Source: an uncultured Chloroflexia bacterium (GTDB lineage Bacteria; Chloroflexota; Limnocylindria; Limnocylindrales; CSP1-4). From it: 64,000 bases of DNA. Position numbers and translations under genes: made by a program. Below the pieces are notes generated by a model. The model was not told the DNA's origin. It saw only the letters and a list, made by a program, of their open reading frames with translations, and made no database searches. The stretch is from contig CAVUWG010000003.1 of the NCBI GenBank assembly GCA_963745295.1, positions 541,047 through 605,046 on the forward strand. The letters run 5' to 3'. Below, in pieces: positions 1 to 64,000 of the stretch (position 1 is the stretch's first letter; every line of letters begins with the position of its first letter).

Positions 1-539
1 GCCGCTACGTGGCGACCCGTGGCCTGCAGGGTGTGGAGTTCCTTGGCCGCGTGACCGAGGTGGAGAAGGCCCAGCTCTACCGGACGGCGACGATCTTCGC
101 GACGCCCGCGACCGGCGGTGAATCGTTCGGGATCGTCCTGCTGGAAGCCATGGCCGCCGGAGCGCCGATCGTCGCCTCGGACATCCACGGCTACAAGGGC
201 GTGGTCCGTCGCGGACGAGAGGGCCTCCTGGTCCCGCCGCGCGATCCGAAGGCGCTGGCGATCGCGATCGCGCGGCTCCTCGACCAGCCCGACCTGCGAG
301 CGGAGATGAGCGCCAACGGCCGCCTTCGCGCCGAGGCGTTCAGCTGGCCCCGCGTGACGGCCAAGGTCGAGGAGTACTACGGCTTCGTCATCCGCCGGCT
401 CGCGACCGCCGGCCATCTCCCGGAGGGCTACCGGGCGCCGATCCCTCAGGCGCCCCCACTCCGGGCGAGGCCGTCGGCATCCTCGGCGACACCCGAGTCG
501 CGATCGACCAGCGAGAGTCTCCAGACCCAGGCGGAATAG
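1..539 (+). CDS. Glycosyltransferase family 1/4 (GT-B), C-terminal part; the 5' end lies outside the window
   Basis: ORF 9..539 stays open back to the window edge. The motif FGIVLLEAMAAGAPIVASDIHGY...E is typical of the nucleotide-sugar-binding C-domain of GT4 enzymes. Confidence 0.7.
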   Translation, partial: RYVATRGLQGVEFLGRVTEVEKAQLYRTATIFATPATGGESFGIVLLEAMAAGAPIVASDIHGYKGVVRRGREGLLVPPRDPKALAIAIARLLDQPDLRAEMSANGRLRAEAFSWPRVTAKVEEYYGFVIRRLATAGHLPEGYRAPIPQAPPLRARPSASSATPESRSTSESLQTQAE

Positions 540-3500
540 GCGACCACGAGACACGTCACGACGATCGCCACGATGAGCACGCCGAGCAACGGGGTCAGGA
601 TCGCCATCTCCGCGTTGCGGTCGATCTTGCTGACCGGGAACTGGAACGCGTACAGGTAGGTCGGGATGATGCCCTGGTACGCGTTCACGATGGCGCCCGG
701 CACGGGCAGCGCGGCGATGTTCGGATAGAGGACCACGAACCAGCCGACGACCGCCGCGAGGAACCCGACGACATAGCGACGCGGGTCGCGGCCGCCGACG
801 ACCCCGAGCGCGAGGTAGGCGAGCGGGAGGCCGGCGAGCAGGACGAGCGGCTCCACCGGGATGCTGGTCAGGGTCAGGATCGCGGTGTCGGGCAGCAGCG
901 AGACCGCCACGAACCCGAGCGCGACGGCCGCGCCGGTCAGGAGGATGGGGCGATAGCCGGCGCCCCCGGACCCAGGCGCATCCCGATCGCTCTCGGCGAG
1001 AGCCAGGACCGCCCGCACGAGGAAGAAGCAGCCGATGCCTGCCACGACCGCAAGGCCGGCGGTCCGGGCGGTCAGGACGAAGTCGGGGATGACGGCGGGG
1101 CACGCCTGCGACCCCGGGTTCACCGATTCGACGCCGACGAACCAGCACAGCGGACGCGAGAACAGCCACATCGCGGCCGGCAGGACGATGGCCGCGGCGC
1201 CGCCCAGACGGGCGAGCCGCCAGGTCGCGCGCGACGCCCCGTTCCAGAGCTCGGCCACGAAATAGGCCAGGGCCAGCACCACGAACGGGAGCGCCGTGTA
1301 GTAGTGGTACTGGAAGGCCGCCCGGTCGATGCGTGCCCACGGGATCCACTGGGCGGCGAAGCCGACCATGATCAAGGCCAGGGCCAGGCTGCGGCGACGG
1401 TAGGCCATGACGCTCACGAACAGGAGCGCGGGCACGCTCAGCCACCAGATCACGAGGTTGCCGGCGTCGTAGATGGCGGCCGACGTCCCGGCCCCGAGGC
1501 CCTCCTGGTAGAACCACACGGGCTTGAGGTTGAGCGGCCAGGCCCACCACGGCGACGCGGCGGGGTGTGGCGTCGTGAGGCCGTTGTGGTAGCGGTACAT
1601 CTGGCCGGTCAGGTCCGCGAGCGTCTGGCCGGTGTGGCCCGGCGGCCAGCCGGGGACCAGCTGATGGTTCTCGACCATCGCCCATGGGATGTACGAGACG
1701 ACGTAGATCGCGATCGGGAGCATCGCCAGACAGACGGCCATCCAGACGACCGGCAGGCCGAGGAACGTGCCCGGCCGCAACCAGCCCTCTGGAGGTGGCG
1801 CCGGCGGTTCCAGGCGGTAGGCCGGCTCGTCCGGTCTCGGCGGCGCGGCCAGCGGCCCGAAGCCCAGCCGCCCACCCAGCGTGAACGCCACCAGCACGGC
1901 CAGCGAACCGAGTCCGAGCAGGATGGCCATCCGCAGCGGCGTGAGCGCGAAGCCCCCGACGACCAGCTCGGTGTTGATCCGTCCGAGCGCGACCGAGCCG
2001 AAGAAGACGAGCGCGCCGAGGGCCGCGGGAGCGATCACGGCGAAGCGCATCTCCTCGTCGGTCCAGGCGATCGGGTGGAAGATGGCGACGACGACCGCGG
2101 TCAGCGTCAGGGCGAGCATCACGAGCAGGAACGTGAGGTTGCCGAAGCCCTGGCCCTCGGGCACGCTCATCGCCATGTAGCCGAGGACGCCGGTCAGCGC
2201 GATGAGCCCGAGGATCGCGACCACCCGCCCGAGTGCGCTCCGGACGAGGATCAGCAGCGCGATCCCGCCGATCGCGTAGAGCGCGACCCACTTGCTCGCC
2301 AGCGCGAGCCCGAGCAACGCGCCGATGAGCGGCATCCCCACCCAGAACGCCGCCCGTCCGCGCCACCAGCCCGTCCAGACGGCGGCGAAGACCGTGTAGG
2401 CCGCGACGATGAAGGTGCCGACGTAGATGTCGTTCATGCCGATCCGGGACTGGACGAAGAACATCCCGTCGGCGACGACGAAGACCGCGACGAGCCCAGC
2501 CACGAGGCGGCGCCGGAAGAGGATCCGCGCGAGCAGGTACAGGCAGGCGGCCGTCAGCGCCCCGAGGATGACGCCGGGCATCCGCCAGGCGAACGCGTGC
2601 GAGCCGAGTTCGATCGTCGAGAGGGCCCCGTCGGGATCGAAGACGAGGAGCTCCTGTCGGTCGGTCGAGGGGTAGTCGGCCTCGACGTCGGCCGCCCACG
2701 CGACCGGCGTGAACCCGTCGCCCAGGCGCGCGTCCGCGAAGACCGCACTGCCGTTCGACTCCCCGCTCCCGTGTGGCTCGACGACATAGACCGTCCACGG
2801 GCCGGCCGGGTCCGCACCCGCTGCCGGGATGGGCGCGTCCGGAGCGAGCCCGAGGATGTGGACCATCTGGCTCGCGTCGTCGTACACGACCTTCGTGCTC
2901 GGCCCCGGGAGGGGATGGCTGCCCCGGTCGACGGGGCCGTCCTTGGCGTCGTCGCCTCCGATCGCGAGGACATGGTAGGTGGGCGTCGTGGGGGGGCCGG
3001 CCGTGGCGAACAGCTTCGGGTCCTCCAGCCCGGTCACCTCGGCGAGGCCGTGGGCGCCGCCCTCCATCCCGATGGTGGAGATGACCTTGACGCCGGCCGG
3101 ATCGATGAACGTGACGCCGTCGCTGGTCGCGGCTGCGATCCGCGAGACGTCCTGGATCTCGATGCCGGGCAGGCGCCCATCGGCGATCGCCGTCTCGACC
3201 TTCGCGCGCGTCTCACTGGTGCCGGCGTTCCCGAGGATGACCGTCTCGTCGATCGAGGCGAGGTTCGCCTCGTACTCGGCGGCATCCCCGCCGAGCAGTT
3301 CGGCGAGCAGCGCGGCCTCGGCGGCGGTGTCCTGCAGCTCGTCGGTGTTCGCGACCAGCGTGGAGCCGTTGCCGCCGTCGGCGAGGTCCGCGAGGCCGGG
3401 CAGGTCGAGCCTGCCGGCCGATGTGCCGGTCACGAGGTCGAGGGCCTCGAGGTGGTCGCCCGACCCGACCATGACGGTCGTGCCGTCCTTCGTGACGTAC

Positions 3501-5836
3501 AACAGGTCCACGGCCGTGCCGACCTGGCCGAGGTGTGTGGGCGTGACGCCGGCCGCCGCGGCATCCGGGCCGACCGACGCGAGGCCGAGCGTGGCCACGC
3601 TGCCGTCGTCGAAGCCGGCCAGGAGCTGCTGGCCACTCGAGTCGAGCGCCAGCGCGCTGACGCCCGGTGCCGGGATCGTCGAGATCAGCTCGCGGTTGCG
3701 CAGGTCGTAGCTGCGGATCTCCGACCCGGTCGCGACGTGGAGGCGTTCGCCAGCGCGGCCGCCCGGCAGGGTCGCGTCATCGCGTCGGGGCTCGATGAGC
3801 GTCGCCCGCACGGGCACGCCGAGGTCGCTGGTGGCGCTCACGTCGTCCTCGCCCCAGGCCATGATGCCGAGCGCCATCGCGTACTTGGCCAGGTGGGGGT
3901 GGGTCCACTCGTAGATGTCGTGCGAGAGCCCATACCGCCAGTGCTGGAGGAACTCCGTGGCCGTCCGGGCGTGGTAGACCTCGTCGAAGTGCATCTGGTA
4001 GGGCTCGGGCAGCCGGAACGTCCGGAGCACCAGGCTCGCGACGACCAGGACGGCCAGGATCCACAGGTCCAGGCGGTCGAGGCGACCGCCGCGCTCGCCG
4101 CGCAATGCGGCGCTTCGATCCGGGCGGATGGGCCGCTCGCCAAGACGGTCGCGGAACCAGCCGATCACGCCGCTCTCGGTGATGCCGAGCGGCCTCGACC
4201 AGGTCGGCATCGTCGCGGCCGCGACCGCCGAACCGGACGCGACGGTGGCGACGCCCCCGGAGACGACGACGGACGGGGCGACGGCCGGGGCGACGAGGCC
4301 GACCGGCGCCATCGGGCCCGGCACAGCTGGGCGCTCGGCCGGAGGGGGGCCGCTGTCATCGTCGGCGACCAGTCCATCGATCTCGGGCTCGATCGAGGCA
4401 CGGTCCAGCTCATCGGCCAGCCGGTCGCGTGCGCCGGTCCGGAGCTGGAGCGCGCACCAGGCGAACCCCAGGGCGTGGAGCAGGACCACGAGGGTCACGC
4501 CCGCCTGCGAGCGGATCGCGGGGCCGATCCCCAGCCAGTCGCTGATCGATGGGTTGTCGGGGTACAACGTCGTGAGGACGACGTACATGTTCGCGAACGT
4601 CGCCACGCTCAGGATCACGTACGCGACTCGCCATCGCGGCGAGATGGCGGCGAGGATGACGCCGAGTGCGAAGAACGGGTAGCCGTACCGCTCGTGGACC
4701 CGGGTCGGGAGGATGAAGAACGCGAGCGCGAGCACCGCCAGCCCGACGAGGAGCGTGAGCCGGTCGGGTTCGCGAGCGACCGCCCACAGGACGATGAGGA
4801 ACGCTCCGACGAGCAGGGCGACCCCGATCGCGATGGCCGGGACGACGCCGAAGACGGCGCTCCCGGCCCCGCACTGCTCGGCGCCCAGGGCCGCGTCGCA
4901 GACCCACTGGCCGGTCGCGGCGAGGCCGGCGCCCGTGTCCGAGAGCACGAGCGCCCACGGGTTGTAGGCGTTGACGGTGAGGTACGGGTATCCCCCACCG
5001 GCGACGAAGATCTGCTCGATCAGCCCGATCGGCGTGAGCCCGAACGGGATCGACAGGACGATCGCGGTCGCGAAGCCGGCGATCGCGGTCGTCAGGACCC
5101 GGGCCGGGCGCCAGGGCCGCCCGTCGCCATCGCCATCGACCGGCGGCCAGAACGCGTGCCGGATCGTCACGACCGCGACCAGCGGGACCAGGATGCCGAG
5201 CTGGGGCTTGATGAGCGCCGCGATGACCGTGTAGACGGCCGCGCGCTCGGTCCGGCCGCGCCACAGCTCGCGCAGGCCCAGCAGCAGGAACACGACACCG
5301 AACGAGTCGACCTGGCCCCAGACGATGCTGTCGAACCAGCTGATCGGGTTGGCGACCGCGACGAACGCGGCCGCGAGCGCGAGACGGCGCCGGCCGCCGA
5401 GCTCGAGCACCATCGAATGGACCAGCCAGCCGACGGCGAGGTCGGCGATGAGCGGCGGGATCTTGATCAGGTCGCCGACGCCGCCAACGACCTTCCCGAC
5501 GAGCCCGACGAGCCACAGGACGTACAGGTAGCCGGGCGTGTAGTCGTGGAAGAAGTCCCGCTCGTAGAACCCCCACGGGCCATGGTCGGCGAGATCGGCC
5601 GCCCAGAACCGGAACGCGCTCAGGTCGACGCCGAAGCCGGATCCGGGGAGCAGGTATGCGATGATGAGGCGGAGGGCGAGCCCGAGCGCGAGGACGATCA
5701 CGACCGCGCCGACGGCCCCGCGCATCCCGGTCGACGACGACGGCGTTCGTGTGCCTCGCTCGGTCCCGCCGGATGCGGGGCGGGTCACCGGGAACGGCTC
5801 CTGCATGAGCGTGGAAGGTGGATCGGAGCGTAGCAC
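446..5836 (-). CDS. Giant 1796-aa multi-module GT-C membrane glycosyltransferase: ArnT/DUF2029-like N-module, Pro/Ala linker, PMT (GT39-like) module with DE motif (HFDEVYH), about 470-aa beta-propeller-like insertion, PMT C-terminal 4-TM-like module and further TM segments
   Basis: One continuous ORF with more than 30 hydrophobic helices. FFHDYTPGYLYVLW and HFDEVYHARTATEFL resemble GT-C loop-1 motifs. WFYQEG...AIYDAGNLVIWW resembles the PMT C-terminal module. The exact start is uncertain because the ORF overlaps the divergent neighbour by 18 nt. Confidence 0.75.
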   Translation of the reverse strand: MLRSDPPSTLMQEPFPVTRPASGGTERGTRTPSSSTGMRGAVGAVVIVLALGLALRLIIAYLLPGSGFGVDLSAFRFWAADLADHGPWGFYERDFFHDYTPGYLYVLWLVGLVGKVVGGVGDLIKIPPLIADLAVGWLVHSMVLELGGRRRLALAAAFVAVANPISWFDSIVWGQVDSFGVVFLLLGLRELWRGRTERAAVYTVIAALIKPQLGILVPLVAVVTIRHAFWPPVDGDGDGRPWRPARVLTTAIAGFATAIVLSIPFGLTPIGLIEQIFVAGGGYPYLTVNAYNPWALVLSDTGAGLAATGQWVCDAALGAEQCGAGSAVFGVVPAIAIGVALLVGAFLIVLWAVAREPDRLTLLVGLAVLALAFFILPTRVHERYGYPFFALGVILAAISPRWRVAYVILSVATFANMYVVLTTLYPDNPSISDWLGIGPAIRSQAGVTLVVLLHALGFAWCALQLRTGARDRLADELDRASIEPEIDGLVADDDSGPPPAERPAVPGPMAPVGLVAPAVAPSVVVSGGVATVASGSAVAAATMPTWSRPLGITESGVIGWFRDRLGERPIRPDRSAALRGERGGRLDRLDLWILAVLVVASLVLRTFRLPEPYQMHFDEVYHARTATEFLQHWRYGLSHDIYEWTHPHLAKYAMALGIMAWGEDDVSATSDLGVPVRATLIEPRRDDATLPGGRAGERLHVATGSEIRSYDLRNRELISTIPAPGVSALALDSSGQQLLAGFDDGSVATLGLASVGPDAAAAGVTPTHLGQVGTAVDLLYVTKDGTTVMVGSGDHLEALDLVTGTSAGRLDLPGLADLADGGNGSTLVANTDELQDTAAEAALLAELLGGDAAEYEANLASIDETVILGNAGTSETRAKVETAIADGRLPGIEIQDVSRIAAATSDGVTFIDPAGVKVISTIGMEGGAHGLAEVTGLEDPKLFATAGPPTTPTYHVLAIGGDDAKDGPVDRGSHPLPGPSTKVVYDDASQMVHILGLAPDAPIPAAGADPAGPWTVYVVEPHGSGESNGSAVFADARLGDGFTPVAWAADVEADYPSTDRQELLVFDPDGALSTIELGSHAFAWRMPGVILGALTAACLYLLARILFRRRLVAGLVAVFVVADGMFFVQSRIGMNDIYVGTFIVAAYTVFAAVWTGWWRGRAAFWVGMPLIGALLGLALASKWVALYAIGGIALLILVRSALGRVVAILGLIALTGVLGYMAMSVPEGQGFGNLTFLLVMLALTLTAVVVAIFHPIAWTDEEMRFAVIAPAALGALVFFGSVALGRINTELVVGGFALTPLRMAILLGLGSLAVLVAFTLGGRLGFGPLAAPPRPDEPAYRLEPPAPPPEGWLRPGTFLGLPVVWMAVCLAMLPIAIYVVSYIPWAMVENHQLVPGWPPGHTGQTLADLTGQMYRYHNGLTTPHPAASPWWAWPLNLKPVWFYQEGLGAGTSAAIYDAGNLVIWWLSVPALLFVSVMAYRRRSLALALIMVGFAAQWIPWARIDRAAFQYHYYTALPFVVLALAYFVAELWNGASRATWRLARLGGAAAIVLPAAMWLFSRPLCWFVGVESVNPGSQACPAVIPDFVLTARTAGLAVVAGIGCFFLVRAVLALAESDRDAPGSGGAGYRPILLTGAAVALGFVAVSLLPDTAILTLTSIPVEPLVLLAGLPLAYLALGVVGGRDPRRYVVGFLAAVVGWFVVLYPNIAALPVPGAIVNAYQGIIPTYLYAFQFPVSKIDRNAEMAILTPLLGVLIVAIVVTCLVVAYSAWVWRLSLVDRDSGVAEDADGLARSGGA

Positions 5837-7395
5837 AGGGTCGCCGGACGAGCCCCTCGGACCTGCTGCCGGTCATCGCCGTGGCGGTGGTCGCGTTCGT
5901 GGCCGCCCGGCTCGCCCTGCTGCCCGGCGTCGCGTTCTGGGACACGGGGGAGTTCCAGACCGTCGGACCGATCATGGGCACGGCGCATCCGACGGGCTTC
6001 CCGACCTACGTCCTGCTGGGCTGGCTCGCCTCGGTCGTCCTCCAGCCATTCGGCGACCCGGCGTTCCGGATGAACCTGTTGTCGGCGATCTGCCTGGCGG
6101 TCGCCGCCGGTGTCACGGTCGATCTGGTCCGGGCCCTGACCGGCTCGGTCGCGCTGGGGATGGTGGCCGGGCTCGGGCTCGCCCTCACGCCGATCGCGTG
6201 GGCCATCGGCACGCATGCCGAGGCGCACGCGCTGCACATCGCGCTCCTGGCGGTCCTGCTCCGACTGCTCGTCGCCTGGGAGGACCGTGCCCGCGGCCCC
6301 CGATCGGGCGATCACGCGGACCGCTACCTGGTCGGCGCGTCGGTCGTCTTCGCGTTGTCGGTCGGCAATCACTCGCTGACGCTCCTGCTGGCCGTGCCCG
6401 TCGGCCTGTTCGTGCTTGCCGTGGCCCCCGACATCTGGCGACGGCCCCGGCTCGTCATCGCGTGCGTGGCCGCGCTGGCGATCACGCTCGTCGTCGTCTA
6501 CCTGGAGCTGCCGCTGCGGGCCGGCCCGTTCCGGGCCGGGCTGGTCTATGGACGGCCGGAAACGTGGGAAGGTTTCTGGTACGTCGTGCTCGCGGAGCAG
6601 TTCCGCGGCAGCCTGCTCGACCCGTTCGGCGACCTGACGGGCAAGGTCGGGCAGCTCGCCACACTGACGTACCGGCAGTTCGGGCTCCTCGCGCCCCTGA
6701 TCCCGGTCGGTTTCGTGGCGACCGTCATGCGCCGGCCACGCTACGCCCTCCTCACCGGGTCGGCGCTCCTCATCACCTGCTTCTTCGCGGCCTCGTACGT
6801 CAACGCCGACATCAACCGCTACTACCTGGGGCCGATCCTCATCGCCTGGACGTGGCTCGCGATCCTGGCCGCCATGGTCGCCGAGGCGGTCGCCGCGAAC
6901 ATGGGTCTGGGGGTCCCGGCCGGAGCGGACGGCGACATGGCAGCCCGCGGCTCGGCCCGGGCCGCGCTGCCGGTGGCCCTGCTCGCCGCCCTGATGCTGG
7001 CCCCGACGCTCCTGGCCATCCCCAACCGCCTCGCAACGGTCGACGAGAGCCGCGACCGCCTCGCGGGCGCCTGGCTGGATCGCGTCCTGCCATTGCTGGA
7101 GCAGGACGCGGTCGTCGTCTCCTGGTGGAGCTACTCCACGCCGCTCTGGTACGCCCAGAAGGTCGAAGGTCGTCGGCCTGATATCTTCATCGCCGACGAC
7201 CGGACACGCCTCGACCTGGGCATGGGCGACCCGTCGGACGTCATCGACGCCAACCTTGGCCAGCGTCCCGTGTACGTGCTGCGCCAGAACCCGGCCGATA
7301 TCGACGAGCTCGCCCGCCGCTATGAGCTCGAGACCCTCACGTCACAGGAGGCAGGTTTGCTGGTCCGCGTGGTCGGCCCCCGAGCGGCGACATGA
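5818..7395 (+). CDS. DUF2723 (TMEM260-like, GT-C) membrane protein, candidate protein O-mannosyltransferase
   Basis: N-terminal WDTGEFQTVGPIMGTAHPTGFPTYVLLGW matches the DUF2723 signature. About 11 predicted TM helices. Divergent from the giant GT and translationally coupled to the downstream GT2 by an ATGA overlap. Confidence 0.65.
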   Translation: MDRSVAQGRRTSPSDLLPVIAVAVVAFVAARLALLPGVAFWDTGEFQTVGPIMGTAHPTGFPTYVLLGWLASVVLQPFGDPAFRMNLLSAICLAVAAGVTVDLVRALTGSVALGMVAGLGLALTPIAWAIGTHAEAHALHIALLAVLLRLLVAWEDRARGPRSGDHADRYLVGASVVFALSVGNHSLTLLLAVPVGLFVLAVAPDIWRRPRLVIACVAALAITLVVVYLELPLRAGPFRAGLVYGRPETWEGFWYVVLAEQFRGSLLDPFGDLTGKVGQLATLTYRQFGLLAPLIPVGFVATVMRRPRYALLTGSALLITCFFAASYVNADINRYYLGPILIAWTWLAILAAMVAEAVAANMGLGVPAGADGDMAARGSARAALPVALLAALMLAPTLLAIPNRLATVDESRDRLAGAWLDRVLPLLEQDAVVVSWWSYSTPLWYAQKVEGRRPDIFIADDRTRLDLGMGDPSDVIDANLGQRPVYVLRQNPADIDELARRYELETLTSQEAGLLVRVVGPRAAT

Positions 7396-8162
7396 CCCGG
7401 GTCGAACGACTGTCGTACTTCTTCCCGGCCCACAACGAGGAAGCCAACATCGAGGGTCTCGTGGCCGAGGCGCTCGCGACGCTGCCATCGCTCGCGGACC
7501 GCTTCGAGATCATCGCCGTCGACGACGGGTCGCGCGATGCCACCGGCCGCCTGGCCGACGAGCTCGCGGCGCGGCATCCGGACGTCGTCCGTGTCGTCCA
7601 CCACCCCACCAACCTCGGCTACGGCGCGGCCCTGCGGTCCGGCTTCACGGCCGCGCGCTACGACCTCATCGCGTTCACCGATGGCGATCGCCAGTTCAAG
7701 GTCGAGGACATCGGCCGACTGACCGCCCGCTCCGCCGAGCCGGACGCCCCGGACGTCGTCCTCGGATTCCGGATCCAACGGGCGGATCCGCCCATCCGGC
7801 TCGCCTATGCCCGGATCTACCGGCTCGCGAATCGGACCTTCTTCGACCTCCAGGCGACCGATGTCGATGGGGCCTGCAAGCTGTTCCGGCGAGCGGCCCT
7901 CGAGGATGTCCGCGTCGAATCGGATGGCGCGTTCTTCTCGGCCGAGCTCCTGATCAAGCTGCGCGAGGCCGGGCGCACCGTCGTCGAGGTCGGCGTGCCG
8001 CACTACCCGCGGACGGCCGGCTCGCCGACCGGGGCGCGGCCGTCGGTCATCCTGCGCGCCGTGCGCGACTTCTGGCGGCTGCGGCTGCATCTCTGGGTGA
8101 ACCGGCGACGGGCGCTGCGGCGCGGCGAACCCATCCTCGCCGACCGGCCGAGGGTCGACTAG
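7392..8162 (+). CDS. GT2 polyprenol-phosphate mannose synthase-like (Ppm1/DPM1-like) glycosyltransferase
   Basis: YFFPAHNEEANIEGLV...IIAVDDGSRD...TNLGYGAALRSGF...FTDGDRQF are GT2 motifs including DXD. Size is 256 aa. Confidence 0.75.
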   Translation: MTRVERLSYFFPAHNEEANIEGLVAEALATLPSLADRFEIIAVDDGSRDATGRLADELAARHPDVVRVVHHPTNLGYGAALRSGFTAARYDLIAFTDGDRQFKVEDIGRLTARSAEPDAPDVVLGFRIQRADPPIRLAYARIYRLANRTFFDLQATDVDGACKLFRRAALEDVRVESDGAFFSAELLIKLREAGRTVVEVGVPHYPRTAGSPTGARPSVILRAVRDFWRLRLHLWVNRRRALRRGEPILADRPRVD

Positions 8163-8719
8163 CTGGTCCGGCGGCCCTCGGCGTCGGGATCCACATCGAG
8201 CGAGTTGACGAAGTCGCGAAAGACGTCGAGCCGCGGGTCGACGATGGATTCACCGGTCGATTCGAGGGGCATCCCGGGCTCGCCCTCATCGTCGTCGAGG
8301 CCGCCGTCGGCGCCGAGTCCCGCCTGTTCCAGGACCGCGTCGGCGGCGAAGATCCGGACCCCGGCCCGGACCGCGAGGGCCAGCGCGTCCGACGGGCGGG
8401 CGTCGATCTCGACCGTGCCGCTCGCCCCCTCGAGGATCAGGCGGGCATGGAACGTCTCGTCGGCGAGCTCGGAGATGACGACACGATCGACGCGGACCCC
8501 GAGCTGTTCGAGCGTCGTCGCGAAGAGGTCGTGGGTGAGCGGGCGCTCCGGGGAGAGGCCCTGGAGCTTCATCGCGATCGCACTCGCCTCCCATGGGCCG
8601 ATCCAGATCGGGAGGTAGCGGTCGCGGTCGGTCTCCTTGAGGATCACCACGTGCCGACTCGACAGCATGTGGACCCGCACGCTCTCGACGACCATCTCCA
8701 CGAGCTCGGTCTCCGGCAT
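8159..8719 (-). CDS. Bifunctional-nuclease-like (DUF151/BFN) protein
   Basis: MPETELVEMVVESVRVHMLSSRHVVILKETDRDRYLPIWIGPWEASAIAMKLQG is the DUF151 core. The start was chosen at that Met; the ORF is open further up to 8797. Confidence 0.6.
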   Translation of the reverse strand: MPETELVEMVVESVRVHMLSSRHVVILKETDRDRYLPIWIGPWEASAIAMKLQGLSPERPLTHDLFATTLEQLGVRVDRVVISELADETFHARLILEGASGTVEIDARPSDALALAVRAGVRIFAADAVLEQAGLGADGGLDDDEGEPGMPLESTGESIVDPRLDVFRDFVNSLDVDPDAEGRRTS

Positions 8720-8726
8720 CGATCGA

Positions 8727-9449
8727 TTATCCCACGGCGGCCGGGGCCGGCGGCCTGCCCGGGCGGCCGGGGATGCCCGCCAGCACCCGCGCGACAAGGG
8801 CGCCCGCGACGAACCCGCCGATGTGGGCGAAGAACGCCACGCCGCCGCTCGTCTCGACCATGCCGATCGACGTGAGCCCGTCGATCAGCTGGAGGACGAA
8901 CCAGAACCCGAGCACGAGGACCGCCGGGACGTCGATGAGCTGGTAGAAGAAGCCGAGGAACACGAGCGACGTGATCCGCGCCCGCGGGAAGAAGACGAGG
9001 TAGGCGCCCAGGGCTGCGGCGATGGCGCCCGATGCCCCGAGGCACGGGATCGTCGAGGACGGCGCGACCGCCACCTGGGCGAGACCGGCCGCGACACCAC
9101 CCGCCAGGTAGAAGACGAGGAACCCGAGCCGCCCCATCCGGTCCTCGACGTTGTTCGCGAAGATCCACAGGTAGAGCATGTTGCCGAGCAGGTGCAGCCA
9201 GCCGGCATGCATGAACTGGCTCGTGATGAGCGTCGCGGTCTCCACGGACAGGAAGTCGCCGCGGCCCCAGGCGGCGGTCAGTTCGGCGGGCACCACGCCC
9301 CACTGCATCACGAACGCATCCAGCGCCGATTCGCCGCCGCTGGCCAGCAGCCCCAGCTCGTAGGCGAAGACCACGAAGCAGGCCACGACGATGCCGATGG
9401 TCACGACCGACGTGCGCCGGGTCGGGTTGGCGTCGCGCAGCGGGATCAC
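8727..9449 (-). CDS. Rhomboid family intramembrane serine protease
   Basis: Six TM helices. The GASGAI (GxSG) serine motif and the FAHIGGFVAG histidine motif are present. Confidence 0.8.
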   Translation of the reverse strand: MIPLRDANPTRRTSVVTIGIVVACFVVFAYELGLLASGGESALDAFVMQWGVVPAELTAAWGRGDFLSVETATLITSQFMHAGWLHLLGNMLYLWIFANNVEDRMGRLGFLVFYLAGGVAAGLAQVAVAPSSTIPCLGASGAIAAALGAYLVFFPRARITSLVFLGFFYQLIDVPAVLVLGFWFVLQLIDGLTSIGMVETSGGVAFFAHIGGFVAGALVARVLAGIPGRPGRPPAPAAVG

Positions 9450-9462
9450 TGCGGATCCTGCG

Positions 9463-10626
9463 TTACGGCTTCTTGGTCGGCTTGGCGGTGGTCTCGGCCG
9501 GGCTGGGCGACGCCGCGCCCGATGGCGCCGGCGAGACCGGCGCGGTGTCGGGGACGGCCTCGAGGAGCGTCTGGTGGAGCCCGTCCTTCGAGATCCACGT
9601 CAGCGTCGCGGGGACGTCCTCGACGGCCGGCGTGACCGCGATCGCGCGGATGTCCTCCCAGTCGGGGGCGTTGCCGGCCGGCCGGTACTGGGCCACGTAG
9701 TCGCCGCCCGTCTTCTCGATCGCGATGATCCGCCCGTTCGGCTTGTCGTAGACGTACACGACGCCCTCGCGCTGGTTCGGTCCACCGGCGATCTGCGAAT
9801 ACTTCGGGGCCGCCCGGATGAGCTCGTCACCGGGCATGTCCGCCTTCCAGCCATCGTCCTTGCCCGAGTGGAACCGCTCGAGCACGCCGTCCTCGAGCAC
9901 GAACAGGTCGCCGTCGATGAACAGGGCGGTCATCCCGTCGATCGGCCGGGCGGTGGCGAGCCAGGGGGTCGAGGCGATCGGGTAGCCGCCGCCGTCGGCC
10001 GCCGGCGAGTAGGCCCGGATCTGCTGTTCGGACGGGTCGACCGCGTACAGCTTGTACAGCCCGCGGCCCTGGTCCTGCAGGTAGGTCCCGATGGCCGTCA
10101 CGTCGTCGCCCCATGAGGCGGCGCCGTTGACCTTGATGCGCTTGAGCGTGCCCTTGCCGCTCGCGTTCGACGGGCGCCAGCGCCAGAGCGTGTTCTTCGA
10201 GTCGAGGATCAGGAGGTCGGAGCCGCCGACCGCCAGGAAGCGCGGCGTCGCGACGGTCGCGTTGTCGGCCTTCTGCCCGGAGCGCGCGACGGCCGTGGCC
10301 TTCTTGGACTTGAGGTCGACGCGGTAGACGGTCTTGGTCGAGCGATCCAGGACGTACGGCGCGCCGTCGGGTCCCTTGACCATGCCGCCCAGGTCGATCG
10401 GGTCGCCGCCTTCGGCCGGCGTGAACGTGAAGATCGTCGTCGAGGCGACCGGCACGACGCCGTACAGGCGGTCGAGGCCCGCCACCGCCTGCTTGCGGAG
10501 TGGTTCGATGACGGCGACGCTGACGCCGGACTCCTCGGCGGCGTCCAGTTGCTCGTACGCCTCGGTCAGGAGCTCCTTGGCCTGCCCGGGGTCGTCCACG
10601 ACGAGATCGACGCCGGGGGCCTTCAC
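9463..10626 (-). CDS. Hypothetical protein with beta-propeller-like repeats and a P/S/T-rich C-terminal tail
   Basis: 387-aa ORF with GTG start and good GC3 bias. The start overlaps the stop of the upstream gene (GTGA). No signal peptide. Confidence 0.5.
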   Translation of the reverse strand: MKAPGVDLVVDDPGQAKELLTEAYEQLDAAEESGVSVAVIEPLRKQAVAGLDRLYGVVPVASTTIFTFTPAEGGDPIDLGGMVKGPDGAPYVLDRSTKTVYRVDLKSKKATAVARSGQKADNATVATPRFLAVGGSDLLILDSKNTLWRWRPSNASGKGTLKRIKVNGAASWGDDVTAIGTYLQDQGRGLYKLYAVDPSEQQIRAYSPAADGGGYPIASTPWLATARPIDGMTALFIDGDLFVLEDGVLERFHSGKDDGWKADMPGDELIRAAPKYSQIAGGPNQREGVVYVYDKPNGRIIAIEKTGGDYVAQYRPAGNAPDWEDIRAIAVTPAVEDVPATLTWISKDGLHQTLLEAVPDTAPVSPAPSGAASPSPAETTAKPTKKP

Positions 10627-11726
10627 CTTGGCGAGGTTCTCGCGCGCCTTGTCGAGGGCCGTCCTGGCCGGTGTTGGCCGAGCTGGATGGCCGCCTGCTT
10701 GCCCTGGCCGCCGAAGACGTAGACCCCGAAGCCCAGCCCGGCGGCGACGACCAGCAGCGCAAGGACCGCGAGCGCGGCACGGCGCTGGGTCTGGCGGCGC
10801 GAGGCGAGGGGCGTGACCCTCCGGTAGGCGGGCTTCCGGCGAGGCAGGAGCTCCTGCACCCGGCCGACGACCTTCTCGATCGCGCCGCCGGCCGCGACCC
10901 GGGCACTGCCCGCGGCGGCGCTGACCGCGACGCCCGCGGCCTGGACGTTGTCGGCAAGCGGGATCGGCGAGCGGTCGGGGGCGCCGGCGAGCGGCTCGGC
11001 CGGCTTGACCGGCACGGGGGCGCGTCCGCGGGCCGTGGCCGACACCTCGCCCGCCTCGAAGGCGATGGCCCCATCGCTGCCGGCCCCGCCGTCCGCCACG
11101 AACCGGTGATGCAGGTGCTCCATGGCCGACTGCGGGTGCAACGTCAGCATCGCGTCCTTGAGCTCGTCCGGACCGAGCTTCGCCATGACATTGGGCGACA
11201 CCAGGACCAGCGAGTCACCGACCGAGACCTCACCGCGCCACACGTCCGGTTCGAGCTCGCCCGACGGCAGGCCGCGTTCCCGATGCGGATCGGGGAGGGT
11301 CGAGAGGCGCGCCTGGCGGATCAGGTAGGCCTCGGCCGGCCCGACGGTGGCCACGTACATCTCGTTGCCGCGAACCACGGCCACCGCCACCCCGATCGGC
11401 CCGTTCGCGTCGGTCGACTTGAGGCCCAGACGGTCGGCCTGGTGCGCGAGCCGCTTGTTCGCCGTGCCGATCGCCTTCTGGAGGCAGACGCGGATGCCGG
11501 CGGACTCGTCGTAGTAGTACTCGTTCCGGATCGTCTCGGCAGCGAGCCGCGTCGCCTCGAGGGCGTGCCGCGAACTGATGCGCGAGGTGACGAGCAGGTA
11601 GAGCAGGCCCTTGGAACGGGCGACCGACCCCACGTTGGGCTCGACGACGACAAGCGTGTCCGGCGAGTCCGGGAGGCGGTCATGTTCGGCGACGACGCCG
11701 AGTTTCATCTGGAGTCGGACGGCCAT
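10623..11726 (-). CDS. Membrane-anchored PP2C-fold (PstP-like) domain protein with the metal-binding Asp residues replaced; putative pseudophosphatase
   Basis: Colinear with the PP2C fold. The DGMGG, IGDSR and DN motif positions read TSRISS, VGPAE and SDG. One C-terminal TM helix (ALAVLALLVVAAGLGFGVYVF). Confidence 0.5.
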   Translation of the reverse strand: MAVRLQMKLGVVAEHDRLPDSPDTLVVVEPNVGSVARSKGLLYLLVTSRISSRHALEATRLAAETIRNEYYYDESAGIRVCLQKAIGTANKRLAHQADRLGLKSTDANGPIGVAVAVVRGNEMYVATVGPAEAYLIRQARLSTLPDPHRERGLPSGELEPDVWRGEVSVGDSLVLVSPNVMAKLGPDELKDAMLTLHPQSAMEHLHHRFVADGGAGSDGAIAFEAGEVSATARGRAPVPVKPAEPLAGAPDRSPIPLADNVQAAGVAVSAAAGSARVAAGGAIEKVVGRVQELLPRRKPAYRRVTPLASRRQTQRRAALAVLALLVVAAGLGFGVYVFGGQGKQAAIQLGQHRPGRPSTRRARTSPR

Positions 11727-11847
11727 GCGGGCCTCTCGTGGTCAGCGGATCCCCCCGCAGCCCGGAGGGTGGCGGGGTGTTCGAGCGGCGGACGATCCCG
11801 GTACGATCGGGGACGTTCCCCCCGAGATGGCTGGCAGGTGCCGGGGA

Positions 11848-12177
11848 TTATACGCGGGGACCTCCGCGCCGGACGTGCACGCGCATTTCCCGCACGCCGA
11901 GCCCGCCCGGCGATGTCCCGAACGCGGCCAGCAACTCGGACGCCCGCAGGCGCAGCTCCTGGGCCACGATGGGTGCGTCCGCCTCCACGTCCACCGCGAA
12001 ACCCTCGAGGCGCACGACCCGACACGAACCGGCCGCCGCCGGCACGCGCTCGGCGACGAGCGCCTCGAACGTGGCCATCGCCTTCGAGAGGCGCAGTTCC
12101 TCCTCGAGGCCGAGCGCCCGGGCCGCGTCCGGGATCAGGTCGCCGAGGCGGACCATCGGACGGCGCCTCGGGCTCAT
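11848..12177 (-). CDS. DUF721 (DciA-like) protein
   Basis: Small ORF immediately downstream of recF, overlapping by 4 nt. Position and size match the DUF721 proteins that follow recF in many genomes. Confidence 0.5.
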   Translation of the reverse strand: MSPRRRPMVRLGDLIPDAARALGLEEELRLSKAMATFEALVAERVPAAAGSCRVVRLEGFAVDVEADAPIVAQELRLRASELLAAFGTSPGGLGVREMRVHVRRGGPRV

Positions 12178-13268
12178 GGCAGCGCGCCCGATGCGCTCAC
12201 GAGCGGCCGGCGGCGCCGGCGGCGTCCGGGACGAGGCGGGCCGCCATCCGGCTCGGCCCGCACCTCCCAGGTCGTGGCGATCGCGCGCAGCGCCGGGTCC
12301 AGGTCGTCGAGCGTGGTCGTGGTCACGAACGCCTGGGGGAGGTCGGCGATCCGCCGCACGAGGTGCGATCGGCGGTCCGGATCGAGCTCCGAGAACACGT
12401 CGTCGAGCAGGAGCAACGGTGGGCGCCCGTCGAGAGCCGTGAGCAGGTCGAGCTCCCCGAGCTTGAAGGACAGGATGGCGGTCCGCTGTTGGCCCCGCGA
12501 CGCGAAGCCGGCCAGGTCGCGTCCGGCCAGCTCGAACACGAGGTCGTCGCGGTGTGGGCCGACCAGCGTCGCCCCGTTCCAGACCTCCTTGTCGGCGGTC
12601 TCCACGAGGCGGCGCGCCAGTGCGTCGCGCGGCGTCTCACCGGGTGCGGTCGGCGCATTCGTGCTGTAGCGCACGGCCAGCGCGGCCGCGGCGGCCTCGT
12701 CGGGCGCGATCTCGGCGTGGGCGGCGGCGATCGGGCCCGCCAGCTGGTCCAGGAGGCGCAGCCGGTCGGCGACGATGCGCCCGCCCGCATCGAGGAGGGC
12801 GCCGTCCCAGAAGCGGAGCTCGTCGCGCGACGCCCCATCCTCCCGGATGGCCCGCAGCAGGCCGTTCCGTTGCTGGAGCGTGCGGCCGTAGGTCGAGAGG
12901 GCGCTGGCGTAGCCCGGGAACGCCGAGCTCGCGAGCTGGTCGATGGCCGCGCGCCTGAGTCCGGGCGAGCCGGCCACCAGGAGCATCTCCTCGGGGGCGA
13001 AGACCACGACGCGCAGCGGGCTCTCGAGCGCACCGGCCCGCCGGCCGACGCCGTTGACGCGGAGGCGCTTGCGGCCGGCCGTGCCGCCGACCCCCGATCG
13101 GACGATCGCCACCTCGACGACATCGAGCCCGAGACGGCCCTCGATCCGGGCGAGGTCGGTGCCCCAGCGGATCAGCTCGCCGTCGGTCGAGGTGCGGTGC
13201 GAGCGGCCCCAGGCCAGCAGGACGATCCCCTCGAGCAGGCTGGTCTTGCCCGCGGCGTTCGGACCCAC
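12174..13268 (-). CDS. recF: DNA replication and repair protein RecF
   Basis: Walker A GPNAAGKTSLLEG and RecF signature motifs. The true N-terminus extends upstream: the in-frame sequence LLDSISLLDLRGY is typical RecF, but no ATG/GTG/TTG start codon is present there. Confidence 0.9.
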   Translation of the reverse strand: MGPNAAGKTSLLEGIVLLAWGRSHRTSTDGELIRWGTDLARIEGRLGLDVVEVAIVRSGVGGTAGRKRLRVNGVGRRAGALESPLRVVVFAPEEMLLVAGSPGLRRAAIDQLASSAFPGYASALSTYGRTLQQRNGLLRAIREDGASRDELRFWDGALLDAGGRIVADRLRLLDQLAGPIAAAHAEIAPDEAAAAALAVRYSTNAPTAPGETPRDALARRLVETADKEVWNGATLVGPHRDDLVFELAGRDLAGFASRGQQRTAILSFKLGELDLLTALDGRPPLLLLDDVFSELDPDRRSHLVRRIADLPQAFVTTTTLDDLDPALRAIATTWEVRAEPDGGPPRPGRRRRRRPLVSASGALP

Positions 13269-13393
13269 GATGAGCTGGGGACCGGCCCCGAAGGCCGCCT
13301 CCAGCGCGGCGTATCCGCGGAGGTCGAGCAGGCTGATGGAATCGAGCAGGGTCTCCCCGGTCCGGGCGCCGCCGGTCCGGCCTCCGGTCGTCG

Positions 13394-14512
13394 CTAGGAG
13401 GTCGTCCGGACGGGCATGACGACGTGGATGTAGTGGTCGTCCCCGACGGGCTTGAAGACCCCCGGCGAGAGCGGCCCGTTGAGCTCGAGGGCGAACTGGT
13501 CGGCGTCGACGTTCGTGAGCACGTCCGCGAGGTAGCGAGCGTTGAAGGCGATCGTCGTCCCGTCGCCTTCGACCGCGGCCTCGACCTGGCCGACGTGGTC
13601 CCCGACCTCGGCGTTGGCGCTGACGGTGATGCCGGCCTCGCCGTCGGCGCCGATCTGGAGCTTCACGATGTTGGCCGACTCGTGGGCGATGAGCGCCGCC
13701 GGACGGACGGCCCGCAGGAGCTCCTCGCGGTCGAGCACGGCCCGCGTCGAGTGCTCCTTCGGCACGACCTGCTGGTAGTTCGGGAACTGGCCGTCGATCA
13801 ACCGGCTCACGAGATCGATGCCGTCGAGGTGGAACAGGACCTGGTTCCGGCCACTGGCCAGGACGATCTCGACCGGGTCGTCGACATCGGCCAGGACCCG
13901 GGCCAGTTCGTTGAGGGCGCGGGCGGGGATGACGACGCTCGTTTCGGGCACGGCGTCGAGGACCTCGATGGTCTTGACCGCGATCCGGTAGTTGTCGGCT
14001 GCCGCCAGGGTGAGCTGGTTGCCCTCGAACCGGGCCAGCACCCCGGTCAGGATCGGTCGAGCCTCGTCGCTCGCCGCGGCGAACGCCGTCTCGTTGAGAG
14101 CCCGTCGGAGGATGTTCTGGGCGACGCGCGTGGTCGGGCGCTCGCCAGCGGTCTGGATCGCCGGGAATTCCTCGGCCTCGATGCCCTTGATGTGGGTCTC
14201 GAACCGACCACTGCGCAGATGGAGCGACTCGCCCGGGCCCAGCTCGAGATCCACCTTGTCGCCGGCCGGCAGCGAGTTGACGAGATCGGTCAGGAGCTTG
14301 GCCGGGACGGTCGTCGCGCCGTCGGTCTCGATCTTGCCGGGCACCCAGTAGGTGATGCCGATCTCGAGGTTCGTCGCGGTCAGCTTCAGCCCGCCGTCCT
14401 CGGTCTTGAGCAGGACGTTGGCCAGGACCGGCAAGGTACTCCGGCTGGACACGGCACGGCTGACGATGGACAGGCCTCGCGCCAGATGCTCCTGCATCAC
14501 CGAGAGTCTCAC
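13394..14512 (-). CDS. dnaN: DNA polymerase III beta sliding clamp
   Basis: 372 aa. N-terminus MRLSVMQEHLARGLSIVSRAV...RSTLPVLANVLL is a typical DnaN start. Confidence 0.9.
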   Translation of the reverse strand: MRLSVMQEHLARGLSIVSRAVSSRSTLPVLANVLLKTEDGGLKLTATNLEIGITYWVPGKIETDGATTVPAKLLTDLVNSLPAGDKVDLELGPGESLHLRSGRFETHIKGIEAEEFPAIQTAGERPTTRVAQNILRRALNETAFAAASDEARPILTGVLARFEGNQLTLAAADNYRIAVKTIEVLDAVPETSVVIPARALNELARVLADVDDPVEIVLASGRNQVLFHLDGIDLVSRLIDGQFPNYQQVVPKEHSTRAVLDREELLRAVRPAALIAHESANIVKLQIGADGEAGITVSANAEVGDHVGQVEAAVEGDGTTIAFNARYLADVLTNVDADQFALELNGPLSPGVFKPVGDDHYIHVVMPVRTTS

Positions 14513-14978
14513 GTCGGGTTCACTCCAAGCATGTCGTGATGGCGGGCGATGCGACCGTGTCGCGGATGCAGACCGTCGGCGATCGCTCGCACACCGGTCC
14601 CCGGGCGGTCCGCGTGGGGTCGTGGGTATCTTCTCTCTATCTTCTCACCCCGTCATCATCACCATCAGGGTGTGGAGCGCGTGGACGCTCCGGTGCGGCG
14701 CCGCTCGCGGCTGACGTTGACGAGCCGGCCCGGCTGGTGGACGGAAGGCTGCCGGGCGGGGAGGACGTCGGTGTTCCACGGTGGACGATCCCGACGGACA
14801 TCCACAGGCCCGTCCGAACGGGCCCGACCCGTCAACGACGGAGGTTGCGGATGTCCACAACGGGCAGGGGTTTTCCACGGATTTCGCGTGGTTATCCACA
14901 CGAATCGGTGATGGGGCCGTCCGATCGGCCCCGTGGCGGGGCATCCCTGGTCGCATCGGCCACGTCGGCCGCACGCCT
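14513..14978. promoter_or_regulatory. oriC: Putative oriC: five same-orientation DnaA boxes plus an AT-rich unwinding element in the dnaA-dnaN spacer
   Basis: One perfect DnaA box TTATCCACA at 14892-14900. Degenerate boxes at 14772 (TGTTCCACG), 14798 (ACATCCACA), 14851 (ATGTCCACA) and 14871 (TTTTCCACG). AT-rich TATCTTCTCTCTATCTTCTCA at about 14625-14650. Confidence 0.6.
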
Positions 14979-16379
14979 CTAGTCGGCGTAGATGAGCTCC
15001 CGAACCGCGGCGATCTCGCGCCGAAGCTCGTCGTTGACCGCCGATTCGCGGGTGATCTTGTCGCAGGCGTGGAGGACCGTCGAATGGTCCCGGCCGCCCA
15101 GCTCGGCGCCGATCCGGAGCAGCGACACGTCGGTCTCCTCGCGCATCAGGAACATCGCGATCTGGCGCGGCATGACGATCGACTTGTCGCGCTTCTGGCC
15201 CTGGAGGACCTCGAGCGGGACGCTGTAGTAGTCCGAGACCGCCTTGGCGATGCGCTCCGGCGTCACCTGGCGCTTCTTCGGGTTGTAGAGGACGTTGGAG
15301 AGGACGGCCTGGGCGAGCTCGATGCTGATGGGCGTGGCGCCCATGCTCGCGAAGGCGATGATCCGGTTGAGCGCGCCCTCGAGCTCGCGGATGTTGCTCA
15401 CGACCTTGCGCGCGATGAACTCGATGACGTCTGACGTGATCGGCAGCGCGCCTTCCTCGGCCTTGGCCCGCAGGATCGCGATGCGCGTCTCCAGGTCGGG
15501 CGCCGTCAGGTCGGCGATGAGGCCCCATTCGAAGCGGCTGCGCAGACGCTCCTCGAGGGTGAGGATCGCCTTCGGCGGCCGGTCCGAGGACATCACGATC
15601 TGCTTGCCGTCCTCGTGGATGGCGTTGAAGGTGTGGAAGAACTCCTCCTGGGTCCGCTCCTTGTCGGCGATGAACTGGATGTCGTCGATGAGGAGCAGGT
15701 CGATCCGTCGGTAGCGGGCGCGGAAGTCGTCGATCTTGCCCTGCTGGATCGAGGTGATGAACTCGTTCGTGAACTTCTCCGACGTCGCATAGACGACGCG
15801 CTTGCGCGGGAACTTGGCGATGACCTGGTTGCCGATCGCGTGCATCAGGTGGGTCTTGCCGAGGCCCACGCCGCCGTAGAGGAACAACGGGTTGTACGCG
15901 TGGCCCGGACGCTCCGCGACCGACAGGCTCGCGGCATGGGCCAGGCGGTTGGCCGAGCCGACGATGAAGTTGGCGAAGGTGTAGCGCGGATTGATGTTGG
16001 TGGTGCCGCCCTCGCCACCGACGCGGGTGGGCTCGACCCGGACCTGGCTCGGGCCCGCGGCTGCCGGGTTCTGTCCCTGGGCCGCGGTGGCTCGCTCGCC
16101 GTCGGCGGATCCGTCTGCCGGGGCCGGGGTGGGGGCACTGCCGATGACGAACTCGACCTGGACGCTGTACCCGACGATCCGGGCGAGGGTCTGGCTGATC
16201 AGCGACCGGTAGCGCGTCTCGAGCCAATCCTTGGCGAAGCCGTTGGGGACCGAGATCCGGAAGCGTTGCTCATCCACGTCGACCAGCTGCGTGTCCCGCA
16301 GCCATGTCTCGTAGTTGGCCGGCGAGAGCGACACCTGCAGCTCGCCGAGAGCCGCCCGCCAGACCTGCTTGGCGTCCAT
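14979..16379 (-). CDS. dnaA: Chromosomal replication initiator protein DnaA
   Basis: MDAKQVWRAALGELQ N-domain, AAA+ box GGVGLGKTHLMHAIG, and a C-terminal HTH domain. The ORF-track start at 16709 adds 110 aa of low-complexity sequence, so the start was taken at the MDAKQ Met. Confidence 0.92.
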   Translation of the reverse strand: MDAKQVWRAALGELQVSLSPANYETWLRDTQLVDVDEQRFRISVPNGFAKDWLETRYRSLISQTLARIVGYSVQVEFVIGSAPTPAPADGSADGERATAAQGQNPAAAGPSQVRVEPTRVGGEGGTTNINPRYTFANFIVGSANRLAHAASLSVAERPGHAYNPLFLYGGVGLGKTHLMHAIGNQVIAKFPRKRVVYATSEKFTNEFITSIQQGKIDDFRARYRRIDLLLIDDIQFIADKERTQEEFFHTFNAIHEDGKQIVMSSDRPPKAILTLEERLRSRFEWGLIADLTAPDLETRIAILRAKAEEGALPITSDVIEFIARKVVSNIRELEGALNRIIAFASMGATPISIELAQAVLSNVLYNPKKRQVTPERIAKAVSDYYSVPLEVLQGQKRDKSIVMPRQIAMFLMREETDVSLLRIGAELGGRDHSTVLHACDKITRESAVNDELRREIAAVRELIYAD

Positions 16380-16746
16380 TCGTTCGATCGGACCTGTCAT
16401 AAAGGGATGACGTGGATGGGTAGCGTTGACCAAGGATCCGGGCGAGGGGCCGGGGCACGCGAGCGCTCTCGAATGGCCGGCATCGCACCGGGCGATGCGT
16501 GATCCCGGGAGCCCTGGTGGCAGGGATTCCGGGCCTCCCGCAGGCGTCCCGGCGCCGATGGGCCCGGAGAGGATAGCACCGGCGGAAGGGGCGTCGCAAG
16601 GCGATCGTGTCATACTCCCGGGGAGTATCCATGCATGGACGGCCCGAGCCCCTTCCCGTTCCCGACGACGCCCTCGCGCGTGCGCGTAGGCACCATAGCC
16701 CCGCGGCATCGACGCAAACCGTCTCGCTCCGTGGTGTCGCCAAGGT

Positions 16747-16776
16747 TTGACACCCCTTCGAAGCGGGCCGTATCAT
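16747..16776 (+). promoter_or_regulatory. Sigma70-like promoter TTGACA-N18-TATCAT upstream of rpmH
   Basis: Hexamers read directly in the sequence, about 120 nt upstream of the rpmH start. Confidence 0.4.
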
Positions 16777-16892
16777 CCGCCGGACGACGACGCGCTCCGC
16801 GCTTTCGGGCGCCGGGCGCGTTTGCGTGCCTCTAGGGGTCGAACAACGACATCGTCCCAGAGGCCGGACGGAGAGGATCCCGGACCACCTCC

Positions 16893-17027
16893 ATGAAGCA
16901 GACCTATCAGCCAAAGAAGCGCCATCGCGCCAAGGAACATGGGTTCCGCGCCCGGATGAAGACGACCCCGGGTCGCCGTGTCCTGGCAGCGCGAAGGGCA
17001 CGCGGTCGAAAGCGGCTGACGGCCTGA
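16893..17027 (+). CDS. rpmH: 50S ribosomal protein L34
   Basis: 44-aa [47 protein letters not shown]. It is below the ORF-track size cutoff. Confidence 0.9.
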
Positions 17028-17062
17028 CGACGGAGCGCGGCCCTAACTCGCCGCGGCTCGAG

Positions 17063-17395
17063 ATGCTCTCCCGCCCAAAGGACTTCACGGCGATCGGTGG
17101 AACCGGGACGACGCGGTCCCATCCATTGTTCACCGCCAGGTTCCTGCGGACCGACCTCGAGACGACCCGGTTCGGGCTGTCGACCGGGCGAAAGCTCGGC
17201 GGCGCTGTCGTCCGCAACCGGGTCCGCCGACGACTCCGCGAGGCGCTCAGGGTGATGGCGCCCTCGTTCCAGCCCGGCTGGGACGTCCTCATCATCGCCC
17301 GGCCAGCGATCGTCGAGGCCGACCATGACACGCTGGTCGGGGCGTTGCGCCGGACCCTGACCAGGGGCGGCGCTCTCGGAGGACCAGACGCGTGA
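17063..17395 (+). CDS. rnpA: Ribonuclease P protein component
   Basis: [13 protein letters not shown]...[11 protein letters not shown] is the RnpA motif. It lies directly after rpmH. Confidence 0.85.
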
Positions 17396-17598
17396 AGCGC
17401 ATCGGGATCGGGTTGATCAAGCTCTATCGGATCGTCTTCGCGTGGCTGCCGGCCAGTTGCCGGTTCGAGCCGACCTGTTCCCGCTACACGGAGCAGGCCA
17501 TCGAGAAGTACGGCCTCCTCAAGGGCAGTTGGATGGGCGCCAAACGGATCGCCCGCTGCCACCCATGGAATCCGGGCGGGTATGACCCGGTCCGCTAG
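17392..17598 (+). CDS. yidD: Membrane protein insertion efficiency factor YidD
   Basis: 68 aa with a [11 protein letters not shown]...RCHPW motif. ATGA overlap with rnpA. Confidence 0.85.
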
Positions 17599-17613
17599 CG
17601 AGGCGTTCGGCTC

Positions 17614-18780
17614 GTGACACGCTCCCGCCTCCGCCGGATCCCGTTCGCGTCGATCGGATTCCTGCTCCTCGTCCTCCTCCTGGTGGTCGCCTGCGCCCCT
17701 GGCGGACCCGGTGGATCCGGCAGCCCCGGCGCGTCGCCCACGCCACAGCCGCCGCTGACACCGGCCCAGCCGGGCGCGGACCCGGTCAGCCTCCTCGCTT
17801 GGCTGTTCACCCCGATCTTCCAGGCCATGTTGATCATCATGGTCGGGGTCTACTCGTTCCTCTGGAGCCTCGGCGTGCCGGCGGCCATCGGCTGGGCGAT
17901 CGTCGCCCTGACGCTCGTCGTCCGCACTCTCGTGATCCCACTCGTGCGCAAGCAGCTGGTCTCACAACGCCGGATGCAGCTGCTCCAGCCCGAGGTCCGG
18001 GAGATCCAGAAGCGCTACAAGGGCGACTCGATGAAGGCTCGGGTCGCCCAGCAGGAGCTGTTCAAGGAACGCGGCATCAACCCGTTGGCCGGTTGCTTCC
18101 CGCTCCTGCTCCAGATGCCGCTGCTGTTCATCATGTATTCGGTCATCCAGAACGGCCTGACGAACGTGGATCCGAGCGGCATGCTCACCATCTTCGGCGT
18201 CCAGGTCGTCCCACTCACCTGCACGAACCTCAACGCCGCCGGCGTGCCCGATGCAAGCCTCGGACCGTGCATCGACACGGTCATCCCGATCCTCGGCGGC
18301 ATCGACGTCAGCCTGCCGTCGACGATCTTCGCCATCGCCGGGTTCGGGATCAGCCTCCTCGCCATCGGCTCGGCCCTGCTCCAGCTGGTGCAGTCGCGGA
18401 TGATGATCCCGCCGGCGACCGGAGACGACGACCCCAACACGAAGATCCAGCGACAGACGATGCTCTTCCTGCCGCTGATCTCGATCGCCTACGGCGGCTT
18501 CCTGCCGGCCGGACTGTTCATCTACTGGATCACGGCGACGATCTACGGGATCGTCCAGCAGTACCTGATCGTGGGCTGGGGCGGGATGTTCCCGCTGTTC
18601 GGACGGACGCCGGCCTTCGCGGTCGGCCACACCCCGCGATTCCCGGTATCCATGCCACCACCACCTGACCCAGGCAAGCGTGCGGCCATCCTGACCGACG
18701 CGGACAAGAAGACGACGGCCGAGAAGACCATCCGCCCCCGTGAGCGTGGTCGCCAGGGCCGACGAGGGAGACGACGCTAG
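17614..18780 (+). CDS. yidC: Membrane protein insertase YidC (short form)
   Basis: TM core of the YidC/Oxa1 family with an N-terminal signal/lipobox-like segment. Confidence 0.88.
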   Translation: MTRSRLRRIPFASIGFLLLVLLLVVACAPGGPGGSGSPGASPTPQPPLTPAQPGADPVSLLAWLFTPIFQAMLIIMVGVYSFLWSLGVPAAIGWAIVALTLVVRTLVIPLVRKQLVSQRRMQLLQPEVREIQKRYKGDSMKARVAQQELFKERGINPLAGCFPLLLQMPLLFIMYSVIQNGLTNVDPSGMLTIFGVQVVPLTCTNLNAAGVPDASLGPCIDTVIPILGGIDVSLPSTIFAIAGFGISLLAIGSALLQLVQSRMMIPPATGDDDPNTKIQRQTMLFLPLISIAYGGFLPAGLFIYWITATIYGIVQQYLIVGWGGMFPLFGRTPAFAVGHTPRFPVSMPPPPDPGKRAAILTDADKKTTAEKTIRPRERGRQGRRGRRR

Positions 18781-19834
18781 ATGAGTGCCTACAAGGAGTT
18801 CTCCGGCAAGACCGTGGAGGAAGCCCTGCGCCTGGCGCGGGAGGACTTCGAGGCTGGCCTCGATGACCTCGACTTCGAGATCCTGACGCCCGGCAGCCGC
18901 GGTGTGCTCGGCATGGGCGCCGAACCCGCCCGCATCGTGGCCGCACCGCGCGCCGCGCTCGGTGGCGCTGCCCCCAAGCGCGACGCCGCCGCCTCGACGC
19001 CTCTGCCCCCGACCAGGGACCAGGACGACCGGCCACCGCGCCGTGACGACCGTGGCCCCCGACGCGACGACCGACCGCCCCGCCGCGACGACCGACCGCC
19101 GCGACAGGACGCCGTTCCCCCGCAGGTCGACGCGCCCGTCGAGGCGCAGGCCAGTGTCGCGCCGCGGACCGACGACCGGCCGCCCCGGCCGCCGCGCCGC
19201 GACGACCGCGGCCCTCGCCGCGACGACCGGCCGCCCCGCCGCGACGACCGCCCCGCGTGGCGACGCCGCCGGCGGTGGCCTGACGGCGTCCGAGGCCGCC
19301 GAGGTGGCCGCCGCCCGTGGTTCGCTCGCCGCCGAGCGTGCCGAGCTCGAGGCGGCAGAGGCCTCGCCCGAGGCGCTCGCCGCCGGCAAGGCGATCCTCG
19401 AGCAGTTGATGACCCACCTCGGTTTCACGGTCAAGGTCGAGGTCGACACCGGCGAGACGAGCCGTCTCAACGTCGTCGGCGAAGGGGACGAGCGCGACGC
19501 GCTCGGCGCCCTCATCGGCCGCAAGGGCGAGCGCCTGTCGGCGCTCCAGCACCTCGTCAACCTCATGCTCTCCAAGGAGATGGGCAGCTGGACCCGCGTG
19601 CTGGTCGACGTCGAGGACTACCGCGGCCGGCGTGAGCGCCAGCTCCGGGACCTCGCGAATCGGGCCGCCGCCCGCGTCGTCGAGACCGGCAAGATGCTCC
19701 AACTGGAGCCGATGCCCGCGCTCGAACGGCGCTGGATCCACCTGACGCTACGCGACCACGAGGCCGTGGCGACGCAGTCGATCGGCGAGGAACCGAACCG
19801 GCGCGTCGTCCTCGTCCCGCGCGCACCGGGCTGA
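18781..19834 (+). CDS. khpB: Jag/KhpB RNA-binding protein (Jag_N, KH, R3H) interrupted by a +1 frameshift inside an RRDDRPP tandem-repeat linker at about 19255
   Basis: The N-terminal domain lies in ORF 18781..19635. The KH-R3H C-terminus lies in ORF 18902..19834, in the next frame. The frames switch inside 21-bp repeats. Confidence 0.7.
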
Positions 19835-19869
19835 CCGGCTCACCTGGACGTCACGCGGACCGCTCGGCA

Positions 19870-19888
19870 GGCGTCCCCACAGGACGCC
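19870..19888 (+). terminator. GC-rich hairpin (GGCGTCC-CCACA-GGACGCC) downstream of jag; no U-tract
   Basis: Stem-loop read directly from the sequence. It is weak as an intrinsic terminator. Confidence 0.2.
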
Positions 19889-19940
19889 CGACGGCCCACG
19901 ACGACCCGCTCGTCACGCCTGCTAGGATGTCGCTCCGCTC

Positions 19941-21779
19941 ATGACCACTCAGACCGAGGTCCTCGATCACGTCGTCACCGAGCCGCGCCGCACGTCGGTC
20001 CGGTTCCGGTTCGCGGTGGCCTTCTTCGCCGGCCTCATCGCGGCGACCGCGCTCGGGGCTGGAGCACTCTATGCGTACGACCAGCAGTACACCGGGCGGA
20101 TCGTCCCGGGCGTCCACATCGGGAACGTCGACCTTTCCGGCCTGACACCCGATGAGGCGGCCCTCCGACTCACAGAGGCGTACGGCTCGTTCGCCCAGGG
20201 AAATGTCATCGTGCAGGGCCCGGACGGTGCCGTGACCCTCGACTACGCCGGTCTCGGTCGCGGGCCGGACGTCGCGACCATGGTGTCGGAGGCGATGGCG
20301 GTGGGCCACAGCGGCAACGCCGCGGAACGGGCGATCGCCGGGGCCCGCACCGCCGTCAACGGCATCACGCTCGAGCCGCGGGTGCGCGTGGACGCGACGG
20401 CCGTCGCTGATCGGATCACGGCCCTGGCGGCGACCGTCAAGCGCACGCCGTCCGAGGCCTCGATCTCGATCGACTCGAAGTTCAAGTTCACCGTCAACCC
20501 CGGATCGGACGGCCGCGAGGCGGACCCGACCACCGCGACGGCCGCGATCCTCGCCGCGCTCGGTACGATCGAAGCGCCCGACGCCGTCACCGTCGACCTG
20601 CCGGTCACGACCGTCGAGCCGACCGTCAGCACGGTCGAGGCGACCGGGGCCAAGGCAGTCGCCGAGCGCGTGACCGCGGACATCGTCCTGACCATCGGTG
20701 ATGACGAGTACACGATCGACAACGAGAAGCTGCGCACCCTGGTCTCGTTCGCCCCCACCGTGGTCGGCGGGTACACGCCCCTCGTCGACACGACCGCACT
20801 CGACAAGGTCGTCAAGAGCCTGGCCAAGAAGATCAATCGCAAGGTCGTGAACGCCACCTACCGGATCTCGGGCGGCAAGATCAGCAGCGTCGTGCCCAGC
20901 AAGGACGGGCGGGCGCTCGATGTCGAGGCCACCACCGCGCAGGTCCGGGCGCTGCTGAAGTCCCGGTCCGACGGCGCCAGCACCGCCAAGCTCGAGCCGA
21001 CGGTCACCAAGACCGAACCGGCCCTGACCACCGCTGAAGCGAAGGCCGCGGCACCGAAGATGCGCGAGATCTCGCGCTGGACGACGCCCTTCCAGATCTA
21101 CGAGCGCAACGGCTTCGGGGCGAACATCTGGATCCCGGCGCTGACGATCGACGGCTATGTCGTCGCCCCGCACACGAAGTTCGACTTCTGGGATGCGGTC
21201 GGGACCATCAGTCGGGCGAAGGGCTACAAGCAGGGCGGCGCCATCATCGACGGCCGGACGGAGCCGCAGGGCGCCCTCGCCGGCGGCATCTGCTCATGCT
21301 CGACGACCCTCTTCAACGCCGCCCTCCGCGCCGGCTTCAAGATGGGCGCACGGCGCAACCACTTCTACTACATCGATCGATACCCGCTCGGCCTCGACGC
21401 GACAGTCTTCATCAGCGGCTCGGGTTCCAAGCAGACGATGTCGTTCACGAACGACACGGACTACCCGGTCCTCATCCGCGGCTACAAGATCCGCAACGGG
21501 TCGCGCGGCTTCGTCCGGTTCGCCCTGTTCAGCGTGCCGAACGGCCGCCGGACGACCTTCAGCCGGCCGATCGTCAGGAACATCCGCCGCGCGTCGGACA
21601 CGGTCCAGTACACGTCATCGCTCGCGCCCGGCGTTCGGGAGCGGATCGAGTTCCCGGTGGATGGCAAGCAGGTCTGGGTGACGCGGACCGTGCGCGACAA
21701 GAAGGGCAAGCTCGTCCACCGCGAGACCTACTTCTCCAACTACGCGCGCATCACCGGCGTCACGCTCGTCGGCCGCTAG
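19941..21779 (+). CDS. VanW family protein (N-terminal TM anchor, PG-binding-like region, VanW domain)
   Basis: GGICSCSTTLFNAALRAG matches the VanW signature. 612 aa. Confidence 0.8.
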   Translation: MTTQTEVLDHVVTEPRRTSVRFRFAVAFFAGLIAATALGAGALYAYDQQYTGRIVPGVHIGNVDLSGLTPDEAALRLTEAYGSFAQGNVIVQGPDGAVTLDYAGLGRGPDVATMVSEAMAVGHSGNAAERAIAGARTAVNGITLEPRVRVDATAVADRITALAATVKRTPSEASISIDSKFKFTVNPGSDGREADPTTATAAILAALGTIEAPDAVTVDLPVTTVEPTVSTVEATGAKAVAERVTADIVLTIGDDEYTIDNEKLRTLVSFAPTVVGGYTPLVDTTALDKVVKSLAKKINRKVVNATYRISGGKISSVVPSKDGRALDVEATTAQVRALLKSRSDGASTAKLEPTVTKTEPALTTAEAKAAAPKMREISRWTTPFQIYERNGFGANIWIPALTIDGYVVAPHTKFDFWDAVGTISRAKGYKQGGAIIDGRTEPQGALAGGICSCSTTLFNAALRAGFKMGARRNHFYYIDRYPLGLDATVFISGSGSKQTMSFTNDTDYPVLIRGYKIRNGSRGFVRFALFSVPNGRRTTFSRPIVRNIRRASDTVQYTSSLAPGVRERIEFPVDGKQVWVTRTVRDKKGKLVHRETYFSNYARITGVTLVGR

Positions 21780-23599
21780 CCCGGATCCGGTCCCGCCACC
21801 GACCGAGCCGGCCGACCGCGGCCAGCTCTCCTGACGACGAGGCGGATGCTGCCGGGCCCGAGTGGCGCCGAAGCCCCTGGGCGATCGCCTCGGCCTCGCG
21901 CGAGTCGACGCCGAACCTGCGCAGCGAGTACCGGACCATCTGGACCGCCAGCTCGCGCTCGCCGTGTACGGCCTGGACGCGACCGCTGACTGCGCGAAGG
22001 TCGGCCGCCTCGGTATCGCTGTGGGTGCGCACGACGTAGTCGATCGCCGGGTTGGCCGCAAGCGCCCGCTCGACGACCAGGCGCGTGACGTGCGGATCGG
22101 AGCTGGCCACGATGACGAGTCGGGCCGTCCGAACGTGGGCCCGCTCGAGGACCTCGGCGTTCGAGGCGTCCCCGTAGATCGCGGCGATGCCACGCGCCCG
22201 GAGCTGTTCCACCTCGCGTCGCTGGAGCGTGATGACGACGTACCGGAACCCGCGCCGGTCCAGGGCCGGGCCGATCAGGCGACCGACCCGACCGAAGCCG
22301 CACAGGATCGCATGCCCTCGGAGCGGGGTCTCGTCCTCGGCGGATCCGAGGACCGCGAGGCCGCCGGCCTGCCGCTCGAGCCAGCGGGTCAGGACCGGGA
22401 GCGCCGCGGAGGCGGCGGTCCAGCGGATCGACGACGCGGAACAGGAACGGATTGATCGCGATCGAGAGGAGCGAGCCAGCGACGATGAGCTGGAACCCCT
22501 CGGTGGGCAGCAGCCCGAGGGTCAGCCCGACCGTGCCCAGGATGAACGAGAACTCACCGATCTGGGCCAGTCCGACGCCGACGGTCAGGCCCGTCCGGAG
22601 CGGGTAACCGAACAGCGTGACGATCGCGAACTTCACGATCGACTTGGACACGACCACCAGCCCGACCATCGCGAGGATCGCGAGCGGATACGTGATGAGG
22701 AAGTTCGGGTCCAGCAGCATCCCGACCGACACGAAGAAGAGGACCGCGAAGGCGTCACGCAGCGGCAGGGCGTCGGCAGCCGCCTGGTGGCTCATGTCCG
22801 ATTCCCCGACGACCGCGCCGGCGAGGAACGCGCCGAGGGCGAACGAGACGCCGAACACGGTCGATGAGACGAACGCGATGCCGAGGGCGATGGCCAGCAC
22901 CGCGAGCGTGAACAGCTCCCGCGAGCCCTGTTGGGCGACGTGGTTCAGGAGCCAGGGGACGAACCGCGCGCCGCCGACGATCATGACGACCGCGAAGATC
23001 GCGGCCTTGCCGAGCGCGAGGGCGACGCTCCCGACCGCGCCCATGCCGTCGGTCGGGCCGCTTCCGGTCGTGCCGAGGAGCGACGCGATCGTCGGGAGCA
23101 CCACCAGGATCACGACCGTGAACAGGTCCTCGACGATGAGCCAGCCGACCGCGATCCGGCCCTGCGGCGCGTCGAGCTCGCCGCGGTCGTCGAGGGTCCG
23201 CAGCAGGACGACGGTGCTCGCGACCGACGCGGCGAGGCCGAGGATGAGGCCCGCCCCGATCCCCCAGCCGAGCGCCACTCCGAGCCCGACCCCCAGGAAG
23301 GTCGCCACGACGAACTGGCCGACGGCGCCCGGGATGGCGATCCGCCGAACGGCGAGGAGGTCCTTGATCGAGAACTCGATCCCGACCCCGAACATCAGCA
23401 GGATCACGCCGATCTCGGCGAGCTCACTGGCGATCTGCGTGTCCGCGATGATGCCCGGCGTGAACGGGCCGAGCGCCACCCCCGCGGCGATGTAGCCGAC
23501 GATAGTCGGGAGCCGGAGACGCTGCGCGATCAGCCCGCCGATGAACGCGGCAACGAGCCCGATGGCGATGGTCGAGATGAGGACGGGCTCGTGGTCCAT
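21760..23599 (-). CDS. KefB-like monovalent cation:proton antiporter (CPA2) with C-terminal RCK/TrkA-N domain; apparent +1 insertion near 22400-22420 separates the domains
   Basis: The 13-TM antiporter core lies in ORF 21776..23599. The RCK domain (RGHAILCGFGRVGRLIG) is in another frame, represented by ORF 21760..22212 and its open upstream extension. Confidence 0.7.
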
Positions 23600-23751
23600 G
23601 GCTCCTCCCGACGAGGGGGTGGGCGCAGGACTGGCGCGGGTCCGTGCCAGAACGACGACTGGGTGGCCCGGACACGATACCCCATGCCGGGCCCCACCCG
23701 GCCGTCAACCGGCCCGAACGGCCGTGCCGGCGCCCGGTCCGCCGTGAGCCC

Positions 23752-24573
23752 CTAGGCGACCGCGGCTCCGTCGGCCATCAGCGTGGTCGTGTCGCGGCGT
23801 CGCATGGCCTGCCGCTGGAGGCGCTCGACGCTGAACACGACGCCCGCGGCGAAGATCCCGGCGGGCACGTAGAAGACGAGACCGAATTGCTGCCCGACGA
23901 GCTGGGCCTGGAACATCGATGCGTCCTCGCCGCCGAGGACCCGCCCGAAAACCACGACGCTCGATCCGAAGAACCACAGCAGGATGCAGATCCACCACAC
24001 GACTGCGAGGAGGATCGCGCCGCCCGGTCGATCAACGAGCTGCGAGCAGACCTCGCGGACCACCGAGAACGGGCGCTTGATGTTGATGATGGGGACCCAG
24101 GCGCCCAACAACGCGGCGAGCCACCCGTAGCGCGGATAGCGCATGACGAGCGCCGGCACGTTCGCGATGACCCGGGCGATCCAGATCGACCAGACGACGA
24201 CCCCGAGCAGGAATGAGCCCACCCAGATGGCGGTCATGCGGATGACCTCGGCCTGGAGGTCGGCATCGCCGATGAACCGTCCATCCTTGTCGACGATCGC
24301 TGACGCGGCGTCGATCTGGAGCACGCTCGAGACGGTGGCGATGGCGATCAGCGGGATCAGGACGAGCGCGAGCGGCCAGGTGGCCACGTACCGGGCACCG
24401 ACTCGCTCGATCTGGGCGGCGAGGGTCCGTTCCTCCTGCTTCACCGACGTCGTCATCGCCGCCGTCGCGTCGGTCATCTCGGCGACCTTGCGCGGCACGT
24501 GACAGCGGTAGCAGCGGTCGGACTTGGCCTTGTTGAACGATCGACAGTCGCCACAGACCCAGGAATCAGCCAT
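23752..24573 (-). CDS. Zinc-ribbon plus DUF4328-like membrane protein
   Basis: N-terminal CGDCRSFNKAKSDRCYRCH zinc ribbon followed by four TM helices. Confidence 0.5.
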   Translation of the reverse strand: MADSWVCGDCRSFNKAKSDRCYRCHVPRKVAEMTDATAAMTTSVKQEERTLAAQIERVGARYVATWPLALVLIPLIAIATVSSVLQIDAASAIVDKDGRFIGDADLQAEVIRMTAIWVGSFLLGVVVWSIWIARVIANVPALVMRYPRYGWLAALLGAWVPIINIKRPFSVVREVCSQLVDRPGGAILLAVVWWICILLWFFGSSVVVFGRVLGGEDASMFQAQLVGQQFGLVFYVPAGIFAAGVVFSVERLQRQAMRRRDTTTLMADGAAVA

Positions 24574-24593
24574 CGGTCTCCTTCACGAAGGGG

Positions 24594-25946
24594 TCATGGT
24601 GCCGCGAGGGTGACGACGAGCCGGGGCGGGTGAGCGCCCTGGCGGGACGAGGCCGCCAGCCCGTCGGCCGACCCGGAGCGCAGGAGGAACGCGTAGGTGC
24701 CGTTGCCGGTGACCGCAGCCGTGACGTCGAAGTCGGCCCAGCGACCCGCGCGCAGCGCGCCCGCGTTCGCGAGGACAGGTCCGGTCGGACCGGGCCGGTT
24801 GCGCCATGTCAGCGTGCGACCGGCCCAGCTCGTCCGTGTCGGGGCGACCGTCGGGCCGTTCCCGGTGGGGTTCGTGACCCACAACCGCAGCACGGCCCGC
24901 TCCACGGTCCCGACGAGACCGGTGAGCTTGAACTTGACGTAGCTTCGGAGGTCCAGCCCTCGACCCGCATCGCCATCGCTGTAGAGCCGCGGGGACGTCC
25001 CATGGTTCGCGCGCGGGTGCCGCTGGTCGACCCACGCGTCGGAGGTGGCCTTGAACGACCTCGAAGCCGGCCCGTGAGGCGTGCCGGTCCCGGCGTCCGT
25101 GAACGACTCGCCGGCGATCGGGACGAACTGCCAGTCGTACGAGTTGGCATGGAGAGTGAGCTTCAGGACGCCGAATGCCTCCGCGAATACCTGGCTGTTC
25201 CTGGCGGTCGAGCTCTTGGCGCGCAGTCCACGACCCCCTGTCCCGACGACGAACTCGCGGATCCCGTGGGCCGAGTCGGCGTTGCCGCTCGGGTCCTGCG
25301 GCGCGAAGCGCTCGTAGTCGTGGTCGTGGCCGTTGAGGACGACGTCCGCACCGGCCGCATACAGGGCGTTCCAGAACGGCTGGACCGACTCGTCGTTGCC
25401 GTGCTGCCCGGAGCTGAAACGCGGGTGATGCCAGTACGCGATCACGTGATCGCCGGCGTTGGCGGCCAGGTCGGCCCGCAACCACGTGACCTGGGCGGAG
25501 TTCGTCCCACAGCCGACATCGCCGCAGTTCGAGTTCAGCACGATCAGGTGCCAGCGCCCGACGTCGTAGCTGTACCAACCCTGACCGGCCGGACCTGCGG
25601 CGGCCCCGAAGTAGCCGAAGTAGCCCGCGGCACCGGGTGTCCCGTACTCGTGGTTGCCGGGCGACGGCTTCGTTCGCGCCTTGTGCCGGCCCCAGGTCGG
25701 GGCGTAGCAGTCCCGGAATTGCGCGGCAGTGCCCGACGGGTACACGTTGTCGCCGAACGTGAGGACCGTGCCGGAGATGTCGTCGAGGAGCGATGCGGTC
25801 GCCTCGTCCTCGGCCGACCCGCAGTCGCTGATGTCGCCGGCGCCCACGACGACCGGGTCCGCCGCGGCGACCGGCGCAGGGGCGATGACCAGCGAGGCGG
25901 TCAGGAACGCCGAGAGGATGGCCGAGATCGCGAGCGTGCGGGTCAT
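24594..25946 (-). CDS. Secreted calcineurin-like metallophosphoesterase
   Basis: Signal peptide, then GDNVY, GNHEY and GHDHDYER metal-binding motifs, then a C-terminal beta-rich domain. Confidence 0.75.
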   Translation of the reverse strand: MTRTLAISAILSAFLTASLVIAPAPVAAADPVVVGAGDISDCGSAEDEATASLLDDISGTVLTFGDNVYPSGTAAQFRDCYAPTWGRHKARTKPSPGNHEYGTPGAAGYFGYFGAAAGPAGQGWYSYDVGRWHLIVLNSNCGDVGCGTNSAQVTWLRADLAANAGDHVIAYWHHPRFSSGQHGNDESVQPFWNALYAAGADVVLNGHDHDYERFAPQDPSGNADSAHGIREFVVGTGGRGLRAKSSTARNSQVFAEAFGVLKLTLHANSYDWQFVPIAGESFTDAGTGTPHGPASRSFKATSDAWVDQRHPRANHGTSPRLYSDGDAGRGLDLRSYVKFKLTGLVGTVERAVLRLWVTNPTGNGPTVAPTRTSWAGRTLTWRNRPGPTGPVLANAGALRAGRWADFDVTAAVTGNGTYAFLLRSGSADGLAASSRQGAHPPRLVVTLAAP

Positions 25947-26006
25947 GCGGTCGCCCCACCATACGCGCCGTTCGCAAGCGGCGGCCCAGGGACGAACGTA
26001 CGCCCC

Positions 26007-27287
26007 TCAGGTGGGCACCGTTGCCGGGGCGGCCCCTTCGTCCTGCTTCGGGATCATCGTCGCAGCCAGGACCGCCGCCAGCACCGCGGCCGCCACCCCG
26101 ACGATGATCGAGGCTTCGATCGATGTCGCCGCCAGCACCCCGGCGATGACGGCGCCGGTCGGGTAGCCAAGGAAGTTGAACGCCATCGAGACCGCGAACG
26201 CCCGACCCATCCAGGCGACATCGGTGCGGCGTTGCCGGACCGTGAACAGGGCGATGTCGGCCGGACCCTGCAGGAAACCGTAGCCGCCCATCGCGATGGC
26301 CGCGGCGATGAACCCGACGGCGGGGTCGGCCGCGCCGGCGGCCACCAGCAGGATCGCCAGCGTCGGCCCGACCAGGAGCATCGGGATGACCAGCAGCGGC
26401 CATTCGCGGCCGCGCGTGTCCTGACGGCCGAACCAGAGCGCCGACGCCATCCCGGTCACGCCACTGATGGCGAAGACCACGCCCACGAGCGCCTCGCCGG
26501 CATGCAGCCGCTCGAGCACGATGAGCGGGATGACGATCGTGATCATCCCGCCCGCGATGTTCAGCGCCGAGATCGAGAACCCGAGGCCCCGCAGGGTCGG
26601 GTTGGCCCACGTGTACTTGACGCCGTCCCAGGCGTCGCGCAGCAGGCGGCCGGTCGAGTCGCTCAGCGACGGCGGGTCTGGCGCCCCGATGAGGGCGACC
26701 GCCGCGAGACCGAACGTCACCCCGATGACGATGAGCGCGACGGGACCGCCTGCGACGGTCACGAGCGTGGCGGCGATCGGCGGCCCGAGGATGGTCGCGA
26801 CGACATAGCCGTTCGAGTCGATGGCGTTGACGCGTTCCCAGAGATGCTCAGGCACGATCATCGGCAGGAGGCTGCGCATGCCGGTGTGGCTGAGGATGCT
26901 CGTCAGCGACGAGACGATCGTGATCAGCACGAGCAGCTCGGGCGGCAGGGCGTCGGCCAGCGCCAGGACCCCGATCAGGACCATGGCCACCAGGGCGACG
27001 ATGAAGTCGATGATGATCAGGCGCGTCCGACCGTGGCGATCGAGGAGCGCCCCGGCGATGGGGGCGACCACCAGGCCCGGGAAGATGCTGGCGAACGTCA
27101 CGACCCCCGCCAGGGCCGGCGAGTCGTACTCGGTGAGGACGAAGAGCACGAGCGCCACGCTGACCATGGACGTGGCGACGCGCGAGATCTGCATCGAGAG
27201 CAGGATCCGGCCGAGGCGCGGGATCGCGAGCAGGGCACGGTACGAAGCTTCCGGGGTCTCCGGAGCCTCATCAGGCTGGGGGATCAC
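26007..27287 (-). CDS. MFS transporter
   Basis: 12-TM profile. Intact 426-aa ORF. Confidence 0.8.
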   Translation of the reverse strand: MIPQPDEAPETPEASYRALLAIPRLGRILLSMQISRVATSMVSVALVLFVLTEYDSPALAGVVTFASIFPGLVVAPIAGALLDRHGRTRLIIIDFIVALVAMVLIGVLALADALPPELLVLITIVSSLTSILSHTGMRSLLPMIVPEHLWERVNAIDSNGYVVATILGPPIAATLVTVAGGPVALIVIGVTFGLAAVALIGAPDPPSLSDSTGRLLRDAWDGVKYTWANPTLRGLGFSISALNIAGGMITIVIPLIVLERLHAGEALVGVVFAISGVTGMASALWFGRQDTRGREWPLLVIPMLLVGPTLAILLVAAGAADPAVGFIAAAIAMGGYGFLQGPADIALFTVRQRRTDVAWMGRAFAVSMAFNFLGYPTGAVIAGVLAATSIEASIIVGVAAAVLAAVLAATMIPKQDEGAAPATVPT

Positions 27288-27355
27288 CCTCGCATGCTAT
27301 CGAGGCTGGCGCCTCGCGTCATGGGAGGCCGGCCCGCGACCGGCATCTGCGCCGG

Positions 27356-30300
27356 TCAGGTCGCCAGGCCGGTCACCGGTGCTGTCGGCGTCGGCGGCTC
27401 ATCGGTCGTCGTTCGGCCGAAGCGCAGATAGAGGACCGGCACGAGGAACAGGTTCAGGAGTGTCGAGGTCACCAGGCCGCCAAGGATGACGATGGCCATC
27501 GGGTGCTCGATCTCGTGACCCGGCAGGTCGCCGGCGATGACGAGCGGGACGAGCGCGAGACCGGTGGCCAGCGCCGTCATGAGGATCGGTGACAGCCGCT
27601 CCCTGGCGCCCCGGATGATGAGCCCGACGCCCCACGGCTCACCCTCGAACCGCTCGAGATGCTGGTAGTGGTTGATGAGCATGATCCCGTTGCGGGCCGC
27701 GATCCCGAGGACGGTGAAGAACCCGACCAGCGACCCGAGCGAGATGACCCCACCGCCGAGGCTGGCCGCGAGAATCCCGCCGACGAGGGCCGATGGCAGG
27801 GCGACGAACGAGACGAGCGCGAGACGCGTGCTGCCGAATGCCGCCTGGAGCAACAGGAAGATGCCGATCGCCGCCCCGAGCGCGAAGAGCATCAGGCGAT
27901 CCGACGCCGCCTGCCGCTCGGCGAACTCGCCGATGCAGCTCCGGGTGGTACTCGAGCGGCCAGTCGATCGACGCGATGGCGGCCTCGACGTCGCTGACGA
28001 CGGCCCCGAGGTCACGGCCCTCGACATTCGCCCCGACGTCGATCCGGCGTGAACTGCCCTCGCGGTTGATCACGTTGGGGGTCGGCTTGATGCTGACGTC
28101 AGCGACGTCGTCGAGGCGCACCTGGCTCCCGTCGGGCGTGTCGAGGAGGATGCCGCGGATGCTTGAGAGGCTGTTGCGGACCTCCGGCGAGCCCCAGATC
28201 CGCACGTCGAAGATCTTGCCCTCGCGGTACGTGTCGTTGACCTCCTCGCTAGCGACCAGAGCCGACACGGCCCGCCGGACGTCACCGGGCTTGAGGCCGT
28301 GGCGCTCCGCTGCGGCGAGGTCCACCTGGATGTCGATCTGCGGGATCTCGGTCTGCAGCTGGACATGGAGATCGATGATCCCGGGGATCGCCTCCATGGC
28401 CTCCTCGAGCTCCTCGGCCTTGACGTGGAGCGTGTCGAGCTCCGGGCCGAAGATCCGGATCGTGATCGCCTCACTCGAGCCGGTGAGCACCTCGCGGATG
28501 CGTTCCTTGAGATAGGTCTGCACGTCGCGCTGGAGCCCCGGGTAGCCGTCGACGACCTCCTGGATGTGCGCCACGGTGTCCTCGTAGTCGACCGCCGGAT
28601 CGACGCTGACCCAGTTCTCGCCGAAGTACATGCCGACGACTTCGTCCGCAGCCAGTGCCTGCCCGATGTGGGCACCGAAGTTGCGCACGCCCGGGATCTC
28701 CCGCAGCTCCTTGCTCGCCTGGGTCGTGATGCGGACCATCTCCGGGTGCGAGGCGCTCGGGGTCGTCAGCCAATGCATGAGGAAGTCGCGTTCCTTGAAC
28801 GAGGGCAGCAGCGACTGGCCGAGACCGGGAAGGACCAGCGAGACCCGCAAGGACGACGGTCCCGGCGGCGGCCCACGCCGCGCGCGGCTGGGCGACGACC
28901 CGGGCCAGGATCCGGCTGTAGCGCGCCTGGAGCCATCGCACGAGGCTCGATTCGCGTCGCTCGATCGGAGCGTTGCGCAGCAGGATGAGGGCCAGCGCCG
29001 GTGTGACCGTCAAGGCGACGAGCATCGACGCCAGGACCGCCAGGCCGTATGAGATCGCCAGGGGTTGGAAGAATGCGCCCGACAGGCCGCCGATCATGAA
29101 CACGGGGATCAAGGCCACGACATCGATGAGCGTCGCGTACACGATCGCGCTGCGGACCTCCAGCGATGCCTCGAGGATCACCGTGTGGGTCGACTTCGGG
29201 ATCCCCTCGCGCCGTGCCTGGCGCAGGCGTCTCACGATGTTCTCGACATCGATGATGGCGTCGTCGACGACGACCCCGACGGCGATGACGAAGCCCGCGA
29301 GGACCATGGTGTTGAGCGTCGCACCACCCGCGGACAGCACGACGGCGGCCGCCATGAGCGAGAGCGGGATCGCGATGACGCTGATCAGGGCCGTCCGCCA
29401 GTCGAAGAGGAACAGGAGCAGGACGGCGACGACCAGCAGGACGCCGAGCAGCAGGGCATTGCTCAGGTTGCCGATCGCATCCTCGATGAACGTGGCCGGA
29501 CGGAAGATCGCGGCGTCGACCTCGATCCCCGGCAGCGCCGGCTCGAGGACCGCCAGCGCCTCCTCGACGCCACGCGTCACGTCCAGCGTGTTCGCCCATG
29601 GGAACTTCTCGACGATCAGCAGCAGGCCTTCGCCGTCGTTGATGACCGCATCGCCGATGAGGGGCTGATGCCCCACCACGACGTCCGCGACGTCGCCGAT
29701 CCTGGTCACCCGCGTGCCGTCCGCCTCGACCACGACCTCGCGGAGGTCCAGTTCGTCCGCCATCGGCTGGACGTGCGACACGGCCAATCGCTGGTTGGGC
29801 GTCTCGACGAACCCGCCGGTCCCCACCGACGCGCCGTTCGCGAATTTGAGTAGACCTGCATCGAGCGCATCGGCCGTCGCCGTCATCATCTGGTTGAGGG
29901 TCAGCCCGTTCGCGGCCAGCCGTTCGGGCTCCACATACACGTGCAACATGCGATTGCGCTGACCCCAGATCGCGACATTCGCGACGCCCGGGACCTCCAT
30001 GAGGCGCGGGCGGATCTTCCAGCGCGCCATCAATGACAGGTCGATGAGGTCCACCGTGTCGGACGACAACCCGATCTTCATCGTCCGGCTCGTCGCCGAG
30101 AGCGGCTGGATCATCACGGGCGGCGTGGTCCAGGACGGCAGCGTCGGGGCGACGGTGGCCAGCCGCTCCTGGATGAGCTGGCGCGCATCCAGGAGGTCCG
30201 TCCCGGGCTCGAGGATCATCACGATCGAGGAGAGCTGCGGGACGGACTTGGAGCGCATGACGTCGAGCCCCGGGAGGCCCTGGAGCGCCTGCTCCAGCGG

Positions 30301-30501
30301 GATCGTGACGAGTGATTCGATCTCCGACGTGGAGAGCCCCACCGAGGCCGTCTGGATCTCGACGCGGGGCGGCGCGAATTCGGGGAAGACGTCCACCGGC
30401 ATGTCGCGCACCTGGCCGATGCCGAAGAACATCAGCGCGGCCGCCATGCCCAGCACGATGAAGCGGAACCGCAGGCTCAAGCCCACGATCCGCCGCATCA
30501 T
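27356..30501 (-). pseudogene. RND efflux permease paralog disrupted by at least two single-base insertions (about 28860 and 27965)
   Basis: Three colinear fragments (ORFs 28471..30501, 27639..28850, 27356..28027) align end-to-end with the intact neighbour. Each successive fragment sits in the adjacent frame, consistent with +1 insertions. Confidence 0.7.
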
Positions 30502-30543
30502 GGTGTCGGCCCTCCAGCGCCCGCGGTCATCGCCGGCCGGGCC

Positions 30544-31002
30544 TCAGTGACCGACTTCGAACTCGGCGCCGAACAGCTCGGCGACGCCGACGCTGACGAC
30601 GAGCGAGCCGGGGTCGGGACCGTCGGTGAGGACCGCGTAGTCCCCTGCCGGGTGGACCACGATGTCGCCCACGGTGATGGCCTGCCGGACGAAGACCAGG
30701 GGCCCGCCGTCTTCGACATATGCCCAAGCATCCCCTTGAGGATCGTAGAAGACCGACGAGTACGGGACCTGGGATCTCCCACTGGCACCGCTTGCGGAGG
30801 CGACCTCGACCGTCTCGATCCCGAGCCGCTCGGCTGCCCGCGGGGTCAGGGTGATCCTGTGGAGACCCTCCGTCCCCTCGATCGCCTCGACGGTGGCGGG
30901 CTTCTCTCCTTCGGTCGCGGTGTCGGCTGCCGGCGATCCGCAGCCGACGAGGACGAGGGCGAATGCGACCAGGGTGGTGGCGACGAGCGGACGGCGCATC
31001 AC
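30544..31002 (-). CDS. Lipoprotein resembling a minimal membrane-fusion (periplasmic adaptor) protein: beta-barrel and membrane-proximal domains only
   Basis: Lipobox LVGC. C-terminal VPYSSVFYDPQGDAWAYVEDGGPLVFVRQAITVGD...SVGVAELFGAEFE resembles the MFP C-terminal domains. ATGA overlap with the RND gene. Confidence 0.5.
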   Translation of the reverse strand: MMRRPLVATTLVAFALVLVGCGSPAADTATEGEKPATVEAIEGTEGLHRITLTPRAAERLGIETVEVASASGASGRSQVPYSSVFYDPQGDAWAYVEDGGPLVFVRQAITVGDIVVHPAGDYAVLTDGPDPGSLVVSVGVAELFGAEFEVGH

Positions 31003-34000
31003 TGGGCTCCTGCTGGCTGCGGCTCGGCCGCCTGGGGGACGGAGAGATCGACGCCCTCGGACTCCGGGCTCGCCCGCATGCCGAGGTAGATGGCCGGGAT
31101 GATGAAAAGGTTGAGCAAGGTCGAGGTGATCAGCCCGCCGATGACGACGATGGCCATCGGACGCAGCAACTCCAGCCCGGGACGCTCGCCCAGCAGCAGG
31201 ATCGGCAGGAATGCCAGCCCGGTGGCCAGCGCCGTCATGAGGATCGGGCCAAGGCGCTCGCGGGCGCCACGGAGCACCAGGGTCGGTCCGAACGCGACGC
31301 CGTTGCGCTCGAGCAGATGCAATCGGCTCACGAGGGCCAGTTCGTTACGCGCCGCGATCGCGAGGATCGCCAGGAACCCGATCATCGACCCCAGCGAGAG
31401 CTCGCCGCCGAACAGGAGGGTGGCAAGGACGCCCCCGACGAGCGCGACCGGCAGCACGCCCATCGAGACCGCCGCGAGTCGCCAACTGGCGAAGGCCGCC
31501 TGGAGGAGCAGGAAGATCCCGATCGCGACCGCGAGCAGGACGCCAAGCATCCGGTAGGTGTTCGCCTCGGCGTCGCCGTAGGCCGTCGACAGCTCTGGGT
31601 GGTACTCCATCGGGAAGGCGACGCCCTGGAGGGCAGCGCGCACGTCAGCCTGGACGGCCCCGACCTCACGCCCCTCGACGCCCGCGACGACGTCGACATA
31701 CCGCGAGATCCCGACCCGGTCGATGGACACGGGCGAGGGCACGATGCGGACATCGGCGACGGAGCTCAGGGGGACCTGGTCGCCACTGGGCCGGTCGATC
31801 ATCAATCCCTCGATGCTCGTCAGGCTGTGGCGCAGGTCCGGCACGCCGACGACCATGACCTCGAACACCTTCTGCTCTTCAAACAGGTTGCCGACCTCGA
31901 GGCCGGAGATTAGCGTCGCGGCAGCCCGGCGCACGTCACCGGGCTTCACGCCGTAGCGGAACGCGGCATCCAGGTCGACCTCGACCTCGATGGTCGGCTC
32001 TTCGGCCGTCGTCAGCACGCGCGGCGAGACGACGCCAGGCACCGCGGCGACGGCGGTCCGCACGGCCTCGGCCTGATTCCGGAGTTCCGCCCGGTCCGGG
32101 CCGAATATGCGCACGGCGACCGGGTCGATCGGACCGTTCTCGACGTCGCCGGCTCGAGCGCTGAGGTAGGTGTCGACCGCCAGCTGGAGGCCCGGGTATC
32201 CCGCGACGACTTCGCGAACGGAGGAAAGCGTGGCGTCGTAGTCAGCCGCCGGGTCGATGCTCACCCAGAGCTGGCCCGAGTTGATGCTGACGATCTGGTC
32301 GGACATGATCGCCCGCCCGACGTGTGCGCCGACCCGCCGGATGCCGGGGATCGCTCGCAGCTCGGCCGTCGCCTGCGCGGCGACCCGGTTCATCGCGGGC
32401 TGTGACGTGCCGGGCGCGCCGACGACGTTGACCAGGAGGTCGCGCTCCTGGAACTTCGGCGCGAGTGACGAGGCGAGCTGCGGGATCGCGACGACCCCGA
32501 TGATGACGAGGACGCCGGCGACGACGAACGCCGGTGTCGGTCGCTTGAGCGTCTTCGCGAGGGCGTCCTGGTAGCCTCGTTGGAGCGAACTGACAACCCG
32601 GGGCTCCTGGTCCTGCAGCTCGATGCCGCCCAGCAACAGCACGGCCAGCGCCGGGGTGAGCGTCAGTCCGACCACCATCGACGCAAGGACCGCGAGCGCA
32701 AAGGCCGTGGCAAACGGCTGGACGAACGCGCCAGTCACGCCTTCGATGGCCAGGACCGGCAGCAGCACGAGCAGGACGATCGCCGTCGCGTAGAGCATCG
32801 GGCCCCGGACCTCAGCCACGGAGGCCACGAGGATGTCCGCCGATGACGGACTGGAGTCGTCGGTCCGCGGCTCGCGAAGGCGGCGGATGGCGTTGTCGAC
32901 GTCGATGATCGCGTCGTCGAGGACGACCGCGAGTGCCACGACCAACCCCGCCACGACCATCACGTTCATGGCCACGCCGAACGCGTGCAGGACGAGCGAG
33001 GCTGTCATGAGCGAGGCTGTGACCGCGACGACGGCGATCACGACGGTCCGCCACTGCAGGAGGAACGCTGCCAGGACCACGACCACCAGGAGGAGTGCGA
33101 GCAGCAGTGTCAGGGCGAGGTTGGCGATCGCTGCCTCGACGAACGTGGCCGGGCGGTAGATCGACGAATCGATCGTCACGCCCTCGAGACCGAGTTGCAT
33201 CGCCGCGAGCGCATCCTCGACTCCGCGCGTCACGGCGAGCGTGTTCTCACCGGGCAGCTTCTCGATGACCAGGAGGAGCGCTTGGCCGTCGGCCGTCAGG
33301 GCGTCGCCGATCATCGGCTGGTGATCCTCGACCACCGACGCCACGTCGCCGATCCGAAGGTTCGGTCGCCCTTCGATAGGCACGCGTGCGAGGTCCTCGG
33401 GTGTCCGGATCGGCAGGACGTGCCGGATGCCGAGGCGCTGATTGGGCGTGTCGATGAAGCCCCCGGCTCCCGGTGTCGACGCCTTCAGGTAGCTCAGCGG
33501 GGACACCCACAGGGCGTCGCCGGTCGTTCGGACGATCTCATCGAGCGTGACGCCGCGACCATGCAGTCGGGCGGGGTCGACCAGGACCTGGAGCTGGCGC
33601 TCGCGCTGGCCCCAGATGGCGACGTTGGCGACGCCTGGCACGCCCATGAGTCGGGGCCGAACGGTCCATCGGGCATGGACGGAGAGCTCCGTCAGCGACA
33701 TCGATCCCGAGGCCAGGCTGACGATCATCGCCCGGCTCGCGGACGAGAGCGGTTGGATCATCTGGGGTGGCTTGGAGACTCTGGGCAGGATGTGAGCCTG
33801 GGTCAGCCGCTCCTGGACCATCTGGCGACCGCGCATGATGTCGGTGCCGGGCTCGAAGACGAGCACGATCGAGGAAAGGCCCGGGACCGACTCGGAGCGG
33901 ATGGTCTCGACCCAGGCGACGCCGCTGAGCAGCAGCGCTTCCATCGGGACCGTCACGAACTGCTCGACCTCGGCCGCCGAGAGGCCGAGGGCCTCGGTCT

Positions 34001-34145
34001 GCACCTCGACGTACGGAGGTGAGTACTCCGGCAGCACGTCGAACGGGGCGCTGCGCAATTGCGCGACGCCGATGACCATCACCGCGATAGCGAATCCGAC
34101 AACCAGCAGCCGGAACCGCAGACCCCATCGGACGATGGCTTCCAT
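30999..34145 (-). CDS. RND family efflux transporter permease (HAE/HME-like), intact
   Basis: 1048 aa. Twelve TM helices and two large periplasmic loops typical of AcrB/CzcA-like pumps. Confidence 0.85.
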   Translation of the reverse strand: MEAIVRWGLRFRLLVVGFAIAVMVIGVAQLRSAPFDVLPEYSPPYVEVQTEALGLSAAEVEQFVTVPMEALLLSGVAWVETIRSESVPGLSSIVLVFEPGTDIMRGRQMVQERLTQAHILPRVSKPPQMIQPLSSASRAMIVSLASGSMSLTELSVHARWTVRPRLMGVPGVANVAIWGQRERQLQVLVDPARLHGRGVTLDEIVRTTGDALWVSPLSYLKASTPGAGGFIDTPNQRLGIRHVLPIRTPEDLARVPIEGRPNLRIGDVASVVEDHQPMIGDALTADGQALLLVIEKLPGENTLAVTRGVEDALAAMQLGLEGVTIDSSIYRPATFVEAAIANLALTLLLALLLVVVVLAAFLLQWRTVVIAVVAVTASLMTASLVLHAFGVAMNVMVVAGLVVALAVVLDDAIIDVDNAIRRLREPRTDDSSPSSADILVASVAEVRGPMLYATAIVLLVLLPVLAIEGVTGAFVQPFATAFALAVLASMVVGLTLTPALAVLLLGGIELQDQEPRVVSSLQRGYQDALAKTLKRPTPAFVVAGVLVIIGVVAIPQLASSLAPKFQERDLLVNVVGAPGTSQPAMNRVAAQATAELRAIPGIRRVGAHVGRAIMSDQIVSINSGQLWVSIDPAADYDATLSSVREVVAGYPGLQLAVDTYLSARAGDVENGPIDPVAVRIFGPDRAELRNQAEAVRTAVAAVPGVVSPRVLTTAEEPTIEVEVDLDAAFRYGVKPGDVRRAAATLISGLEVGNLFEEQKVFEVMVVGVPDLRHSLTSIEGLMIDRPSGDQVPLSSVADVRIVPSPVSIDRVGISRYVDVVAGVEGREVGAVQADVRAALQGVAFPMEYHPELSTAYGDAEANTYRMLGVLLAVAIGIFLLLQAAFASWRLAAVSMGVLPVALVGGVLATLLFGGELSLGSMIGFLAILAIAARNELALVSRLHLLERNGVAFGPTLVLRGARERLGPILMTALATGLAFLPILLLGERPGLELLRPMAIVVIGGLITSTLLNLFIIPAIYLGMRASPESEGVDLSVPQAAEPQPAGAQ

Positions 34146-34491
34146 CGTTCAGCACCTCCGCCTTCCCGCAGATGCCTGACCGCCGCCTCTCCGCGTTGCG
34201 GAGGGGCGCTGCTCCTATTCGATTGCTCCCTTTGGTCTTGAAGTCTCCGGTGTCGCCGGGTGACGCACCGTGGCTCCGAACCCGCTGGATCCCCTCGACC
34301 CGGCTGGTGTTCGGATGGCGGACGATAGCGCACTCGCGTTTCGATGGCTATCACTAAGTTGACAATTCCGCACCGATTTGGCCGGGACTGTCCGTCAGCG
34401 CTCCTCTCCCTCACGCTCCGCACCGCCGCGGCCGTGACTCTCCGGGGCGTGGGCGCACCACAAATGGGCGCCAGGGGCATCGAGGGAGGAC

Positions 34492-34868
34492 TGGTGGAGA
34501 TGGGGGAGAGTCGAACTCCCCGTCCAGGACCCTTCGCCGGAGACCAACTACGAGCGTGTCCGATGATTTGTCGTCGACCGCCCGGACGGGCATCGGCACT
34601 CTGCCGGACGGTCCAGTCACGTGCCCCTAGATCGGGCTTGACTCCGGACTACGCAACGCTGATCCGGATCGCAGCCCCGCTGGATGACGCTTCCACTACC
34701 CGCGGGACGGAGGTAGCTTCCACGCTCACCTTACTGCCTAAGCAGCGAGGGCGAGAGTCGACTGGCGGTTGCCAGGTACTTCGTTTTGCTGCCTGATTAA
34801 CGAGGCCTGAGCAGCATCCTCGGCTCGCGCTCTCCGGTAGCCAGGCCCTGTCGAAACCACACATCCCC
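34492..34868 (-). ncRNA. ssrA: tmRNA (SsrA)
   Basis: 5' GGGGAUGUGUGGUUUCGACAGGG, 3' tRNA-like GGGGAGUUCGACUCUCCCCCAUCUCCACCA, and a 7-bp acceptor pairing. An internal reading frame ends ...GNRQSTLALAA followed by a UAG stop. Confidence 0.85.
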
Positions 34869-35017
34869 ACAGGACCCGAACGCCGGTTCGGATTGACGAT
34901 CGTACCACGAGGCGTTCACGGGCTCCCCTCGCGCCCGGGAACGACTCTTGGTGACCAAGCCATACGACGGACAGGGCCATTCGGATGGGTCGCGGGACCG
35001 ACCTATACTTCCCCGCG

Positions 35018-35488
35018 ATGGCGCGCGACCGTACCGACGAGGCTGCCTGGGAGCTGGTTCGCGAGCGCCTGCACGCGCAGGGCCTGCGCTGGACGCCGCA
35101 GCGGCGGACGCTCGTGGATGTCCTGAGTCGGACGGACGGCCACGTCACCGGATCCGAGCTCGTCGAGCGCTGCCGGGCGCTGGATCCGACCACGACGCCC
35201 TCGACCGTCTATCGAACGCTCGACGTCCTCGAGGACCTGGGCTACGTCAGCCACCACCACGGCGTGGACGGCCGCGAGGAGTTCCACGTCCTGCCGACCG
35301 AGGAGCACGGCCATCTCCACTGCCGCTCGTGCGGAGCCTCCTGGGAGATCCTGGCGCGCGAGGCCGACGCGATCGCCGGCGCACTCGACGCCGGCCGCGG
35401 ATTCACCGTGGACCCGTCGCACATCACGATCACCGGGCGGTGTGCCGCGTGCGCCGCCGCGGAGCGCGAGGTCGACGCCGCCGTCTGA
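35018..35488 (+). CDS. Fur family transcriptional regulator (Fur/Zur-like)
   Basis: WTPQRRTLVDVL DNA-binding helix and HHH...CxxC metal sites. The start was chosen at MARDRTDEAAW. Confidence 0.8.
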   Translation: MARDRTDEAAWELVRERLHAQGLRWTPQRRTLVDVLSRTDGHVTGSELVERCRALDPTTTPSTVYRTLDVLEDLGYVSHHHGVDGREEFHVLPTEEHGHLHCRSCGASWEILAREADAIAGALDAGRGFTVDPSHITITGRCAACAAAEREVDAAV

Positions 35489-35689
35489 GGCGCCAGCCTC
35501 CGGGACCATCGACCCATGGGGTCGAACGGCGAACGCTGGTATCGTTGGACATGGCCGAACCTCCTCAGGGAGGACGGGGGACCCACGTACCGGGGCGAAT
35601 CGCGGACGACCGCGGCGGCGAACCCACGCCGAGCCCGACAGCTCACCTCGCAGGCCAAGCGGGCTTTTCGAGGTACGTGGTGCAACGCT

Positions 35690-36938
35690 CATCTCTCACA
35701 TCGCCGAATCGGCGCGCGCTCGGGCGCAATCTCGCGCTCGACCTGGTCGCCGCGGTCGGCGTCGGGGTGAGCATGGCCCTGGTCACGACGCTCCTTCCGA
35801 CGATCGCCCGTCGCGGCGGACTCGAACCGCTCGGCCTCGCGGCGCTGGCCGCCGCTCCATTCATCGCCAACCTGCTCGGCGTGTTCGCGGGCCGATTCGG
35901 GCCCACGATCGCCGCGCCAGTTGGCCGTCATCCGCTGCGTCGGCGCGGCGTCGCTGATCGCTCGTCATCCTGCTTCCGACGCCGTTCGTCATGGTCCTCG
36001 CCTCGATCGTGTTCTGGGTCAGCCTGTCGTTCGGCGGCCCGTTCCATCTCCGACTCTGGGGCGCGATGTATCCGGCTCGTCTGCGCGGCCGCATCGTCGG
36101 GATGATCGGCACGGGTCGCGCCGCGGCCGGTGCCCTCGCTGCCTTCGGCGGTGGCCTGCTCGCCGACCAGGTTGGCGGTCCGCCGGCCGTCGCGTTGGGC
36201 GGCCTGGTCGGGGCCGTCTGTGCCGTCGCGTACGTCGGGCCTGCGTGCGCCAGGCCGCAGGCGACCTGCCTCGCTTCTCAGCGCGCGACTCGATCCAGGC
36301 CCTCCGCGAGCGCCCGGTGCTCCGCCGCGTCGCGCTGGCCCAGGGGTTCTACGGCGGCGGCCTCATCGCGGCACTCCCGCTGTACGCGCTCGTCTACGTC
36401 GACCGGCTCGACCTGTCGCTGTCCGACGTCGGCATCATCGGGATCCTGACCGCCGCCGCGACGACCGTGTCGTTCCTCGTCTGGGGCATCGTGGCCGACC
36501 GGTTCGGTGCGATGGTCGCGATGCGGATCGGCAGCGCGATGGGGCTCGCTGTCGTTGCTGGGCTATGTCATCGCCCCGGACGTGGCCCTGCTCTGGGTCG
36601 CGGCCGTCGCGGCCGGCGCGGGGAGTGCCTCGATCGACGTCGGCATCGCCTCGGTCGTGAGCGAGCACACCTCGATGTCGTCCCGCGCCCCGGCGATGGC
36701 CGGCTGGAACGCGATCACCGGCGCGCGCGGCATCGTGGCCGCGTTCCTGATGAGCGCCCTCCTGCAGGCCGGGATCGTGGACGTCACCACGGGTCTGCTG
36801 CTGTGCGCGATCTCGTCGGCGATCGGCGTGGCGCTGTACGTGCGGACCGGCACTGATGCGGCGGCGGCGACGTCGCCGGTCATGCCGGCTCGCGTGGTTC
36901 GCGCCGCCACTGGGTTCCGGGCAGCCGTCAGCCGCTGA
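35690..36938 (+). pseudogene. MFS transporter with four or more frame changes
   Basis: TM-rich stretches of one MFS protein are spread over ORFs 34948..36105, 35921..36856, 35991..36449 and 36507..36938 in alternating frames. The 5' boundary is approximate; a possible ATG lies at 35551. Confidence 0.6.
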
Positions 36939-36960
36939 CCGTCGCCGCTACGATGCGGCG

Positions 36961-37560
36961 ATGCGCCTGACGCCCTGGGAGGAGGAGCGGCTCCTCATCT
37001 TCACCGCCGCGGAGCTGGCTCGGCGTCATCGCGCGGCCGGGCTCCTCCTCAACGCCCCCGAGGCGGTCGCGCTCATCTGCGACGCGATGCTCGAGGCGGC
37101 GCGGGCCGGGCGCGAGCTACGAGGACGTCGAGGCCGCCGGGCGCGCCGCGGTGGAGCCATCGCGAGGTGCTCGACGGCGTCCGCGAGCTGGTCGACGAGG
37201 TCCGGCTCGAGGTGCTGATGGGCGACGGGACGCGACTCGTCGTGCTGTCGACCCGCTCGGGCGACGGCGCCGCCGACGGTGACGGCCCGGGCGCGATCCG
37301 GCCGGCGACGGCCGCCCGCCACGAGCCGGCCGAACGCGAACGGCGCAGCCTCGAGGTCCGCAGCGAATCGACGCGGGTGATCCGGGTCTCCTCGCACTAC
37401 CCGTTCGACCGGGTGAACCGCGCGGCTCGTCTTCGACCGCGAGGCCGCGCGCGGCTTCCGCCTCGACCTGCCGGCCGGCGCGACCGAGCGCTGGGCGCCC
37501 GGCGAGACGCGGACCGTCGGCCTGGTCCGGTTCGGCGGCGAGGCGGACGACGGTGAGCCG
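36961..37560 (+). pseudogene. ureAB: Fused urease gamma-beta subunit (ureAB) with two or more +1 insertions
   Basis: [23 protein letters not shown]... is Ure[28 protein letters not shown] is the UreA C-terminus in the next frame. [10 protein letters not shown]...[19 protein letters not shown] is UreB. Extra G and extra C/G identified at about 37108 and 37150. Confidence 0.65.
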
Positions 37561-39279
37561 GCTCTCGCCCGGACGAACGGCTCGCCCGCTACGGCCCGAC
37601 GACCGGCGACCGCGTCCGCCTGGGCGACACCGACCTCTGGGTCCGGGTCGACGAGGACCGCCAGGCGCCCGGCGACGAGCCGATCTGGGGCTACGCGAAG
37701 ACCATCCGACCCGCGCACGACCCAGGGGCGGCCCGGCCCGTCGGAGCTCGACGTCGTCGTCGCCGGCGCGCTCGTCATCGATCCGGTCGTCGGCGTCGTC
37801 AAGGCGGACATCGGGATCAAGGACGGCCGGATCGTCGGTGTCGGGCGGGCCGGCAATCCGCGCGATCAGCGACGGGATCGACCTGCCGATCGGGCCGCAC
37901 ACGCAGCCGATCATGGGCTACGGCCTGATCGCGACGCCCGGGCGCGGTCGACAGCCACGTCCACGCGATCAGCCCGGAGCTCCTGCCCGCGGCCGCTGTC
38001 CGGCGGCGTGACGACGCTCATCACCGCCGGCTTCGAGGAGCCGCCGTGGGCGATGGAGCGGACGCTCGCCGGCCTCGCGGAGTGGCCGGTCAACGTCGGG
38101 CTGCAGGCCGGCGCCCGGGCGGAGGACGACGGATCGCTCGAGGCCCTGCTCGATGCGGGCGCGTGCGGCTTCAAGATCCACGAGGACTACGGCGCCTACC
38201 CGGAGCTGATCGACCACGTCCTGCGGTTCGCCGACGCGCACGACGTCGCCGTCTCGCTGCACACGGACGGGCTGCACGAGTCGGCCGAGCTCGAGGACAC
38301 GATCGCCGCGATCGCCGGCCGGACGGTCCACGCCTACCACGTCGAGGGGAGCGGCGGCGGCCACGTGCCGGACCTGCTCGGCCTCGTCCGCGAAGCCGAA
38401 CATCATCTGCTCGTCGACGACGCCGACCATCCCGTTCGGCGTCAACGCGGCGGCCGAGCAGGTCCCGATGATCGTGCTCAACCACGGCGCGTCGTTCGGC
38501 GGTGGCCGAGCGACATCGCGCTGGTCCGCGAGCGCGTCCATCGCGGCCACGATGGCCGCCGAGGGGCCGCTCCACGAGCTCGGCGCGATCGGCATCGTCA
38601 ACTCCGACTCGCAGGGCATGGGCCGGATCGATGGAGACGGTCCGGCGGACGATCCAGCTCGCCCACGTCATGCGCGCCTGGCGCGCGATCGCGGCCGGTG
38701 CGGGCCATCCCGGGTCTGCCCGACGGAGCCCGACGACGCCGTTCGATTCGACACGAGCGCGTCCTGCGCTACCTGGCCAAGGTCACGATCGAGCCGGCGA
38801 TCACCCACGGCATCGCCGACCACGTCGGGTCGCTGCGCGCCGGGCCGGCTCGCCGACATCGTGCTGTGGACGCCCGGCGTACTTCGGGGTCAAGCCCGAG
38901 CTGGTGCTCAAGGCCGGCTATGCCGGCCTGGGCGCCGCTCGGCGAGGGCAACGCCACGGTCGAACGGGCCGAGCCGACCCGCTACCGGCCGGACTGGGGC
39001 GGCAGCGGCCGAGCCGCCGCGAGCCTGTCGGCGACGTTCGTGTCGGCGCGCGGCGCGGCGGACCGGCGGGCCTCGGACCCGGCTCGAGTCGTCCGGGCGG
39101 ACGCGTCGTCGCCGGTCGCGGCGACGCGCGGCCTGACCCGCGAGTCGCTCGCCCGCAACCGCGCGACCGCGCCGATCGAGATCGACCCGACCGACGGCCG
39201 GGTCACGCTGGCCGGCCGGCCGCTCGCGGTCGAGCCGGTCGACGACCTGCCGCTGAACCGGCGCTACTTCCTGCGCTGA
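37553..39279 (+). pseudogene. ureC: Urease alpha subunit (ureC) with multiple frame changes
   Basis: Urease alpha segments ([72 protein letters not shown], ...NRRYFLR end) lie in at least four different frames (ORFs 37553.., 38008.., 38468.., 38502..). Confidence 0.65.
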
Positions 39280-39299
39280 CCCTACGCCCAGATGTCGCC

Positions 39300-40310
39300 G
39301 ACCGTGAAGCCGTCGGGGAACGGGTCCGTCGGGTCGACGACGTAGCGCGCGAACCCGGTGATCCAGGCCTGGCCGGTGATCGTCGGGACGATCGCCCGGT
39401 ACGCCCCGACCGTCGTCTCCTCGACCAGCCGGCCGGTGAAGACCGTGCCGAGGATGCCCTCGTGGCGGAACGCGTCGCCGACGCGCGAGCTCGCCCTTCG
39501 CGTGGAGCGTCGCCATCTTGGCGGACGTGCCGGTCCCGCACGGCGACCGGTCGATCGCGCCGGTCCAGGTCGCCGGCCGCTCCCAGTCGAGCGTCCCGGT
39601 CGAGACCGTCACGACGTTCCGGCGGCTGTTCGCCGGATCGTGCGGCGGGCCGGACAGCTGCCCGATCGTGATCCCGGCGAACCCGGGCTGCTCCGGGTGG
39701 ACGACCGGCAGCTGCTCGGCGGCGGCGGCCTTGATCATCTCGGTGATCCGGACGATGTCGGCGCCCTCGTCCGGGGTGAGCCGGAGCCCGAACGGCTCGG
39801 CGTCGGCGATGACGTAGAACATCCCGCCGTAGGCGACGTCGACGATGACCGTGCCGAGCTGCGGCACCTCGATCGGCGCGTCCGAGGTGCGTCGCGAACG
39901 CCGGCACGTTGCGGAACGTGACGCCCGTGACCTTGCCGTCGCGGCAGTCGGCGGTCACCCGGATGAGCCCGGCCGGCGCCTCGAGCGTCAGCTCGGTCAC
40001 CGGCTCGCGTCATCGGCAGCATCCCGGTCTCGAGCAGGACGGTCACGACGCACATCGTGTTCGTGCCGGACATCCCGGGGTACTCGACCTGCTCCATGAT
40101 CACGTAGCCGGCGTCCGCGTCCGGGTGGTTCGACGGCAGGATCAGGTTGCAGTTCGCCGCCGGGTAGCCGCGCGGCTCGCGCAGCATCCGCAGCCGCAGG
40201 TCGTCGCGGTTGGCCTGGAGCCAGGTCATCTTGTCGAACATCGTCGTCGCCCGGCACGTCCTCGACGCCGCCGACGATGACCCGGCCCGGCTCGCCGGCC
40301 GCGTGCGCAT
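39300..40310 (-). pseudogene. Proline racemase / 4-hydroxyproline epimerase family gene with two or more +1 insertions
   Basis: [36 protein letters not shown] (ORF 39735..40310), MTELTLEAPAGLIRVTADCRDGKV (ORF 39203..40000) and VIVDVAYGGMFYVIADAEPFGL...SPCGTGTSAKMA (ORF 38908..39867) lie in successive frames. Confidence 0.6.
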
Positions 40311-40370
40311 CGACGGCCTCGATGACCGGACCGAGCCGAAGCGATCCGGGACGCTCGGTCACGTCCGATC

Positions 40371-40842
40371 CTACCGGCCGCGCTGGGCGTCGGCGAGCTC
40401 GCGCGCCACGTCGCGCCTCGCGTCGCGGTCGGCGATGTCGCGGCGCCGGTCGTGGAGCTGCTTGCCGCGCGCCAGCCCGAGCTCGACCTTGGCCCGGCCC
40501 TTGGCGGTGATGTACAGCCGCAGCGGCACGATCGTCTGGCCCTTGGCCTTGGCCCGGCCGAGCAGCTCGTCGATCTCGCGAGCGGCGGAGGAGCAGCTTG
40601 CGCGTCCGCTTCGGCTCGTGGTTGTAGCGGTTGCCGCCCTCGAACGGCGCGATGTGGGCGCCGACCAGCCACGCCTCGTCGTTCTCGACGCGCGCATAGG
40701 CGTCGGCAGGTTGGCCTTGCCCAGCGCGGATCGACTTGATCTCGGTCCCGGTCAGGACGATGCCGGCCTCGAACGTGTCGTCGATCGTGAACTCGTGGCG
40801 GGCTCTTCGGTTGAGGGCGACGGTGTGCTCGTCGCGCATGGA
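40371..40842 (-). CDS. smpB: SsrA-binding protein SmpB, interrupted by a single-base insertion near 40585
   Basis: N-terminal half ...[21 protein letters not shown] in ORF 39997..40860. C-terminal half [40 protein letters not shown] in ORF 40371..40697, one frame away. Confidence 0.75.
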
Positions 40843-41064
40843 GTGGCTCCTTCGGAACACGACTGCGGGGAGTATGGCCTGAGCGCACGAACGCCGGCCC
40901 TATTCGGGCCGGCGTCCGAGATGCTTACCCACCCACAGGGTGTCCGACTAGACGGCCATCTCCTGCGAGGTGGTGCAGCTACGCGTACTGTCGATCACTG
41001 CACATCACCTCCTTTCGTTCCCGAGAACCGTACCTGATGCGCGGGTGCCGTGCAAGGCCACGGA

Positions 41065-42465
41065 TCAGGCGGCGGCGCGCATCCCGGCGTCGGCCGAGGC
41101 GCCGAGCACCTCGAGCGCCTTGTCGAGCGTCGGGTCCTCGCCGTCCGGCCGGTCCGCTGGGACCTCGACCGCCACGTCGGGGATCAGGCCGACATCGTGG
41201 ATCCAGCGCTTGTTCGGCGTCAGCCAGCGGGCGATCGTGAGCTTGAAGGCCCCGCCTTCGCCGGTGAGCTCCTGCCATTGCTGGACGGTGCCCTTGCCGA
41301 ACGACGTCTGGCCGACCAGCGTCGCGCGCTTGGTGTCCTGCAGCGCCCCGGCCACGATCTCGCTCGCCGAGGCGCTGCCGCCGTCGATCAGGGCCACGAT
41401 GTTTAGGTCCGGGCTCGTCGCGACGCCATCTGGCGTGGCCTCGGTCGAGACCTGGCCACCCTTCGAATCCTGCTCCCAGAAGATGACGCCCGAGTCGATG
41501 AACTGGCTGGCCACCGACCGTGCCGCGGTCACGTAGCCGCCCGGATTGCCCCGCAGGTCGAGGATCAGCTTCGTCCGACCGGCCTTGATATGGGCCGTGA
41601 GCGCGTCGCGCAACTCGATCGCGCCGTCATCGGAGAAGCCGCTCAGGCGAAGGTACCCGACGGTCCCTCCGGCGAGCGCCTCGCTGACGACCTCGCGTTC
41701 GTGGACGACGTCGCGCGTGATCGCGAGGTCGAACGGCTCGTCGGCCCCGCGCAGCACGCTCAGCGTCACGACCGTGCCCTTGGGCCCGCGGATCCGGTCC
41801 CGCGCCTCGTCGACCGTCAGCCCGTCGAGCGACGTCCCGTCAGCGGCCAGGATGAGGTCCCCGGTCGTGAGGCCGGCCTTCTCGGCCGGCGAGCCGGCGA
41901 TCGCCGCGATGATCAACAGTCGGCAATCGGATCCGAGCGTCGCGCAACCCTGCGTCCCGTCGGCCGCCTGCGTCGCGATCTCGGCACCGATGCCCTCGAA
42001 CTGACCGCCGATGCCCTGCAGGCTGTCGCGGTACTCCTGCGAGGTCAGGTACGCCGAGTACGGGTCGCCGAGCGCATCGATCATCCCCTTGATCGCGCCC
42101 TGGATCAGCGCGTTCCGATCGACGTCGCCGCCGGCATACCGGTCGGTGACGGTGTGATAGGTGTCCCAGAACGGCTGGAAGGCCTGTTCCTCGGAGACCG
42201 GCGTCCCGGGCTGCTCCGAGGCGTGGATGCCCATCGTGTAGCCGGACATGAACAGGGCGCTGCCCGTCAGGACCGCGACGATGACGATCGCGACCGAGAG
42301 GTTCGAGATCCGACGGCGCACCGGCACGGGCGGGGGCGGTGGCACGCTCGCCGCGAGCGGGCCGGTCAGTGGGTCGGGCGCCGGGTCGGGCGCCGCGGCC
42401 GGCAGTGCGGACGTGGCGGGCGGTGGGCCGTCGTCGGCCGTCGTCGAGGGGTCGTGCGGAAGCAT
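41065..42465 (-). CDS. Carboxyl-terminal processing protease (S41 family, PDZ domain) with N-terminal Pro-rich region and TM anchor
   Basis: PDZ domain followed by an S41 catalytic core (GGSASASEIVAGAL...TSFGKG). Confidence 0.85.
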   Translation of the reverse strand: MLPHDPSTTADDGPPPATSALPAAAPDPAPDPLTGPLAASVPPPPPVPVRRRISNLSVAIVIVAVLTGSALFMSGYTMGIHASEQPGTPVSEEQAFQPFWDTYHTVTDRYAGGDVDRNALIQGAIKGMIDALGDPYSAYLTSQEYRDSLQGIGGQFEGIGAEIATQAADGTQGCATLGSDCRLLIIAAIAGSPAEKAGLTTGDLILAADGTSLDGLTVDEARDRIRGPKGTVVTLSVLRGADEPFDLAITRDVVHEREVVSEALAGGTVGYLRLSGFSDDGAIELRDALTAHIKAGRTKLILDLRGNPGGYVTAARSVASQFIDSGVIFWEQDSKGGQVSTEATPDGVATSPDLNIVALIDGGSASASEIVAGALQDTKRATLVGQTSFGKGTVQQWQELTGEGGAFKLTIARWLTPNKRWIHDVGLIPDVAVEVPADRPDGEDPTLDKALEVLGASADAGMRAAA

Positions 42466-42644
42466 CGGATCAGGCCGTCCTGGGTCGTGTCTGATGATCG
42501 GATCTGGTGGATGGCGAAGCGTACAACGGGTGCTCGAAACGGCTCATGTCATCGCCTTCGGGGTCGGGGTGTCTCGGGGATGAGACTCCGGATCGGCATG
42601 CCGCCGATACCGCCCGATGGTCCGCCCCGCGAGCGCGCGTCGTG

Positions 42645-43529
42645 TCAGCGGATCAGGTACGTGCGGACCGAGACCCACGATCCGAGGATCCCGAGGCCGA
42701 CGCCGGCCCCGACCACGAGCACCACGAGGTCACGCGTCAGCGACCCGAACTGGAGCGGCAGGACCCGGAAGAAGTCGACCATGAAGCCGCTGATGGGATC
42801 GGCTGTCGCGGCCAGGACGCCGAGGGTGATCAGGGACCCCAGCAGGCCCACGAACGCGCCCTCGAACACGAACGGCCAGCGGATGAAGGCGTCCGACGCC
42901 CCCACCAGCCGCATGATCTCGATCTCCTCGGCCCGCGCGAAGACCGCGAGACGGATCGTGTTGACGATGATGAACAGCGCGATCACCCCGACCACGAGCA
43001 GGACCACCGTGCCGGCCGTCCGGAGGATGTCGGTGACGGTCAGGACCCGCGCGACGAGGTCCTCGATGTTGATGACGTTGCGGATGGCCGGGTCGTCGCG
43101 CAGCGATTGGGTGACGACGCCGACCGCGGCCGGGTCGGCGAGCTTGACCTCCAGGCTCGCGTAGAGCGGGTTCGCATCGAGATACGGCGTCAGGTCCTCG
43201 CGGCCCTGCGCCTTGAGCGACGCCCGGAAGTCGACGAGGGCCTGGTCGCGACTGACGAACGACACCGACGAGACCTCGGGCATCGCCCGCACGCGGGTCA
43301 GCAGGGTGTCGATCTGGGTCTCCGTCGTGTTGGTCTGGAGGTAGGCGACGACCTCGACCTTCTGCTCGGTGAACGAGAGGCCGGCGAGCAGACCGGTCTG
43401 GATGATCCAGAAGCCGGCGAGCAGCAGGAGCATCAGGACCATCGTCGCCGTGGCGGCCAGGCTCATGACGGCGTTGCGCCAGAAGCCCTCCCAGGCGCGG
43501 TTGATGCTGAAGACGACAAAGGTGATCAC
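42645..43529 (-). CDS. ftsX: Cell division ABC transporter permease FtsX
   Basis: Four-TM FtsX topology with a large first periplasmic loop. Directly downstream of ftsE. Confidence 0.85.
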   Translation of the reverse strand: MITFVVFSINRAWEGFWRNAVMSLAATATMVLMLLLLAGFWIIQTGLLAGLSFTEQKVEVVAYLQTNTTETQIDTLLTRVRAMPEVSSVSFVSRDQALVDFRASLKAQGREDLTPYLDANPLYASLEVKLADPAAVGVVTQSLRDDPAIRNVINIEDLVARVLTVTDILRTAGTVVLLVVGVIALFIIVNTIRLAVFARAEEIEIMRLVGASDAFIRWPFVFEGAFVGLLGSLITLGVLAATADPISGFMVDFFRVLPLQFGSLTRDLVVLVVGAGVGLGILGSWVSVRTYLIR

Positions 43530-43532
43530 GCC

Positions 43533-44246
43533 TCAGTCCTCGCGATGGTAGGCACCGCCCACCTCGTCGCGGATGATCCGCCCTTCCTCGAGCGCCACCA
43601 CCCGACGCCGCAGCGACGTGACGACCTCGGCGTTGTGGGTCGCCATGAGGACCGTCACGCCGAGTTCGTTGATGCGCAGCAGCAGCTGGAGGATCTCCCA
43701 GCTGATGAGGGGATCGAGGTTGCCGGTCGGCTCGTCGGCGATGATCAGGCGGGGGTCGTGGACGAGGGCCCGTGCGATGGCCGTGCGCTGCTGCTCGCCG
43801 CCTGAGAGCTGCGCCGGGATCTGCTTCGACTGGGCGGTCAGCCCGACGAGCGCCAGCACCCGATCGACCGCCGGGCGGATCTTGCGCCGGGGCGTGCCGG
43901 TCACCTCGAGCGCGAACGCGACGTTCTCCCAGACCGTCTTGGTCGGCAGCAGCTTGAAGTCCTGGAAGATGATGCCGATCTTGCGGCGCATCCGGGGCAC
44001 GTGGCGGCGGTTCAGCCGGGCGAGGTCCTGGCCGTCGAGGACGACCGCCCCCTGGGTCGCGAGCTCGTCGCGGATGAGCAGCTTGATGAGCGTCGACTTG
44101 CCCGCCCCGGACGGCCCCACGAGGAACACGAAGTCGCCCTCGGGGATCACGAGGTCCACGTCCCGGAGCGCGAGCTTGCCGTTCGGGTACTGCTTCGTGA
44201 CGTCGTGCATCACGAGGACGGCACGCTCCTGGGCAGCCTGTTCCAT
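43533..44246 (-). CDS. ftsE: Cell division ATP-binding protein FtsE
   Basis: Walker A GPSGAGKST, ABC signature LSGGEQQR and Walker B IIADEP. The start was chosen at MEQAAQERAVLVMHDV; the ORF is open to 44339. Confidence 0.85.
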   Translation of the reverse strand: MEQAAQERAVLVMHDVTKQYPNGKLALRDVDLVIPEGDFVFLVGPSGAGKSTLIKLLIRDELATQGAVVLDGQDLARLNRRHVPRMRRKIGIIFQDFKLLPTKTVWENVAFALEVTGTPRRKIRPAVDRVLALVGLTAQSKQIPAQLSGGEQQRTAIARALVHDPRLIIADEPTGNLDPLISWEILQLLLRINELGVTVLMATHNAEVVTSLRRRVVALEEGRIIRDEVGGAYHRED

Positions 44247-44502
44247 GTGTCGCCGGAGGACCCGGTTTCGGATGGAGCGCGCCGGTTCGGGCGCAGGGGC
44301 GATGGTCACATTCGGCTCCGCGGGGGCGTCCCCCGGCAACGGTCGTCGCCGGTGGGAGGCGGCTGGACTCCGTCCGCGGGCACGGCATCGGGGGCCACGT
44401 CGGGCCTGAGGCTACCACCCGACCCCTGCACCGGCAAACGTGACGAGCGGTGCACCGAGGCACCGGACCTTCGTCCCGTCGGACGGCCGAGGACCGCGTC
44501 GG

Positions 44503-45477
44503 TCAGAGCAGGCCCGGTGAGATCGGGAGGTACCGGGCGAAGTCCGCGAAGGGTCGATCCCAACACAACAGCACCGGGAACTGGTCGAGACGGAAGCCGG
44601 CCCGCAACGCGGCCACGACCGCGCGATCGGCATTCCCCGGCAGCCACAACGCGAACGCGCCGCGTGGCTCGACCACGCTCGTGAGGTGGCCAAGGACCGG
44701 GACCATGAGGGCCGCATCGCGGACCGCGACCGGGCCCACGCGGCCCGCCTCGGTCGCATAGCCGTAGCCGACCGGCCCGTCGTCGGGGCCACGGTAGAGC
44801 CAGCCACGTCGCGATTCGGCGCGCAGGTAGCGGTGATCGATCGGATGGGCCACGCCCAGCAGCTCGCGATCGATGGCGTCGACCGTCTCCGCCAGCTCCC
44901 GGTGACCGGCGCCACCCGGCGGTCCGCCCGCGATCGATTCGAACGGGATCGCCGTGATCCCCGATGGCAGCGGCTCGAACGCGTCGGGCCGCTCGGGCCG
45001 GCCGATCAGGTTGAGGAGCGGGATCCTGGGCACGATCCCGTAGCTGGAATACAGCGCGTTGGAGATCGGCTGGGCGCTGTCCGTCGCGGTCGCCATCGCC
45101 ATCCCGGCGCCCGGATCGGGCATGACCCGGGCCAGGAGCGCGCGGCCGACGCCCGCCGCCTGGACGTGCGGCGAGACGAAGAGCATCGAGAGGAACCACA
45201 GCCGTTCACGGACGAGCGCCGATGCGAAGCCGACGATCCGTTCCTCGCCGGTCGCCCCGACGACCTCGGTCGCGACGACGAAGCGATCGGGGTCCGTCGT
45301 CGAGAGGTGGCCGTACAGGCGCAACAGCGGGCTGGTCTCCGACGCGATCTCCGGCTGGCCGAGGCGGCCGATGTAGTCGTTGATCGATTCGCGCCAGATC
45401 TCGACGCAGGCGGCGAGCTCGTCGGGCCGGACCGGACGGTAAGCCAGCCCGTCCGACCGGGACACGACCCCGGTCAT
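44503..45477 (-). CDS. GNAT family acetyltransferase-like protein
   Basis: HVQAAGVGRALLARV resembles GNAT motif A. The start was chosen at MTGVVSRSDG. Confidence 0.5.
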   Translation of the reverse strand: MTGVVSRSDGLAYRPVRPDELAACVEIWRESINDYIGRLGQPEIASETSPLLRLYGHLSTTDPDRFVVATEVVGATGEERIVGFASALVRERLWFLSMLFVSPHVQAAGVGRALLARVMPDPGAGMAMATATDSAQPISNALYSSYGIVPRIPLLNLIGRPERPDAFEPLPSGITAIPFESIAGGPPGGAGHRELAETVDAIDRELLGVAHPIDHRYLRAESRRGWLYRGPDDGPVGYGYATEAGRVGPVAVRDAALMVPVLGHLTSVVEPRGAFALWLPGNADRAVVAALRAGFRLDQFPVLLCWDRPFADFARYLPISPGLL

Positions 45478-45481
45478 CGGC

Positions 45482-46589
45482 TCACGCCGCGTCCTCGTCG
45501 CCACCGATGCCGCGTTCCAGCTCGGCCTGCATGAACGGGTCGAGGTCGCCGTCGAGGACGCCAGCGGTGTTGCTCGTCTCGTACTCGGTCCGCAGGTCCT
45601 TGACCATCTGGTACGGGTGCAGGACATAGCTCCGGATCTGGTTGCCCCAGCCGGCCTCCACGTGTTCGCCCTTGAGGCGTTTGGTCTCGGCTTCCTTCTC
45701 CTCGAGGGCCTTCTCGAGGAGCCGGGCCTTGAGCACCTTGATGGCCATCTCCTTGTTCTGGGTCTGGCTGCGCTCGTTCTGGCTCTGGGCGACCACGCCG
45801 GTCGGCAGGTGGGTCAGCCGCACGGCCGAGTCGGTCTTGTTGACGTGCTGACCGCCGGCCCCTTGCGAGCGGAAGGTGTCGACCCGGATCTGGTCCCAGT
45901 CGAGCTCGATCTCGATGTCGTCGTCGACCTCGGGCAGCACCTCGACCAGGCCGAACGTCGTCTGGCGCCGGTTCTGGGCATCGAACGGGCTGATGCGCAC
46001 GAGGCGGTGGACCCCGCGCTCGGCGCGGAGCCAGCCGTACGCCCGGCGTCCCTGGACCGCCACCGTCACGCTCTTGAGCCCGGCCTGCTCGCCTTCCTGC
46101 TGGTCCAGGATCTCGGTGGCGAATCGATGCCGTTCGGCCCAGCGGAGGTACATGCGCAGGAGCATCTCGGCCCAGTCGGTCGCTTCCGTGCCGCCGGCCC
46201 CGGCACTGATCATCAGCAGGGCATTGCGATCGTCGTACTCGCCCGCGAACAGGAGGGCGGTCCGCTCGCGGCGGAAGTCGGTCTCCAGGGCGGTCGCGTC
46301 ACGTTCGAGTTCGGCTTCGAGGTCGGCGTCGGGTCCCTCGTTGAGCAACTCGACGGCGGCCAGCAGGTCGTCGGCGCGGGCCCCGAGGTCGCGCCACATG
46401 CCGATCTCCTCGCGGAGACCGTTGGCTTCGCGCAGGACCGCCTGGGCGGCTCGGCTGTCGTCCCAGAACCCCGATCCCTGGGTCAGCGTCTCGAGTTCGG
46501 CGACGCGCCCTTCCTTGGCGTCGAGGTCAAAGACGCCCCGAGGTCGACCGGATCCGTTCGGCCAGGTCCCGGATGGCGGCGGGTTCCAC
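45482..46589 (-). CDS. prfB: Peptide chain release factor 2 with a programmed +1 ribosomal frameshift (CUU UGA C at about 46526-46532)
   Basis: A 20-codon frame-0 leader from GTG (VEPAAIRDLAERIRSTSGRL) runs into an in-frame TGA within GGGG-CGT-CTT-TGA-C. The +1 frame continues DLDAKEGRVAELE... through SPF and GGQ motifs. Confidence 0.9.
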
Positions 46590-46826
46590 CTAGTTCCTGG
46601 TCTGCAGGTCCTGGAGCAGGAGCGGGCGCAGCTCGATGAGCCGCAGCGCCGTCTTGCTCCGGGCGACGACGGGGTTGACGCACGGACAGTAGCCGTTGTG
46701 GGGGCAGACGCCGCAGTTGCCGTCGCAATCGAGCGCGGCGGCATAACTGCACGACCGGCAGTCCCGCTCGCAGGCGATCAGATCGACGAACGACGCTTCC
46801 TCGGCCTGCTTCACGGACTCCCTCAC
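46590..46826 (-). CDS. Small Cys-rich protein (10 Cys, two Cx3Cx2C clusters), possible metal-binding; hypothetical
   Basis: 78-aa ORF abutting the prfB start. GC3-rich codons. CERDCRSC and CDGNCGVCPHNGYCPC cysteine clusters. Confidence 0.35.
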   Translation of the reverse strand: MRESVKQAEEASFVDLIACERDCRSCSYAAALDCDGNCGVCPHNGYCPCVNPVVARSKTALRLIELRPLLLQDLQTRN

Positions 46827-46971
46827 TTAGCTCGGGGCAGGGCGCTGGGGCGAGGCCTGCCACAGACTCGGGCGGTCCGGAACGGCAGGCTTGGATGAGT
46901 ATACCCAGCCAAACCCCTACCGCCAAGAGGGAAATCGGTCCGGTCGTGCGTGGCGAGACCGGCGCCAAAGG

Positions 46972-47613
46972 TCAGGGCGACTCGCCGGTCACGAAGTAGA
47001 TCGCGAGGGCCCCGAGCTCGTGGATCGTGGCGTCCAGACGGGCGATCGGGTCGCGGTCGATCGGGCTGGTCGTGGTCGGCGATCCCCACCCGACGATGCC
47101 CTCGTCGCCGGCCATCCGCAGGACCCGGAGCATGTGCTGGCGGTCCGACACGAACACGGCCGTGTGCAGGTCGGCGTCGCGCAGGATCGCGCCGACCGAG
47201 CGGACCGAGGCGAGCGTGGTGCGGGCCTGGTCCTCCATCAGGATCGACTCGGCCGGCACGCCGTGGCGGATCGCGTACTCGCGCGCGCTGGCCGCCTCGG
47301 TCGTCCGATCGCCCTCGGCCTTGCCGCCGGTCACGATCAGGTACGGGGCCACGCCCGCCCGGTAGAGGTCGACGGCATGCTCGAGGCGGGCCTGGAAGAT
47401 CGGCGAGGGACGCCCGTCGTACTGCGCGGCGCCCATGACCACGATCGCGTCCGCGGGCCGGGCGTCATCGAGTTCGCCTTGTGCCACGATCCGCCAGGTG
47501 GCGAAGGCGGCGACGAGCGCGGCTCCCAGGATCCCGACGGCCGCGAGCCTGCCGATGTCCCGGGTCAGCGACCGTGGCACTTCTTGTACTTGGCGCCCGA
47601 TCCACACCAGCAC
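46972..47613 (-). CDS. DUF218 (YdcF/SanA-like) domain protein
   Basis: N-terminal TM helix, then IVVMGAAQYDGRPSPIFQARLEHAVDLYRAGVAPYLIVTGGK, the DUF218 core. Confidence 0.65.
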   Translation of the reverse strand: MLVWIGRQVQEVPRSLTRDIGRLAAVGILGAALVAAFATWRIVAQGELDDARPADAIVVMGAAQYDGRPSPIFQARLEHAVDLYRAGVAPYLIVTGGKAEGDRTTEAASAREYAIRHGVPAESILMEDQARTTLASVRSVGAILRDADLHTAVFVSDRQHMLRVLRMAGDEGIVGWGSPTTTSPIDRDPIARLDATIHELGALAIYFVTGESP

Positions 47614-50588
47614 GGGTCATTGCGCCCGATCCGGGAACCGTCCGGCGTGTATCCGGGGCGGGCGCCGCCCGCCGGGGTGGCCGCGCCAGCCGCGCCGGCC
47701 GCCGTGGTCAGGGCTTCGTCCCCGAGCGACTCGCGGATGTTGCGCGCCACGGGGCCGGTCGGGATCCCGCCCGCGAGGACGGCCGCCGGCTTGCCGGGCG
47801 CCGCATCGGGCCCCTCCCCAGGGGTCTTGCCGTTCGTCGGTCCGCCGTCGCCGGGTCCACCCCCGCGCGGGGCCTTCGGGGCGTTCGGTCGCGGCGGCTG
47901 GCCCGGCCCGGGCATCGGTCGCGGCCCGTCGCCGGCCGGCGGTTCGCGCGTGACCGTGACGCGGAAGATGGTCGAGGCGACGCCGTGGCGGATCAGGCCG
48001 CGCAGCTCCTCGTACATCCGGAACGCCTCGCGACGGAACTCGTTGAGCGGGTCCTGCTGGGCGTAGCCGCGGAGGCCGATCCCGCGCCGCATGTCGTCGA
48101 TCTCGGTCAGGTGCTCGACCCACAGCGAATCGATCGTGCGCACGAGGACCAGCCGCTCGACGGTGGACCAGTCCTCCGCCCCGACCTCCGCCTCCTTCTC
48201 GGCGAGCTTGGCGTCGGCGAGGTCACGCACGTGCTCGGCGATCGGCTCGCGGCCGCCGAGGTCCCACAGCTCATCGGCCGACGTGCCTTCGCCGGTCAGG
48301 CCCATCTGGTGGAGCGCGTTCGAGAGCCCTTCGAGGTTCCACTGGTCGGGGTCCTCGCCGACGAGGTCGGTGTCGACGATGACGTCGAGCTCCTCATCGA
48401 GGAACGCCCGGACCGTGTCGGTCAGGTCCTCGTTGTGCAGGACCTTGTCGCGCTCCGCGTAGATGGTCTCGCGCTGCTTGTTGATGACGTCGTCGAATTC
48501 CACGACGCGCTTGCGGATGTCGAAGTTGAAGCCCTCGACGCGGCTCTGGGCCGACTCGATCGTGCGCGACACCAGGCGCGATTCGATGGCGACGTCGTCA
48601 TCGAGCCCGAGCCGCTCCATCAGCCCGGTGACGCGCTCGCTCGCGAAGCGCTTCATCAGGTCGTCCTCGAGCGACAGGTAGAAGCGCGACGACCCCGGGT
48701 CGCCCTGGCGTCCGGCGCGACCACGGAGCTGGTTGTCGATGCGCCGGGAGTCGTGCCGTTCGGTCCCGATGATGTGCAGGCCGCCCGCTTCCACGACCCG
48801 GACGTGGTCCTCGTCGGTGATGGCCTTCGCCTCGGTCAGGACCGACTCATAGGTCGCGGCGTCCACCTCGGCCGGATTCAGGCCGCGCTTGTGGAGGATC
48901 TCCGAGGCGAGTCCGGCCGAGTCCCCACCGAGCTTGATGTCTGTGCCGCGCCCGGCCATGTTCGTCGCGATCGTGACCGCCCCGGTGCGGCCGGCCTGGG
49001 CGACGATGCCCGACTCCTTCTCGTGGAACTTCGCGTTGAGGACCTCGTGGGGGATGCCACGGCGCTTCATCAGCGTGCCGAGGATCTCGGACTTCTCGAC
49101 GCTGATCGTGCCGACCAGGACGGGCCGCCCGATCTCCTGCATCTCGGCGATCTCGTCGATCAGCGCGTTGAACTTGGCGTTCTCGTCGCGGAACACGAGA
49201 TCGGGGTCGTCGTCGCGGATCATCTCGACATTGGTCGGGATGGCCACGACCTCGAGCTGGTAGATCTTGTGGAACTCCTCGGCCTCGGTCATGGCCGTGC
49301 CCGTCATCCCGGCCAGCTTGTCGTAGAGGCGGAAGTAGTTCTGGAACGTGATCGTCGCAAGGGTCACGCTCTCGCGCTGGACGCGCAGGCCCTCCTTCGC
49401 CTCGACGGCCTGGTGGAGGCCCTCGCTCCAGCGGCGACCCGGCATCTGTCGGCCGGTGAATTCGTCGACGATGATGATCTCGCCGTCCTTGACGATGTAG
49501 TCGCGGTCGCGCTTGTAGAGGGCGTGCGCCTTGAGCGCCTGCTCGAAGTGCCGCGCGAGGCGCGGGTCGGCGTCGTACATGTTCGCGACGCTGAGCCAGC
49601 CCTCCATCTTGTCGATGCCCTCTTCGGTCGGGCTGACCGCCTTGTCCTTGAGGTCGATGAAGTAGTCGCCGCCCTCTTCCTCGCCCTCGGGCCGTTCCTT
49701 GAGGCGCGGCACGAGCCGGGCGAAGGTGAAGTACAGGTCGGCGGATTCCTCGGCCTGGCCGCTGATGATCAGCGGCGTCCGAGCCTCGTCGATCAGGATG
49801 TTGTCGACCTCGTCGACGATCGCGAAGCTGCGTTCCCGCTGGACCCGCTGGTCGAGCTCCAGGACCATGTTGTCGCGCAGGTAGTCGAACCCGAACTCGT
49901 TGTTCGTGCCGTAGGTGACGTCCGCCGCGTAGGCCTCCTGGCGCGTCACCGGCCGGAGGTTGACGAGGCGCTCGTCGTTCGTCGGGTAGCCCGGCTCGTA
50001 GATGAACGATGCATCGTGGGTGATCATCCCGAGGCTGACCCCGAGGAAATGGAAGATCGGGCCCATCCACTGCGGGTCGCGTCGCGCCAGGTAGTCGTTG
50101 ACGGTGACGACGTGGACGCCGCGGCCCGTCATGGAGTTGAGCACGGCCGCCAGCGGGGCGACCAGCGTCTTGCCCTCGCCCGTCCGCATCTCGGAGATCC
50201 GCCCCTGGTGGAGGACGGCCCCGCCGATGAGCTGGACGTCGAAGTGGCGCATGCCGAGCGTTCGCCACATCGCCTCTCGGGCCATGGCGAAGACCTCGGG
50301 CATCACGTCGTCGAGGGCTCGCTGGATGCGCTCGTTCTCGCGCTTGCGGCGGGCCTTCGTGAGCTCGCGCCGTCGCTCGAGGTCGGGGTTCTCGAGCTCG
50401 TCCTCGGACGGCTCGTCGGGCAGGGCGACCTCACGGATCTCGTCGCGGATCTCGGCGAACCGGGCGCGGATCTCGTCGTCGGAGAGCGCCTGGATCTCGG
50501 GTTCGATGGCGTTCGCCGTTTCGACGAACGGTTGCAGTCGTCGAACCTCGCGGTCATTCGAGTCGACGAACCGGGAGAAGAACTTCAT
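47565..50588 (-). CDS. secA: Preprotein translocase ATPase SecA
   Basis: MKFFSRFVDSNDREVRRLQ N-terminus, DEAD-like motor, and a C-terminal CWCGSGAKYKKCHG zinc motif. The ORF-track start at 50954 adds low-complexity sequence. Confidence 0.92.
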   Translation of the reverse strand: MKFFSRFVDSNDREVRRLQPFVETANAIEPEIQALSDDEIRARFAEIRDEIREVALPDEPSEDELENPDLERRRELTKARRKRENERIQRALDDVMPEVFAMAREAMWRTLGMRHFDVQLIGGAVLHQGRISEMRTGEGKTLVAPLAAVLNSMTGRGVHVVTVNDYLARRDPQWMGPIFHFLGVSLGMITHDASFIYEPGYPTNDERLVNLRPVTRQEAYAADVTYGTNNEFGFDYLRDNMVLELDQRVQRERSFAIVDEVDNILIDEARTPLIISGQAEESADLYFTFARLVPRLKERPEGEEEGGDYFIDLKDKAVSPTEEGIDKMEGWLSVANMYDADPRLARHFEQALKAHALYKRDRDYIVKDGEIIIVDEFTGRQMPGRRWSEGLHQAVEAKEGLRVQRESVTLATITFQNYFRLYDKLAGMTGTAMTEAEEFHKIYQLEVVAIPTNVEMIRDDDPDLVFRDENAKFNALIDEIAEMQEIGRPVLVGTISVEKSEILGTLMKRRGIPHEVLNAKFHEKESGIVAQAGRTGAVTIATNMAGRGTDIKLGGDSAGLASEILHKRGLNPAEVDAATYESVLTEAKAITDEDHVRVVEAGGLHIIGTERHDSRRIDNQLRGRAGRQGDPGSSRFYLSLEDDLMKRFASERVTGLMERLGLDDDVAIESRLVSRTIESAQSRVEGFNFDIRKRVVEFDDVINKQRETIYAERDKVLHNEDLTDTVRAFLDEELDVIVDTDLVGEDPDQWNLEGLSNALHQMGLTGEGTSADELWDLGGREPIAEHVRDLADAKLAEKEAEVGAEDWSTVERLVLVRTIDSLWVEHLTEIDDMRRGIGLRGYAQQDPLNEFRREAFRMYEELRGLIRHGVASTIFRVTVTREPPAGDGPRPMPGPGQPPRPNAPKAPRGGGPGDGGPTNGKTPGEGPDAAPGKPAAVLAGGIPTGPVARNIRESLGDEALTTAAGAAGAATPAGGARPGYTPDGSRIGRNDPCWCGSGAKYKKCHGR

Positions 50589-50626
50589 GGGACGGTGAAG
50601 TATACGGGGAGGGCCGCGAGGGACCC

Positions 50627-50890
50627 TCAGGCCGGCGGCGTCCCCCAGAAGCCCGATGCGTAGCCGAGCACGAGCAGGACGAACGTCAGCCCGCCGAGAC
50701 CGAGCCAGAACAGGACGGACATGAACCGGGGCGTCGGGTTCATCTCCGGGTTCTTGAGGTCGGGCAAGCGCTCCGAGTCCAGGCCCGTGCCCCAGCGTCG
50801 CGAGCGCAGCTGGGTGCGCCAGTCGGCCGGAGGCGCCGGGCTCGGCTCGATGCCGCCCTGGCCGTCGGGGCGGTGGAGTTGGAGGCTCAT
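50627..50890 (-). CDS. Small putative membrane protein (C-terminal hydrophobic helix) upstream of secA
   Basis: 87-aa ORF whose only support is a predicted TM helix (FMSVLFWLGLGGLTFVLLVLGYASGFW). Confidence 0.25.
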   Translation of the reverse strand: MSLQLHRPDGQGGIEPSPAPPADWRTQLRSRRWGTGLDSERLPDLKNPEMNPTPRFMSVLFWLGLGGLTFVLLVLGYASGFWGTPPA

Positions 50891-51999
50891 CGCTCGGCCA
50901 GCGGGACGGCGCCGAGGAGGTCGGCTGGTGAAGGGTCTCCGTCGTCGCCGCCACCGTCGCCGGGCTCCTCGCGGGTGTCGAGCGTGCCCTCGTTGCCGTC
51001 CTCCCAGAGCAGCATCTCCTGGGTCAGCGAGACCTCGCTTGAGAACAGGGCCCCGACGGACTCGCCGCGATGGATGCGCTTGATGGCCTCGCCGATGAGC
51101 GGCGCCACGGACAGCGTCGTGATCTTCGAGATCCGCTTGCGTTCCGGCAACGGGATCGAGTCGGTCATGACGACCTCGCGCAGCGAGGAGGCCGCGATCC
51201 GGTCGACGGCCGGGTCGCTGAGCACGCCGTGGGTGGCGCAGGCGTAGATCTCGGTCACGCCTTCCCGCTCGAGCGCGCGGACGATCTCGACGAGCGTGCC
51301 GGCCGTGTCGATCTCGTCGTCGACGATGACCGCGCGCTTGCCCTGGACGGTGCCGATGACGTTCATCAGCTCGGCGCGGTCGAGGTTGCCGACCCGCCGC
51401 TTCTCGATGATCGCGAGTGGGGCGTCGAGGAGCTCCGCGAACGTCCGGGCCCGCTTCGCGAAGCCGAGGTCCGTGACGACCACGAGGTCCTCGAGCCGCT
51501 TGTGGCGGAAGTAGTTCGAGAGCATGTGGACGGCGGTCAGCTCGTCGACCGGGATGTTGAAGAAGCCCTGGATCTGGCCCTGGTGGAGGTCCATCGTCAG
51601 GACCCGGTCCGCGCCGGCCACGGTGATCATGTCGGCGATCAGCCGGGCCGTGATCGGCACCCGGGGCTGGTCCTTCTTGTCCGAGCGGCCGTAGGCGTAG
51701 AACGGGATGACCGCGGTGATCCGCCCCGCGCTGGCCCGCTTGAACGCGTCGATCATGATCAGCAGTTCCATGATCGACTGGTTGACGGGGTGGCTGGTCG
51801 GTTGGACCAGGAAGACGTCCTTCTCGCGGACGTTCTCCAGGATCTTGACGAAGATGTTCTCGTTCGCGAACTGGAAGACCTCGGCCTTGCCCGGCTCGCT
51901 GCCGAGGTAACGGCAGATCTTCCGGGCCAGCCCCGGGTTCGAGTTGCCGTGGTAGATCTCGAACTGGTCCGCGTACAAACGGGCCTCCCTGGCGCCCAA
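50887..51999 (-). CDS. prs: Ribose-phosphate pyrophosphokinase with about 50-aa acidic C-terminal extension
   Basis: PRPP synthetase motifs (VDDEIDTAGT, HGVLS). 370 aa versus the typical 315-320 aa. Confidence 0.85.
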   Translation of the reverse strand: MGAREARLYADQFEIYHGNSNPGLARKICRYLGSEPGKAEVFQFANENIFVKILENVREKDVFLVQPTSHPVNQSIMELLIMIDAFKRASAGRITAVIPFYAYGRSDKKDQPRVPITARLIADMITVAGADRVLTMDLHQGQIQGFFNIPVDELTAVHMLSNYFRHKRLEDLVVVTDLGFAKRARTFAELLDAPLAIIEKRRVGNLDRAELMNVIGTVQGKRAVIVDDEIDTAGTLVEIVRALEREGVTEIYACATHGVLSDPAVDRIAASSLREVVMTDSIPLPERKRISKITTLSVAPLIGEAIKRIHRGESVGALFSSEVSLTQEMLLWEDGNEGTLDTREEPGDGGGDDGDPSPADLLGAVPLAER

Positions 52000-52027
52000 G
52001 ACCTGCTAGCCCCCGATCATGCTGGCG

Positions 52028-54589
52028 TCACGTGCCTGACGGACCCGTTGGGGCAGGTCCCTCCGGTGCGGGGTCGCCATCGTCGCCCATGCCGTCCAGC
52101 TCCGCAAGTCCGGCACGGAACGCGGCGATCGCCACGACCCGGTCGCCCTCGGCGAGGCGCATGACGATCACGCCGCGCGCCGACGAGGAATAGCGGTTGA
52201 TCGTGTTGGTCTCGGTCCGGATGACCTGGCCGCCGGCGCTGATGAGGAGGAGCTCCTCGTCGGCTTCGGTGACCTGCTGGACCGCGGCGACATCGCCGGT
52301 CTTGCGACCCTCGAGCGAGATGAGCCCGACGCCCTGGCCGCCGCGATGCTTGATCCGGAACTCGGTCAGCGGCACGCGCTTGCCGTAGCCGGTCTCGGTG
52401 AGGACGAGGACGTCGGCATCGGGCTCGACGACGCTCATCCCGACGACCGAGTCGCCCTGGCGGGCGAGCCGGATCCCGATGACGCCGGCGGCGTCTCGGC
52501 CCATCGCCCGGACCTCGGTCTCGGCGAACCGGGCGAGCTTGCCCTTGGCGGTGGCGATGATGACGTCGTCCTTGCCGGTCGAGACGTCGACCCAGGCGAG
52601 CTCGTCGTCGTCGGCGATCGTGATCGCCCGGATGCCCGACGAGCGGACCCGCTCGAACTGCTCGAGCGGCGTCTTCTTGACGATGCCCTTCCGGGTCGCG
52701 AGCACGAGGTAGGAGCCCGCGGTGAAGTCCTTGAGCATGATCGTCGCCATCGGGACCTCGCCCGACTCCACCTGGACGCCGGGCAGGTTGATGATCGGGA
52801 TGCCCTTGGCCTGGCGGCTGGCGTCCGGGATCGCATGGACCTTGGCGCTGAAGACCCGGCCGCGGTTGGTGAAGAACAAGGCCCAGAAGTGGGTGTTGGC
52901 CACGAGCAGGTGCTCGACGGCGTCCTCCTCGCGGGTGACGTGGCCGATGATCCCCTTGCCGCCCCGGTGCTGGCGTCGGTAGGTGTCGACGGGCTGACGT
53001 TTGATGTAGCCGCGGCCCGAGATCGTGACCACGACGTCCTCGTCGGCGATCAGGTCCTCGTCGGTCATCTCGCGGCTGGCGTCATCGGCGACGCGGGTCC
53101 GGCGCTCGCCCGCGTACTTCTTCTTCAGCTCGGCCAGCTCGTCCTTGATGATCTGGAGGACCCGGGCTGGGCTGCCGAGGATGTCCTCGAGCTCGGCGAT
53201 CTCCTGGATGACCGCGAGATATTCGTCTTCGATCTTCTTGCGCTCGAGCGCCGCCAGTCGGGCGAGACGGAGGTCGAGGATGGCCTGCGCCTGGAGCTCG
53301 GTGAGCTTGAACCGGCTCATGAGGTTGGCCCGTGCGAGATCGACGTCAGCCGACTCGCGGATCGTCTTGATGACCTTGTCGAGGTTGTCGAGCGCGATCT
53401 TGAGCCCTTCGAGGATATGGGCCCGGGCGCGCGCCTTGGCGAGGTCGAACTCGGTCCGTCGTCGGACGATCTCGCGGCGATGATCGATGTAGTGCACGAG
53501 GACGCTGCGGAGGGGCAGCGTCTGGGGCTGACCATCGACGAGCGCGAGCATGTTCATGTTGAACGCGAGCTGCATCGGGGTGTGCTTGAAGAGGTTGTTC
53601 AGCACCTTGTGCGGGTTCGAGTCCCGCTTGATCTCGACGTAGATGCGCATCCCGTCGCGGTCGGACTCGTCACGCAGGTCGGCGATCCCGTCGATGCGCT
53701 TGTCCTTGACAAGGTCGGCGATCTTCTCGAGCAGGCTGGCCTTGTTCACCTGGTACGGCAGCTCGGTGACGATGATCGCGGTGCGGTCGCCGCGAACTTC
53801 CTCGAACGCGACCTGGGCCCGCATGACCACGCGACCGCGACCGTGCGCGTACATCTGGCGGATCGCGTCGACGGTCTCCCACTCCCCGGTCAGCGCGTTG
53901 CGCTGCCGCTCGTAGCGGAAGATCGTGCCGGCCGTCGGGAAGTCCGGGCCGTGGACGAACTTGCACAGGTCGTCGGAAGTGAGCTCCGGGTCCTCGATGA
54001 GGGCGATCGTCGCGTCGCAGATCTCCCCGAGGTGGTGCGGCGGGATGTTGGTCGCCATCCCGACGGCGATCCCCGACGAGCCGTTGATGAGCAGGTTCGG
54101 CAGCTTCGATGGCAGCACCGACGGCTGCTTCTGGGTCCCGTCGTAGTTGTCCTCGAAATCGACGGTCTCCTTGTCGATGTCGGCGAGCATCTCGGCCGCG
54201 ATCGGGGTCAGGCGCGCCTCGGTGTAGCGCATCGCCGCGGCGTCGTCGCCATCGACCGAACCGAAGTTGCCCTGCCCGTCGACGAGCGGATAGCGCATCG
54301 AGAAGTCCTGGGCGAGGCGGACGAGGGCGTCGTAGATCGACTGGTCGCCATGCGGGTGGTACTTGCCCATCACCTCGCCGACGATCGCGGCGCACTTGCG
54401 GTAGGAGCTGTTCCCCGACAGCCCCATGTCCCCCATCGTGTACAGGATCCGGCGATGGACCGGCTTGAGCCCGTCACGGACATCGGGCAGGGCGCGCGCG
54501 ACGATCACGCTCATCGCGTAGTCGAGGTAGCTCGTCCGCATCTCGTCCTCGATGCGGATGGCCCGGATGTCGCCCAGGTCGTCGGTCAC
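52028..54589 (-). CDS. gyrA: DNA gyrase subunit A
   Basis: [10 protein letters not shown] active-site Tyr region, GyrA box, C-terminal beta-pinwheel repeats. 853 aa, intact. Confidence 0.92.
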
Positions 54590-54611
54590 GGTGCGCTACT
54601 CCTCGGAACGG

Positions 54612-55620
54612 TCATGCGAGCGGTGGCTCGGGGTGGGTGGTGGGGTCGGGCAGCTCACCGAAGCGAGCCGAGGTCTCGGCGGCGGTCGAGGTGGTCGGGG
54701 CGCCCGCGCGCCGGCGGATGCCCGCGAGGCGGGCGCGGAACTCGTCGGCCACGGCCGGATCGAGCTTGCTGAGCGAGTCGCGGATGACCCAGGCGCGGTG
54801 GCCGTCGTCGGTGGTCGCCGCGTCGGTCCGTCTCGGCGCGAAGGGCATCGGTGGTCGCGGCCAGGTCGACCTGGGCCAGCGAGCGGTAGGCCCACGACAG
54901 GGCCTTCTGCACGTCGGGCTCGTCGTCGCCCATCAGCTGGCCGAGCAGCGGCAGGGCGCGGTGGACGACGTCCGGGTCGAGGCCGCGCCGGCGGTGACCG
55001 TGGGTCATCGTCGCGATCGTCGAGCCGACCAGACGACGCTCCCAGCGCGATGGCGAGAAGACCAGCTGCTCGAGCTCGGCCCAGCGGTACGGCTCGGCGG
55101 CGATGCCCTTGCCATACGGGTGGGCGAGGTCGTCGACCGTGATCCAGTCGCCGGCCTCCCGGGCCGCCCGACGGAGCAGCTGCCAGGTTCGCTCGGTCTC
55201 GAGCGGCAGGGTCCGTTCGAGGAGGCCGAACGCGAACCAGCGCGGTTCGAGGTACGGCTCCGCGAACAGGCGGTCCGCGACAAAGAGCAGGGGCGTCGGA
55301 CGCTCGTCGCGGGTCGCGTTCCGGAAGCCGCGCGAGACGGCCGCCATCAGCGGCCAGCGGACACCAAGGACCGGGCCGATGCCGGGCGCGACCCGCTGCT
55401 GCCCGTCGAGGTACTCGGGGTCGGCGAGGCGCCCCAGCCCGGCGGTCAGGGCGGCGGCGAACGCCTCGGGATCATTGGTCAGCTCGGCCAGATCCGCGCC
55501 GATGGTCTCCGCCGCGGCCTTATGGTCCGCCACGAAGACGACCGCGCGGGCCGTCACGTCACTGCCGGGGGTGGTGGGCATGGCGGTCGCCGCGGTCGCC
55601 GCGGTCGCTGTCGCGGTCAT
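54612..55620 (-). CDS. DNA alkylation repair enzyme (AlkD/HEAT-like) family protein; apparent +1 insertion near 54850
   Basis: Most of the protein is in ORF 54655..56085, from MTATATAAT. The C-terminus (AWVIRDSLSKLDPAVADEFRARLAGI) is in the adjacent frame, ORF 54612..54848. Confidence 0.5.
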
Positions 55621-56148
55621 GGTTGCGGGTCCACCGCGTCGGGTGTATCGGCGTGGGCCAGCGTGAGGCTCGAGTCCAATTGGCGGAAGCCGTAGCGTTC
55701 GCGGAGCTCCTGCTTGCGGTCCGCATCGGCGGCGACGTACGTCCCGGTCGCGGTCGCCAGCTCGACCCCCGACTCGATATCGACGATCCGCCCGGCCGTC
55801 TCGACGATCCGTCGGCGCGACCGCGTGACCCAGCCATCGGCACGGATGGCCAGCCCGATCGGGACCGGCTTCCGGAACGCGACGGCGATGCGGGCCGTGA
55901 CGCCCCAGTTGTCCTCCGCAACCAGGGCCCAGGCCATCACCTCGTCGAGGATCGTGCTGACGATCCCGCCGTGCGCGACGCCCTCCCATCCTTCGAACCG
56001 ACGATCGAGCTCGAGGGTCGTCCACGACCGGGCCGGCTCCAGGTGCAGGGTCATCTGGAGCCCGTGCGTGTTGAGCGTGCCGCAACCGAAACAGTGATGT
56101 GGCGTGAACTCGAAGCGGGCCGTCGGCGAGACACGGACGTCACGGACG

Positions 56149-56159
<11 letters not shown>
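55617..56159 (-). CDS. PaaI/4HBT-type hotdog-fold thioesterase
   Basis: The motif [18 protein letters not shown] fits the hotdog-fold thioesterase family. 180 aa. Confidence 0.6.
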
Positions 56160-59190
<3,031 letters not shown>

Positions 59191-59194
<4 letters not shown>

Positions 59195-60048
59195 GACGCC
59201 ACCATCCCCTGGACCGCGTCAGGCGGGTTCGGTCCGCGATCCGCTGCAGACGGCGCGATCTGCAGGTCGCCCAAGGCCCGCCCGTCCTTGTCGGAGCGAC
59301 GCCGGAACTCGTCCGCCAGCGCGCGGTAGGCGATCGCTCCGGTGGAATCCGGCCGGTAGATCGCGATCGGCTTCCCGTGACTCGGTGCTTCCGACAGCCG
59401 GACGCTCCGCGGGATCACGGTCTCGAAGACCGATGGGCCGAGGTGTCGGCGCACCTCGGCAGCGACGTCGGCTGAAAGGTTGGTCCGGCTGTCGTACATG
59501 GTCAGGAGGACACCTTCGAGCTCGAGGTCCGGATTGAGGTTGTCGCGAATGAGATTGAGCGTGGCAAGCAGTTGGGTCAGTCCCTCCAGGGCGTAGTACT
59601 CACATTGGAGCGGGATGAGCACGGCGTCAGCGGCCGTCAGCGCGTTCACGGTCAACAGCCCGAGTGAGGGCGGGCAATCGATGAAGATCATGTCGTACCG
59701 ATCGGCGACCTCCCGGATGAGCCTGGAGAGTCGCCGCTCACGCGCGTCGACGAGTGCGAGTTCCACTTCGGCCCCGGCCAGTGCGACGGCCGATGGCACG
59801 ACGTCGAGGCCGAGGGGGCCACGGACGGCGATCGGCGCCAACGAGACCTCATCGATGAGGGCGTCGTAGATGGAACGCTCGAACGTCGTCCGGTCGAGTC
59901 CGAAGCCGCTCGTCGCATTTCCTTGCGGATCGAGATCGATCACGAGGACTTGCTCGCCCGCGATCGCGAGGTAGCTCGCGAGATTGACCACCGTCGTGGT
60001 CTTGCCGACGCCACCTTTCTGGTTCGCGCAGGCGATCGTTCGGCCCAC
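59191..60048 (-). CDS. parA: Chromosome partitioning ATPase ParA/Soj
   Basis: Deviant Walker A KGGVGKTT. 285 aa. Confidence 0.9.
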
Positions 60049-60187
60049 TCAGAGACCTACCTGGGATGCTGTCACGGTGATTGATTCTACCATCGGAGAC
60101 GGTCGGACCTCGGTTCGGGAGGATCGCGACGCATGCTCCCACTCGAGCCTGCACTAGCGGTTATCTGCAGTGCGCCGCCGGCCGTGA

Positions 60188-60203
60188 TGTTTCACGTGAA
60201 ACA
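60188..60203. promoter_or_regulatory. parS: parS site, perfect 16-bp palindrome TGTTTCACGTGAAACA
   Basis: Exact match to the canonical ParB-binding parS consensus, about 140 nt upstream of parA. Confidence 0.85.
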
Positions 60204-60370
60204 GTGGTGGAGCGACGGTCTGGAGCGGGCACAGCAGCGTGACCGGCCGGCATCCGGGCCGGGCGAGCCAGGGGTGGGTGGGGGTCGACGAGCGGACTCC
60301 AGGCGGCCGACACCATGTTTTTCGGCAGAGGGAGGCGGGCGCCTCGAGGAGTCGCGGCGGCCCGACATGG

Positions 60371-60386
60371 TGTTTCACGTGAAACA
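60371..60386. promoter_or_regulatory. parS: Second parS site, perfect TGTTTCACGTGAAACA
   Basis: Identical palindrome 183 bp from the first. Confidence 0.85.
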
Positions 60387-60698
60387 TCTGATCGGGGTCG
60401 TGGTCAGTCTGGGGCGTGGCACGGGCCCGTTATCCAAGCCCGCGTCCAGATGGCGACCCAAAGCAGTGGGATCGCCACAATGAGAGCGATCATCAGAACC
60501 AGACAGGATCGCTTGGACACGCTCGGATCCTAAAGCCGGCTGGCTCTCAAGACTGAATCACGGCCGCTGATCGGTCCCCGTTGCCGCTCTTGGGGCTCCG
60601 TGGGATACTGCGCCGAGACGTCGCCGCCGAATCGACCGCGTCGAGAGCCGCGTAGGCGGGCGCGCGACCTTCGGACACATGCCGAGGATCGACGCTCA

Positions 60699-61199
60699 AT
60701 GACCCTGCTGCTCGCTGCAGTCGGTGCGACGGTGGCGGCCCTGTTCGAATTGACCGTGACCACGTACCTTCGGGTCGGTGGGGTCCAGCCACACCTCGTG
60801 TTGGTGCTGGCCGTCATCGTCACGATCGCGGTCGGGCTGGATGCAGGCCTCGTCTGGGCCTTCGTTGGCGGGCTCGCACTTGATGTCTTGGCTCAACGAC
60901 CACTCGGATCGACGGCATTCGCGCTCCTGCTCTGTGTGGGCGGGGCGTCGGTCTTCGGTCGCCTCTTCTCTCGGGTTCGTCCCCTTGCTCCCATCATCGC
61001 CACCTTCTTCCTGAGCGTTGTCTACTCCATGGTCCTTTTCGCTCTCTTCAGCGCCCTGCGTGCGCCACTCCCAGTGGCTGACCCGCTGAGTCTGGTCGTG
61101 CCTCCGGCCGTCTACGACGCGGTCCTGGCCGCACTGATCGGCCCGCTCGCCGTCTCGATCCACGACCATCGCGTCCAGGTGGAGCGCGTCGACTGGTGA
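60699..61199 (+). CDS. mreD: Rod shape-determining protein MreD
   Basis: About 166-aa polytopic protein (LALDVL, GGASVFG) directly upstream of pbp2 with an ATGA overlap. The start was chosen at MTLLLAAVGA within ORF 60600..61199. Confidence 0.6.
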   Translation: MTLLLAAVGATVAALFELTVTTYLRVGGVQPHLVLVLAVIVTIAVGLDAGLVWAFVGGLALDVLAQRPLGSTAFALLLCVGGASVFGRLFSRVRPLAPIIATFFLSVVYSMVLFALFSALRAPLPVADPLSLVVPPAVYDAVLAALIGPLAVSIHDHRVQVERVDW

Positions 61200-63097
61200 A
61201 CACCTACCTGGACGGCCGACGCGAGCCCGCGACACGTCGGCTGTCGCGTTTTCTCGTGTTCGGCATCGCCATCATCCTGGCGATGGGGGGACTCACGGCC
61301 CGCCTGTTCTATCTCCAGATCGTCAATGGTGGCCAATACACGGCGCTCGCGACCGCAAATCGGACGGTCATCGAGTCGACGCCATCGACCCGCGGGCTCA
61401 TCTACGATCGCGCCGGCCGCCCACTCGTGACGAACGTGCCGATGTTCGCGGTGAAGATCCGGCCGGCCGATCTTCCCGTGCAGTTCCGACCTGAGGTGGT
61501 CGCCCGGCTCGCGGCGATGATCGGGATCGACGCGGCCGGGATCAACACGGCGATTGACAGCAACCCTGGTTCGTCGTTCGATCTGGTTCGGATCGCCGAG
61601 GACATCGACGAGGACACCGCCCGACTGATCGCGGAATCCTCGTCGCAGCTGCCTGGTGTCGAGATCGCCGTCGAGGCCCGCCGCGAGTACCCCGACGGGA
61701 CGCTGATGTCGCAGATCGTCGGGTACACGGGCCCGGTGTCACCGGAGCAGCTCCCGGACCTTCGTGCCAAGGGCTACCTGCCGGACGACCTATTGGGCAA
61801 GGCCGGAGTCGAGTCCTCGTACGAGACCTTCCTCCGAGGCGTCTACGGCAGGGAGCGCGTCGAGCGGAACGCCCTTGGCCAGAAGACCCAGGTGCTCGCG
61901 ACCGAAACCGTCGCCAAGCCTGGTGCCTCGCTCACCCTCACGATCGATACCAAGATCCAGAAGGAAGCCGAGAAGGCCCTGAAGTGGGGCATCAAGGCGA
62001 TCGGCAGCAAGCGCGGCGTGTTCATCGTCATGAACCCGCAGACCGGCGAAGTCCTGGCGATGGTGAGCCTGCCCACCTACGACAACAACCTCTTCGCGCG
62101 CGGCATCAGCACCAAGGAATTCAACAAGCTGGTCAAGAACAAGGACCTCCCGCTCCTGAACCACGCTGTGCAGGCGCACTACCCGCCCGGATCCACCTAC
62201 AAGCTCGTGGCCGGGACGGGTGGGCTCGCCGACAAGAAGATCACGGCAACGACGAGGATCCTGACCAAGGGCTATCTGACCGTCGGCGCCAACAAGTACT
62301 ACGACTGGAACCGTCGCGGCTTCGGGCCCTGCGATATCTATTGCGGTTTCGGCCACTCGAGCGACACGTACTTCTTCACCGTGGGCGGCATGCTCGGGAT
62401 CGACCGGCTGGGTTACTGGGCGAACCAGTACGGATTCGGGCATCTGACCGGCATCGACCTCCCGGGTGAGGCGGCCGGGATCGTGCCGACCAACGCCTGG
62501 AAGCAGGCCGAGAAGGGCGCGTCGATCTTCACCGGCGAGACGTACCAGGCGAGCATCGGCCAGGGCTACGACAACGTCACACCGATCCAGCTCATCAACG
62601 CCTACGCGGCGCTGGCGAACGGCGGCAAGCTCTACGAGCCGCAGGTCGTTCGCGAGGTCGTGGGTCCGGATGGCGCGGTCGTGCGCCCGTTCAAGCCGAA
62701 GCTCATCCACAAGGTGAAGGCCAGGCAGAGTGTGCTGCGCACGATGCGCAACGCGGCCCGCAGCACCGTGCTCCTGCGCCACACGTACAACCTCGTCGAC
62801 ATGCCGATCAAGATCGCCGGCAAGTCCGGGACGGCCGAATTCGGGAACCGCGACCGACGGGGCCGCCTGCCGTACCACTCCTGGTTCGTCGGCTGGGTGC
62901 CGAAGGACCCATACAACGGCTCATTCGACAAGACCGACTCCAAGCTCATCGCCATGGCGTTCATGTACGACTCGCGAACGAAGGGCAACGCGGGCACCGA
63001 GGTCGTGAAGTACTTCTACCAGCTCCACTTCGGGATCAACAAGGACTACCGCAACTTCGATCTGATGGAACGCGGCAACTTCTTCAGGACCGACTGA
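61196..63097 (+). CDS. mrdA: Penicillin-binding protein 2 (elongasome transpeptidase)
   Basis: N-terminal TM helix, PBP dimerisation domain, and STYK, SSD and KSG transpeptidase motifs. Confidence 0.85.
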   Translation: MNTYLDGRREPATRRLSRFLVFGIAIILAMGGLTARLFYLQIVNGGQYTALATANRTVIESTPSTRGLIYDRAGRPLVTNVPMFAVKIRPADLPVQFRPEVVARLAAMIGIDAAGINTAIDSNPGSSFDLVRIAEDIDEDTARLIAESSSQLPGVEIAVEARREYPDGTLMSQIVGYTGPVSPEQLPDLRAKGYLPDDLLGKAGVESSYETFLRGVYGRERVERNALGQKTQVLATETVAKPGASLTLTIDTKIQKEAEKALKWGIKAIGSKRGVFIVMNPQTGEVLAMVSLPTYDNNLFARGISTKEFNKLVKNKDLPLLNHAVQAHYPPGSTYKLVAGTGGLADKKITATTRILTKGYLTVGANKYYDWNRRGFGPCDIYCGFGHSSDTYFFTVGGMLGIDRLGYWANQYGFGHLTGIDLPGEAAGIVPTNAWKQAEKGASIFTGETYQASIGQGYDNVTPIQLINAYAALANGGKLYEPQVVREVVGPDGAVVRPFKPKLIHKVKARQSVLRTMRNAARSTVLLRHTYNLVDMPIKIAGKSGTAEFGNRDRRGRLPYHSWFVGWVPKDPYNGSFDKTDSKLIAMAFMYDSRTKGNAGTEVVKYFYQLHFGINKDYRNFDLMERGNFFRTD

Positions 63098-64000
63098 TGG
63101 GCGTCATCCGAGCCGAGCCCGCGCGCGTCACCGACTGGGCGGCCAAGTCGGTCGGCGCCGTGTGGCGCGCGTTCGACCTGCAACTCGTGACGTACGCGGG
63201 CCTGCTCGCGGCGATCGGCCTGGTCATGGCCTACACGAACAGCGTCGAGAACGGCAAGTTGACCCTGGAGACCCAGACCGTGTTCACCCGCGGCCTGATG
63301 TGGGCCGGGATCGCGGTCGTCGCCTTCATCGTGGCGACGGCGTTCGACTACCGCTGGTTGAAGACACTGGCCTGGCCGATCTATGCCCTCCAGCTCGGGT
63401 TGCTCGTGCTGACGCTCGCCATCGGTGACGGCGTCGGCAATTCAGCGCGCTGGATCGCCATGGGCCCCTTCAGCTTCCAGTTCAGCGAGCTCGCCAAGAT
63501 CTTCATGATCATCGTCCTGGCCAACTACCTGTCGGAGCGGCAGGGTCGGCTCGATTCGCTGCCGTCGATCCTTGGCGCCTGCGTGCTCGTGCTGCCGCCC
63601 CTCGGCCTGGTGATGCTCCAGCCGGACCTCGGGACCTCGCTGGTCTTCGCGGCGATCCTCGCCGGGATGCTGTGGATGTCGGGCGCCAGCCTGAAGTGGC
63701 TCGCGGCGCTGGCCGCCGGGGTCATCGCCCTCGTGCCGCTCGCGTGGACCTACATCCTCCACGACTACCAGAAGCAGCGGCTGCTGTCGTTCCTCGACGC
63801 CGATCCGGACATCAAGGGCTCTGGCTACCAGCTGTACCAAGCGCAGATCGCGGTCGGCTCCGGGAGCTGGATGGGCAAGGGGCTCACGAACGGGACGCAG
63901 GCCCAGGGCGACTTCCTGCCGGTCCAGACCACGGACTTCGTGTTCGCGATCCTGGCCGAGGAGCTGGGGTTCATCGGCGGCCTCGTCGTGTTCACTCTCT
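63097..64000 (+). CDS. rodA: SEDS peptidoglycan glycosyltransferase RodA; the 3' end lies outside the window
   Basis: ATG overlaps the mrdA stop. Polytopic FtsW/RodA family sequence (PDLGTSLVF...GSGYQLYQAQIAVGSGSWMGKG). Confidence 0.85.
   Translation, partial: MGVIRAEPARVTDWAAKSVGAVWRAFDLQLVTYAGLLAAIGLVMAYTNSVENGKLTLETQTVFTRGLMWAGIAVVAFIVATAFDYRWLKTLAWPIYALQLGLLVLTLAIGDGVGNSARWIAMGPFSFQFSELAKIFMIIVLANYLSERQGRLDSLPSILGACVLVLPPLGLVMLQPDLGTSLVFAAILAGMLWMSGASLKWLAALAAGVIALVPLAWTYILHDYQKQRLLSFLDADPDIKGSGYQLYQAQIAVGSGSWMGKGLTNGTQAQGDFLPVQTTDFVFAILAEELGFIGGLVVFTL

Follow-up and report, generated by a model that had tools for sequence, protein, structure and literature searches.

At the left end of the window (the whole 64,000-nt stretch of DNA analysed), which comes from the genome of a soil member of the Chloroflexota (Limnocylindria), lies a cluster of glycosyltransferase genes that is conserved in relatives. 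The four genes proposed in the first-pass annotation are all present where it placed them, and the encoded proteins match the families given for them above Pfam gathering scores. The GC3 of the open reading frames (0.87 to 0.94), in a background of 71% GC, supports them as real genes. The features of the locus are as follows.

1-539, plus strand: 3' end (last ~178 codons) of a pimA-like GT4 gene; Glycos_transf_1, 3.1e-26 (match from position 3)
446-5788, minus strand: gene for a three-part GT-C membrane protein of ~1780 aa; GC3 0.94, maximal open reading frame to 5836 (1796 aa)
449-2605, minus strand: transmembrane (TM) core of the PMT-like (GT39-like) module of this protein, with an extra C-terminal TM extension; PMT, PMT_4TMC
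2606-3835, minus strand: seven-bladed beta-propeller (~410 aa, including a helical insert) that follows the DE motif within extracytoplasmic loop 1 of the PMT-like module
3971-3991, minus strand: HFDEVYH, the Asp-Glu (DE) motif of the PMT-like module, just past its first TM helix
4316-5788, minus strand: N-terminal GT-C module (ALG6/ALG3/PIG-M/PimE-like); its first outer loop has an invariant Asp (GSGF.VDL), and the motif PTRVHERY is also invariant
5700-5845, no strand: near-invariant block of ~150 nt over both start codons, a possible divergent control region; alignment of 13 loci
5818-7395, plus strand: gene for a TMEM260/DUF2723-like GT-C protein of 525 aa; PF11028, 5.7e-24, 85.3 bits (cutoff 24.2)
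7392-7395, plus strand: ATGA stop/start overlap of the DUF2723 and GT2 genes (ATG 7392-7394, TGA 7393-7395), read directly
7392-8162, plus strand: gene for a TM-less GT2 of 256 aa, of the polyprenyl-phosphate-sugar synthase type; PF00535 (Glycos_transf_2), 5.9e-28, 98.3 bits

The large GT-C gene converges on the GT4 gene, the 3' ends overlapping by 94 nt (446-539), and is divergent from the DUF2723-GT2 pair. In a synteny comparison, this neighborhood is kept across 80 Limnocylindria genomes, a point on which the earlier reading of the locus depended. The entire oriC-proximal region is syntenic, unrelated genes included: in most of the 80 loci, BFN, rhomboid, a 753-aa protein, DciA, dnaN, and dnaA follow one another in an unchanged order. 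Because of this, gene adjacency is weak evidence by itself. The GT2 gene is missing at this position in ~10 of the 80 relatives. Neither the window nor the 10 kb left of it showed a gene for a PI/PIP synthase, PimB, the GDP-mannose pathway, or a flippase; a small GtrA-like flippase is likewise missing among the open reading frames at 1-9000 and from the gene tables annotated for the locus, and there are no polysaccharide export genes near it. Given the general synteny, the relatives that lack the GT2, and the missing flippase, the earlier description of a dedicated compact system was an overstatement.

The GT-C modules

The 1796-aa GT-C fusion of the first-pass annotation holds up as an open reading frame with matches to both PMT families. 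It lies on the minus strand, which had not been specified, and its likely start is a GTG at 5788, which gives a protein of 1780 aa. All 19 loci picked out by their conserved N-terminal motif have this GTG, and just upstream of it the compared loci differ by non-triplet indels. More than 1,200 homologues of 1750 to 1860 aa exist, named "phospholipid carrier-dependent glycosyltransferase" (Limnocylindrales/Chloroflexota). Since the protein contains two GT-C modules plus a beta-propeller, the locus encodes three GT-C families rather than the two first proposed.

The nearest folds of the N-terminal module are ALG6 (the top structural match), ALG3, GPI-MT-I, and PimE, all of which act on lipid-linked glycans. 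By sequence, the module falls into none of the ALG6/ALG8 (GT57), GT87 (PimE), or PIG-M-type GT-C families. The second module is assigned through PMT (PF02366, aa 1081-1198, 3.1e-10, 40.5 bits, cutoff 22.7) and PMT_4TMC (PF16192, aa 1407-1565, 3.6e-18, 66.2 bits, cutoff 32.4). Its TM core matches Pmt4 (9e61) in a profile search, and the AF2 model has low confidence over this core (449-2605). HFDEVYH, with its DE pair (D581 and E582 in A1), is the same in all 22 homologues compared and coincides with a weak PMT-profile match (profile positions 3-59); the Arg-rich segment that precedes it would suit a cytoplasmic linker. The PMT and PMT_4TMC domains, the loop-1 DE motif, and a nearby GT2 of the lipid-sugar synthase type recall the actinobacterial Ppm1-Pmt (GT39) pair. 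In contrast to actinobacterial Pmt, the protein carries the propeller after the DE motif, a second, fused GT-C module, and extra C-terminal TM helices, and it reaches only 53.3 bits on the equivalog model NF058602 (cutoff 800), to which the C-terminal part alone aligns.

The DUF2723 protein aligns over aa 22-461 with the human TMEM260 structure 9rql (4.6e-19). Its putative catalytic residue, Asp42 (FWDTGEF, codon 5941-5943), falls in a D-x-G-E motif in which "fwDtGEf" is aligned to "ggDsGEl" of TMEM260. In that enzyme, an O-mannosyltransferase for IPT domains, D52 is essential and the D52A mutant is inactive, and a luminal TPR domain at the C terminus has been proposed to recognize the protein substrates, which carry IPT domains (PMC10214176). 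Whereas the human protein has 707 aa and this C-terminal domain, the locus protein is bacterial, coupled to a GT2, and ends at aa 525; it has no TPR Pfam match, and the 9rql alignment stops at ~aa 461. A weak NCBIfam match (3.3e-6) connects it to WsfD, a putative alpha-1,6-glucosyltransferase that acts on S-layer glycan (PMC2943079). Thus, neither mannose nor a protein acceptor follows from family membership. An acidic residue in the first loop is kept by all three GT-C modules: the GSGF.VDL Asp (A3), the DE motif, and D42 of the DUF2723 protein.

The GT2 enzyme, its operon, and the divergent starts

The GT2 has a GT-A domain, and its nearest characterized relatives are lipid-phosphate glycosyl synthases. 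It was initially described as Ppm1/DPM1-like, an identity that could not be assigned: it reaches no NCBIfam equivalog cutoff, its top matches there, all far below cutoff, are PpgS (GalNAc) and ArnC, and its nearest solved structures are ArnC (1e-12, 51 bits), Pyrococcus DPMS (1e-8, 38.5 bits), and GtrB (9e-8), in that order. Orthologues of 250 to 290 aa are 77 to 94% identical and carry generic public annotations, none naming mannose. The enzyme contains no hydrophobic 19-mer and hence no TM segment, an architecture that resembles those of Ppm1 and DPM1. The mycobacterial Ppm1 catalytic protein binds a membrane protein, Ppm2, encoded in the same operon (PMC3485146). The locus GT2 is likewise TM-less and in an operon with a membrane protein; unlike the Lnt-like Ppm2, that partner is a GT-C.

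The ATGA coupling between the DUF2723 and GT2 genes, noted from the outset, recurs across the Limnocylindria: in 43 of 67 loci, with protein identities down to ~50%, the start that fits best gives the 4-nt overlap, and RTGA stands at the DUF2723 stop in ~64 of the 67 (read by eye from junction sequences). In most relatives a GT87-like gene heads the pair; 25 loci, the window among them, lack it. Of 53 loci with the order GT87-like, DUF2723, GT2, 41 show a start codon in a 4-nt overlap with the stop of the preceding gene, and these conserved overlaps indicate that the three genes form one operon.

The block over the divergent starts contains a possible extended -10 element (TGcTACGCT) and an AGGAG that precedes the GTG at 5788 by 9 nt. 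It includes the opening ~30 codons of the large gene, which show no third-position wobble, and 33 of 82 loci carry an exact 15-mer of it at the junction. The block shows no compensatory pairs and matches nothing in Rfam. The block may be a divergent control region, and its position at both starts suggests common control of the two transcription units.

The inositol-lipid operon and the probable product

The full pimA-like gene (414 aa, L001:1903-3147) begins 706 nt to the left of the window and is the last gene of an ino1-patA-patA-PHP-pimA operon. Residues 1-363 of its product align with Mycobacterium smegmatis PimA (2gej/4n9w) at 3e-62, the next GT4 being at 7e-21, and the product keeps the GGV loop and the motifs EPRKG and GGESFGIVLxEAMAAG, the E-x7-E region also being conserved. 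By sequence, it is a PimA homologue. Upstream lie an inositol-1-phosphate synthase gene (ino1; Inos-1-P_synth) and two PatA-like acyltransferase genes, for which PatA is the sole PDB family matched and the PIM acyltransferase model ranks top in NCBIfam (128.8 bits, below the cutoff of 209). These genes form an independent mannose context that was invisible in the window to the first-pass annotation, and they speak for mannosylation of a glycolipid, the second option of that annotation, no less than for protein O-mannosylation. The earlier mannosylation reading is thus partly supported: its family assignments and its conservation hold and it gains a mannose context, but the GT2 is not assignable to Ppm1/DPM1 and the dedicated system is overstated.

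We consider it about an even bet that the GT2 makes a polyprenyl-phosphate-hexose, probably mannose, for the three extracytoplasmic GT-C modules, which would build a phosphatidylinositol (PI)-anchored glycolipid and possibly also O-mannosylated proteins. On the cytoplasmic face, the TM-less GT2, translated in tandem with the TMEM260-like protein and probably docked to it, would load a hexose onto polyprenyl phosphate, with mannose, taken from GDP-mannose, the most likely one. A flippase, none being encoded in the locus, would carry the lipid-linked sugar across the membrane. There it would be used by the TMEM260-like protein, by both modules of the 1780-aa protein (the ALG6/PimE-like one and the PMT-like one with the propeller) and, in most relatives, by the GT87-like enzyme as a fourth GT-C. 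Since the locus adjoins the ino1-patA-patA-PHP-pimA operon and shares the conserved divergent region, the most likely product would be a PI-anchored mannolipid or lipomannan-like lipoglycan. The PMT-like or TMEM260-like modules might, as a second output, O-mannosylate proteins.

The closest known counterpart is the PIM-lipomannan-LAM pathway of mycobacteria and corynebacteria, in which PimA and PatA are followed by the PPM-dependent GT-Cs PimE and MptA/B/C, fed by Ppm1. In mycobacteria, PimA and PatA are cytoplasmic and PPM-dependent GT-Cs such as PimE act outside, and PatA (Rv2611c) and PimA (Rv2610c) have consecutive gene numbers (PMC12041525). The locus likewise sets a PimA homologue beside PatA-like acyltransferases, and the proposed order of cytoplasmic GDP-Man steps and then extracytoplasmic lipid-donor steps is the same. 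In contrast, the host belongs to the Chloroflexota rather than the Actinomycetota, the operon contains ino1 and a PHP phosphatase with no pgsA1 seen, and the GT-Cs are an ALG6-like/PMT-like fusion with a propeller, a TMEM260-like protein and, in relatives, a GT87-like enzyme. The searched literature holds no report of PIM or lipomannan from Chloroflexota.

Some observations run counter to this lipid-relay reading. The sugar of the GT2 cannot be read from its sequence, which is slightly closer to ArnC than to DPMS, and the DUF2723 protein weakly matches a putative glucosyltransferase that acts on a glycan. The convergence of pimA and the large GT-C gene means that they are not cotranscribed, and their adjacency may be historical. 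The ~10 relatives without a GT2 here, the subthreshold PatA-like score, and the absence of PI/PIP synthase, PimB, GDP-mannose pathway, and flippase genes from the window and the 10 kb to its left weigh in the same direction.

A system dedicated to protein O-mannosylation, in which the GT2 makes polyprenyl-phosphate-mannose, the PMT-like and TMEM260-like modules modify secreted or envelope proteins, the propeller docks the protein substrate, and the PIM genes are unrelated, seems to us unlikely. The PMT domains and DE motif are what it would predict, as is a TMEM260 homology that takes in the catalytic Asp, and characterized PMT and TMEM260 enzymes are protein O-mannosyltransferases (PMC10214176). 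The large WD40-like propeller in the catalytic loop may also play a part like that of the MIR and TPR domains, which bind substrate in eukaryotic O-mannosyltransferases. However, the large protein scores far below the actinobacterial Pmt cutoff, the TPR domain is missing from the DUF2723 protein, and the bacterial family that this protein matches, WsfD, has been assigned a glycan acceptor. The N-terminal module resembles only enzymes of lipid-linked glycans, and the PimA, PatA, and Ino1 genes directly adjoin. We regard as similarly improbable a side-chain system of the Gtr or WsfH-WsfD type, in which the GT2 would make polyprenyl-phosphate-glucose, -GlcNAc, -GalNAc, or -arabinose and the GT-Cs would add this sugar to a wall polysaccharide, an S-layer glycan, or a polymer like teichoic acid. 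A GT2 paired with a GT-C is the general architecture of such systems, and in GtrA/GtrB/GtrC, ArnC/ArnT, and Paenibacillus WsfH/WsfD, as here, a lipid-sugar synthase and a GT-C transferase share an operon. The PpgS, ArnC, and WsfD matches point the same way, as does ALG6, itself a glucosyltransferase; WsfH and WsfD, moreover, are reported to add a branching glucose (PMC2943079). Against this, none of those matches comes near its family cutoff or stands clearly apart from the DPMS match, several GT-C modules are present per synthase, and neither a GtrA-like flippase nor polysaccharide export genes are nearby. Synthases of the GtrB, ArnC, and CsbB type have C-terminal TM helices. The locus GT2 has none, like Ppm1 and DPM1 (PMC3485146). 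The neighbors suggest mannose and inositol lipids, not O-antigen or S-layer glycan, and PimA, the sole sugar-specific one, is mannose-specific.

It is more doubtful still that there is no single system, and that independent housekeeping envelope glycosyltransferases are together only through frozen origin-proximal synteny in the class. The preserved order of genes from BFN to dnaA, the loci that lack the GT2 or the GT87-like gene, and the convergent or divergent transcription units would all fit this explanation. It leaves unaccounted for the single operon indicated by the conserved 4-nt overlaps and the near-invariant block at the divergent starts, with the common control that it suggests. 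In addition, four GT-C modules and a single lipid-sugar synthase beside a PIM-initiation operon would form a functionally coherent set. Returning to the lipid-carrier relay, we conclude from the predicted gene functions that this cluster most likely makes mannose-containing envelope glycolipids or glycoproteins via a lipid-linked sugar donor, with machinery that resembles that of mycobacteria for PIM, lipomannan, and O-mannosylation.

Organization and conservation of the locus

The locus lies within an 898-kb metagenomic contig and near oriC, as the window contains dnaA, dnaN, rnpA, yidC, and gyrBA. At a GC content of 65 to 75% across the window (~0.71 over the locus), long spurious open reading frames (ORFs) are common; four in positions 1-8162 survive a GC3 filter, with GC3 of 0.87 to 0.94.

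ORFs of the locus and the intergenic block (window positions)
9-539, plus strand: ORF of the PimA-like GT4 gene (3' end); passes the GC3 filter
446-5836, minus strand: ORF of the large GT-C gene; passes the GC3 filter
5700-5845, both strands: near-invariant block spanning the divergent starts of the large GT-C and DUF2723 genes
5818-7395, plus strand: ORF of the DUF2723 (TMEM260-like) gene; passes the GC3 filter
7392-8162, plus strand: ORF of the GT2 gene; passes the GC3 filter

The family assignments of the first-pass annotation, made from sequence without database searches, were all borne out by Pfam, each above its gathering score: Glycos_transf_1 for the GT4 (3.1e-26), PMT (3.1e-10) and PMT_4TMC (3.6e-18) for the large protein, the TMEM260-like family for the DUF2723 protein (5.7e-24), and Glycos_transf_2 for the GT2 (5.9e-28). 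The large gene lies on the minus strand, which that annotation did not state. It converges with pimA on the plus strand, sharing 94 nt with it at the 3' ends (446-539), and diverges from the DUF2723-GT2 pair, in which the ATGA stop/start overlap claimed earlier is present at 7392-7395. The large gene most likely starts with GTG at 5788; all 19 loci recovered with a conserved N-terminal motif search have this codon, AGGAG precedes it, and non-triplet indels lie directly upstream.

Both source assemblies carry incorrect public gene calls for the locus, and automated annotation thus hides it. In the gene table for L001 (the locus studied here, numbered as window position plus 2609), the 1,780-aa gene appears as a 483-aa fragment and a spurious 1,078-aa ORF on the opposite strand; in that for L082, from the other assembly, the DUF2723/GT2 region is split into short ORFs.

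Conservation of the gene neighborhood, which had been named as a check on the proposed system, extends to 80 related genomes and down to ~50% identity, with the order pat-PHP-pimA, the convergent large GT-C gene, and then, divergently, DUF2723 and GT2. All of these relatives are metagenome-assembled genomes of Limnocylindria/Limnocylindrales (Chloroflexota), and the best 120 listed homologues in searches with the DUF2723 and large proteins are likewise only close Limnocylindria relatives. Unrelated downstream genes are equally kept, so synteny alone proves little; the overlap, operon, and divergent-block data are more telling.

In 43 of 67 loci, the start that fits GT2 best lies in a 4-nt RTGA overlap with DUF2723, and RTGA occurs at the DUF2723 stop in ~64 of the 67 when the junction sequences are read by eye. 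The GT2 is missing from this site in ~10 of the 80 loci. In 55 of the 80 (e.g., L044, another homologous locus, positions 8343-9893, plus strand), the operon is headed by an extra 516-aa polytopic membrane protein with a weak GT87 match (0.014), whose gene separates DUF2723 from the large GT-C gene; in 41 of 53 loci, the stop of this extra gene shares 4 nt with a possible DUF2723 start. The window does not carry this GT87-like gene, which was lost from its lineage. In the window, the DUF2723 protein begins with ~20 residues that resemble the N terminus of the 516-aa protein, suggesting that an in-frame deletion removed the gene.

The ~150-nt block is almost invariant in 13 aligned loci whose flanking proteins are just 50 to 90% identical, and it includes ~30 codons in which third-position wobble is absent. 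It also occurs in loci L002 to L036 and others, and 33 of 82 loci have an exact 15-mer of it at the junction. The block probably comprises overlapping divergent promoters or an operator, and overlapping promoters would imply co-regulation of the divergent genes. A role as a leader RNA is possible. A structured RNA was not adopted as an explanation, as an Rfam search of the block returned no match and none of the 39 predicted pairs examined was compensatory, giving no RNA covariation.

Features of the glycosyltransferases

The large protein begins with an ALG6/ALG3/PIG-M/PimE-like N-module of ~490 aa, for which no Pfam family was found. Stand-alone homologues of 430 to 510 aa are known, some matching Alg6_Alg8 or GT87 at ~1e-7. 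Invariant features of the N-module are a PTRVHERY motif and an Asp located in the first outer loop, and all structural relatives of this module act on lipid-linked glycans. After an Arg-rich linker, the second GT-C module opens with one transmembrane helix and an invariant HFDEVYH (DE) motif, and the PMT and PMT_4TMC transmembrane core forms the last part of the protein. From this order, the large protein fuses two GT-C modules of different kinds, the second of which carries a seven-bladed propeller within its catalytic loop. An AF2 model of residues 597-1796 is trustworthy for the propeller only (overall pLDDT of 57, and <50 in the transmembrane part), and the PMT-like core was not judged on it. 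More than 1,200 homologues are of similar length; a cluster look-up returned no taxonomic assignment for the distant fusion proteins. With a score of 53 bits against a cutoff of 800 for the actinobacterial Pmt model, the protein is PMT-like but not an orthologue of that enzyme.

The 525-aa DUF2723 protein aligns over residues 22-461 with the solved human TMEM260 (4.6e-19), which has a TPR domain that the bacterial protein lacks. In this alignment, its D-T-G-E falls on the D-S-G-E of TMEM260, in which D52 is essential (PMC10214176). There is also a precedent for another sugar, as the transfer of glucose to a glycan has been attributed to a DUF2723-related enzyme of the WsfH/WsfD kind (PMC2943079).

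The closest solved relatives of the GT2 are ArnC, the Pyrococcus DPMS, and GtrB. Its orthologues, all 250 to 290 aa, show the strongest conservation of any protein in the locus. A sugar-specific name did not emerge from several searches: PpgS and ArnC head the NCBIfam ranking, all far under cutoff, and the NCBIfam and PDB matches are all non-specific; tblastn against plasmids gave only "glycosyltransferase family 2," and the public names of 120 orthologues are the generic "glycosyltransferase involved in cell wall biosynthesis." Hydrophobic segments are entirely absent from the GT2. In Mycobacterium smegmatis, the synthase Ppm1 also lacks transmembrane segments, shares an operon with the membrane protein Ppm2, and binds it (PMC3485146). 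The GT2 resembles Ppm1 in both its lack of such segments and its operon with a membrane protein, and from this organization we infer that it may dock on the DUF2723 protein.

The adjacent inositol-lipid operon and the rest of the window

The full GT4 protein, which starts 706 nt left of the window, has 414 aa and aligns from end to end with PimA of M. smegmatis (3e-62, compared to 7e-21 for the next GT4 family), retaining the GGV loop and the EPRKG and GGESFGIVLxEAMAAG motifs. The PimA homology stops ~50 residues short of the stop codon. Abutting genes on the same strand 5' of pimA encode a PHP phosphatase, two Lip_A_acyltrans proteins, and an inositol-1-phosphate synthase (PF01658). The sole PDB relatives of the two acyltransferases are the phosphatidylinositol mannoside (PIM) acyltransferase PatA, and in NCBIfam they score best against "phosphatidylinositol mannoside acyltransferase" (128.8 bits, under the cutoff of 209). 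The PHP-family phosphatase (L001:1007-1906, just left of the window) is flanked by the PatA-like genes and pimA, with the inositol-1-phosphate synthase gene upstream of it, and is a candidate for the phosphatidylinositol-phosphate phosphatase step. No other evidence nearby is sugar specific, and this operon points toward mannose and inositol lipids.

In the remainder of the 64-kb window, where positions 12000-64000 are origin proximal and otherwise housekeeping, we saw no additional genes for glycosylation or GDP-mannose and no phosphatidylinositol (PI) synthase.

Genes in window positions 12000-64000
dnaA, dnaN, DciA, rnpA, yidD, yidC, VanW/PG_binding_4, Metallophos+CBM96, MFS, Fur
CtpA-like S41 protease, ftsEX, prfB, DUF218, secA, prs, gyrA, gyrB, PBP2

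An AcrB/RND transporter on the minus strand, covering 27356-28027 and 28471-30501, seems split by a gap into an N-terminal piece of 676 aa (profile 2-540) and a C-terminal piece of 223 aa (profile 849-1020). The split reflects either a pseudogene or an assembly indel; at 30999-34145 there is an intact RND paralogue. A 753-aa protein without a Pfam family (9463-11726, minus strand; L001:12072-14333) adjoins a rhomboid protease and a BFN-domain gene, and 67 of 80 Limnocylindria loci keep it in synteny. Because the GC3 filter breaks its gene into two ORFs, the gene may have a frameshift or another start.

A proposed lipid-carrier relay

The anatomy of the locus fits a lipid-carrier relay, in which the cytoplasmic GT2 would load a sugar onto polyprenyl phosphate for consumption by extracytoplasmic GT-C modules, of which there are three here and four in relatives. 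In mycobacteria, PimA and PatA carry out cytoplasmic PIM steps, and periplasmic GT-Cs such as PimE then use polyprenyl-phosphate-mannose (PMC12041525). Mannose is our best guess for the GT2 sugar, based on the PimA, PatA, and Ino1 neighbors, the family precedents of PMT and TMEM260, and the Ppm1-like lack of transmembrane segments.

The leading hypothesis for the product is a PI-anchored mannolipid or a lipomannan-like molecule, favored by the lipid-linked-glycan relatives of the N-module together with the PIM operon; protein O-mannosylation by the PMT-like and TMEM260-like modules is a possible additional output. A bolder proposal, which we consider less likely than not, is that Limnocylindria make PI-anchored mannolipids or a lipomannan-like lipoglycan with a new enzyme set: a 1,780-aa fusion of ALG6/PimE-like and PMT-like GT-Cs around a periplasmic seven-bladed propeller, and a bacterial TMEM260 homologue that doubles as the membrane dock of a polyprenyl-phosphate-mannose synthase lacking transmembrane segments. 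All components are of known kinds, and the logic parallels actinobacterial PIM/lipomannan, Ppm1-Pmt, and Gtr-type systems. In the literature searched, we found no PIM, PimA, or inositol lipids for Chloroflexota, no glycosylation for Limnocylindria, and no description of Chloroflexota as the host of such a system, a dual GT-C fusion with a propeller, a propeller-bearing GT-C, TMEM260-like/GT2 coupling, or the inositol operon context.

If the sugar is not mannose, the locus would be just another Gtr-like modification system. PI-anchored mannolipids and lipomannan-like lipoglycans are regarded as a hallmark of Actinomycetota; if the proposal is true, their synthesis would reach past that phylum, to an abundant, uncultured class of soil and freshwater. 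It would also add a fused dual GT-C enzyme whose catalytic loop bears a propeller. Finally, TMEM260 is a human disease gene, and its bacterial homologues would gain a first functional hypothesis, that of a GT-C partnering, and possibly anchoring, its own donor synthase.

Follow-up and report, generated by a model that had tools for sequence, protein, structure and literature searches.

Within a 64-kb stretch of a contig from an uncultured Limnocylindrales bacterium (64,000 nucleotides, hereafter the window), one short block carrying an MFS transporter gene, a urease set, a proline-racemase-like gene and smpB changes reading frame again and again. The question raised by this locus is whether the frameshifts belong to the organism or to its assembly. 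A preliminary description, based on the letters and their open reading frames, had favored the decay of an accessory segment whose urease is an orphan, and kept a locally badly polished assembly with insertion bias as the alternative. The comparisons presented here point to the second reading. The frameshifts very probably reflect errors in the consensus of a soil metagenome assembled from nanopore reads alone, and not decay, since dozens of related genomes carry these genes in an intact, conserved form; this judgment is drawn from assembled sequences rather than from reads.

Frameshifts were counted with a protein-to-DNA dynamic-programming aligner that tolerates changes of frame, together with an alignment of close relatives; an earlier DNA alignment of 40 sequences was discarded, as it contained gaps of lengths other than multiples of three even in short-read genomes. 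Against the intact orthologs of a related locus (L005), 30 frameshifting events were identified in five genes at 35.7-40.8 kb of the window: 4 in the MFS gene, 3 in ureAB, 18 in ureC, 4 in the proline-racemase-like gene and 1 in smpB. The resulting density is about 6 per kb, versus 0.1-0.2 per kb elsewhere in the window, and the Poisson probability of at least 30 events in 5.15 kb at the background rate is below 1e-32. All 30 events are insertions (+1 in 27, +2 in 3, no deletions), a direction for which a sign test gives p = 2e-9. Once the extra bases are removed, no in-frame stop is left and the five genes align end to end; a GC3 frame plot displays repeated phase changes over 35.6-40.6 kb. 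The dense frame changes that had been described are therefore real, while the proposed count of about 15 in about 5.4 kb was too low, because closely spaced insertions partly cancel. A background of about 0.1-0.2 per kb fits both a few other split genes of the window (an AcrB-like gene at 27.4-30.5 kb, a Na/H-TrkA gene at 22.4 kb and gyrB near 56.7 kb) and the approximately 3-4 window-private indels present in 17.5 kb outside the block. The two single-base insertions quoted as examples are also seen against the relatives, at 37111 and 37162.

Table 1. Features of the locus, in positions of the window, with the evidence for each or the positions of the inserted bases.
Feature	Position	Strand	Evidence or insertions
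tmRNA gene (ssrA)	34492..34868	-	Rfam RF00023, 120.3 bits (gathering score 47), full length
Fur-family transcriptional regulator	34985..35488	+	intact single ORF; NCBIfam Fur/Zur/PerR matches, all under equivalog cut-offs
c-di-AMP (ydaO/yuaA-type) riboswitch, leader of the MFS gene	35543..35668	+	Rfam RF00379, 67.6 bits (gathering score 38), model positions 1-134
noisy divergent patch	35660..41300	both	from the riboswitch end to the 3' end of ctp; three-way same-species comparison
MFS transporter gene	35686..36938 (start codon approximate)	+	35899, 35963, 36241 (+2), 36551
ureAB, fused urease gamma-beta subunit	36961..37556	+	37108, 37163, 37419
ureC, urease alpha subunit	37553..39279	+	18 insertion-type frameshifts: 37568, 37710, 37861, 37937, 37995, 38398, 38508 (+2), 38542, 38630, 38716 (+2), 38741, 38754, 38836, 38870, 38925, 39064, 39104, 39123
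proline-racemase-family gene	39282..40374	-	39486, 39880, 40010, 40248
smpB, core trans-translation gene	40371..40839	-	one inserted base at ~40578

Beneath the errors, the riboswitch, the MFS gene, the fused ureAB and ureC would form an ordinary, functional-looking operon (Table 1). The riboswitch occupies the region that had been taken as the beginning of MFS coding sequence (from 35551), and RF00379 precedes the MFS gene in each of the seven loci scanned, including those of species without ureABC. In frameshift-aware alignment the MFS gene covers residues 2-417 of the 417 of its L005 ortholog (330/414 identical, no stops), and PF07690 was called on an MFS fragment in a sister contig. The fusion of ureA with ureB and the recognition of ureC from end to end, both already reported, are borne out. 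An intact ureAB ortholog scores 184.7 bits with NF009671 (bifunctional urease gamma/beta), under the cut-off of 243, and the gamma and beta models also match. The corrected ureC product has 568 aa and is 87% identical to that of L005 without stops; the alpha subunit scores are 612 bits for NF009686 (cut-off 354) and 531 for the equivalog TIGR01792 (cut-off 680). The proline-racemase-family product is identical to its L005 counterpart at 323 of 362 positions, also without stops. Its top match is the trans-3-hydroxy-L-proline dehydratase NF047722, with 368 bits, under the cut-off of 550; all equivalog scores are under cut-off and no specific activity (racemase, epimerase or dehydratase) is assigned, so that its similarities support membership of the proline racemase family (PF05544) only. 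The GTG start of this gene overlaps the smpB stop by 4 nt, and the two are probably translationally coupled, on the strand opposite to MFS-ureABC. After removal of one base, the smpB product is identical to that of L005 at 144 of 155 residues, and an intact smpB ortholog scores 203 bits with NF003843 (cut-off 130). On the other side of the block, PF01475 was called on the sister contigs for the Fur-family gene. The tmRNA gene, found at the same location in relatives, is the far border of the variable cargo separating ssrA from smpB and lies outside the noisy patch; a negative ARAGORN result for it was discarded in favor of the Rfam detection.

The order c-di-AMP riboswitch, MFS, ureAB, ureC, proline-racemase-like gene and smpB is kept in many Ca. 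Limnocylindrales genomes. Of 44 syntenic loci, 35 have an unbroken ureC, and UreC orthologs of about 568 aa number in the hundreds, at 80-90% identity. Among 5.8 billion proteins searched, none was an intact UreC of the same species, the best full-length matches being at most 90% identical, and no copy from a short-read assembly of that species turned up. Across the order, the genes of the block are intact and, to judge from their sequences, under purifying selection. What lies between smpB and the tmRNA gene varies, some species being without ureABC and some without the racemase-like gene. The idea of an accessory segment thus stands in part, since the cargo is variable at the level of the order and the block is an allelic island within the species (see below), but it fails as regards decay, given that the genes are intact under purifying selection.

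The closest public relatives are Microflora Danica genomes, whose long-read MAGs were obtained from Nanopore reads with Flye --meta and one Medaka round, with no short-read polishing (PMC12313526); from these relatives we infer that the window itself was made by a pipeline of the same type. Frameshifts in ureC, ureAB and smpB are confined to Flye/nanopore assemblies, affecting 9/29, 9/28 and 1/42 loci, respectively, versus 0/15, 0/15 and 0/29 short-read loci. Pooled over four genes, 27 of 127 nanopore loci are frameshifted as against 1 of 75 short-read loci (Fisher p = 3e-5), and over five genes the Flye/nanopore loci contain 119 insertion-type versus 6 deletion-type frameshifts. Core or essential genes are struck too: smpB in the block (free of frameshifts in all 70 other loci), gyrB elsewhere in the window, and ftsX, ctp and secA in the sister assemblies.

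This picture resembles the known consensus errors of nanopore-only assemblies, in which 1-nt indels fragment genes and essential genes are affected (Sereika et al. 2022, PMC9262707; PMC12313526). The likeness extends to lesions occurring only in the nanopore assemblies of the gene set, and to a low contig-wide rate with a local rise. On the other hand, the errors described are mainly homopolymer indels, whereas the insertions of the window rarely adjoin the same base, almost no deletions are present, and the errors are limited to a 5.7-kb patch. Only 3 of 23 single-base insertions adjoin the same base, versus 54% expected, while 13 of the 23 have the context C[G]C or G[C]G, versus 7% expected, a signature for which no documented cause could be cited. 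Insertions adjoin third codon positions in 26 of 33 cases (22 expected), a weakly positive result that carries no weight in the argument.

Two further assemblies of the same species, ERZ25039494 contig_16284 and ERZ25039591 contig_67494, were reached via exact FtsX and AcrB protein matches and compared with the window. Both are identical to it at 31-34 kb. Substitutions and inserted bases private to the window amount to only 0-2 per kb at 31-34 kb and 42-44 kb, versus 35-37 substitutions and 5-11 inserted bases per kb (33 inserted bases in all) at 37-41 kb. The window has 26 private insertion events, 23 of them of 1 nt, and most indels are located at different positions in the three assemblies: 89 insertions over 35-44 kb are private to contig_67494 and break ctp and ftsX as well, and in contig_16284 secA is split, whereas that of the window is intact.

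The substitutions tell real divergence from noise. In all three assemblies, about 63% of the private substitutions fall on third codon positions, which rules out that all of the block divergence is noise and indicates that most of it is real. In ureC, 66% of the differences among the three alleles occupy third codon positions of the original frame, and because of this concentration the original frame must have been under purifying selection while the alleles diverged. The smpB-tmRNA block forms a genuine island of allelic divergence, in which the three alleles differ mostly synonymously and the flanks are identical. A mosaic of the two sister alleles as the origin of the window found no support, private sites being interleaved without long runs. 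Besides the real divergence, the window appears to carry a noise component. Where 8 relatives agree, the changes private to the window show a flat distribution among codon positions (21/24/36) and consist mainly of G<->C and AT>GC, not of GC>AT, the change expected of natural mutation; the private changes of the sister contig are third-position and GC>AT.

That the patch coincides with real allelic divergence points to a consensus drawn from mixed strains or at low depth, and less to a limit of basecalling. A high microdiversity of soil has been stated by the Microflora Danica authors (PMC12313526), and R10.4 assemblies require about 40x coverage for near-finished quality (PMC9262707). In the model that we propose, the block would be covered by reads of several alleles, or each allele would have a low effective depth, and the poor consensus would then gain spurious 1-nt insertions plus some spurious substitutions. 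In most insertions a G stands between Cs or a C between Gs, as would be expected if both alleles of a G/C polymorphism were emitted. The badly polished, insertion-biased assembly that the preliminary description had kept as its alternative is hence well supported: 30/30 events are insertions, mostly private to one assembly, and frameshifts in ureC, ureAB and smpB are specific to nanopore assemblies.

Three coding insertions call for separate attention, as they are common to all three assemblies: 35903 in the MFS gene, and 37710 and 38398 in ureC. If these were real and most of the others artefacts, the riboswitch-MFS-ureABC operon would be inactivated in the species. Such a mixed case would explain why an identical extra base occupies each of these positions in assemblies of different samples, and the shared bases are absent from the other species compared, including nanopore assemblies with nearly identical local context. 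Nevertheless, between 37710 and 38398, a segment that would be out of frame if the insertions were real, the allele differences are distributed 9/4/38 over codon positions 1/2/3 of the original frame (75% third, p = 2e-9), and the corrected protein is the same as in other species on either side of each site, whereas, had a frameshift arisen early enough to be common to all three, that constraint should by now be relaxed. Several more insertion positions recur in two assemblies but not in the third, and the base inserted is not always the same, which argues for recurrent errors at prone positions. We consider a true inactivation by these three bases unlikely.

Real decay, in which the MFS gene, an orphan ureABC and the racemase-like gene would be turning into pseudogenes of an accessory segment through true mutations, is less probable still. 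Dense frameshifts are truly present in the sequence, ureDEFG are not nearby, ureABC and the racemase-like gene are patchy among the species of the order, and broken genes are seen here in both sister assemblies too. Mycobacterium leprae has undergone a reductive accumulation of pseudogenes, and there, as in the block, many disrupted genes are recognizable end to end. However, bacterial pseudogenes are deletion-biased and collect stops, whereas the lesions of the block are all insertions of 1-2 nt with no in-frame stops. They are mostly private to one assembly despite identical flanks, they affect smpB (and ftsX and ctp in a sister assembly), and in ureC, ureAB and smpB they are found only in nanopore assemblies, while the allele substitutions are concentrated on third positions of the original frame. 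Deletions, stops and substitutions free of codon-position bias, the marks of true decay of the M. leprae type, are missing from the block, and its lesions are for the most part not reproduced between assemblies, whereas those of true decay are reproducible between isolates. The short-read comparison and the codon-position result have already largely refuted this reading, and the decaying segment first proposed has to be given up: its genes are intact across the order, and its lesions are stop-free, nanopore-specific insertions of 1-2 nt that mostly differ between assemblies and also strike smpB. A biological mechanism, either programmed frameshifting/recoding or targeted hypermutation of the block, finds its one argument in the preference of the insertions for C[G]C / G[C]G surroundings and is vanishingly improbable, the 30 events being spread over five unrelated genes and both strands with no common slippery motif, absent from the short-read genomes of the same gene set and mostly different between assemblies.

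The orphan state of the urease had also been taken as a sign of decay. ureD, ureE, ureF and ureG are all missing from the 64 kb of the window and, in 83 related loci, from the sequence within 10 kb; a UreG homolog was found neither in the window nor in those 83 loci (1.48 Mb in total), and the gene calls of the sister contigs include no Ure accessory Pfam family. The initial observation was correct, and it extends to all 42 syntenic loci. Since the absence of ureDEFG is conserved in 42/42 of them, it is not evidence of decay: ureABC without adjoining ureDEFG is a conserved trait of the order. Alignment to H. pylori UreB (1E9Z) reveals that the metal ligands (HxH, carbamylated Lys, two His and Asp) and the catalytic flap His are kept, with the flap Cys replaced by Asn, and all ligand motifs are retained in the corrected ureC protein of the window.

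A comparable arrangement is known in Bacillus subtilis, whose ureABC has no accessory genes (PMC8600894); structural genes without adjoining accessory genes can therefore be a stable arrangement and not a sign of decay. Unlike in B. subtilis, the gamma and beta subunits of Limnocylindrales are fused, as in Helicobacter UreA, and the operon comes after a c-di-AMP riboswitch and an MFS gene. The two-subunit ureases of Helicobacter share the gamma-beta fusion. Among solved structures, the alpha subunit is matched best by H. pylori UreB (1E9Y/1E9Z, E = 6e-133) and by UreB2 of H. mustelae (3QGA), although it is well short of identical to H. pylori UreB and has Asn in place of the flap Cys. H. mustelae UreA2B2 (PDB 3QGA) is an accessory-independent iron urease. 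By analogy, it is conceivable, if rather doubtful, that the Limnocylindrales urease matures without the canonical Ni-insertion machinery, like that of B. subtilis or the H. mustelae iron enzyme, and that it is tied to c-di-AMP signaling.

The locus thus contains a 5.7-kb patch of contig with roughly 1% residual error. The error mode is non-homopolymer, strongly insertion-biased and concentrated at strain differences, and polishing aimed at homopolymers would not fix it. Noise and decay can nonetheless be separated without reads, by comparing long- with short-read genomes, by using independent assemblies of the same species and by considering the codon positions of the differences. Taken at face value, the patch would be mis-annotated as five pseudogenes, the core gene smpB among them, and claims of urease loss or genome decay made for this lineage from such assemblies would be wrong.

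The coding phase jumps again and again between 35.6 and 40.6 kb in a GC3 frame plot. A purpose-written protein-to-DNA aligner that allows frameshifts, run on the window DNA against the intact orthologs of the related locus L005, places 30 frameshifting events within the coding sequence of five genes (see table), all of which add DNA (+1 in 27, +2 in three). Once the extra bases are deleted, no in-frame stop is found in these genes and all five align end to end, with identities to L005 over aligned residues of 75% (ureAB), 80% (MFS), 87% (ureC), 89% (racemase-like) and 93% (smpB). The rate outside the block in the same window is about 0.1-0.2 per kb, against 30 events in 5.15 kb within it (Poisson p < 1e-32). 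The high density reported in the preliminary description is therefore stronger than stated, and the two single-base insertions quoted there are confirmed by comparison with relatives; its MFS coding sequence wrongly took in the c-di-AMP riboswitch. The sequence as supplied does have this density, which is nonetheless no biological feature: we are highly confident that a poorly polished nanopore consensus across a strain-variable block explains it best.

Features of the block and of other parts of the window discussed in the text (frameshifted loci given as frameshifted/total)
Feature	Coordinates	Strand	Frameshift events (vs L005)	Frameshifted loci, Flye/nanopore	Frameshifted loci, short-read	Remarks
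Na/H-exchanger/TrkA_N gene	21763-23704	-				split in window
MFS_3 gene	26007-27287	-				intact
Second AcrB-like gene	27359-30543	-				split
tmRNA gene (ssrA)	34492-34868	-				Rfam, full length, 120 bits
c-di-AMP riboswitch (ydaO-type)	35543-35668	+				immediately 5' of MFS gene
MFS gene	35686-36938	+	4			
ureAB	36961-37556	+	3	9/28	0/15	fused gamma + beta subunits
ureC	37553-39279	+	18	9/29	0/15	alpha subunit
Proline-racemase-like gene	39282-40374	-	4	8/28	1/16	GTG start
smpB	40371-40839	-	1	1/42	0/29	
Release factor 2 gene (prfB)	45485-46826	-				PCRF + RF-1 domains
gyrB	56152-58778	-				two overlapping ORFs

The block had been read as a decaying segment, which is not borne out: the locus is conserved, the lesions follow sequencing technology and same-species assemblies disagree. 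The G+C content of the window is about 70%. Its exact FtsX and AcrB-like proteins are also encoded by two ENA metagenome contigs of the same species, ERZ25039494 contig_16284 (1.03 Mb; loci L001 and L083) and ERZ25039591 contig_67494 (0.90 Mb; locus L082), and an FtsX scan of species-representative genomes yielded 80 syntenic loci, all 80 from Chloroflexota and mostly labelled Candidatus Limnocylindrales. The full gene order (tmRNA, Fur-family regulator, riboswitch, MFS, ureAB, ureC, racemase-like, smpB, ctp, ftsX, ftsE) is found again, at nucleotide identities of 72-92%, across dozens of Limnocylindrales genomes, with the tmRNA gene, matched by Rfam and missed by ARAGORN in the window, and the riboswitch at the expected place in every relative checked. 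Frameshifts are absent from ureC in 35 of 44 loci, the window included, and public protein data hold hundreds of ureC orthologs of about 568 aa at 80-90% identity. As ureABC or the racemase-like gene is missing from some species, what lies between smpB and tmRNA varies across the order, yet it is maintained wherever present; the locus is conserved, not eroding. This cargo (Fur, riboswitch-MFS, ureABC, racemase-like) fills a smpB-ssrA gap of about 5.5 kb and differs in content among species of the order. The smpB stop and the racemase-like start share 4 nt (GTGA, 40371-40374), which suggests translational coupling between a core gene and a variable neighbour.

The alternative already raised, a badly polished assembly region, is strongly favoured, as the frameshifts track nanopore assemblies and are mostly non-overlapping between the three same-species assemblies. 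The syntenic loci comprise many "MFD...bin" genomes with Flye-style contig names and short-read genomes (megahit or SPAdes). With the identical frameshift-aware aligner applied to all of them, nanopore loci are frameshifted more often than short-read loci for ureC, ureAB, smpB and the racemase-like gene pooled (Fisher p = 3e-5). Across all five genes, the nanopore loci carry 119 insertion-type against 6 deletion-type events; the insertion bias noticed earlier is thus a trait of this assembly family, not of the organism. For the MFD genomes, Nanopore reads were assembled by Flye (--meta --nano-hq) and given one Medaka round, without short-read polishing; their authors stress the high microdiversity of soils (PMC12313526). 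From its relatives, we infer that the window is a product of this pipeline too.

The window and its two sister contigs are identical at 31-34 kb, almost identical at 42-48 kb and strongly different in patches. Counting as private those changes seen in only one assembly, a three-way alignment gives the window 33 private inserted and 2 private deleted bases at 37-41 kb, while in contig_67494 the private insertions number 89 and the private deletions 29 across 35-44 kb, breaking ctp and ftsX too, and contig_16284 has few indels in the block region. Gene calling divides secA in two on contig_16284 (L001 3240-5965, corresponding to 47.6-50.3 kb of the window), where the window reads through in a single open frame of 1152 codons. 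Independent lesions that for the most part do not overlap, and that strike essential genes in nearly identical genomes, are an error pattern, not inheritance. Noisy patches differ by assembly, lying at window 49-53.5 kb in contig_16284 and at 28-31 and 35-44 kb in contig_67494. Because about 63% of private substitutions fall at third codon positions in each assembly, the block represents three true alleles with some 3-4% private change apiece between identical flanks; this island of divergence at 35.6-41.3 kb, in assemblies from different samples, suggests recombination or old polymorphism. At sites conserved in eight relatives, window-private changes have a flat codon-position profile (21/24/36) and are mainly G<->C and AT>GC. 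The private changes on contig_16284 lie at third positions and are GC>AT, resembling natural mutation; the window carries a noise component over true allele differences. At 26000-27000, within the MFS_3 gene, 17 private substitutions and no indels separate the window from both sisters, apparently another allelic patch, this one clean.

Three coding insertions, at 35903 (MFS) and at 37710 and 38398 (ureC), are common to all three assemblies, which makes them the strongest case for real frameshifts. However, an ancestral origin of 37710 and 38398 would have put the intervening 229 codons out of frame during allele divergence, and yet the allele differences there follow the original frame, with 9, 4 and 38 at its codon positions 1, 2 and 3 (p = 2e-9). 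The corrected protein also matches other species identically either side of each common site, and several further sites are common to just two assemblies, sometimes with a different inserted base. It is thus very unlikely that these insertions are real, and we conclude that they are recurrent, position-prone errors.

Among 23 window-private single-base insertions at 35.9-40.7 kb, the inserted base is G or C in 21. It adjoins the same base in only three (54% expected) and lies in a C[G]C/G[C]G context in 13 (7% expected), a pattern that is not homopolymer slippage. In these contexts the inserted base is mostly an allele found at the adjacent variable site in relatives. One guess, which this fits and which is suggestive, is that the consensus may have emitted both alleles of a G/C polymorphism. 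We know of no documented cause for this context combined with homopolymer avoidance.

Other genes of the window are split as well, three of them counted in the 0.1-0.2 frameshifts per kb outside the block. In gyrB, one frameshift near 56.7 kb separates overlapping ORFs (56643-58778 and 56152-56775), and this break in an essential gene outside the block fits the background error rate. The second AcrB-like gene has ACR_tran model positions 2-540 and 849-1020 on separate ORFs, with the middle part in another frame, and is split in both sister assemblies. The Na/H-exchanger/TrkA_N gene is broken by a window-private extra G at 22406 and encodes a single 612-aa protein on contig_16284. The short upstream ORF of prfB (46593-46826), in another frame, is probably a natural programmed +1 frameshift rather than an error.

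The ureC product scores 612 against the NCBIfam urease-alpha subfamily model (cut-off 354) and misses equivalog cut-offs. Its best solved-structure relatives are Helicobacter ureases, and it keeps every metal ligand and the flap His, with Asn replacing the flap Cys. The racemase-like gene belongs to the proline racemase family, model matches leaving its specific activity unassignable. The claim of an orphan urease stands for the surroundings of ureABC, in that an approximate UreG query found no homolog in the window or any fetched locus (1.48 Mb). The orphan state is no evidence of decay, because Bacillus subtilis ureABC likewise stands without accessory genes, with low activity (PMC8600894). 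The riboswitch 5' of the MFS gene is kept in L001, L005, L007, L011, L018, L045 and L077, which include species without ureABC. A modestly interesting by-product is a conserved riboswitch-MFS-ureAB-ureC operon without adjoining accessory genes, whose urease genes may be co-transcribed under c-di-AMP control, since ureAB begins 22 nt past the MFS stop in the window.
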